This document shows, in pieces, positions 1 through 17,330 of a stretch of DNA of 17,330 bases. The translations under genes were made by a program, and so were the position numbers. Positions within the stretch are counted from its first letter, which is position 1. Every line of letters begins with the position of its first letter. This DNA is from a virus (Duplodnaviria > Heunggongvirae > Uroviricota > Caudoviricetes), in IMG/VR virus record IMGVR_UViG_3300026382_000013, positions 1 to 17,330 of that record; one strand, given 5' to 3'. The notes under the pieces are model-generated. The model did not search any database. It saw only the letters and a list, made by a program, of their open reading frames with translations, and was not told where the DNA came from.

Positions 1-266
1 CTAAAACCAGCAAGACCTTCATTTGGAAATGCTATGGGGAATGTTGCTGTAAACTTACCATCACCATCAGTTGTCGAGGTTACCCATTGAATAATCAAAC
101 CACTTGGTAGTATCTGATAGCCATTCTTGCTTAAACTGGAAGTAAAATCTGCTGGCAGCCCTCTAACTAAATCAGCATCTAGCCCACTACCACTGCCATC
201 AACTCTTTTAATCTTCTCTAGTAGTTGTTCATCACTATTTATTTCATCTAAACTATACTTTTTCAT
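1..266 (-). CDS. Partial tail-fibre-type protein (gp53-like domain), runs off the window start
   Basis: Not in the ORF track; translated by hand. The ATG at 266-264 overlaps the TAA of the upstream gene (TAATG coupling). It reads MKKYSLDEINSDEQLLEKIKRVDGSGSGLDADLVRG...KNGYQILPSGLIIQWV...ATFPIAFPNEG, with no stop before position 1. DGSGSGLDAD and GYQxLPSGLIIQW...FPIAFPN are typical phage fibre motifs. Confidence 0.8.
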   Translation of the reverse strand, partial: MKKYSLDEINSDEQLLEKIKRVDGSGSGLDADLVRGLPADFTSSLSKNGYQILPSGLIIQWVTSTTDGDGKFTATFPIAFPNEGLAGF

Positions 267-622
267 TATGCAAATTCTCCTATTTTAAATGGTTTAGTGT
301 AACTTTGAGTATTTCCTTCATCATCTGTATATTCAATTACTTTCTCATAGTCATATACACTCTTATACTTATCTAACTTATCACTGTTCCCATCCAACAA
401 GATACTCTCATATGTACCTAAGTCTTCTAGCATTGTGTACTCATCTAAATCTAAACTAAATCCTCTACAATAACTTAATGATGTATTATCCTTATATTGT
501 AGTGGTGTGAGTGTATGGTTGAGAGTGTATGTTCCACTCTCTTCATCATAGTAGCCATCTGCTATCAACTTGTCTTTCAGTGCTTGTAAATCATTACAAT
601 ATATTATAGAATCGTAACTCAT
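266..622 (-). CDS. Hypothetical 118-aa acidic protein, probable partner or chaperone of the adjacent LamG spike
   Basis: The track gives 266..646, but the better start is the ATG at 622 (MSYDSII...), with an AGGAG Shine-Dalgarno at 630-634. The C-terminus KYKSVYDY...YTDDEGNTQSYTKPFKIGEFA resembles, from recollection, small proteins found after LamG spikes in marine phages. Confidence 0.7.
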   Translation of the reverse strand: MSYDSIIYCNDLQALKDKLIADGYYDEESGTYTLNHTLTPLQYKDNTSLSYCRGFSLDLDEYTMLEDLGTYESILLDGNSDKLDKYKSVYDYEKVIEYTDDEGNTQSYTKPFKIGEFA

Positions 623-645
623 TATATTTCTCCTTTGTACTTCCA

Positions 646-1860
646 TTATGCTAACCTCACTTCTTGTTCTGTTAATGCTCTATCATATACTCTAAAGTTT
701 TTAATGTGACCAAACAATGAATAAAGTGATGAACCATTACCATCGCAACCTATTCCAATACTTGAAGCACTACCTGTAACTGTGCCTGGTGCGATAGGGG
801 CTGATTCCATATACCCATTTTTATAATGAAACATAGCTGTTTTATTAAATATAGCCGCAGTTCTAATAATTTTATTAAACTCTGCTGTTACTCGTCTAGG
901 TGTACTGCCATAATAAAAATTTAAACCTGTGTCATTTGCTAGTTGTACTAATCTATTTACTTCACCAGAAATTCTCCAAGGTCTTTGTAGAGTATTTGCT
1001 CTGCCTAAAAAACTTACATCACATAGAACACTCATCTCATCTGTGTTAGGAGCAGGAACGTTGTTCCTATAATCTACACTACAAGCATCTCCCCCTCTAG
1101 TAACAGCACTATCTGTTGTAGGTATGTAACTTGTAGCAAATGGTAGTTCCTCATATTGAGCAAAAGCAACCAGTATATCTATATCAGCAGATGTGCCCCA
1201 ATCACCTCTAGTTGTAAGTATAAGTCTACCATTATCCGAATCTATAGGACCCCTAATAAGGTAAAATCGTTTCCATTCCTTTGTGACTGTTACAAGCGAC
1301 CTATTATCAGTACCTATATAATCTCTAATTACTATATTTTGGTCTGCCCCTGTATTAGATTTCATCCATACAGAGACAACTCTTTTTGAGCCTTCTGTGA
1401 ATCCAGAAAAAGCACCAGTATCTATACCTGATTGACTACCAAAATCTGTAACATCTGTAATACTTAGTTGAAGCCTAGTCGCTGTATTCGTGCCGTCTGG
1501 AGCAGTAGCATAATTAACAGTTACTATTGGTTCATCTCCATCGCCAGAAGAAATCTTATTCCAAGCACCAAAGTTGTTACTATCTATTAGCAAATTAGTG
1601 CTACTCCCCTCAATCAATAAACCATCTTTCTCAAATCTAGGCTCATCTACAGCGGCTGTCTTTAGTACACCATATCTATCTATATAAGTAGCTGTCGTAC
1701 TTCTACTGAACTCCACACTACCTACACCTTGTTTCATAGCTAAAGAGTTGTTCAATGGTAAGTCTAACAATGGGTTGTTTATGTTTCCTATTGCTTTTGA
1801 CATACCATTGTCTAGCATCACCTCTCTCTCATTCTCTACAATATCTCTAATTATACTCAT
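646..1860 (-). CDS. Phage head-spike/fibre protein with C-terminal LamG (concanavalin A-like) domain
   Basis: 404 aa. FSRSTTATYIDRYGVLKTAAVDEPRFEKDGLLIEGSSTNLL is the typical head-spike fibre motif; AQYEELPFATSYIPTT follows; the C-terminal GHIKNFRVYDRALTEQEV is a LamG-type signature. Confidence 0.8.
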   Translation of the reverse strand: MSIIRDIVENEREVMLDNGMSKAIGNINNPLLDLPLNNSLAMKQGVGSVEFSRSTTATYIDRYGVLKTAAVDEPRFEKDGLLIEGSSTNLLIDSNNFGAWNKISSGDGDEPIVTVNYATAPDGTNTATRLQLSITDVTDFGSQSGIDTGAFSGFTEGSKRVVSVWMKSNTGADQNIVIRDYIGTDNRSLVTVTKEWKRFYLIRGPIDSDNGRLILTTRGDWGTSADIDILVAFAQYEELPFATSYIPTTDSAVTRGGDACSVDYRNNVPAPNTDEMSVLCDVSFLGRANTLQRPWRISGEVNRLVQLANDTGLNFYYGSTPRRVTAEFNKIIRTAAIFNKTAMFHYKNGYMESAPIAPGTVTGSASSIGIGCDGNGSSLYSLFGHIKNFRVYDRALTEQEVRLA

Positions 1861-1863
1861 ATC

Positions 1864-2295
1864 TTATTCTCCATAACTCGGTAATTCAGCTAATACTTCG
1901 TCAACTGTAGGCATATCTCTATTCCCAGCTTTTACATCTGCTTCAATTTGCTCAGCTGTAGCCCATACATTTGCAGCCCATGAACCTAAGCTTTCTGCTT
2001 GTTCTCTATAAGGATTGTCATATCCTATATATTTTCCGATAGAGTTAATGTTATCATACCCTAGAGCTAATGCCTGTCTATTGAGTAATATTTGTATCTT
2101 AGAGTTTACGGATTTTTTATAGTCCTCTAACTCTTTTTGTGTACTTTCTGCATCAACCATTGCTTGAATATCGTCAGGTAGCGATTCCACTACAAAATAT
2201 CCTTCTTTATTGTAGCACCAAGGAGGAATAGTATCTTCCTTGCTTTCGTCTAACACCCATATTTTATTTGTTTTTGTTATTGTATATGCTATCAT
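1864..2295 (-). CDS. Putative tail fibre assembly/chaperone-type protein
   Basis: 143 aa, directly downstream of the fibre gene. ALALGYDNINS...SWAANVWATAEQIEADVKAGNRDMPTVDEVLAELP matches the common 'GYD.I.S...W...VW...PT.EE..AELP' fibre-associated family. Confidence 0.65.
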   Translation of the reverse strand: MIAYTITKTNKIWVLDESKEDTIPPWCYNKEGYFVVESLPDDIQAMVDAESTQKELEDYKKSVNSKIQILLNRQALALGYDNINSIGKYIGYDNPYREQAESLGSWAANVWATAEQIEADVKAGNRDMPTVDEVLAELPSYGE

Positions 2296-2306
2296 TGTAC
2301 GCCTCC

Positions 2307-4808
2307 TTAGCTTGTTATAGAGCCATTAGCTCCCCATTCATTTAGTGTTATACTTGCTCTTGCATCTCCCTTATACTCCGATATATCAACAATAGAACCA
2401 CTATTAGCATGATACTCATAATTCCCATTAGCAGTGCAATTGCTATACAGTGCAGCAATATTTGACCTACCTCCTGCTACAATACTGACCGAGCCTGCAC
2501 TGGTAACAGTAGCATAACCAGCATTAATAGTTGAAGCATATGCAGCATATATACCGTATGTGCCAGCACCACTAGCATCTGCTGATATAGCATTGATGGT
2601 TGAATCGTATAAGGCATAGATACCATATGTACCAGCATTACTAGCATCTGCTGTGCCGGCATTGATAGTTGAACTACTACGCGCATAGATACCAACACTA
2701 CCAGCACCACTAAATATACTTCCTTCTATGTGTGCTTCGGAGCGTTTATAAACTAATATACCATACTGACCAGCATTTTTAACACCACAGCCATTTAGTA
2801 CATTTACTTTACTACCAGCTACAGCATATATACCGCTTCTTTCAGTGCTTTCTTCACCACTAGCATCCATATTAAATAATTGACCTATTACAGGTAATGT
2901 AGCGTTTATAGCATTGAATGCACTATATCTGTCAACACCATCATACTCATTAGCAGTGTTTATTGTCAATGTATCTCTTTGTATTGTAGTTTCCTCATCT
3001 TCTCCAGTGATAGTAATATAGCCCAGATCTATACCTTTGACTATTACTTGTTCTTGCATAACGAATCCAGCTAATAGCCTTATCTCTACACTATAACCAC
3101 CTTGTTTATATAATGGGTAAGCTTTACTAGCTTCTTCTAATGCTTCATTTATGGTAGCATAGGCACCCCCTGAGCCAACTGTTAGTAATTTGTCTGCTTT
3201 TATGTTAAGTATAGTTTGTTTTTTGCTAGTAGCTTCATTAGCATTAACTGCATCAGCAACTTTAAAAGTTTGAGTAGCACTACCATTTAAACCTGCTTTT
3301 GTATCTAGTAGCTTATCATCTTCACTTTTAGTGTAATGGTCAGCTAAGACAAATGCACCATAAGTTACAACATCAACTATGTCACCAGCAGAAGCACCAA
3401 CAGCTAATACAATATCTGCACCACTACTAGTATCAACATCTACACCATTCTCTAGCTTTCTACCATTTAGGTACACATCAGCAAATCCTGCATCATACCC
3501 ACCAGTAATAGCGAATGTTGTTTGCTCAGCAGTTGCAGTGAACACTTGTCTTCCACTAGTACCATTAATAACTGTACCAGCTGCTCTCCAGCCATCTGTA
3601 TCATATAATCGTAACCCTTTTAAGCTAGCATCTGAGGACGTATTTAGGTACATATCCCCTACCACAGTAGCACTGCCATCTGGTCTTGTAGATGGGTCAG
3701 TTTCACTAGGTGGGTAGTATGTATCTGCATACCTACTTACGTCATCTATACTATTACTAACAGTAGTAACCTTAACTATGCTGCCAGCAACTACTGACAC
3801 ATCTGTACTATTAGCTGCTATAGTGTCTATAGCATCGTAGTGTGGGCTTACTAATGCTTCCTTACTAACTACAGTTTCTTCCATTACAGCTACGTTAGCC
3901 TCACTAGTAGCTGCATTGCTTTCAGATGTACTAGCATTATTAGCACTTGTAAGAGCATTAGCTTCTGAGCTGCTAGCGTTAGCCTCACTTGTAGCTGCCT
4001 CATTTTTGCTAGCTAAAGCGTTATTCTCACTTACAGCTGCCGAACTAGCACTACTTGCTGCATTACTCTCACTTACACTACTATTAGACTCTGAAGTACT
4101 AGCTGCACTAGCACTATTACTAGCATTAGTCTCACTATTTGTGGCATTTAATTCACTACTTGCAGCATTAGTCTCTGAGGCACTTGCTGCATTTTCACTA
4201 GCTAATGCACTAGCCGCGCTACTAGCAGCATTTTCTGCACTTACACTAGCATTTGCCTCACTTGTAGCTGCATCACTCGCATTGTCTACTGCATTCACTA
4301 CACTAGCCATATTTGCACTTACATCATTTACGCTTGCTATATCATTAGCTACAATACCGACATCTGTTATACTACTACTTACAGTAGTTATGTTATTAGT
4401 ACCAACTAAATCATTAGCTACAATTGTAACGTCTGCTATACCATTTAAGTCCATACTGTTAAGGTCATCAGCTACTCTAACAATATCAGCTAAATTCTGC
4501 ACATCAGCTACAGTATTTACACTAGCTATGTTACCACTTACAGTACCTACACTACTAATACTGTCACTTACAGTGCTTACATTAGTAATAGCATCAGCTA
4601 CTTTAGTTACGTTAACTTCATTAGCAACAACAGCATTTATATTATCTTTGTTGGCCCCAGCAGCTACAACATTATCTATGTTGTCACCTACAGCTGCTAC
4701 ACTTACAAGCTCGTCAGCAACCTTTTTAACACTATCATACTTACTTCCTATGTCTCTAGAAATTCCACTAGTGCTTACATTACTTAAAGATGATCCACGT
4801 CTACTCAT
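2307..4808 (-). CDS. Modular tail fibre/tailspike (N4 gp66 position) with coiled-coil stalk and C-terminal parallel beta-helix
   Basis: 833 aa. It contains, in order, an N-terminal IGSKYDSVKKVA anchor-like segment, VxxVAxxIxxV repeats, 18 SExNAxx heptads, an ATAEQTTF...DVYLNGRKL...GD.V.VV module, and a TVGSGGAYATINEAL start followed by 23-aa beta-helix repeats. It is syntenic with gp67/68/69-like genes. Confidence 0.85.
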   Translation of the reverse strand: MSRRGSSLSNVSTSGISRDIGSKYDSVKKVADELVSVAAVGDNIDNVVAAGANKDNINAVVANEVNVTKVADAITNVSTVSDSISSVGTVSGNIASVNTVADVQNLADIVRVADDLNSMDLNGIADVTIVANDLVGTNNITTVSSSITDVGIVANDIASVNDVSANMASVVNAVDNASDAATSEANASVSAENAASSAASALASENAASASETNAASSELNATNSETNASNSASAASTSESNSSVSESNAASSASSAAVSENNALASKNEAATSEANASSSEANALTSANNASTSESNAATSEANVAVMEETVVSKEALVSPHYDAIDTIAANSTDVSVVAGSIVKVTTVSNSIDDVSRYADTYYPPSETDPSTRPDGSATVVGDMYLNTSSDASLKGLRLYDTDGWRAAGTVINGTSGRQVFTATAEQTTFAITGGYDAGFADVYLNGRKLENGVDVDTSSGADIVLAVGASAGDIVDVVTYGAFVLADHYTKSEDDKLLDTKAGLNGSATQTFKVADAVNANEATSKKQTILNIKADKLLTVGSGGAYATINEALEEASKAYPLYKQGGYSVEIRLLAGFVMQEQVIVKGIDLGYITITGEDEETTIQRDTLTINTANEYDGVDRYSAFNAINATLPVIGQLFNMDASGEESTERSGIYAVAGSKVNVLNGCGVKNAGQYGILVYKRSEAHIEGSIFSGAGSVGIYARSSSTINAGTADASNAGTYGIYALYDSTINAISADASGAGTYGIYAAYASTINAGYATVTSAGSVSIVAGGRSNIAALYSNCTANGNYEYHANSGSIVDISEYKGDARASITLNEWGANGSITS
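2455..2790 (-). repeat. About five 23-codon (69-bp period) repeats encoding a parallel beta-helix
   Basis: Units include VKNAGQYGILVYKRSEAHIEG, FSGAGSVGIYARSSSTINAGT, ASNAGTYGIYALYDSTINAIS, ASGAGTYGIYAAYASTINAGY and VTSAGSVSIVAGGRSNIAALY. DNA similarity is visible between about 2547-2582 and about 2616-2651. Confidence 0.75.
3885..4262 (-). repeat. 18 in-register heptad repeats (S-E-x-N-A-x-x), coiled-coil stalk
   Basis: 378 nt = 126 aa from SEANASV to SEANVAV. Every seventh residue is Ser, with no register break. Confidence 0.85.
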
Positions 4809-5422
4809 TATTTAAATCCTCTATTACTTATTCTTTTAGGCATAAGGACATCATCACTAGTGAACATACCTGCTGCCTCTATTCTAGCACATGCTTGCTC
4901 AAACAATGCGTAGTGTGTTGACTGCTCAGTGTTAGCTATACCATTTACAGATATATGCCCGCTGTACCCAATATAGTTAAGTAGTGGTGCTATCATCTGT
5001 GGAGGTACTTTAACACTATCATTTAGGTTAGCTTCAGTTACCCACTCTGGTCCTGCTCTATATATGATACTAATATACGCCCCATCAGTAGCTAGAGGAA
5101 CTTGTACAGTGTTGTACCCTACAGTGTTTAAGCTCAATGGGTTATCTTCCTCATTGATAGGTAGCTCAACAACTTCAACATCAGACCCCGACTCTACCTC
5201 ACCATAAGCTGTTATAGCCCACATGAAGTCAGATGGCATCTCATACATCTCTACACCATCTTGTAGCTCTACCATCTCTTCAGATACCTTTAGAGCGAAT
5301 CTTTTGTATAGCTCTATAAGCCCTAGATTAATGTACTCTAGTACGGCATTTACATCATTAGATATAGCAATGTTTTTTAACTCTCTGTTTGCTGCTGTAT
5401 CTATAACTTGTTGTACTGTCAT
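4808..5422 (-). CDS. N4 gp67-like virion structural (head-tail adaptor-type) protein
   Basis: 204 aa. AVLEYINLGLIELYKRF...VELQDGVEMY...INEEDNPLSLNT...IIYRA...LLNYIGY...FEQACARIE and the terminal ISNRGFK parallel N4 gp67 as recalled. It lies immediately downstream of TerL, as in N4. Confidence 0.75.
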   Translation of the reverse strand: MTVQQVIDTAANRELKNIAISNDVNAVLEYINLGLIELYKRFALKVSEEMVELQDGVEMYEMPSDFMWAITAYGEVESGSDVEVVELPINEEDNPLSLNTVGYNTVQVPLATDGAYISIIYRAGPEWVTEANLNDSVKVPPQMIAPLLNYIGYSGHISVNGIANTEQSTHYALFEQACARIEAAGMFTSDDVLMPKRISNRGFK

Positions 5423-5490
5423 TGCGTACCACCTATTAGTTTATTTATCTGATGCATTATACCATTACATATCTTTACCATTACTTACAC

Positions 5491-7356
5491 TTAGAACACA
5501 GTACTCCCACCTCCGCTACCCCATTCATTAGTGTCCTCAGGATAATACCAATTCCCATCATGCCCTTGCTCTACAACATCTAGCTCTGTACTCAACATGT
5601 CTTCTGCACTTGGTTTCTGTAAATCTAGCAAAGGTATCATACTCACTAGGTCAACACCATCATCAGCTTTAGCTGTTAGGCCAGTATACGTGATTCCCCC
5701 AAGCTCTTCTAACAGCTCTTTCATGTCAGGTGTATCAGCTAACTCCTCAGGGAAGTATATATGATGCCCTTGGAATAATGGGTGTACCCTCATGAAGTGG
5801 TTATGCTTATTTCTACCACTTCTGCTAACACCTTCACTACCATATGGTTTACCTACTTGCCTAGCAAATGTAAAATACACATTTCTAGCTTGCATATCTT
5901 TTCTAAGACTCTCTATGTTAAGTTGTTGTTGCCCATTAATCTCAACACCTACCTCAACAAAGTCTACACCATACTTTACAGTGTACATCTGTACAAACCT
6001 AAATATATGCTCAAACTGTTCAGCTATACCATCTTTCTTCAAACTCAACTCTAGTAGGAATATATCCCCTACACTATTCATAGCCCATAGAGCAGTACCA
6101 CTGTAATCCCCTTTCTTACTATTACTAGCAGTATAGTCCGTAGTTGCAAATACTTTATACCCACTAAGGTGCTTTAGTATATTCTGTCTACTATACCACT
6201 GTATCTCACCCTTCTTAATTAACTTATCTTCCTCACTAGCAATCCTAAGCATAAGCTCTTGATTAAACTCTCTTAGTGTTCCACCATATTTAGCATCAAG
6301 ATACCTTTCCATAGCCCAATCATAATCATTCATCTGAGGCCAGCTACCTACAAACTCTTCCTTAGTTGTACCCTCATTAATCTTCTCACACATTGGTACA
6401 CACATTGGGGTCCATACACCATTCTCTAATGCACTATATACAGGATCTTTCTTTGTAAATGGTGTATTGATAATAATCAACTTACCATTTCTATTCATAG
6501 CACTCTCAGCATCACTATATATCATACTATTAAGCTTCTGCATAATAACAGCACTTCTAGCATCAGCTTCACTCTTGATAATATCATCAAAACTCAATAT
6601 ATCAATCCTTTTAGCTCTATAACGAATACCCCTTACACTACTACCACTAGCACCTTTTACTTTAAACATAAAAGCTCTATCTTCTTCTCTGCCATCACCT
6701 CTTCTAATAAACTCACATTCTTCATCAGTAAATCGCATCTTCTCAAAGTAACCCTTACAGAACTCACTGTCCATACACAAGTCCCTAATAGTGTTAGCTT
6801 GTACCTTAGCCCCTGCATGTTGTGCATCACCAAAGCTTACCCAGAACATTACCTTACCGAAGTTAGGTATCTTCCCAGTAATGGCTACGTAGATAGGCAT
6901 AAATGCAGTCAATATAGTACTTTTAGCACTACGTCTACTTGCAATAATAGCTATCTTCTTAGGGTTTATCTTTAAGTTCTTAGTTATCTCTTTAGGAAAT
7001 GGGAACATCTCTTCAGTTACATTACCAAACACTAAATCAACTAAAAAGTAATGCATCTTGCTATTCTTAACTTCAGGTTCTTTCCCTAATACCAACCTAA
7101 TAACATTAAAGAATTCTATAGCTTGTAAACTAGGTATATAATTAGGAAAGCTGAGATCAATAGTGTCCAAAGCCCTATCAACATCAAACTCATACTCTTT
7201 CCTCTTACTTGGCATTTTCACATTCTCAGGTAGTTCCTCTCGCTCTTCAGCTATAGCCTCTAAGAACTTATCCCAACCTTCATACTTACTTTCACTATCA
7301 TCTACTATATCTGGACTATTTTCATCCAGTATAATACTAGCTTCATTCTTAGGCAT
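5491..7356 (-). CDS. terL: Terminase large subunit, N4 gp68-like
   Basis: 621 aa. Walker A-like IAIIASRRSAKST, Walker B ILSFDDI, coupling motif IINTP, and RNase H-like acidic residues (ATTDYTAS, GVEING, ADDGVD). The N-terminal NYIPSLQAIEFFNVIRLV...HYFLVD resembles N4-type terminases. Confidence 0.92.
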   Translation of the reverse strand: MPKNEASIILDENSPDIVDDSESKYEGWDKFLEAIAEEREELPENVKMPSKRKEYEFDVDRALDTIDLSFPNYIPSLQAIEFFNVIRLVLGKEPEVKNSKMHYFLVDLVFGNVTEEMFPFPKEITKNLKINPKKIAIIASRRSAKSTILTAFMPIYVAITGKIPNFGKVMFWVSFGDAQHAGAKVQANTIRDLCMDSEFCKGYFEKMRFTDEECEFIRRGDGREEDRAFMFKVKGASGSSVRGIRYRAKRIDILSFDDIIKSEADARSAVIMQKLNSMIYSDAESAMNRNGKLIIINTPFTKKDPVYSALENGVWTPMCVPMCEKINEGTTKEEFVGSWPQMNDYDWAMERYLDAKYGGTLREFNQELMLRIASEEDKLIKKGEIQWYSRQNILKHLSGYKVFATTDYTASNSKKGDYSGTALWAMNSVGDIFLLELSLKKDGIAEQFEHIFRFVQMYTVKYGVDFVEVGVEINGQQQLNIESLRKDMQARNVYFTFARQVGKPYGSEGVSRSGRNKHNHFMRVHPLFQGHHIYFPEELADTPDMKELLEELGGITYTGLTAKADDGVDLVSMIPLLDLQKPSAEDMLSTELDVVEQGHDGNWYYPEDTNEWGSGGGSTVF

Positions 7357-8107
7357 CTAATGTTACTCCTATCTGTTGTACATCCTCTATACTATGACCT
7401 TGTATAAGTCTTTCCCTTTGTACAGCAGCATTAGCAGCTAACTGTTCAATAAGATTCATTTGTACCTCTTTAGCTTCTTCACTAATACCTATCTTAATAT
7501 CTAGTGTGTTATCCTCAGGCATCTTAACCATATCATACAACTTACTTAAAGCTAGGTGTTGTACATTAGCACTAACCTTTTCACCTCTAGCATCAAAACC
7601 ACATGCTAACTTATACTGTCCTTGTATCGCAAAGTGCCTCATGTGGCTATACTGTAGATGGTCTGCTACAAACATCTGTTTATCTACCTCACCTACTAAC
7701 CAAGTCTTATTATAAGCACCTGCATGGGTGTCTAAACTAGTAGTTGTGCTATTACCAGCAGCTTCTTTAGCCTTAATAGTCTCTTCAACTCTCTTAGCTC
7801 TATCAGGGAATACAATCTTCCAAGCTTTAGTGTTACTCATATACTGTTTCAACGTACAAAACTTAATCGCATTAACATAGTCATCAGACTTCACATTACT
7901 ACCCTTAAGTAACATTATATTACTCATAAACTGCTCTTCCATATACTCTTGAGATACACCAATATCTTCCTCAGCACGTAACATCAATTCCACCATCTCT
8001 TCAGATACCTTATGATGTACACCTCTAGGTAGAAATTCTCTTACCTTCTCAACTGTTATATTTTGAGTGTTATGTGTATGCTTACCAACAAGTTTTAAAT
8101 CTTCCAT
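7349..8107 (-). CDS. N4 gp69-like protein, putative terminase small subunit
   Basis: 252 aa, overlapping the terL start by 8 nt, with an AAGGA SD. ITVEKVREFLP...DDYVNAIKFC...AWKIVFPDR...AYNKTWLV...LDIKIG...NAAVQRERLIQG parallels gp69-family proteins as recalled. Confidence 0.75.
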   Translation of the reverse strand: MEDLKLVGKHTHNTQNITVEKVREFLPRGVHHKVSEEMVELMLRAEEDIGVSQEYMEEQFMSNIMLLKGSNVKSDDYVNAIKFCTLKQYMSNTKAWKIVFPDRAKRVEETIKAKEAAGNSTTTSLDTHAGAYNKTWLVGEVDKQMFVADHLQYSHMRHFAIQGQYKLACGFDARGEKVSANVQHLALSKLYDMVKMPEDNTLDIKIGISEEAKEVQMNLIEQLAANAAVQRERLIQGHSIEDVQQIGVTLDA

Positions 8108-8124
8108 TGTAATCCTTTTCTGAC

Positions 8125-8133
8125 ATTATAGCA
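8125..8133 (-). promoter_or_regulatory. Extended -10 sigma70-type promoter (TGcTATAAT) for the packaging/structural operon
   Basis: The minus strand reads gtgTGcTATAATgtcagaaAAGGAttacaATG. No good -35 is seen. Confidence 0.6.
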
Positions 8134-8278
8134 CACTTATTACTGTGTAGTGAAGGTTACGTTGGATGGTGCAAAGTACACACTATTATAAATTTTTTTG
8201 TGTAGGGGTAGTATGTAACCTACACGATACACAAAAGTCATAGTCCCCCCTAGTCATTAGCTAGTGTAAATAATAAGT

Positions 8279-8298
8279 ACCTTCTATTTTATATGGTA
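8279..8298 (+). promoter_or_regulatory. Conserved motif copy 1 (candidate phage-RNAP promoter)
   Basis: ACCTTCTATTTTATATGGTA; GG at 8295-8296, 67 nt before the ATG at 8362. Confidence 0.7.
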
Positions 8299-8361
8299 GT
8301 ACTTAGTACTATATACTTGTAAGTCCTGAACCTTTATGGCAGGCATTGTAAGGAGTTAGTT

Positions 8362-8628
8362 ATGGGTTTAAGAATAGTTAAAAAGGTAGACCTTTTAGTA
8401 GACACCACTGGTTATGTTAACCAGTATGGTGTGGCGAGCAATAACATAGGAGTGTACTCACACATTCTTGTGAGTCAAGACCTTGTAGTTCTAAAAAAAC
8501 GATATGTAGCATACTATGAGAAGCGGACTACAGGTAAGTGGCTGACAAGAAATAGTACTTACGACGCAGTGGCACAGCTACAAGAATTAAAAGTGGGAGA
8601 TGTAGTTCCTAAGGAGCTACTAGCCTAA
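8362..8628 (+). CDS. Hypothetical protein (88 aa)
   Basis: AAGGAG SD before the ATG; first gene after motif copy 1. Confidence 0.75.
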   Translation: MGLRIVKKVDLLVDTTGYVNQYGVASNNIGVYSHILVSQDLVVLKKRYVAYYEKRTTGKWLTRNSTYDAVAQLQELKVGDVVPKELLA

Positions 8629-8711
8629 ACATAAGACCTAATCAAGTCTATAAACTGATTGCACTTTAACTATACAAATAGTGCATCGGCTTAACAGAGC
8701 TTATCTGTATT

Positions 8712-8741
8712 CTAACTATGTATAGTAGTTAGTATTTTTTT
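8712..8741 (+). terminator. Putative intrinsic terminator
   Basis: CTAACTA-N7-TAGTTAG stem followed by TA and T7. The stem is AT-rich, so weak. Confidence 0.45.
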
Positions 8742-8764
8742 ACACGGGGAACAAAGCACGAAGT

Positions 8765-8784
8765 ACCTTTTACTTAATGTGGTA
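8765..8784 (+). promoter_or_regulatory. Conserved motif copy 2
   Basis: ACCTTTTACTTAATGTGGTA, preceded by AAGT as in copy 1; GG 35 nt before the ATG at 8816. Confidence 0.65.
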
Positions 8785-8815
8785 ACCTACATATCTTATT
8801 TACAAGGAGTAAGTC

Positions 8816-8941
8816 ATGTCAGTACAATTCATAAGTCCTAATGGACAACAAGTATGTATCAATGTACCAACATCACAAGTTGCAGACAGGCTAGCAGACA
8901 TTATGCTAGCTAACTGTACAGTAATTAAAGTATCAGCATAG
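8816..8941 (+). CDS. Small protein, 41 aa (MSVQFISPNGQQVCINVPTSQVADRLADIMLANCTVIKVSA)
   Basis: Not in the track. AAGGAG SD at 8804-8809; directly downstream of motif copy 2. Confidence 0.7.
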   Translation: MSVQFISPNGQQVCINVPTSQVADRLADIMLANCTVIKVSA

Positions 8942-8992
8942 TCATAAAGCTTGACCATTCAATACCACACCTAGTGTGAAGAAGGAAGTACC

Positions 8993-9301
8993 ATGGTAAG
9001 AACAATAGATAGTAGCATTAAAGCAACAGCAGGTGATGCAGTTCACCAAACTATAGCAATAGCTATGGTGAGAAGAGGTGTGAAAGCCTCAGAAGTTATA
9101 GAAACCCTTAAAGCTTACAATTATATAGTAAACATTAAGGGAGTACTATATAAAGTACAGGCTACTAGTGTGGCTTCAATAGTCACAGGTATAGAAATAG
9201 CTATCTCAGTGCCTAAAGGTAAAGTAGCAGACCTTCATCCAATAGACAATGGTGTAGAAGCACCACAGTCTGCTAACACTCCTCTAGTTATTGAGGAGTA
9301 A
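8993..9301 (+). CDS. Hypothetical protein (102 aa)
   Basis: GAAGGA SD upstream; converges on the ParB-like gene. Confidence 0.75.
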   Translation: MVRTIDSSIKATAGDAVHQTIAIAMVRRGVKASEVIETLKAYNYIVNIKGVLYKVQATSVASIVTGIEIAISVPKGKVADLHPIDNGVEAPQSANTPLVIEE

Positions 9302-9331
9302 CTAGCTTAGCCTTAAACTTAGCCTAATCGT

Positions 9332-10054
9332 TTATTGAGGAGTAGCAGTCTTAATAGCTCCATATAGCATAGAGCTTAACTTCTCAAGCATAGCCAACCC
9401 AAACTCCGACTGTAGCTCTTGTACTTTAGTCTTCAGTGTATTCAACTCATCATCACTAAATAAATTAGTTGCAACACATTGTGACTCACTAAGTATATCA
9501 GCTTCTCTAGATTTAAAATGATTGTAGACACTTAGTAAACTATCTGATAGTAATGGCTTACTAGTAGTACCTATGTTCACTTTACCACCGTTAAACATAT
9601 GGTCCATAATAGCTTTAGAAACTATAGCATCTAGTTTCTTTGCTCTACTTAACATAAGTTTATTAGTTCCATACCTAGCACATACCACTTCTTGAGATTC
9701 TTTAGCACCACTAGCTCTAAGTCTATCATACTCATGTAGAGCATAGATAGCCTTTTGTGTAGGTGTTTGATGTCTTCTAGTCTCATGACTGGCAACAAGC
9801 TGTCTTACTTCTTCTATAGGTGTAGAAGGATTTAAGTGTATAGCTTTTATACTAACACTCTGTAATTCTCTCATAGCTAACACTCTATGTCTACCATCAA
9901 CTACTTTAGCTCTATACAGTTTAATAGGTTCTAGCTGACCATTCTCTGCAATATCAGTTTTTAAAGCCTCAAATTGCTCATCAGTCATCTTAGGAGTACT
10001 AAGAGCTAACTCATGTATTTCAATATCTTTAAGTTTAATTTCAGTTACAACCAT
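9332..10054 (-). CDS. ParB/Sulfiredoxin N-terminal domain protein with probable HTH
   Basis: 240 aa. LKTDIAENGQLEPI...VVDGRHRVLA contains the GxxRxxA CTP-binding motif, then RRHQTPTQKA and a helix-turn-helix-like QEVVCARYGTNKLMLSRAKKL. AGAGG SD. It is the only credible minus-strand gene in the right arm. Confidence 0.85.
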   Translation of the reverse strand: MVVTEIKLKDIEIHELALSTPKMTDEQFEALKTDIAENGQLEPIKLYRAKVVDGRHRVLAMRELQSVSIKAIHLNPSTPIEEVRQLVASHETRRHQTPTQKAIYALHEYDRLRASGAKESQEVVCARYGTNKLMLSRAKKLDAIVSKAIMDHMFNGGKVNIGTTSKPLLSDSLLSVYNHFKSREADILSESQCVATNLFSDDELNTLKTKVQELQSEFGLAMLEKLSSMLYGAIKTATPQ

Positions 10055-10083
10055 TCTTACACCTCTTTAGTTAATGTATTAGT

Positions 10084-10112
10084 ATTATACATCGTTTACT
10101 AACATATGTCAA
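10084..10112 (-). promoter_or_regulatory. Perfect consensus sigma70 promoter of the ParB-like gene
   Basis: The minus strand reads TTGACA-tatgttagtaaacgatg (17 nt)-TATAAT, about 30 nt upstream of the ATG. Confidence 0.85.
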
Positions 10113-10123
10113 GTGGAGGCATT

Positions 10124-10161
10124 TAGTAAACTGTTTACTAAATTTAGTAAACAGTTTACTA
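10124..10161. repeat. 38-bp perfect palindrome built from two 17-bp dyads
   Basis: TAGTAAACTGTTTACTA-AATT-TAGTAAACAGTTTACTA. Checked base by base as self-complementary about 10142/10143. Confidence 0.95.
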
Positions 10162-10189
10162 TTTACTATTTACTATTTACTATTTACTA
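10155..10189 (+). repeat. Tandem heptamer (TTTACTA)x5
   Basis: Five exact copies; the first is the end of the palindrome. Confidence 0.95.
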
Positions 10190-10247
10190 TTTTGTTCTAA
10201 ACTACTATTAGGCGATACTTGTACAAAACTTCTATATACTTACTTAG

Positions 10248-10304
10248 ATAAGGTACACTTTTAGTACCCTTTCACACATCAATAAGGTACACTTTTGGTA
10301 CCCT
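10248..10304. repeat. Two 23-bp direct repeats with internal dyad GGTAC-N7-GTACC (operator-like)
   Basis: ATAAGGTACACTTTTAGTACCCT (10248-10270) and ATAAGGTACACTTTTGGTACCCT (10282-10304): 22/23 identical, 34-bp period. Confidence 0.9.
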
Positions 10305-10393
10305 ATCTTTTTAGTCAAGTTCCCTAATATTGGGCTCTATCGACTGTATTCCCTATTCTAGAATAGAGAGTACACTAATATCCCTTACTAATA

Positions 10394-10413
10394 ACCTCTT
10401 ATTCTATATGGTA
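10394..10413 (+). promoter_or_regulatory. Conserved motif copy 3
   Basis: ACCTCTTATTCTATATGGTA; GG 35 nt before the ATG at 10445; divergent from the ParB-gene promoter. Confidence 0.65.
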
Positions 10414-10444
10414 ATCAATCCAAATCTATTTAAAAGGAACAATC

Positions 10445-10516
10445 ATGTCATGTTTAATTATTGACGGTGTATTATTAACACCAGAAGAAACAGCACAATA
10501 CTTAGCTAACCGTTAA
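10445..10516 (+). CDS. Micropeptide, 23 aa (MSCLIIDGVLLTPEETAQYLANR)
   Basis: Not in the track. AAAGGA SD about 6 nt upstream; first ORF after motif copy 3. Confidence 0.5.
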   Translation: MSCLIIDGVLLTPEETAQYLANR

Positions 10517-10601
10517 GTATATGTAATCAGTCGTTAACATACTATAGTAGTAACAGTCTACTATTTAATACCTCAACTAATAATGAGAAGAAAGGGTCAG
10601 C

Positions 10602-10949
10602 ATGGCATCAATAATCAAAGACATAAAACAAGCAACAGCAAGCACATTGAGTGCGGGTGTTGCAGTAGTAACGAGCACAGCGGATATGATCACAACTGTA
10701 GCAGGAAGCACTACTGCAATTGTAGACCCAACTATTGGGATGGTCACAGATGTAGCTAGTGTTGGGAGATCTTACACTAGCACACTACTACTTGAGACTC
10801 AGGCAGACAGTAAGATATCTAATGCAATAGCACAGAGTAAACTAGAAGCATCTAAGACTTACTTAGAGTCTAAAGCAGGTAAAAGTAAACTAGCAGAGGC
10901 TAGTGAGAAGTATGTCCAAATGCAATTGGACGAGATGTTAGATTTCTAG
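10602..10949 (+). CDS. Hypothetical Thr/Ala/Ser-rich helical protein (115 aa)
   Basis: AAAGGG SD; open frame with phage-like codon usage. Confidence 0.75.
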   Translation: MASIIKDIKQATASTLSAGVAVVTSTADMITTVAGSTTAIVDPTIGMVTDVASVGRSYTSTLLLETQADSKISNAIAQSKLEASKTYLESKAGKSKLAEASEKYVQMQLDEMLDF

Positions 10950-11145
10950 CATCTCAAGTTGTTAGTAAGAGTGGGTAACTGCTCTGCTAACACTAAACTC
11001 TATTACACGATTAACAAAGAAAGCTAGAAGGCCTGCAACAAAGAATGTAGCATACTAGCTAATTCAGCTTGTACTATATTAGCTTCTTTACTAATAGTAT
11101 TAAAGTACTTATTTACTAAAGCTTGTTCATCTAGACTTAGTTCCA

Positions 11146-11166
11146 CTCTAGGCTCTAGGCTCTAGG
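11146..11166 (+). repeat. Tandem heptamer (CTCTAGG)x3
   Basis: Three exact copies inside the 750-bp non-coding gap. Confidence 0.85.
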
Positions 11167-11253
11167 TATTTTGACATCTAATACAGTATTCTCTGCTAGC
11201 CATCTTAGGATCGTTCCTAGACTATCAGTATAAAATAGATACTTTAGTACTAC

Positions 11254-11366
11254 TAAATTCTGGTCAATAATTAATAGTTACCGACCAGAGAAAAGATGGT
11301 CGGTCGACCAGAATTTAAAACTGATACCCTAATTTAGGGGTTTGCTAAAAAAGATGGTCGACCGAC
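11254..11366. repeat. Cluster of nested inverted and direct repeats built on GGTCG/CGACC
   Basis: TAAATTCTGGTC (11254-65) and GACCAGAATTTA (11306-17) are inverted. ACCGACCA-N9-TGGTCGGT spans 11280-11304. AAAAGATGGTCG is a direct repeat at 11291 and 11349. GGTCGACC occurs at 11302 and 11356. Confidence 0.85.
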
Positions 11367-11638
11367 TTACTTACTACAATAACTCTTTATATCCTATATA
11401 CTAATAGACAAACTGTGGATTTAATTAAACCTATCTCATGTTTTTCAAGACGATTTAGACAGGACTCCAGTCCTATTAAAATTAATTACAAGCGACAGCA
11501 CTGAAAAATAAAACACTTATTTAATTAATATAGAGTTCTCGATAGGTTATCTACCTTAATTAAATCTTAACTTAAATTTACATAACCCACTTATAACCCC
11601 AAACACTCATCCTACACTGTATTTATGGAAGCCTAACA

Positions 11639-11658
11639 ACCTTCTATTTAATATGGTA
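11639..11658 (+). promoter_or_regulatory. Conserved motif copy 4 (consensus-like)
   Basis: gcctaacaACCTTCTATTTAATATGGTA; GG 47 nt before the ATG at 11702. Confidence 0.7.
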
Positions 11659-11701
11659 TTACAACAACACTCAACACTAACTTATTTATAAAGGGAATAT
11701 A

Positions 11702-12154
11702 ATGCCTACAATAACAAAAATAGATGGCCTAGTACAAGACTCAAACACAATAGAAATTACTCTATCAGACGGTAAAGTAATTAAACAGTACCATAGGCAA
11801 GATTGCTGTGAATATGTAGCAGTACATCAAGTAGATGGTAATATCTCTAAACATATAGGAGCAAAGTACATAGAGTTACTTTGTAAATCTAGAAGAGCAC
11901 AAAACGATGAAGTGTCTGCAAGTGGTACATGGACATTCTACACATTAAAGACATCTAAAGGTTATTTAGACTGGAGATGGTTAGGTGAGTCTAATGGGTA
12001 CTATAGTGAAAATGTAACAACAGTAACTTTATACCCATTAGAACTAGCAAGAGATAACTCTATAGAATTAGTAGACATTACAGCATACAATTTTGATAAA
12101 GAAGACTACACATCTAAATCTCTATTCAAATGGAAACTATTAGGAAATATTTAG
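11702..12154 (+). CDS. Conserved phage hypothetical protein (HxQDCC...TWTFY...RWxGESNGYYSE family)
   Basis: 150 aa with YHRQDCCEYV, WTFYTLKTSKGYLDWRWLGESNGYYSENV, a motif set recalled from a widespread phage DUF (possibly DUF7448; unverified). Confidence 0.75.
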   Translation: MPTITKIDGLVQDSNTIEITLSDGKVIKQYHRQDCCEYVAVHQVDGNISKHIGAKYIELLCKSRRAQNDEVSASGTWTFYTLKTSKGYLDWRWLGESNGYYSENVTTVTLYPLELARDNSIELVDITAYNFDKEDYTSKSLFKWKLLGNI

Positions 12155-12230
12155 CAGGGACCATAAAGGTGATTTACTTACAGCTACTACTGAATCATTA
12201 TTTAAAAATAAACTACTTTAAAGCCTAATA

Positions 12231-12249
12231 ACCTTTTATTTAAATGGCA
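12231..12249 (+). promoter_or_regulatory. Conserved motif copy 5 (1-nt shorter spacer)
   Basis: gcctaataACCTTTTATTTAAATGGCA; GG 65 nt before the ATG at 12311. Confidence 0.6.
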
Positions 12250-12310
12250 GTGTGTACAACTGAAATTCGTTGTATATTTATACCTTACTAAAACATATGG
12301 AGATTTAAAA

Positions 12311-12955
12311 ATGGAAAATACAATCACAGCACAAGAAGCATTTAATGAAAAGCTTGAGGAAATTCGTAAAGAAAGAGCAATGGATCTTACAGCGAATAGA
12401 TTAAGATCTGAAGTAGCCATAAACGATGCACTACTTAGAGAATCAGTAGCAACTGTTACTGTAGTTCTTAAAGAGCTATACGAGTTCTTAGACTTAGAAC
12501 CAGAGAAGCTAGAGTCTTTCTTAAAGATGGCGAGAAGAAGTGAGTACGGTAGAGTACCAGAAATGTTAGCTAAGATAGCATCATTGTATACATGGCCAGG
12601 ATGTGATGTGCAAGACATTGCAGATACTCAAGAAGATATCTTAGACATCATCAATAAGTATACAGCAGTTCCAGTGACAGCAGACCTTCTTATGGATATT
12701 AAAGAGTCTAAAGGTTCTCATACATTCTTAAGTAATACAGATTACGAAGTTATAGATGCTATCGAACCTGCTTATGAAGAGTTTAAGTACTACATCTCTA
12801 CATTAGCTGATTACCTCAATCTTCCATATGTAGACATTAAACTATCTGAAGAGAAGTGGGAAAAGAACGAACACAAAGCTCTCAAAAGAGTAGCTAAAGA
12901 GCAAGAAGAAGCACAAAAAGCTTTAGAAGCTCATAATGCATTAGTTAGTGCATAG
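12311..12955 (+). CDS. Acidic helical hypothetical protein (214 aa) directly upstream of the RNAP
   Basis: GGAG SD; Glu-rich with a coiled-coil-like C-terminus; no family recognised. Confidence 0.8.
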   Translation: MENTITAQEAFNEKLEEIRKERAMDLTANRLRSEVAINDALLRESVATVTVVLKELYEFLDLEPEKLESFLKMARRSEYGRVPEMLAKIASLYTWPGCDVQDIADTQEDILDIINKYTAVPVTADLLMDIKESKGSHTFLSNTDYEVIDAIEPAYEEFKYYISTLADYLNLPYVDIKLSEEKWEKNEHKALKRVAKEQEEAQKALEAHNALVSA

Positions 12956-12958
12956 TAA

Positions 12959-12977
12959 GTAGGGATTTAGTCCCTAC
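12959..12977. promoter_or_regulatory. Hairpin GTAGGGA-TTTAG-TCCCTAC upstream of the RNAP gene
   Basis: Perfect 7-bp stem in a 48-nt intergenic gap; no U-tract follows, so function is unclear. Confidence 0.5.
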
Positions 12978-13003
12978 AACCAATTTATTTATAAGGACAA
13001 AGT

Positions 13004-14782
13004 ATGTTATATAGTTTACTAAACAAAGAGTTACCAGACAATACCAAAGTCTATATATCTTTTGAGTCAGTGGCAACAAAGCTACTAATAGACTCTATGG
13101 AGTATAGTTTCATTAATGGTTCTAACCAAGTATCAGTACCATTTTGGAGTGAAAAGATAGGTGCAAAGTTATTCACAGCTGTATCTTTTGCATTAGGTGA
13201 AGAAAAATGGATTAATGGTGTAGTTAAACCAAACTTCGCATACATAGAACTTAATGAGACTAAACTTGCTAAGTATATTGATACTACAAAGTATCGTAAA
13301 GATATGAGAATTAAGCTCAATACTATGAAATGTGTTAATAGTATTATGGATAGTAACCTCACTAAAACACCTAATAGCATCGAAGATACAGGATTAGTAA
13401 GAGATGGTTTTGCTAAGTGTGCTAGTATGAAGTTTCAATTAGATACAGTAGCTATGCTTAAGCACTATGAGTTAATTAAGTCTAACTTAGTTAAAGGTAT
13501 GACTAATGTTGCTAAGAAATACCCAGATGTCCTTATGGATGAAGCTAACTATAAAGCAATTTCAGAAGAAGTATTAGATTACTATCTATGTAACCCTAAA
13601 AAGTACTATAACCTTGAATCAAACATAAATGATATGAGAGGTAGAAGCATCTATAGTGGTATCCGTAAAGTAGGCAATATTATTGCTAACAAAGACATGA
13701 GAGCACTTATTATAGCTGATAAATCAGTATTTATACTAGATACTAATAAGAAAGCTTTAAATGATATCTACCTGTTCATTGCAGAATTAGTAGAAAGTAA
13801 AGCTAAGTCATGGAATGGTAAGATACTTAGTGGTATGGTATCTTATAAAAAGAAAAGATTACCTAATATGACAGCTAAAACACTACATGAGATTATATGG
13901 TTAGAAAGAATCTACGAAGCTTTAGACCAACTATTTATAGATGGTAGTATTATGTGGAACATACCTTTAGAAATGGATGCTACAGCTTCTATAGCTCAGA
14001 TTGTTGGAGTACTTACTAATGATCGTAGATTACTAGCTAAAACTAATGTAATAGAACCAGAAACTCTTGAAGACTTTTGGTATGTAAAAGGTGTAAACAA
14101 CCGTGATGGTATAAAAGCAATAGGTACACCAGTAGGTTATGGTTCTAGTGCTTCATTCACTAAACTTCTTAAAGCTAAAAAGGAAACTCTTACAAAAGAA
14201 GAGATGAAAGCTATACGAAAAGAATTTAAAGATGGTGCATTTGCAGTTATTAAAGCATTCAAAGATTTAACAGTTAAACATGCTAATATTACTACACCAA
14301 CATTTACTACAGATACTTACTTTGAGCAGTATACGACTACTGTTAATAAGCATAAAGTAGTAGGTGCTAACCTTACAGCATATAGTACATATTGTAGCAA
14401 GACTAAGACTATTAAAATTATTATGAACCATACTACTATTACAGTACCTGATTATGATAGATTTAGAACTTACCATGCTACAGGTCTTATACATAATTTA
14501 GATTCGTTTATCATGGATAGTACTATGAAAACTATCCAAGATAGAGGAGAATGGTGTATAGCTATTCATGATGCAGGGTTAGTACTTCCAGGTACTGCTA
14601 TGAGAGAAGCTTACATAGCTCAATTAGAGAACTTAAGAACTAATAGACATAAAGTACTTAATAGTTACTTACAGTCTATAGGAGCAACAGATAAAGCTTC
14701 TAAAATAGCTTATACTAAATTATTAGCTACTGTAGAACCACTTGATAATTCTATTTCATTCTCTATTTCAGCACTTAAATAA
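13004..14782 (+). CDS. Compact single-chain T7/N4-RNAPII-family DNA-directed RNA polymerase
   Basis: 592 aa. DX2GR motif DMRGRSIY (D210; T7 DWRGRVY). Motif A LEMDATASIAQ (D325; T7 D537). Motif B RDGIKAIGTPVGYG with exact R-x3-K-x7-YG spacing (R367/K371/Y379). GLIHNLD (H497; T7 NFVHSQD). Motif C AIHDAG (D523; T7 LIHDSF). AAGGA SD. Confidence 0.9.
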   Translation: MLYSLLNKELPDNTKVYISFESVATKLLIDSMEYSFINGSNQVSVPFWSEKIGAKLFTAVSFALGEEKWINGVVKPNFAYIELNETKLAKYIDTTKYRKDMRIKLNTMKCVNSIMDSNLTKTPNSIEDTGLVRDGFAKCASMKFQLDTVAMLKHYELIKSNLVKGMTNVAKKYPDVLMDEANYKAISEEVLDYYLCNPKKYYNLESNINDMRGRSIYSGIRKVGNIIANKDMRALIIADKSVFILDTNKKALNDIYLFIAELVESKAKSWNGKILSGMVSYKKKRLPNMTAKTLHEIIWLERIYEALDQLFIDGSIMWNIPLEMDATASIAQIVGVLTNDRRLLAKTNVIEPETLEDFWYVKGVNNRDGIKAIGTPVGYGSSASFTKLLKAKKETLTKEEMKAIRKEFKDGAFAVIKAFKDLTVKHANITTPTFTTDTYFEQYTTTVNKHKVVGANLTAYSTYCSKTKTIKIIMNHTTITVPDYDRFRTYHATGLIHNLDSFIMDSTMKTIQDRGEWCIAIHDAGLVLPGTAMREAYIAQLENLRTNRHKVLNSYLQSIGATDKASKIAYTKLLATVEPLDNSISFSISALK

Positions 14783-14824
14783 AGATGAGGCCTTTTGGTC
14801 TTGTCTTTACTTATTTTTTTTTTT
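14780..14824 (+). terminator. Intrinsic terminator after the RNAP gene
   Basis: TAAAGATGAGGCC-TTTT-GGTCTTGTCTTTA forms a 13-bp stem including three G-U pairs, followed by CTTA and T11. Confidence 0.7.
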
Positions 14825-14873
14825 GCTTTTGTAACAAAGATAAGAAGATATTTTATTTATAAGGAGGTGTGCT

Positions 14874-15158
14874 ATGTTTGCTATCATAATTGGAATCGTA
14901 ACTGCTTTTAACTTTTTAATACTTTTAAAAAAGGTAAGAATGGGAAGACATTTAGATGCTTTCTTAGATATATCAGCCATGGTTGCTTTATCATGGATGT
15001 TTGGTGGTACATTAGGAGGAATGGTAGTAGCTATGGTTGCTTCTGCTGTTATCTCTCTATCTTTACTTAAAGAACCACTTGAATTTAATGATGATGAAGA
15101 CGAAGATGAAGAATCTTCTATACCAGTGTATACACCTAAAGGAGCTACTAATGTTTAA
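14874..15158 (+). CDS. Small membrane protein with acidic C-terminal tail (94 aa)
   Basis: AAGGAGG SD; two to three hydrophobic segments, then NDDEDEDEE. Confidence 0.85.
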   Translation: MFAIIIGIVTAFNFLILLKKVRMGRHLDAFLDISAMVALSWMFGGTLGGMVVAMVASAVISLSLLKEPLEFNDDEDEDEESSIPVYTPKGATNV

Positions 15159-15309
15159 TTTTTTTAAAGATATAGGTACAACATTAGCTGTATCCTTAGG
15201 TCTTATTATATTAGGAGCTATAGCTATAGTGACTCAAGCTATTATTTTTTTACTTATACCAATAGGTATATACTATGCTATAAAATTTTTACGTGAAGTT
15301 ACAAGTTAG
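15151..15309 (+). CDS. Small membrane protein (52 aa, MFNFFKDIGTTLAVSLGLIILGAIAIVTQAIIFLLIPIGIYYAIKFLREVTS)
   Basis: The track starts at 15037, but the ATG at 15151 has an AAGGAG SD and overlaps the previous stop by 8 nt. Confidence 0.75.
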   Translation: MFNFFKDIGTTLAVSLGLIILGAIAIVTQAIIFLLIPIGIYYAIKFLREVTS

Positions 15310-16057
15310 TGAGGATATAGCTCCATATTATTTTGGGGTTATACTACTATTCGGTTGGATTAGCCCTATATTAATTGGAGTTGTATTTATTACATTTCTA
15401 TTCCATATTTTTTATAGGCTATCTAAAGAAGATTTTACAGAGTACTACGTACCTTCTAAAGTAACAAAGGTATCCATAAACATAGAAGAAAAACAAGCTT
15501 ACATGAAATCTAAAAAGTGGTATATTACACGAATTGCTGTGCTTAAACGAGATAATTACGAATGTTATATATGTTCTAAGCAAGTACCCTTAGAGGTACA
15601 CCATCTTACATATAAGCATATTTACAATGAGCCATTAGAAGATTTAGTATCGTTATGTAGACGTTGTCATCAAGCACAACATAATCACTATGGCTATAAA
15701 TATACAACAAATTATATAAAATTAGTAGGGGACAAATTTATGACTGAACGATTTAAACAATTGCACCATCTAATAGGTAAAACTATCACTATGGAAGGTA
15801 TCATACAAAAATACGGTATGAATGTTGGAACAAAGGAAAGAACTGTATGTTTTAAAGATGTACTTATAGATGGTATACATATAGACCACATATGGGTAAA
15901 TTATTCACTTTATTACCCACAAGGTACAAAGCAAACTGTTAAGGCTAAAGTATTACTTAGAAATAGACCCAATGACAATGTATTTAATACTGAACCTAAA
16001 AAAGATATACAAATAATTATTAAGGATAAACATGATAATCACAAACATCAAAACTAA
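15293..16057 (+). CDS. HNH endonuclease with N-terminal transmembrane segment and a separate C-terminal domain
   Basis: YMKSKKW...VLKRDNYECYICSKQVPLEVHHLTY...EPLEDLVSLCRRCHQAQH is a zinc-binding CxxC-HH-CxxCH HNH fold. Residues about 12-42 are hydrophobic. The GTG start is uncertain. Confidence 0.8.
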   Translation: MKLQVSEDIAPYYFGVILLFGWISPILIGVVFITFLFHIFYRLSKEDFTEYYVPSKVTKVSINIEEKQAYMKSKKWYITRIAVLKRDNYECYICSKQVPLEVHHLTYKHIYNEPLEDLVSLCRRCHQAQHNHYGYKYTTNYIKLVGDKFMTERFKQLHHLIGKTITMEGIIQKYGMNVGTKERTVCFKDVLIDGIHIDHIWVNYSLYYPQGTKQTVKAKVLLRNRPNDNVFNTEPKKDIQIIIKDKHDNHKHQN

Positions 16058-16169
16058 ACTATCTAAAATTATAGATATGATTAACTACTCTATTAAAGAT
16101 AGAGTAGCTATTTATAAATTTTATAGCAAACATAAAGATTATACAATTCAACCGTATTTAGGAGAATAA
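16032..16169 (+). CDS. Small basic protein, 45 aa (MIITNIKTKLSKIIDMINYSIKDRVAIYKFYSKHKDYTIQPYLGE)
   Basis: Not in the track. TAAGGA SD at 16021-16026; fills the gap exactly, with its stop 1 nt before the next ATG. Confidence 0.6.
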   Translation: MIITNIKTKLSKIIDMINYSIKDRVAIYKFYSKHKDYTIQPYLGE

Positions 16170-16170
16170 T

Positions 16171-16386
16171 ATGACACAAGATCAATTACTTACAGATTAC
16201 TTTACATCTACTGACAAACTTACTGTTAATGCTAGAGAACTACAACAAGTGCTCAAAAATAATGCTAAAATGCAAAGAGAACTAGAAGTTATGGGCACTA
16301 AATTAGATATGACTAATATGTTATTAGAACGTGCTAAGGCTAAAATGATTGAGTATGAGACAGTTAAATTGGATGTAGTAGTATGA
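16171..16386 (+). CDS. Hypothetical coiled-coil protein (71 aa)
   Basis: AGGAG SD; ATGA-type overlap with the next gene. Confidence 0.75.
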   Translation: MTQDQLLTDYFTSTDKLTVNARELQQVLKNNAKMQRELEVMGTKLDMTNMLLERAKAKMIEYETVKLDVVV

Positions 16387-16847
16387 ACCATTTAATTAAT
16401 ATAACTCATTTACGAACATTATTAGATCCATATGAGGCACAAAGTTTAATGGATAAACTTTTACGTGAGAATACATATACAACGTCTAAAGTGCATACAT
16501 ATAGAGTTAATAACAAATATTATAAGTCTAAAGTACTTAGAAACGTATATTTATATGAAGCTATTACAACACTTACAAATATCACAACAAGTAAACGATC
16601 TTGGGATAAAGAACTTATGGTACTAAGTACATTAGCTAATGAATATAATTTAAAAAGTATTTTACCAAACACAACAGATACTTGGGATAAAGTTATTTAT
16701 AAACAAATTAGCTATCAAATACTAAAACCAAGATACCCACGTAAAACTAAAAAAGACAAAGAAGCATTCCTTAAAAAATGGAATAGACATACATACAGTT
16801 TATGGCAAGCTGCCGCTATAAAGGTAGGAAAAGATGAGTTACTTTAA
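16383..16847 (+). CDS. Hypothetical basic protein (154 aa)
   Basis: Translationally coupled to the upstream gene; Lys/Tyr-rich. Confidence 0.7.
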   Translation: MNHLINITHLRTLLDPYEAQSLMDKLLRENTYTTSKVHTYRVNNKYYKSKVLRNVYLYEAITTLTNITTSKRSWDKELMVLSTLANEYNLKSILPNTTDTWDKVIYKQISYQILKPRYPRKTKKDKEAFLKKWNRHTYSLWQAAAIKVGKDELL

Positions 16848-16953
16848 ACAAAAATTAAAAAAATTAAAATGGTTATTACATTACTACATGGAGGAATTGG
16901 CAGTAATACTCATATTTATTTATATAATAGGATTTGGTTATATTGTTAGTTAA
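16834..16953 (+). CDS. Small membrane protein, 39 aa (MSYFKQKLKKLKWLLHYYMEELAVILIFIYIIGFGYIVS)
   Basis: Not in the track. GGTAGGA SD; basic N-terminus and one C-terminal TM helix. Confidence 0.6.
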   Translation: MSYFKQKLKKLKWLLHYYMEELAVILIFIYIIGFGYIVS

Positions 16954-16969
16954 ATTTTGGAAAATACCT

Positions 16970-17233
16970 ATGCTTAAGTTATTACTATTGTTTTTAACAA
17001 CTATTTCGTTACATGCTACAGTATGGGATTTGCACACAAATAACTACTTAGGTAAAATAATAATATCTAATGAAGATACCGTTATAACTAGTAAGCAAAA
17101 CAGCATACTCCAAGTACTCCCTAGAAATATATCAGTTATTAAGTGTGAAACACAACAATGTAGAGATGAAGTAATCAGTAGTTTTAAAAGATTATATAGA
17201 ACTAATGGGATAACGATTATAAAAGTACAATAA
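16970..17233 (+). CDS. Putative secreted protein (87 aa) with Sec signal peptide
   Basis: The ATG at 16970 gives MLKLLLLFLTTISLHA/T, a typical signal peptide. The track start at 16934 overlaps the previous small ORF. Confidence 0.65.
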   Translation: MLKLLLLFLTTISLHATVWDLHTNNYLGKIIISNEDTVITSKQNSILQVLPRNISVIKCETQQCRDEVISSFKRLYRTNGITIIKVQ

Positions 17234-17285
17234 TAGTTGATTTACATAATTAACGACATTTACTATGCATACAAAGGGTTAAATT

Positions 17286-17330
17286 ATGATAACACAAAAA
17301 GATTTAGATGACTTAAGACAAGATAAATTA
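17286..17330 (+). CDS. 5' end of a hypothetical gene (MITQKDLDDLRQDKL...)
   Basis: AAAGGG SD upstream; open to the window end. Confidence 0.5.
   Translation, partial: MITQKDLDDLRQDKL

Follow-up and report, generated by a model that had tools for sequence, protein, structure and literature searches.

The window, that is, the whole 17,330-nucleotide stretch of viral DNA analysed here, very probably spans the junction between the late (right) and early (left) arms of a virulent N4-related podovirus from an AltAD45-like lineage of approximately 100 kb, with an N4-analogous transcription programme, reversed polymerase chain states and a self-regulating ParB-like protein. It takes up the opening 17 kb of a lytic-type contig of 81 kb from an uncultured virus. 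Opposite the minus-strand packaging ORFs runs a plus-strand arm made up of small ORFs and closed by a 592-aa RNA polymerase (RNAP), and a ParB-like gene sits between the two arms (Table 1). Further along, the plus-strand arm holds N4-type genes for gp24/25, primase, Sak4, SSB and helicase, followed by a virion RNAP, and genes related to the N4 portal (gp59), capsid (gp56), gp57, primase (gp43) and helicase (gp37) were found elsewhere on the contig. The observations of an earlier sequence-only reading were confirmed overall. Its placement of the phage in a divergent N4-related lineage also held, but a simplified transcription programme, a temperate lifestyle and a non-canonical early region did not. 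The last was overstated, as Escherichia phage N4 with its genome ends joined likewise has a leftward late arm, small ORFs and a rightward RNAPII closing the small early ORF block.

Table 1. Features of the window, in order of position
Feature	Coordinates (strand)	Remarks
Tail spike/fibre, 833 aa	2307..4808 (-)	BLASTP to N4 gp66, E 4e-6
N4 gp67-like virion protein (adaptor), 204 aa	4808..5422 (-)	BLASTP E 1e-7
Terminase large subunit (TerL), N4 gp68-like, 621 aa	5491..7356 (-)	BLASTP E 5e-83, 34% identity
N4 gp69-like protein, presumed small terminase subunit, 252 aa	7349..8107 (-)	BLASTP E 2e-8
Candidate host sigma70 late promoter, extended -10	8154..8125 (-)	TTCACT-18-TGcTATAAT, then AAGGA and ATG; putative function
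ACCTYYTAYTNNATRTGGTA, four exact copies	8279, 8765, 10394, 11639 (+)	Ahead of early ORFs; span 8279..12249
ACCTYYTAYTNNATRTGGTA, degenerate fifth copy	12231 (+)	
Small early ORFs, 88, 41 and 102 aa	8362..9301 (+)	No informative family match
ParB-N/HTH-like gene, 240 aa	9332..10054 (-)	Only leftward gene within the early arm
Consensus sigma70 promoter of the ParB-like gene	10112..10084 (-)	TTGACA-17-TATAAT
Perfect 19+19-nt palindrome	10124-10161	Adjoins the sigma70 promoter of the ParB-like gene
Early ORFs, 115 and 150 aa	10602..12154 (+)	
ORF directly upstream of RNAP, 214 aa	12311..12955 (+)	No family match
Single-chain T7-type RNAP, 592 aa	13004..14782 (+)	Counterpart of N4 RNAPII (gp15+gp16)
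94-aa ORF and 254-aa HNH endonuclease	14874..16057 (+)	

The late arm retains the N4 packaging block

When N4's own proteins were compared with the contig ORFs by BLASTP, the gp69-, gp68-, gp67- and gp66-like genes were recovered in N4 order and strand, as the sequence-only reading had described. The gp66-like gene falls immediately outside the region covered by that reading, which began at position 4808. The 252-aa ORF and N4 gp69 share phrog_2109 (PHROG mapping, E 4e-27), and the homologue of this gene carries a TerS annotation in phages PT15-A5 and Zuri. With TerL, tblastn matched 480 phage records at approximately 30-34% identity, and among the matches listed every named record was an N4-like phage or AD45. 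The 204-aa ORF and N4 gp67 share phrog_2125 (E 2e-33); this ORF also matched Pfam SU10_adaptor (E 1.3e-11) and was 40% identical to AD45-P1 gp022. In the 833-aa protein, the match to N4 gp66 was restricted to the N-terminal 150 aa or so (virion anchor), and this N-terminus was 37% identical to AD45-P1 gp021, while the rest is a C-terminal right-handed beta-helix tailspike (Pfam Beta_helix, E 1.4e-7; PHROG tail families).

The sigma70-like site noticed earlier before the gp69-like gene was present, 18 nt before the ATG. Sigma70-like sites across the region were no more numerous than chance would give (18 found compared to 20.3 expected), but the window shares with 5 of the 12 relatives examined an extended -10 (TGnTATAAT or TGnTATACT) situated 20-40 nt ahead of the gp69-like gene.

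The RNAPII homologue is a single chain

The RNAP was found to be unsplit, as had been read from the sequence: DxxGR and motifs A, B and C all lie in one ORF (invariant residues D210-R212-G213-R214, D325, K371, Y379-G380 and H522-D523), and a complete T7-type RNAP fold was predicted (AF2 model, pLDDT 94). Foldseek matched T7 RNAP and POLRMT (E 1e-12), and VIA gave Z scores of 26.7 to T7 RNAP and 18.4 to N4 gp16, the latter alignment spanning model residues 249-592. The likeness to T7 RNAP/POLRMT (PF00940) extended to palm, fingers and thumb over residues 105-592 (rmsd 3.9 A, 437 residues aligned), but T7 RNAP is longer by approximately 290 aa and the window's enzyme has a reduced N-terminal domain. 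By sequence it is closer to N4 gp16 than to T7 RNAP: N4 RNAP2 was the sole significant match in a profile search of the PDB (2.8e-5), and hhalign against gp16 gave a probability of 91%. Pfam PF00940 was not reached at E 0.01.

N4 has a heterodimeric RNAPII (gp15/gp16, 673 aa) and a virion RNAP of one 3500-aa chain. On the contig these states are reversed, RNAPII being one chain and the virion RNAP several: a virion RNAP, which the sequence-only reading expected at roughly 3500 aa, was present but split into three cistrons of 2393, 360 and 1442 aa (4195 aa in total). The virion RNAP matched phrog_2206 (E 5e-107 and 2e-91), and its fragments retain the polymerase core and the C-terminal encapsidation regions of that family. 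At the cistron junctions there are Shine-Dalgarno sequences and a TAATG stop/start overlap, and cysteines also occur there. That one lineage combines a virion RNAP with an RNAPII homologue in a single chain is new; in a 2015 survey, phages bearing a virion RNAP reportedly had split RNAPII forms only.

Early arm and transcription programme

No N4 early genes had been recognised in this arm, and none of gp1-gp14 matched any contig ORF by BLASTP at E<=1e-3, the gp1 and gp2 cofactors included. The 115-aa early ORF is conserved in relatives L016, L018, L024 and L044, and the 150-aa ORF belongs to DUF7448 (Pfam PF24240, E 3e-19). A homologue of the 214-aa ORF (28% identity, E 2.5e-11) also lies directly upstream of RNAP in relative L045; speculatively, this ORF might stand in for an RNAPII cofactor in a gp2/Drc-like role. 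The order RNAP, 94-aa ORF, HNH endonuclease is kept in G001, which has a homologue of the 592-aa RNAP, and in G003, which has a divergent 686-aa RNAP; in L045 the HNH gene follows RNAP and the 94-aa ORF was not detected between them.

The 20-nt motif ACCTYYTAYTNNATRTGGTA is a candidate early promoter. No further copies with <=2 mismatches were found in 81 kb on both strands, and the sequence is not conserved in relatives. All copies lie upstream of the RNAP gene, and the downstream 35 kb with the replication genes has none, a distribution more in keeping with a polymerase injected ready-made than with the one that this gene encodes. The promoters of the N4 virion RNAP are hairpins, and no hairpin promoters were seen on the contig. 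Since no shared hairpin was found at the ACCTYYTAYTNNATRTGGTA copies, either promoter recognition must differ from that of N4 or the motif serves another polymerase.

The latter would be the case in a rewired programme, in which the 592-aa RNAP uses ACCTYYTAYTNNATRTGGTA, the host RNAP starts infection from the consensus promoter at 10.1 kb and the split virion RNAP is mainly an ejection protein. Without hairpins, ACCTYYTAYTNNATRTGGTA does resemble a double-stranded T7-type promoter, a perfect host promoter lies within the early arm, and injection of the AD45 virion RNAP was doubted by its authors on account of cysteines in the large fragment (PMC3821669), which may be compared with those at the junctions here. 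This reading carries little probability in view of the motif's absence from the replication genes and of the polymerase core and encapsidation regions kept by the virion RNAP fragments.

By analogy with N4, the injected virion RNAP would transcribe the early arm, probably from ACCTYYTAYTNNATRTGGTA; the 592-aa RNAP would then transcribe the replication genes further right; and host sigma70 polymerase, aided by the phage SSB, would read the late arm leftward from weak promoters with an extended -10, for example that before the gp69-like gene. A simplified programme had been proposed, but a virion RNAP, a gp45-family SSB (phrog_743) and an RNAPII homologue are all on the contig. Thus the known components of the N4 three-stage programme are all detectable except the small cofactors gp1/gp2, indicating that it is not simplified.

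The ParB-like gene and lifestyle

The ParB-like gene pointed out by the sequence-only reading is real but weak: it matched PHROG ParB families (E 3e-8) and, over 50 aa, was 52% identical to AD45-P1 gp028 ('ParB N-terminal domain-containing protein'), but TIGR00180 was hit at E 0.006 with 16 bits, where the cut-off is 58, and Pfam ParB_N gave no match even at E 1. Homologues occupy the corresponding site in AD45-P1 and in relatives from IMG/VR and MAGs. Tandem repeats were also seen near its promoter and the 38-nt palindrome. Most likely the gene encodes a lytic phage's self-regulated DNA-binding protein, and a lysogeny or partition module is not likely.

The phage had been considered possibly temperate. 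A temperate or plasmid-prophage relative of N4, with the ParB-like protein and palindromic repeats forming a partition centromere or a lysis/lysogeny switch, is very improbable. It would agree with the gene's own consensus promoter beside the perfect palindrome and repeats, and N4-like proviruses and integrase-bearing N4-like genomes are on record (PMC10654107); since the contig is an estimated 78% complete, a lysogeny gene could, from this record alone, lie in the remaining part. However, no integrase, resolvase, ParA-type ATPase (AAA_31) or protelomerase was found on the 81-kb contig, nor were integrase, resolvase or AAA_31 ParA, the only families searched there, found in five relatives that are 95-100% complete (97-114 kb). 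The ParB-like protein falls far under the ParB family cut-offs, and AD45-P1 to P4, isolated as lytic phages, carry its gene in the matching position. All four relatives from bacterial assemblies were MAG or single-cell contigs, one of whole-phage-genome size (100,442 bp), and no host flanks were found in the fetched stretches.

Lineage and comparison with AltAD45 phages

In the TerL tree, N4-type TerLs formed one 100/100 clade that included the window, which supports the proposed divergent lineage of N4-related phages. Within it, the window grouped with nine IMG/VR relatives in a separate branch, beside AD45-P1 and eleven ICTV Schitoviridae; the position of the window's clade outside AD45 and the sampled Schitoviridae depends on a root set by very long outgroup branches. 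N4-like genomes are approximately 70 kb, compared to approximately 100 kb in the window's lineage.

An assembly chimera or recent mosaic joining an N4-type packaging module to an unrelated T7-like early region with its own single-chain RNAP is scarcely credible. In its favour, the RNAP is one chain with its top structural score to T7 RNAP, N4 early genes are not recognisable by BLASTP and TerL (30% identity to AD45) is no nearer to AD45 than to other N4-like phages. Against it, the isolate AD45-P1 and no fewer than eight independent contigs share the junction; since contigs from other samples have it too, chimeric assembly was rejected. GC content is continuous across the junction, the plus-strand arm leads to N4-type genes and, by sequence, N4 gp16 was the RNAP profile's one significant match in the PDB.

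The closest isolates to this N4-related phage are Alteromonas phages vB_AmaP_AD45-P1 to P4, the 'AltAD45-like viruses' of Garcia-Heredia et al. 2013 (PMC3821669; NC_021532), which were isolated as lytic phages. The gene set, which the sequence-only reading had set against described Schitoviridae genera, is largely that of these phages, but in the NCBI taxonomy they stand outside Schitoviridae. AD45-P1 shows gp024 (gp69-like), gp023 and gp022, ParB-N gp028 on the TerL strand, rightward small ORFs and then RNAP pieces, and, as in the window, the ParB-N gene thus separates the block of gp69-like, gp68, gp67 and tail fibre genes from the early genes that run rightward. Identity to the contig was 58-60% for the portal, 54% for the capsid and 44% for the gp57-like protein. 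N4-type primase, Sak4, SSB, helicase, ClpP-like protease and RNR genes are shared, and both groups have genomes of approximately 100 kb. The contig differs in its GC content (34%) and its low TerL identity. The virion RNAP of AltAD45 phages is likewise in pieces of approximately 2400-2500 aa and 1400 aa, a split (2481 and 1404 aa) that was verified by PCR and gel (PMC3821669), whereas on the contig this region includes a third cistron, of 360 aa. RNAPII and SSB were stated to be absent from AD45 (PMC3821669). AD45 does have an RNAPII homologue, which went unrecognised in that paper: it is spread over three or more ORFs (gp044, gp046 and gp048), interrupted by a small ORF and a GIY-YIG endonuclease. 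Its counterpart in the window is one ORF.

RNAPII is encoded as a single chain

The open frame at the end of the plus-strand early arm was found to encode a complete single-subunit RNA polymerase of 592 aa, and the unsplit RNAP recognised in the sequence-only reading was thus upheld. Among 30 homologues, D210, R212 and R214 of the DxxGR motif, D325 of motif A, K371 and G380 of motif B and H522-D523 of motif C were invariant, and G213 and Y379 (motif B) were nearly invariant. The AlphaFold model (pLDDT 94) has a right-hand fold and matched T7 RNAP and mitochondrial RNAPs in Foldseek (E about 1e-12). VIA-align gave Z scores of 26.7 to T7 RNAP and 18.4 to gp16 of the N4 second RNA polymerase (RNAPII), with gp16 aligned to model residues 249-592. 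When the RNAP family profile was searched against the PDB, the sole significant match was N4 RNAP2 (6dt7_B, E 2.8e-5), and the hhalign probability with N4 gp16 was 91%. With N4 gp15, hhalign gave no significant match (E 0.22), yet it paired the DxxGR motifs, the gp15 motif aligning to residues 210-214 of the chain that also carries the gp16-like part. Any homology between gp15 and residues 1-248 is therefore judged from their position and from the fold match of the whole chain to T7 RNAP and POLRMT. Taken together, the gp16 alignment and the paired DxxGR motifs place the N4 gp15|gp16 boundary within one uninterrupted chain, at about residue 249. In N4, RNAPII is a gp15+gp16 heterodimer of 673 aa, whereas here it is one chain of 592 aa. 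Searches of the 592-aa protein with phmmer against PDB sequences gave no match, and no family was found for it in Pfam or NCBIfam. The RNAP gene is followed by a 94-aa ORF and then by an HNH endonuclease gene (window 14874-16057), and the same order was seen in two of the complete relatives (G001 and G003); in L045, a relative's contig from a metagenome bin, the HNH gene follows the RNAP and the 94-aa ORF was not detected.

Features of the window and of the 81,330-bp contig that contains it
Feature	Position	Strand	Evidence
gp66-like ORF	2307-4808	minus	N-terminal ~150 aa match N4 gp66, BLASTP E 4e-6
gp67-like ORF, 204 aa	4808-5422	minus	BLASTP N4 gp67, E 1e-7
gp68-like TerL	5491-7356	minus	BLASTP N4 gp68, E 5e-83, 34% identity
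gp69-like ORF, 252 aa	7349-8107	minus	BLASTP N4 gp69, E 2e-8
Single-subunit RNAP, 592 aa	13004-14782	plus	End of early arm; motifs, fold, profile
SSB, 238 aa	38936-39652		phrog_743 (family of N4 gp45), E 2e-17
vRNAP cistron, 1442 aa	50869-55197		phrog_2206 positions 2238-3405, E 5e-107
vRNAP middle cistron, 360 aa	within 50869-63463		No family match
vRNAP cistron, 2393 aa	56282-63463		phrog_2206 positions 1024-2015 (polymerase core), E 2e-91

The virion RNA polymerase is split

A virion RNAP (vRNAP, N4 gp50) of approximately 3500 aa, which the sequence-only reading had named as something to be sought outside the window, was found at contig positions 50869-63463, but split in three closely packed cistrons; the gp50 counterpart was also matched by BLASTP. 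At the first cistron junction, a TAG stop is followed by 2 nt and an ATG and is preceded by AAGGA, and at the second a TAATG stop/start overlap is preceded by GAGGA. With these Shine-Dalgarno sequences and the TAATG overlap, the junctions look like real gene boundaries. The vRNAP is also split in Alteromonas phage vB_AmaP_AD45-P1 (NC_021532; hereafter AD45-P1), where the ORFs are of 2495 and 1409 aa compared to 2393, 360 and 1442 aa in the contig. The AD45 split (2481 + 1404 aa) was confirmed by PCR and on gels in 2013 (PMC3821669), and it was later suggested to be a gene-calling error (PMC10654107). Among the relatives examined, G004 has its vRNAP in a single 4262-aa open frame and those of the others are split, with frames of 2350 and 973 aa in G003 and a stop inside the core in G001 (G001 to G004 are the IMG/VR records behind stretches L024, L021, L022 and L027, respectively). 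This variation in chain state within the clade counts against the gene-calling-error suggestion. Each of the two polymerases has the opposite chain state to its N4 counterpart, RNAPII being single and the vRNAP being in several pieces. What deserves to be kept from the analysis is this combination of a split virion RNAP with a single-chain RNAPII that had gone unrecognised.

Chain state of RNAPII across the lineage

An exhaustive profile search recovered 455 cluster representatives of the 592-aa RNAP family, none of them named. Full-length single chains of 557-668 aa made up 115 of the 193 family proteins examined (P0001-P0193), and the other proteins were pieces, the ends of which cluster near profile positions 250, 337, 385 and 503. 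The partial homologues begin and end at recurrent positions, and all begin with M. The recurrence of these ends suggests, from the sequences, either repeated fission or mobile elements inserting at preferred sites, and some of the break points in relatives adjoin homing endonucleases. In the five IMG/VR relatives rated 95-100% complete, RNAPII is one ORF of 631 aa in G001, 645 aa in G004 and 686 aa in G003 (PF00940, E 5.6e-21), possibly one ORF of 906 aa in G002 (weak match), and two ORFs of 231 and 415 aa in G005. RNAPII in the lineage is usually one chain, about 590-690 aa long.

In the phage database, the window RNAP matched AD45 gp044, gp046 and gp048 only, which correspond to its residues 35-237, 253-496 and 497-592, respectively. 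All three are annotated as hypothetical, and the pieces are separated by a small ORF and a GIY-YIG endonuclease. The AD45 phages are the lineage's sole cultured representatives; in their 2013 description, neither RNAPII nor SSB was found, and the authors took their absence to indicate "a different growth style" (PMC3821669). That statement is overturned for the lineage, since both are present, and the annotation of the AltAD45-like viruses is corrected accordingly.

According to a 2015 review, all vRNAP-bearing phages then known had a split RNAPII, in the form of a heterodimer, with two exceptions in which gp16 was split further, and the origin of the heterodimer was called unclear (PMC4496689). 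The association of a vRNAP with a split RNAPII is broken by the lineage described here, and no report of a Schitoviridae RNAPII fused into one chain came up in literature searches. At 505 positions, the profile phrog_2166 extends across the gp15|gp16 boundary, and PHROG profile lengths hint that split positions may vary in Schitoviridae as well. We tentatively consider that the ~100-kb lineage may keep a pre-split RNAPII, one minimal chain of 590-690 aa in a phage whose vRNAP is already injected, and that gp15/gp16 would be one of several recurrent fissions; we would not rate this as the likelier history. If true, it answers the question of the origin of the heterodimeric RNAPII of N4. The fission history of RNAPII-type enzymes becomes testable, and a compact single-chain RNAP is now on offer for biochemistry.

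The contig has the canonical N4 architecture

The window covers bases 1-17330 of an IMG/VR viral contig, which is linear (81,330 bp, GC 34%, 0 tRNAs), with a CheckV completeness of 78%. Genes lie on the minus strand over positions 1-8107, on the plus strand from 8362 to approximately 50 kb, and on the minus strand again over the remainder. When N4's own proteins were used as BLASTP queries against every ORF of the contig, the four matches to gp69, gp68, gp67 and gp66 were found on one strand in the order of N4, so the retained packaging order was confirmed. N4 gp69 and the 252-aa ORF share phrog_2109, and N4 gp67 and the 204-aa ORF share phrog_2125. Counterparts of portal gp59, capsid gp56 and gp57 complete the late block, and a primase, a Dda-like helicase, a gp24-like ATPase and gp25-like genes are also present. 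N4 gp1-gp14 had no homologue among the contig ORFs (BLASTP E<=1e-3), in agreement with the earlier observation that no N4 early gene was recognisable in the early arm. Whole-window megablast against 50,697 phage records gave no match, and no Pfam or NCBIfam family was found for the gp69-like protein or a 214-aa ORF.

With its two ends joined, the N4 genome reads gp69 leftward, then gp70-72 and gp1-gp14 rightward, followed by gp15/gp16, which is the arrangement of the window. The early region had been considered non-canonical; the architecture is in fact the canonical N4 one. In AD45-P1, the leftward block holds gp024 (gp69-like), gp023 (gp68-like), gp022 (gp67-like) and the tail fibres, and gp028, a "ParB N-terminal domain" gene, lies on the same strand, with rightward small ORFs next. 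The gene combination was borne out as an observation, and the window's gene set is already present in AltAD45 phages.

At one end the contig is cut within a tail-fibre gene (window 3-266; gp53-like C-terminal domain, PF21882), and its other end (80775-81125) adjoins a tail-fibre assembly chaperone-like gene. As the contig ends at or near tail-fibre genes, the missing ~20% may be mostly variable tail-fibre region.

The lineage is N4-related and divergent

Known N4-like viruses have genomes of roughly 60-80 kb, in which the direct terminal repeats measure several hundred bp. In IMG/VR, 18 contigs were found with TerL 50-65% identical to that of the window, and the five rated 95-100% complete are of 97-114 kb, which explains the completeness estimate of the contig. 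The order of gp69-like gene, ParB-like gene, early ORFs and RNAP recurs in IMG/VR relatives and in MAG contigs, so a chimeric assembly at the junction of the two arms is excluded.

In the TerL tree, built with IQ-TREE (LG+C20) from 22 N4-type sequences and rooted on two distant outgroup sequences, all N4-type TerLs united at 100/100, and the window and nine IMG/VR relatives formed one clade (91/95). The proposal of a divergent N4-related lineage is hence sustained. The sister group of this clade (93/86) comprised AD45-P1 and eleven ICTV Schitoviridae genera, and the root depends on very long outgroup branches. A grouping of the window clade with AD45 was not rejected by the AU test (p 0.117), and the portal and capsid identities point to it: the portal is 58-60% identical to those of AD45-P1 to P4 and about 40% to those of other N4-like phages, and the capsid and gp57-like proteins are 54-70% and 44% identical to their AD45 counterparts, respectively. 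From these sequence comparisons, the lineage is N4-related, and it would branch either outside the Schitoviridae sampled or at their base. AD45-P1 itself is an unclassified Caudoviricetes in the NCBI taxonomy; the label "Efbeekayvirus vB_AmaP_AD45-P1" (PMC10654107) disagrees with NCBI, where Efbeekayvirus holds other species.

Transcription scheme and candidate promoters

N4 is the textbook phage using three RNA polymerases in turn. A vRNAP, an RNAPII homologue and a gp45-family SSB are all present in the contig, the SSB gene directly following a Sak4-like gene as in the gp44-gp45 order of N4. Since all parts of the three-stage scheme were detectable except the small cofactors gp1/gp2, the simplified transcription programme proposed from sequence is unsupported.

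Ahead of the gp69-like gene, the sigma70-like site was verified as TTCACT-18-TGcTATAAT, followed by AAGGA and ATG, and 5 of the 12 relatives examined have an extended -10 at the corresponding position. There was no excess of sigma70-like sites over positions 7900-13100 (18, compared to 20.3 expected from shuffled sequence). In the late arm, host RNAP would probably act at extended -10 promoters with the gp45-family SSB.

A 20-nt motif, ACCTYYTAYTNNATRTGGTA, the sole repeated motif of the early arm, occurs on the plus strand as four exact copies and one degenerate copy over positions 8279-12249, and no further copies were found in the 81-kb contig. Because all copies lie upstream of the RNAPII gene and 0 occur in the replication genes, the motif fits an early promoter of the vRNAP better than a promoter of the 592-aa RNAP. 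It is a candidate early promoter that the virion RNAP, being pre-made, would read. When the motif copies were folded as DNA, on either strand, no shared stable hairpin was seen. Among 18 IMG/VR relatives and AD45-P1, the motif (<=2 mismatches) was not found except for one chance-like match with 2 mismatches, downstream of TerL in relatives' stretches L020 and L021. Given the lack of both a shared hairpin and conservation, recognition of this motif as a promoter would have to differ from that at the hairpin promoters of N4.

The ParB-like gene and lifestyle

The sequence-only reading had noted a ParB-like gene and had suggested that the phage is possibly temperate. The protein matched PHROG ParB families (3e-8), so that part of the assignment stood; it scored 16.4 bits against a TIGR00180 cut-off of 58.45, and PF02195 (ParB_N) gave no match at E<=1, so the assignment is weak. 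A phmmer search of the protein against PDB sequences gave no match. Over 50 aa, its ParB-N segment shares 52% identity with that of AD45-P1, and in both phages the gene adjoins the gp69-like gene. No tyrosine integrase (PF00589), serine recombinase (PF00239), AAA_31 ParA (PF13614) or protelomerase (PF16684) was found in the contig at E<=1, and in the five complete relatives the three families searched (integrase, resolvase and ParA) were absent. Among 185,579 species genomes, relatives were found as four contigs, all from MAGs or single cells, and no host flanks were seen beside them in the stretches examined. The AD45 phages, which also carry the ParB-like gene, are lytic isolates according to their description (PMC3821669). 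The lack of lysogeny genes in these searches and the presence of the ParB-like gene in lytic isolates argue against the temperate reading, and a temperate or plasmid-prophage lifestyle is very improbable. Both lifestyle and transcription strategy are an ordinary finding, with canonical N4 architecture and no sign of lysogeny.

Two of the MAG contigs were L045 (JAKISX010000032.1; 22 kb, GC 0.33, TerL 65-67% identical), binned as Sulfurimonas sp., and L048 (JAEHGX010000003.1), binned as Candidatus Falkowbacteria, the 100,442 bp of which equal the size of a whole phage genome. Their placement in MAGs is probably a binning artefact, and the names of the bins (Sulfurimonas, Cocleimonas, CPR) give no dependable indication of the host. 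The low GC would suit a Campylobacterota host.

Other interrupted genes in the lineage

The family A DNA polymerase is encoded by two ORFs of 477 and 274 aa, approximately 640 bp apart (contig 25310-28210; L002:8310-11210). TerL is interrupted or enlarged in several relatives' contigs (L025, L027-L029, L047 and L048). It is a 1002-aa open frame in L025 (3769-6777), and L028, L029, L047 and L048 show a gap of 0.5-1.2 kb after residue ~250. On their sequences, these interruptions resemble insertions of an intein, an intron or an endonuclease within the ATPase domain. For the AD45-P1 capsid, the annotation gives two separate ORFs (gp010 and gp009; NC_021532 12980-14124; L010), which match residues 3-309 and 324-389, respectively, of the single 395-aa capsid protein of the contig, and this would reflect either a frameshift in the record or a programmed frameshift.

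Follow-up and report, generated by a model that had tools for sequence, protein, structure and literature searches.

A five-copy intergenic motif in the early region of an N4-like vent phage: candidate promoters for the virion RNA polymerase

The left end and the early region of the phage genome

The window analysed here comprises 17,330 nt of the virus record IMGVR_UViG_3300026382_000013. The whole record has a length of 81,330 nt; approximately 22% of the genome lies outside of it, and this missing part is late-gene territory. At the switch between the late and the early strand we found a T-run with a GTAGGGG box (Table 1), which recurs at this switch in each of the seven relatives that were examined and, in N4, at position 1. 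The similarity to N4 extends further: in the N4 left end, a G tract comes first, then a C tract with TAGTGTA, and behind these come the first promoter and, after it, gene 1. The end motifs were detected here at 8196-8270, directly before the first copy of the motif described below. The probable start of the packaged chromosome can be defined in this way. The length of the C tract differs between strains, with C or CC inserted at position 8244 in runs X2 and X3.

Table 1. Features of the predicted left end and of the early region (positions in the window).
Feature	Position	Strand	Description
T-run, then GTGTAGGGGTAG	8196..8216	+	Packaged chromosome predicted to start here; homologous to the N4 start, TGGTGGGGCTAC
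C6 tract, then ..TAGTGTA	8245..8250	+	Counterpart of the N4 C9 tract (nt 32-40) and TAGTGTA
Motif copy 1	8273..8302	+	Core 8279-8298; GG 8295-8296; 67 nt before ATG 8362
AT-rich terminator-like hairpin	8712..8741	+	7-bp stem CTAACTA/TAGTTAG, 7-nt loop, then T7 run
Motif copy 2	8759..8788	+	Core 8765-8784; GG 8781-8782; 35 nt before ATG 8816
Sigma-70 consensus promoter	10084..10112	-	TTGACA-17-TATAAT, perfect; precedes ParB-like gene
Motif copy 3	10388..10417	+	Core 10394-10413; GG 10410-10411; 35 nt before 23-codon ORF
Motif copy 4	11633..11662	+	Core 11639-11658; GG 11655-11656; exact consensus match; 47 nt before DUF7448 ORF
Motif copy 5	12225..12249	+	Core 12231-12249, one base deleted, GGCA; GG 12246-12247; 65 nt before operon
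Leader element of the RNAPII operon, GTGTGTACAACTGARATTCGTTGTAT	12250..12275	+	6-bp stem TACAAC/GTTGTA
Early operon behind copy 5	12311..14782	+	214-aa ORF and 592-aa RNAPII-like polymerase (13004-14782)
Intrinsic-terminator-like hairpin and T-run	14780..14809	+	13 pairs, immediately 3' of the polymerase gene

The first transcription unit is closed by an AT-rich hairpin just upstream of copy 2, which was read directly from the sequence and was missed by a GC-based scan. Downstream of copy 3, a 23-codon ORF (10445-10516) is followed by a second ORF (10602-10949), and this unit needs its own promoter because the gene upstream is on the opposite strand. That neighbouring region, adjoining the ParB-like gene, harbours a 38-bp perfect palindrome and TTTACTA repeats (10124-10196). 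Copy 4 precedes an ORF encoding a DUF7448 protein (11702-12154), and copy 5 precedes the operon of a 214-aa ORF and a compact RNA polymerase; the 214-aa ORF is also found before the polymerase gene in relatives. The leader element of this operon is nearly identical in the relative L015 (one A/G difference) despite proteins which are only about 56% identical, and the motif is absent at this site in L015. The hairpin behind the polymerase gene likely ends the early region.

Judged by its genes, the genome is that of an AD45-like N4-type phage. Its closest isolates are the Alteromonas AD45 phages, and TerL, portal and primase are N4-like. As in N4, a gp50-type virion RNA polymerase (vRNAP; phrog_2206) is encoded, at 50.9-63.5 kb of the record. 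Unlike the N4 enzyme it is split into separate ORFs of 2393 aa and 1442 aa (E 2e-91 and 5e-107), and the vRNAP of AD45 phages is also split (PMC3821669). The polymerase domain corresponds to residues 1380-2393, approximately, of the product encoded at 56282-63463 of the record. In tblastn, 165 schitovirus vRNAPs were matched, with 23% identity to those of Vibrio, Pseudomonas and Escherichia schitoviruses, and the catalytic motifs A and C are intact and align with D559 and D951 of N4. By profile comparison, the compact polymerase is an unsplit homologue of N4 RNAPII: its family profile matches PDB 6DT7_B (N4 RNAP2) with an E value of 5e-5, spanning motifs A and C. For the AD45-type isolates it was reported in 2013 that no RNAPII gene could be found.

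Distribution and conservation of the motif

A reading of the window from its sequence only had placed five copies of a 20-nt motif on the plus strand, at 8279, 8765, 10394, 11639 and 12231, all of them intergenic. We found each copy as placed, near the start of the approximately 100-kb genome. Compared to the 20-mer quoted in that sequence-only reading, the copies at 11639, 8279 and 8765 have zero, one and three mismatches, respectively, while no such matches are expected (0 in 200 shuffles). The copy at 10394 has four mismatches, and the set is completed by the copy at 12231 with its 1-nt deletion, next to four ungapped ones. An independent repeat search recovered a 29-nt family with four copies and also linked copies 3 and 5.

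The statement that no copies are present in genes or on the minus strand holds for the whole record. In a PWM scan of all 81,330 nt, the four ungapped copies scored 35.5-38.3 bits and the next-ranked site 15 bits, with no copy on the minus strand, and a spacing-tolerant core pattern returned precisely the same five plus-strand sites. Both scans gave zero copies at 14.8-81.3 kb; the 36-kb middle-gene (replication) block at 14.8-50.8 kb, which is complete in the record, is without the motif. The copies are confined to 4 kb, delimited by the predicted left end of the packaged DNA (at about 8200) and by the RNAPII operon. A weaker copy suspected at 12282-12300 was not counted: it needs an insertion and approximately five substitutions, its GG is the Shine-Dalgarno (SD) sequence of the ATG at 12311, and it is not retained in L015.

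The conserved blocks are arranged in the order upstream subclass box, ACCT, YYTAYTYW, ATRT and GGTA, and extend from about -22 or -16 to +4. Two upstream subclasses were rightly distinguished before, AAGT-ACC in copies 1 and 2 and CTAAYA-ACC in copies 3-5. The 3' box WTRTGG (ATATGG, ATGTGG or AAATGG) is present in all seven distinct copies. Measured from the first G of the GG, the downstream ATGs, which have SD-like sequences, are 35-67 nt away (Table 1), in agreement with the range given earlier.

Two relatives keep orthologous copies while the flanks diverge. In L032, copy 4 has an ortholog with 20/20 identical positions, which is part of a 43-nt identical block; in the 60 nt before it, identity amounts to about 85%. 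In L065, 17 of the 20 positions of copy 3 are kept, the three changes being transitions at degenerate positions, and the flanks contain indels. By sequence comparison, the orthologous copies appear to be under purifying selection. More distant relatives (L017 and L022, approximately 41-42% RNAPII identity) contain different motifs of 17-19 nt in four and three plus-strand copies, respectively, with 0-0.05 copies expected; all are found in the interval from the strand switch to the RNAPII gene, and the 8-10 kb beyond it contain no copy. In L015, the closest relative with a long contig (56% RNAPII identity), no clean equivalent of the motif was detected.

Which polymerase may read the motif

The motif was previously proposed to be the promoter of the compact polymerase, with transcription starting at the GG. 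Of this proposal, a promoter of a phage single-subunit RNA polymerase with a GG start is still the best reading, but the polymerase is probably the wrong one, since the motif is absent from 14.8-50.8 kb, a gp50-type virion polymerase is encoded, and the layout is that of P1-P3 in N4. We infer a promoter function, the polymerase reading it and the start site, and consider it reasonably probable, on comparison with N4, that the five copies are early promoters read by the injected vRNAP; we give less weight to promoters of RNAPII, to sigma-70 promoters of the host and to operators. The polymerase packaged in the virion would be injected with the DNA, recognise the five copies and start at the first G of the GG. 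Five rightward units would be transcribed, the first of them just inside the packaged left end and the last being the operon that includes the 592-aa polymerase gene; middle transcription would subsequently pass to this enzyme.

Several features are consistent with early promoters for the vRNAP. In N4, the promoters P1-P3, which are used by the vRNAP gp50, likewise all point in one direction and occupy the first few kb from the packaged left end, and P3 is located directly before gp15/16, as copy 5 is before the RNAPII-like operon. By analogy, copy 1, which follows the predicted left end as the first candidate promoter, would correspond to P1 and copy 5 to P3, although there are five copies here and three in N4. 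The N4 promoters have a footprint of about -17 to +2 and, as in our motif, a T/A-rich spacer followed by GG, with the first G as +1; the 3' box ATATGG/ATGTGG/AAATGG resembles their TTTTGG/TTATGG (TTWTGG). The extent of the conserved blocks fits the binding region (-17 to -5) and the initiation region (-4 to +6) of promoters for T7-family polymerases and the N4 vRNAP, and the latter contacts -8G, -10G, -11G and +1C of the template (PMC4496689). In the N4-relative Pseudomonas phage LUZ7, ONT-cappable-seq revealed early promoters which start at G, as predicted here, and which number more than three, some of them in tandem (PMC9163698). The unit structure, with a terminator-like hairpin before copy 2 and a strong one after the polymerase gene, is also in line with separate early units. 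Further support comes from the orthologous copies kept in L032 and L065 and from the different motifs of L017 and L022, which have an analogous distribution.

That the motif is instead a T7-style promoter of the 592-aa enzyme seems unlikely to us. Like the promoters of T7, T3 and SP6, it is a contiguous block, approximately 20 nt long, in which an AT-rich melt region precedes the initiating Gs, and it has neither -35/-10 elements nor a hairpin; in addition, RNAPII-type enzymes are closer to T7 RNA polymerase than vRNAP is (PMC4496689), and the 592-aa enzyme is unsplit here. However, every copy is located upstream of the polymerase gene and one drives its own operon, and since a polymerase cannot first transcribe its own gene, another polymerase would still be required for the first transcripts. 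No copy is present in the 36-kb block for replication and nucleotide metabolism downstream of the polymerase gene, which likewise argues for the vRNAP. T7-type promoters show the reverse distribution, preceding middle and late genes and not the polymerase gene. Further, N4 RNAPII has a truncated N-terminal domain for promoter recognition, uses a short AT-rich promoter (-7 to +2) and needs ssDNA-binding cofactors; its middle promoters initiate at T and are distributed across the left genome half (PMC4496689; PMC9163698). Known promoter classes were compared as well. A T7-group promoter set fits in block form (approximately 17-23 bp) but fails by its distribution, because all five copies precede or drive the polymerase operon, and no sequence similarity of the motif to any T7-group consensus was detected. 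The N4 RNAPII middle promoter was rejected, the motif having at least 20 nt, ending in GG and being confined to 4 kb.

The ACC-N13-GGT mini-dyad, present in four copies, had raised the alternative of an operator, for example for the ParB-like protein. Together with the fixed kind of position before genes and the recombination of copies with one another, it could also speak for an RNA signal in early leaders (processing or translational control). We regard both as improbable. The symmetric arms have only 3 nt each, and the 14-nt core lacks symmetry; each copy is co-oriented with its gene; and in L065 an unrelated 162-aa ORF replaces the ParB-like gene (nothing was found by tblastn at E up to 10), yet two motif copies are kept. 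Better operator candidates are the palindrome and the repeats beside the ParB-like gene. An RNA signal would need RNA, and no co-directional transcription supplies it upstream of copies 1 and 3, because copy 1 adjoins the chromosome end and copy 3 is located behind a minus-strand gene.

The early genes of most phages are transcribed by the host RNA polymerase, and TA at positions 7-8 and TGGTA at positions 16-20 might be taken for the beginning of a -10 or an extended -10 element, but host promoters (sigma-70 or an alternative sigma factor) for immediate-early genes are very improbable here: the copies have neither a -35/-10 pair (hexamers with a spacing of 16-18 nt) in one register nor a scan hit in common, the T at -7 of either candidate hexamer occurs in only a minority of them, conservation peaks at the place expected for a sigma-70 spacer, the number of sigma-70-like hits in the region (26) does not exceed that in shuffles (28.8), the perfect consensus on the opposite strand of the same region illustrates the form of a host promoter, and the phage carries its own virion polymerase.

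The hairpin question and its implications

Those vRNAP promoters that have been characterised are defined structurally by a hairpin, and its absence here is a point against promoters for the vRNAP. So is the lack of a clean equivalent of the motif in L015; moreover, with its linear form, reminiscent of T7 promoters, the motif would fit RNAPII, the more T7-like of the two enzymes. The characterised hairpins are formed by the template strand and have a stem of 5-7 bp and a 3-nt purine-centred loop, located at -11 in N4 and 13-14 nt upstream of the start in LUZ7. In N4, a GC-rich 5-bp stem with a 3-nt loop (GNNGC-TYC-GCNNC), centred at -11, is extruded by supercoiling. In contrast, only two of five positions can pair in the -11 register of our motif, where the conserved ACCT, TA and AT form a linear AT-rich block. 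Folding of the five copies on both strands yielded -1.3 to -3.6 kcal/mol, with no fold (0 kcal/mol) for the plus strand of copy 4; the z-scores were between -1.4 and +1.0, and neither a structure common to the copies nor a recurrent hairpin family in the early region was found. What can be drawn is a possible weak, inconsistent A/T stem with a loop of 4-5 nt. Its centre is about 13.5 nt before the first G, at the LUZ7 spacing, whereas the LUZ7 stem has at least 4 bp and a conserved 3-nt loop. This A/T-only stem is perfect in four of the seven distinct copies, but the two copies of the AACAA type cannot form it intact; one of these is an ortholog in which both changes disrupt the stem.

Since a stable GC-rich hairpin is missing, unlike in N4 and LUZ7, the vRNAP would probably recognise a largely linear sequence. 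The wider proposal, that the vRNAP of the AD45-like lineage, whose N4-type phages have genomes of roughly 100 kb, uses a linear, T7-style promoter of about 20 nt and not a supercoil-extruded DNA hairpin, is put forward tentatively and we hold it for somewhat doubtful. If true, it would change the picture of how virion polymerases find start sites on freshly injected DNA, and hairpin recognition would not be universal in the vRNAP family. Promoter specificity would then turn over quickly between relatives, as seen in the different motifs of L017 and L022, and the short promoter with its polymerase could provide an orthogonal expression system. The transcription signals of AD45-like marine and vent N4-type phages were not described previously. 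Our analysis assigns a concrete set of candidate promoters, with their early transcription units, to the injected polymerase, and names the virion enzyme, not the compact polymerase, as the probable partner of the motif.

Last but not least, a crossover inside the motif removes the ORF 8362-8628 in run X3 and in contig L065. In the promoter-early stem-loop (PeSL) cassettes of T4-type phages, small dispensable genes are reportedly bordered by repeated early promoters, at which recombination takes place. The motif copies resemble them in this respect, although polymerase and motif are different and no stem-loop is associated here. Thus, in natural variants the copies also represent module boundaries in genome evolution.

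Distribution and conservation of the intergenic motif

The sequence-only reading had named five copies of a 20-mer as candidate promoters of the compact 592-aa RNA polymerase, and all five are present. The 20-mer itself matched at three sites, while none is expected from 200 dinucleotide shuffles, and reading of the sequence gave the two more divergent copies (see the table). An independent repeat search delivered a 29-nt family of four copies and linked copies 3 and 5, and a core pattern tolerant to spacing hit exactly the five known sites in the whole record. With a position weight matrix (PWM) trained on the four ungapped copies, these scored 35.5-38.3 bits and the runner-up site in the full 81,330-nt record scored 15 bits; on the minus strand of the record there was no PWM match. 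The GG was also found where it had been placed, 35-67 nt before SD-led ATGs. Only a suspected sixth copy at 12282 had to be dropped: to fit the motif it would require one insertion and several substitutions, the GG in it is the SD of the following gene, and the relative L015 does not retain it.

A degenerate-motif scan of metagenome contigs yielded 81 loci, which is about the chance estimate, and according to BLASTN the true relatives were L032 and L065 only. Three single matches in IMG/VR lie on unrelated contigs and are taken as chance. In L032, which is approximately 90-93% identical, copy 4 is kept at 20 of 20 positions within an identical block of 43 nt, and the 60 nt upstream contain nine substitutions. 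In L065 (approximately 73-86% identical) the ortholog of copy 3 differs by three transitions only, at positions 9, 11 and 15, which are exactly those degenerate among the paralogs; its flanks show indels of 9 nt and 4 nt. We conclude that the motif is genuine, that its occurrence is non-random and that selection acts on it.

In L065, the putative first promoter, within positions 1-200 of the reverse strand, is chimeric: it consists of the upstream flank and 5' half of copy 1 and of the 3' half and leader of copy 2, and ORF 8362-8628 is deleted. The same joint (8293 to 8780) exists in X3, one of the variant-bearing runs; these variants and joints come from three sets of DNA contigs from hydrothermal-vent metagenomes. 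The chimera and the joint indicate that the copies recombine with each other and bound a dispensable cassette. It is a crossover within the motif that removes the ORF, the promoter copies being the recombination points.

More distant relatives harbour different motifs: GCTTCAATTGTNTTTAG in L017 (four + strand copies versus 0 expected) and CCAACYAGCCTMGTRATRG in L022 (three copies versus 0.05 expected). Their sequences are unlike that of the window but their distribution is alike, since every + strand copy falls within the interval from the late/early strand switch to the RNAPII gene, and the 8-10 kb past this gene contain none. A de novo motif search in L015, L019, L020, L021 and AD45-P1 revealed no convincing repeated intergenic motif, and in L015 the resemblance is limited to loose matches near 2040 and 3690.

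The probable chromosome end and the two phage polymerases

The window makes up the first 17.3 kb of the IMG/VR record, which contains a single rightward block (8.2-50.8 kb) with leftward late genes on both sides. Since both record ends fall within late genes, the record covers the early and middle block in full. All motif copies fall within the stretch from the strand switch to the RNAPII-like gene, and the downstream 36 kb with the replication and nucleotide-metabolism genes has zero copies according to the PWM and the core pattern. PHROG profiles also matched portal, primase and ribonucleotide reductase genes in the record. Additional features are listed in the table.

Features of the window and of the surrounding record (window positions unless stated)
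Feature	Position	Strand	Remarks	Basis
Terminase large subunit	5491-7356	-		PHROG profile
N4 gp69-like gene	7349-8107	-		PHROG profile
T-run and GTGTAGGGGTAG	8196-8216		predicted packaged left end	N4 likeness
CCCCCC	8245-8250		counterpart of N4 C9 tract	
TAGTGTA	~8262		followed by copy 1	
Copy 1	8279	+	1 mismatch; first G to ATG 67 nt; equivalent of N4 P1	20-mer match
AT-rich hairpin and T7 run	8712-8741		before copy 2	
Copy 2	8765	+	3 mismatches; first G to ATG 35 nt	20-mer match
Copy 3	10394	+	4 substitutions; first G to ATG 35 nt	sequence reading
Copy 4	11639	+	0 mismatches; first G to ATG 47 nt	20-mer match
Copy 5	12231	+	1 base missing, 3' end GGCA; first G to ATG 65 nt; equivalent of N4 P3, precedes 214-aa ORF and polymerase gene	sequence reading
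Strong terminator-like hairpin	14780-14809		after polymerase gene	
vRNAP (phrog_2206)	record 50869-63463		three tightly packed ORFs (2393, 360 and 1442 aa) in different frames	

The left end of coliphage N4 starts with TGGTGGGGCTAC and has its C9 tract at 32-40, which is followed by TAGTGTA. Its early promoters are P1 (hairpin at 90-102 and TTATGG), P2 (559, TTTTGG) and P3 (4548, TTTTGG), the last directly before gp15/gp16. In all three the +1 position is the first G of the GG, and this fits the published template contacts -8G, -10G, -11G and +1C (PMC4496689). A T-run, a GTAGGGG box and a C6-8 tract were found at the strand switch in 7 of 7 relatives examined (L015, L017, L019-L023). The N4-like end motifs at the strand switch suggest that the packaged chromosome probably begins near 8200. 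Common to N4 nt 1-60 and the 100-kb relatives are the T-run with GT(N)AGGGG, a C6-9 tract 27-45 nt further on, and TAGTGTA. The length of the C-tract differs among strains, with C or CC inserted at 8244 in the runs X2 and X3.

The virion RNA polymerase (vRNAP, the injected enzyme of the N4 gp50 type) is encoded by three ORFs, of which the 2393-aa ORF matches the polymerase-domain part and the 1442-aa ORF the C-terminal part of the PHROG profiles. The 2393-aa ORF occupies record positions 56282-63463 on the minus strand, and its polymerase domain covers residues of about 1380-2393. A split by an in-frame stop was rejected, because the junction TAG-GT-ATG puts the next ORF in another frame. Using the polymerase-domain part, tblastn retrieved vRNAPs of 165 schitoviruses at approximately 23% identity, and the catalytic aspartates align with D559 and D951 of N4 (MAFFT); a phmmer search of this domain against PDB gave no match. 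The 592-aa enzyme belongs to a family of 570-630-aa metagenome proteins. The family profile matched PDB 6DT7 chain B, the N4 RNAP2 (gp16), with an E value of 5e-5 and with motifs A and C spanned, and therefore we regard the enzyme as the unsplit counterpart of N4 RNAPII. Among isolated phages it has relatives only in Alteromonas AD45-P1 to P4 (100-104 kb), where the gene is in three pieces. In the AD45 phages the vRNAP is split in two, a division similar to that in the record (PMC3821669). GenBank phages gave no near-identical match to the DNA, and relatives sought in IMG/VR with the 592-aa polymerase were not found.

Directly before the RNAPII-like gene lies a 214-aa ORF (12311-12955) without family match, and ORFs of 211-215 aa occupy the same place in L015, L016, L017/L018 and L022. 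It is a candidate polymerase cofactor whose location resembles that of N4 gp2 or of Drc in the Pseudomonas N4-like phage LUZ7.

The polymerase that probably reads the motif, and the hairpin question

We consider it fairly probable that the motif copies are the early promoters of an N4-type phage of the AD45-like group, that the injected polymerase reads them and that transcription starts at the GG. The predicted starts would then be 8295, 8781, 10410, 11655 and 12246, and relative to them ACCT lies at -16 to -13, TA at -10/-9, AT at -4/-3 and GG at +1/+2. The phage-type promoter with its start at the GG is thus retained from the sequence-only reading, while the compact polymerase is probably not its reader. 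The initial transcript of a polymerase gene cannot be made by the product of that gene, and the motif is absent from genes which an enzyme of the 592-aa type should express; both points favour the virion enzyme. It is further favoured by the properties of RNAPII in N4 and LUZ7, which has a truncated promoter-recognition domain, uses ssDNA-binding cofactors and recognizes other types of promoters, namely short AT-rich elements in N4 versus GC-rich hairpins in LUZ7 (PMC4496689; PMC9163698). The alternative that the motif is an operator for the ParB-like protein is ruled against by L065, where an unrelated 162-aa ORF without PHROG match (1461-1949) replaces the ParB-like gene, although the motif is still present. 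A sigma-70 promoter was rejected, as the copies share no -35/-10 pair in a common register; sigma-70-like matches in the region number 26 versus 28.8 in shuffles, and a perfect TTGACA-17-TATAAT precedes the ParB-like gene on the opposite strand. Elements of this kind are known, and what differs is the lineage-specific motif and the apparent lack of the canonical hairpin.

Folding of the five copies (50-nt DNA windows, both strands) resulted in -1.3 to -3.6 kcal/mol, except that copy 4 remained unfolded on the + strand (0). The z-scores range from -1.4 to +1.0, and the copies differ in their structures. A hairpin in the N4 register (-17 to -5) was rejected, since pairing is possible at two of five positions only, and the early region contains no recurrent family of perfect stems (5 bp or longer, loops of 3-4 nt). 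A weak A/T stem is possible, with the left arm at -20 to -16 (AAGTA/AATAA, ending at the A of ACC), the loop CCTY(Y) and the right arm TWYTT (TACTT/TTATT). Its centre lies approximately 13.5 nt before the first G, a spacing equal to that in LUZ7. Pairing is perfect in four of the seven distinct copies, and copy 1 has a single G-T pair. In two copies of the AACAA type, copy 4 and the L065 ortholog of copy 3, the stem is broken (three of five pairs), and in the latter both stem differences from the window are disruptive and non-compensatory. Therefore, the promoter is taken to be essentially linear, with the odds perhaps leaning modestly against a functional hairpin, and give low weight to the A/T stem as a functional element. 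The N4 promoter-contact residues W129, K114, R119, K267/268, D901 and R904 (numbering verified on N4) show no conservation even in LUZ7 and JA-1 according to the alignment, so that their comparison cannot settle the hairpin question; at the W129 position an aromatic Y is present here and in LUZ7.

Leader elements and repeats between the early units

The leader of the RNAPII operon contains the 26-nt element GTGTGTACAACTGARATTCGTTGTAT (12250-12275) with the stem TACAAC/GTTGTA. It is almost identical at 5548-5573 of L015, whose proteins are only approximately 56% identical. A role in controlling polymerase expression, at the RNA or the DNA level, is possible. An AT-rich leader, TTATTTAWAAGGA, recurs at 8794, 10424, 11680, 12983 and 14851 in the window and at 20552 in the record, immediately 5' of the start codons of genes that are early or, in some cases, middle. 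This leader could set the context for translation initiation, or it might be a short AT-rich start region of the RNAPII type.

The slot of the ParB-like gene between early units is a swap site, as seen in L065. At 10084-10196, a perfect 38-bp palindrome (10124-10161) overlaps the perfect sigma-70 promoter that serves the ParB-like gene on the minus strand, and tandem TTTACTA repeats come next. The arrangement resembles that of an autoregulated promoter for the host RNAP together with its operator. Rfam gave sub-threshold mir-451 matches only, on the 38-bp palindrome, and these are taken as chance. Upstream of copy 3 (10248-10307 and 10345-10374) there are two 26-nt direct repeats ATAAGGTACACTTTTRGTACCC and the palindrome TCCCTATTCTAGAATAGAGA, which are retained in L065 despite its lack of the ParB-like gene; in X2 and X3 one of the 26-nt repeats is lost (joint 10247 to 10282). 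The 700-nt non-coding stretch before copy 4 (10950-11640) is dense in repeats, with two copies of AAAAGATGGTCGRYCGAC, CTCTAGG runs and AT-rich inverted repeats, and is a possible origin or regulatory region. The run X3 contains a variant with a 149-nt deletion in this stretch (11425 to 11575).

Follow-up and report, generated by a model that had tools for sequence, protein, structure and literature searches.

We found that an N4-like phage carries a complete T7-family RNA polymerase in a single chain of 592 residues (P0001), whose activity is predicted from its sequence and a structural model. The window analyzed here is a stretch of 17,330 nucleotides from an 81-kb contig (~78% complete), and the polymerase gene occupies positions 13004..14782 of its plus strand, as identified by the ORF and its translation, an AF2 model, and structural and profile matches. 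The host genome is a ~100-kb N4-like phage from hydrothermal-vent metagenomes. The case is built on the observed fold, motifs, family, genomic context and phylogeny, and together they make it quite probable that P0001 is an active DNA-dependent T7-family RNA polymerase (RNAP) serving as the non-virion RNAPII of its phage, in one chain instead of two.

The reading frame of P0001 is intact and open from start to stop in the ORF and translation check, and homologue alignments begin at its residue 1. An AT-rich leader (12985..13003, plus strand) precedes the start codon with a Shine-Dalgarno-like AAGGA 8 nt before the ATG, and the TTTATTTATAAGGA context of this start also precedes three other genes. 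The gene has a GC content of 31%. The stop codon is overlapped by a terminator-like hairpin with a 13-pair stem and a long run of T behind it (14780..14819, plus strand), where the early transcription unit to which the polymerase gene belongs probably ends.

Motif positions were obtained by regular-expression searches of the translated P0001, T7 RNAP (883 aa), N4 gp15 (269 aa) and N4 gp16 (404 aa) sequences. All catalytic motifs were found within the one 592-aa frame, as the initial annotation had described for an unsplit ORF. On the plus strand these are DX2GR at D210-M-R-G-R214 (13631..13645; T7 D421-R425, N4 gp15 D236-R240), the motif A catalytic Asp D325 (13976..13978; T7 D537, N4 gp16 D75), on which the match to phrog_2051 is centered, motif B from K371 to G380 (14114..14143; T7 K631, Y639 and G640; N4 gp16 K138), H497 within GLIHNLD (14492..14494; T7 H784) and motif C at H522-D523 (14567..14572; T7 H811-D812, N4 gp16 H341-D342). 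The motif B set comprises R367, K371, Y379 and G380, equivalent to R627, K631, Y639 and G640 of T7, where Y639 is the ribonucleotide-selecting residue. Spacings from DX2GR to motif A (115 in P0001 versus 116 in T7) and from motif C to the C-terminus (69 versus 71) are nearly identical, whereas the N-terminus to DX2GR distance is 209 in P0001, 420 in T7 and 235 in N4, and the distance from motif A to the motif B Lys is 46, 94 and 63, respectively; every motif position and spacing previously given relative to T7 proved exact. The catalytic motif residues are invariant across 36 homologues and align column by column with those of T7 and N4 RNAPII; within DX2GR, invariance holds for D210, R212 and R214, and G213 shows at least 90% conservation. 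Because the catalytic and ribose-selecting residues are invariant in a family whose pairwise identity is only ~30–57%, purifying selection on polymerase function is indicated.

The AF2 model of P0001 (pLDDT 94.8, pTM 0.90) superposes, as a predicted structure, on the T7 right-hand fold, with the thumb and N-terminal core included. Foldseek returned a Pol A-type fold, matching T7 RNAP and POLRMT (E 2e-12), and VIA-align gave Z 26.7 over 447 residues with T7 RNAP, Z 24.9 over 540 residues with yeast mitochondrial RNAP (spanning the whole model), Z 18.8 over 308 residues with N4 RNAPII gp16 (model 249–592) and Z 15–16 with N4 mini-vRNAP. The AF2 model and both structural comparisons thus bear out the earlier assignment to the single-chain T7-family RNAPs. 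In the secondary structure of the model, strands 433–437, 442–446, 450–464 and 469–482 directly precede the GLIHNLD helix, the last two forming a long beta-hairpin (residues 450–482; 14351..14449, plus strand). As GLIHNLD aligns with T7 NFVHSQD (H784), this hairpin occupies the T7 specificity-loop site, in agreement with the beta-rich segment that had been placed there from the sequence alone. The net charge of region 428–492 is +3 in P0001 (family median +2), compared with +4 in T7 and −4 to +2 in classical N4-type RNAPII, and that of the whole protein is +15 versus −13 in N4 RNAPII. Residues 4–404 of gp16 align to model residues 249–592, placing the N4 break at ~238–248, within a poorly conserved, variable linker (residues ~237–249; 13712..13750, plus strand) that is equivalent to the gp15/gp16 junction and is unbroken in P0001. 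The same linker is broken in classical Schitoviridae and in the clade of Alteromonas phage AD45, with split relatives breaking at 237/249.

Sequence profiles support N4 RNAPII as the closest characterized relative of P0001. N4 RNAPII gp16 was the sole PDB match of the P0001 family profile (E 3.9e-5), hhalign of the family against the RNAP2 alignment gave 97.6% probability (E 3e-12), and among PHROGs there were weak RNAP matches to phrog_2051 (E 2.8e-4) and phrog_414 and no match to phrog_2166 (RNAP1). When the N-terminal 245 residues were compared with the N4 gp15 and RNAP1 profiles, hhalign yielded no significant similarity (RNAP1 E 0.21), so for this half the case for homology is the DxxGR register together with the predicted fold. 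A basal family member (P0173) matched annotated Autographiviridae RNAP genes by tblastn. Nothing was found by phmmer with the single P0001 sequence against PDB or by megablast of the window against phage genomes, and Pfam PF00940 (RNA_pol) had no match at E <= 1 in either the protein or the six-frame genome. In the ESM Atlas, PF00940 is assigned to 18% of P0001's own cluster and 98% of a neighboring 579-aa cluster, and therefore the Pfam miss reflects a failure of model sensitivity. The family has been largely missed by annotation, with Pfam blank, PHROGs of unknown function and the AD45 pieces labeled "hypothetical". Relatives of ~580 aa, some of which already bear an automatic RNA_pol domain label, were also observed.

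The polymerase gene closes a rightward early arm, preceded by promoter-like motifs and followed immediately by the terminator. A 20-bp promoter-like motif occurs five times on the plus strand (starting at 8279, 8765, 10394, 11639 and 12231; 8279..12250), with all copies ending in ..ATATGG. The pattern ACCTTCTATTT(A/T)ATATGGTA has 4 matches versus 0.03 expected by chance, and these are strand-specific and intergenic. No copies were found elsewhere in the 81-kb contig (remaining 68 kb). A search for middle promoters in 17 intergenic gaps downstream of the gene found shared words of 9 to 11 nt to be no commoner than in shuffled sequences, and k-mer counts returned only AT-rich words belonging to ribosome-binding contexts. 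The contig also encodes a virion RNAP (phrog_2206), split into two ORFs at 50869–55197 (1442 aa) and 56282–63463 (2393 aa), and a virion RNAP co-occurs with a family member in 10 of 10 long related contigs.

The initial annotation had presented the enzyme together with a candidate cognate promoter in the same window, and this part did not hold. Since the polymerase gene has all five copies in front of it, something else must read the motif first; given this position and an injected-type virion RNAP on the contig, expression of the polymerase gene from the five copies as early promoters is the most likely arrangement, by analogy with N4. On the alternative reading, P0001 is a self-sufficient, T7-style promoter-specific RNAP with this motif as its cognate promoter, forming a compact orthogonal system. 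Several features are compatible with this, namely the strongly non-random occurrence of the motif, its ..TATGG end, which resembles T7-type promoters that start transcripts with G, the long hairpin at the specificity-loop position with a regional charge like that of T7, the strongly positive whole protein and the failure to find gp1/gp2 homologues. However, the copies are confined to the region upstream of the gene, the downstream genes have neither this nor any shared motif, the virion RNAP is also of the T7 family and its N4 counterpart does precisely this job (PMC4496689), and the lysine-rich composition that comes with a gene of such low GC would also lead one to expect a positive charge. 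We consider the self-sufficient reading improbable, and a compact orthogonal system made of gene and motif is a hope rather than a deduction. The most ambitious version, in which the whole family (547–668 aa in one chain) is the smallest natural T7-family RNAP architecture, ancestral to the N4 heterodimer, capable, unlike N4 RNAPII, of autonomous promoter recognition through its positively charged loop and usable as an orthogonal polymerase, is in our judgment unlikely; if true, the route by which that heterodimer originated would be visible in the repeated, independent breaks at the same linker and at catalytic motifs near homing-endonuclease genes.

Instead, with the five motifs as early promoters, the infection would follow the N4 scheme. 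The injected virion RNAP (50.9–63.5 kb) would transcribe the early arm (8.3–14.8 kb), beginning at the five promoter-like motifs and stopping at the terminator right after the polymerase gene, and the new 592-aa enzyme would then transcribe the downstream replication (middle) genes. Its chemistry would be the standard two-metal mechanism, with D325 and D523 binding the metals, R367, K371 and Y379 on the O-helix equivalent binding the incoming NTP and selecting ribose, and H497 and the DxxGR motif holding the RNA-DNA hybrid. Catalytic activity, timing, templates and any need for a cofactor are inferences for P0001. Homologues of the N4 cofactors gp1 and gp2 were not found on the contig, from which phrog_4099 and phrog_5020 are absent. 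With neither a gp1/gp2 homologue nor a middle-promoter motif, the N4-like division of labor stands as an analogy. At ~78% completeness a gene lacking from the contig may have been missed. A search of the 81 kb found no second RNAPII-like gene. The ssDNA-binding cofactors of this kind (N4 gp2, LUZ7 Drc) are not homologous between genera (PMC7145618), so the absence of gp1/gp2 homologues settles nothing.

A speculative cofactor candidate is the conserved neighbor of 214 aa (12311..12955, plus strand), a mostly helical protein of no known family or fold, encoded immediately ahead of the polymerase in six related loci. Its model has a pLDDT of 89, and prediction of a complex with the polymerase gave a score of 0.16, below the mark of 0.32, which speaks neither for nor against binding. 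This neighbor was also considered as a detached T7-like N-terminal domain, a reading that gained no support, with no Foldseek match in PDB at E <= 0.001. A 150-aa DUF7448 protein had no similarity to N4 gp2.

The family of P0001 comprises over 200 sequence clusters, in which single chains of 547–668 aa predominate. In phylogenetic trees the family (94–126 rows) forms one clade with 100% support, long-stemmed and outside the classical N4-type RNAPII, which form a separate clade with 98–99% support; with three major groups only, the tree is not in itself proof that the sister group of the family is classical RNAPII and not the T7-like enzymes. The basal family lineages are unsplit, as is P0001's own 29-row clade, and the AD45-type split is nested inside the family. 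Forcing all enzymes split at the N4 site into one clade was rejected (delta lnL 90.5, p-AU 0.00115) in an AU test on 40 rows, with the tested clade picked after the tree had been seen. The family stands beside classical N4-type RNAPII as a clade of its own, and an origin of the split in common with classical N4-like phages was rejected. On this sequence evidence, the split at the N4 site arose separately within the P0001 family (AU test p = 0.001). State mapping requires 3–4 changes with an unsplit ancestor and many more with a split one. Not every short homologue starting near residue 249 is a true split; P0085, for example, is a contig-end fragment whose frame is open upstream.

The initial annotation had left it undecided whether the single chain represents a fused or an ancestral state. 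Basal unsplit lineages, nested splits and rejection of a single origin favor the ancestral state over the fused one, and the family probably keeps the original unsplit form that was the source of the N4 gp15/gp16 heterodimer. Under a secondary fusion, the common ancestor with classical RNAPII would already have been split into gp15-like and gp16-like genes. The breaks of classical RNAPII and AD45 do map to the same variable linker (~237–249), and at one locus (L055) a form continuous at the linker sits within the split clade, which may reflect either a renewed joining of the pieces or an error of sequencing or frame. Against fusion, all deep family branches are single chains, as are the T7-like outgroup and the virion and mitochondrial RNAPs, a split ancestor costs many more changes, and the one-clade constraint on split enzymes fails, so that we find a fused origin very hard to credit. 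With the unsplit form as the probable original, the family can be described as a record of repeated gene fission, with breaks at a single permissive linker and also at catalytic motifs adjoining homing-endonuclease genes.

A role for P0001 other than as the main transcriptase, such as a specialized or degenerate Pol A-family enzyme acting as a primer synthase or persisting as an inactive relic, is extremely unlikely: the activity of family members is predicted only, and T7 RNAP and N4 RNAPII have both been implicated in replication priming, but the catalytic and ribose-selecting residues are invariant across the family, P0001 is the sole non-virion phage RNAP gene on the contig, and the virion RNAP accompanies the family in all long contigs. 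The active transcriptase thus remains our preferred reading of P0001.

In earlier work N4 RNAPII figured as the minimal T7-family polymerase, its heterodimeric form was treated as universal among phages with a virion RNAP, and multiple roles were discussed for the N4 RNAPs (PMC4496689). Apparently, a widespread clade of N4-like phages (contigs of ~70–123 kb) does the same job with a still smaller single chain. A literature search of incomplete coverage found no described single-chain T7-family RNAP below 600 aa, so equally small characterized orthologues did not come to light, while the more than 200 clusters show that P0001 is no one-off. Splitting of the polymerase has been proposed to have created the need for ssDNA-binding cofactors (PMC7145618), and since one enzyme exists here naturally whole, in two pieces and in three, this proposal can be put to a direct test. 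A polymerase of ~590 aa would also be attractive for size-limited constructs, if its promoter were known and no cofactor were needed.

Among known systems, N4 RNAPII (gp15 and gp16; PDB 6DT7/6DT8/6DTA) resembles P0001 as a minimal T7-family RNAP with the same catalytic motifs, encoded by an early gene in a phage that also has a giant virion RNAP. It is a heterodimer, whereas P0001 is one chain and 81 aa shorter (592 versus 269 + 404 = 673 aa), as had been claimed from the summed subunits. They also differ in the spacings described above and in the specificity-loop region, which is positive in P0001 and negative in N4.

The only cultured carriers of the family among 50,697 phage records are Alteromonas phages vB_AmaP_AD45-P1..P4 (Efbeekayvirus), whose homologue (~31% identity to P0001) corresponds to gp044, gp046 and gp048, all annotated as hypothetical and not recognized as RNAP in the original paper. 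Like the source phage, they are N4-like, have genomes of ~100 kb and encode the virion RNAP as two ORFs (PMC3821669). Their enzyme is cut into three genes at ~237/253 and 496/497, with an 84-aa ORF and a GIY-YIG endonuclease gene between the pieces, whereas P0001 is uncut.

N4 mini-vRNAP (a gp50 domain) and the virion RNAP of the source phage share the T7-family fold (Z 15–16), but there it is a ~1100-aa domain in an injected virion protein of ~3500 aa, and P0001 would be a free early product. Mitochondrial RNAPs (yeast Rpo41, human POLRMT) gave the best full-length alignments (540–554 residues, model 1–592, Z 20–25) and, as with N4 RNAPII, are factor-dependent; they are eukaryotic enzymes of 900–1200 aa with PPR and N-terminal extensions and 10–13% identity to P0001. 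T7 RNAP shares with P0001 the single chain, the right-hand fold, the DX2GR, A, B, C and H784 motifs and a hairpin at the specificity-loop position. Sequence identity is 12–15%, and Pfam RNA_pol has no match in P0001. P0001 is 291 aa shorter, with ~160 fewer N-terminal residues and ~130 fewer finger-insertion residues, and its equivalent of the promoter-binding/refolding N-terminal domain has ~104 residues before the aligned core versus ~266 in T7, yet it keeps the thumb, the N-terminal core and a specificity-loop-like hairpin of T7 RNAP.

We found that P0001, the 592-aa protein encoded at 13004–14782 (+), is a one-chain miniature RNA polymerase (RNAP) of the T7 family, as its ORF, motifs and fold confirm for the initial annotation. 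Its gene is an unbroken ORF of 592 codons with an AT-rich leader and an AAGGA Shine-Dalgarno sequence on the 5' side of the start codon, and a 13-bp hairpin followed by a long T run directly 3' of it (14780–14819) is a strong terminator-like element. The word TTATTTA(C/T)AA(A/G)G, typically TTTATTTATAAGGA, occurs at 8796, 11682, 12985 and 14853 (+), in each case immediately 5' of a start codon, that of P0001 included, and is probably a translation-initiation context and not a promoter. Motifs were located by regular expressions on P0001 and on translations of T7 gene 1 and N4 genes 15 and 16 (public records). The DxxGR Asp is D210 in P0001, D421 in T7 RNAP and D236 in N4 gp15; the motif A Asp is D325, D537 and, in N4 gp16, D75; the motif B Lys is K371 (Y379-G380), K631 and gp16 K138; and motif C is H522-D523, H811-D812 and gp16 H341-D342. 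The NFVHSQD-block His is H497 in P0001 and H784 in T7 RNAP, and the regular expression found no position for it in N4 RNAPII. Recomputed from these positions, the spacings noted initially are exact (P0001 versus T7: DxxGR to motif A, 115 versus 116; motif A to motif B Lys, 46 versus 94; motif C to C-terminus, 69 versus 71), as is the N-terminal shortening of ~210 residues. The motif residues are invariant across 36 aligned homologues, and those of P0001, T7 and N4 share columns in an alignment of 106 sequences. Given this complete catalytic apparatus, P0001 would be expected to synthesise RNA on a template through the usual two-metal mechanism.

P0001 has no match to Pfam RNA_pol, even at E = 1; it is tiled by three PHROGs of unknown function and matches the RNAP PHROGs 2051 and 414 only weakly. 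A family profile searched against solved structures gave one match, N4 RNAPII gp16 (6DT7 chain B, E 3.9e-5), and with seven aligned RNAP2 proteins as target hhalign gave a probability of 97.6% (E 3e-12). The N-terminal half had no significant match to RNAP1/gp15 profiles, though the DxxGR blocks fall in register. The AlphaFold2 model, with the family alignment as input, is very confident (pLDDT 94.8, pTM 0.90), and Foldseek placed it with T7 RNAP and mitochondrial RNAPs at E ~1e-12. By VIA-align it matches T7 RNAP with Z 26.7 over 447 residues (model 105–591, T7 267–882), yeast mitochondrial RNAP with Z 24.9 over 540 residues (entire model), N4 gp16 with Z 18.8 over 308 residues (model 249–592, gp16 4–404) and mini-vRNAP with Z ~16. 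Since gp16 aligns to model residues 249–592, the N4 subunit junction corresponds to a poorly conserved linker at P0001 residues ~238–248. A long hairpin (strands 450–464 and 469–482) immediately precedes the GLIHNLD helix, the counterpart of T7 NFVHSQD with H784, and thus the beta-rich segment proposed for the specificity-loop position is present in the model.

The window is the initial 17.3 kb of an 81,330-bp IMG/VR contig (class linear, CheckV completeness estimate 78%). Tail-fibre genes, the large-terminase gene and one for a virion protein lie on its leftward arm; the rightward arm runs from 8.3 kb, with small early genes first and the polymerase gene after them. Further along the contig (50869–63463, minus; equal to L003:13539–18949 and L004:283–7464), a pair of large leftward ORFs, 2393 and 1442 aa long, match phrog_2206, the N4 virion RNAP family (E 2e-91 and 5e-107), and between them lies a 360-aa ORF that belongs to no known family. 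This gene content, including the virion RNAP, makes the phage N4-like, and the contig (~78% complete) has no second RNAPII-type gene. Immediately 5' of the polymerase gene, in this phage and at six related loci, lies the gene for a conserved helical protein (214 aa, fold unknown) that by its position is a candidate polymerase partner. An early 150-aa protein (11702–12154, +) matches two families without an assigned function, Pfam DUF7448 (E 3e-19) and phrog_2650, and has no similarity to N4 gp2. The lone leftward gene within the early arm is ParB-like (9332–10054, −); it is faced by a perfect TTGACA-17-TATAAT promoter (10084–10112, −), which suggests a host with a sigma-70-type consensus, and adjoins a repeat-dense gap with a perfect 38-bp palindrome of two 19-nt arms (10124–10161). 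Near-identical DNA to 13004–14782 occurs in three 2018 hydrothermal-vent metagenome runs, one probably the source sample; two others contain ~63% of its sampled words.

Clustered at 50% identity, the family amounts to 232 clusters in an exhaustive search, 199 of them with E ≤ 1e-10; most are 547–668 aa in length, and the ones whose names were checked have either none or "hypothetical protein". Our literature search found no published description of the family; a neighbouring viral cluster in the ESM Atlas (579 aa) has an automatic RNA_pol label, so database pipelines have already touched the family's edge. Virion RNAP is also present in 10/10 long IMG/VR contigs (73–123 kb) with a family member, as two ORFs in most and a single ORF of 3334–3643 aa in some. 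All phages with a virion RNAP are said to have a heterodimeric RNAPII (2015 review, PMC4496689), a statement that fails for this clade. Among 50,697 phage records the only relatives are the Alteromonas AD45 podoviruses (100–104 kb), which have the virion RNAP in two pieces and the homologue in three (gp044, gp046 and gp048, each annotated hypothetical), the latter three interrupted by an 84-aa ORF and a gene for a GIY-YIG endonuclease; the phages' description discusses the former and not the latter enzyme (PMC3821669). In IMGVR_UViG_3300045135_002242 (95,789 bp) the gene stands at both ends (L039 and L044), so this contig shows terminal redundancy or circular permutation and its junction falls at the gene.

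The frame is continuous in ~18 of 39 IMG/VR loci and broken at 237|249, the N4 junction, in about a dozen; remaining breaks lie near motif A (289–334), at 496/497 (H784 block) or at 547. Breaks at catalytic blocks occur in AD45-P1 (L001), the loci L010, L011, L024 and L053–L057, and Vibrio phages D284 (L017) and 1.188.A. Between the pieces lie GIY-YIG, HNH or NUMOD endonuclease genes or unknown ORFs, the endonucleases in inspected cases such as AD45 (GIY-YIG) and L011 (NUMOD/HNH-like), and likewise in Vibrio schitoviruses; in L010 the halves, cut at 328|333, are separated by a 330-nt gap and a 241-aa ORF. The breaks at catalytic blocks look like homing-endonuclease-driven gene fission. At least one short homologue, P0085, is not a real split and was rejected as a fragment at a contig end. 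A free-standing HNH gene (phrog_119, E 7e-14; 15293–16057, +) lies two genes 3' of the intact polymerase gene and is a possible source of the relatives' kind of split.

Trees from a quick, not careful, IQ-TREE search (LG+C20; 106 and 138 rows, ~590 columns) span three major groups, with the sister relation of the family to classical RNAPII outside their reach. A long stem carries the family as a single clade (100% SH-aLRT); a second clade (98–99%) comprises seven classical Schitoviridae RNAPII, and a third five Autographiviridae RNAPs. Rooted on the T7-like rows, the trees have only unsplit forms in the deepest family lineages and in P0001's own 29-row clade (95%); the 237-split forms fall into a nested clade around AD45 (98%) and one additional locus, with four changes of state in total. 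In a 40-row subset, placing all site-split enzymes (classical and family) in one clade, a group defined only after inspection of the tree, lowers the log-likelihood by 90.5 units and is rejected (p-AU 0.00115); a single split origin inside the family is not (p 0.157). On the simplest reading, the single chain retains the ancestral state and the same linker was broken independently at least twice. From the trees and this test, of the two states first proposed ("fused or ancestral") the second is most likely, with P0001 keeping the original architecture of N4-type RNAPII, and fusion is disfavoured.

The 20-bp motif has four matches with up to three mismatches (0.03 expected) and a weaker fifth copy at 12231, all within 8279–12250, upstream of the polymerase gene, and no further copies elsewhere in the 81-kb contig. 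In N4, the injected virion RNAP transcribes early genes including RNAPII, which then reads middle genes (PMC4496689). Given this order and the upstream position of all copies, the motif would drive rather than serve P0001, expressing its gene as N4 early promoters do, and is probably read by the virion RNAP. Two observations keep an autonomous P0001 conceivable: its specificity-loop region is net +3 (family median +2), near T7 (+4), with classical RNAPII at −4 to +2 and the N4 loop judged too acidic for DNA binding (Molodtsov and Murakami 2018, as cited in PMC7145618); and the contig (~78% complete) has no gp1 or gp2 homologues. The genome layout, with every motif copy upstream and the terminator directly after the gene, supports neither the suggested promoter pairing of P0001 with this motif, which we consider less likely, nor a compact orthogonal transcription system. 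Any other reader of the motif is less likely again. No shared motif was found in 17 intergenic gaps downstream of the polymerase gene; this fits short AT-rich, cofactor-assisted promoters as in N4, as weak negative evidence.

P0001 bears on phage transcription and polymerase evolution, where its interest is moderate, and any biotechnological use is speculative. N4 RNAPII is a heterodimer of 673 aa (269 + 404), whereas P0001 is one chain of 592 aa; T7 RNAP uses 883 aa for the same motif set. The specificity-loop region of P0001 is net positive like that of T7 and above the classical RNAPII range, and the AD45 phages carry in three genes the homologue of the enzyme that is here encoded in one.
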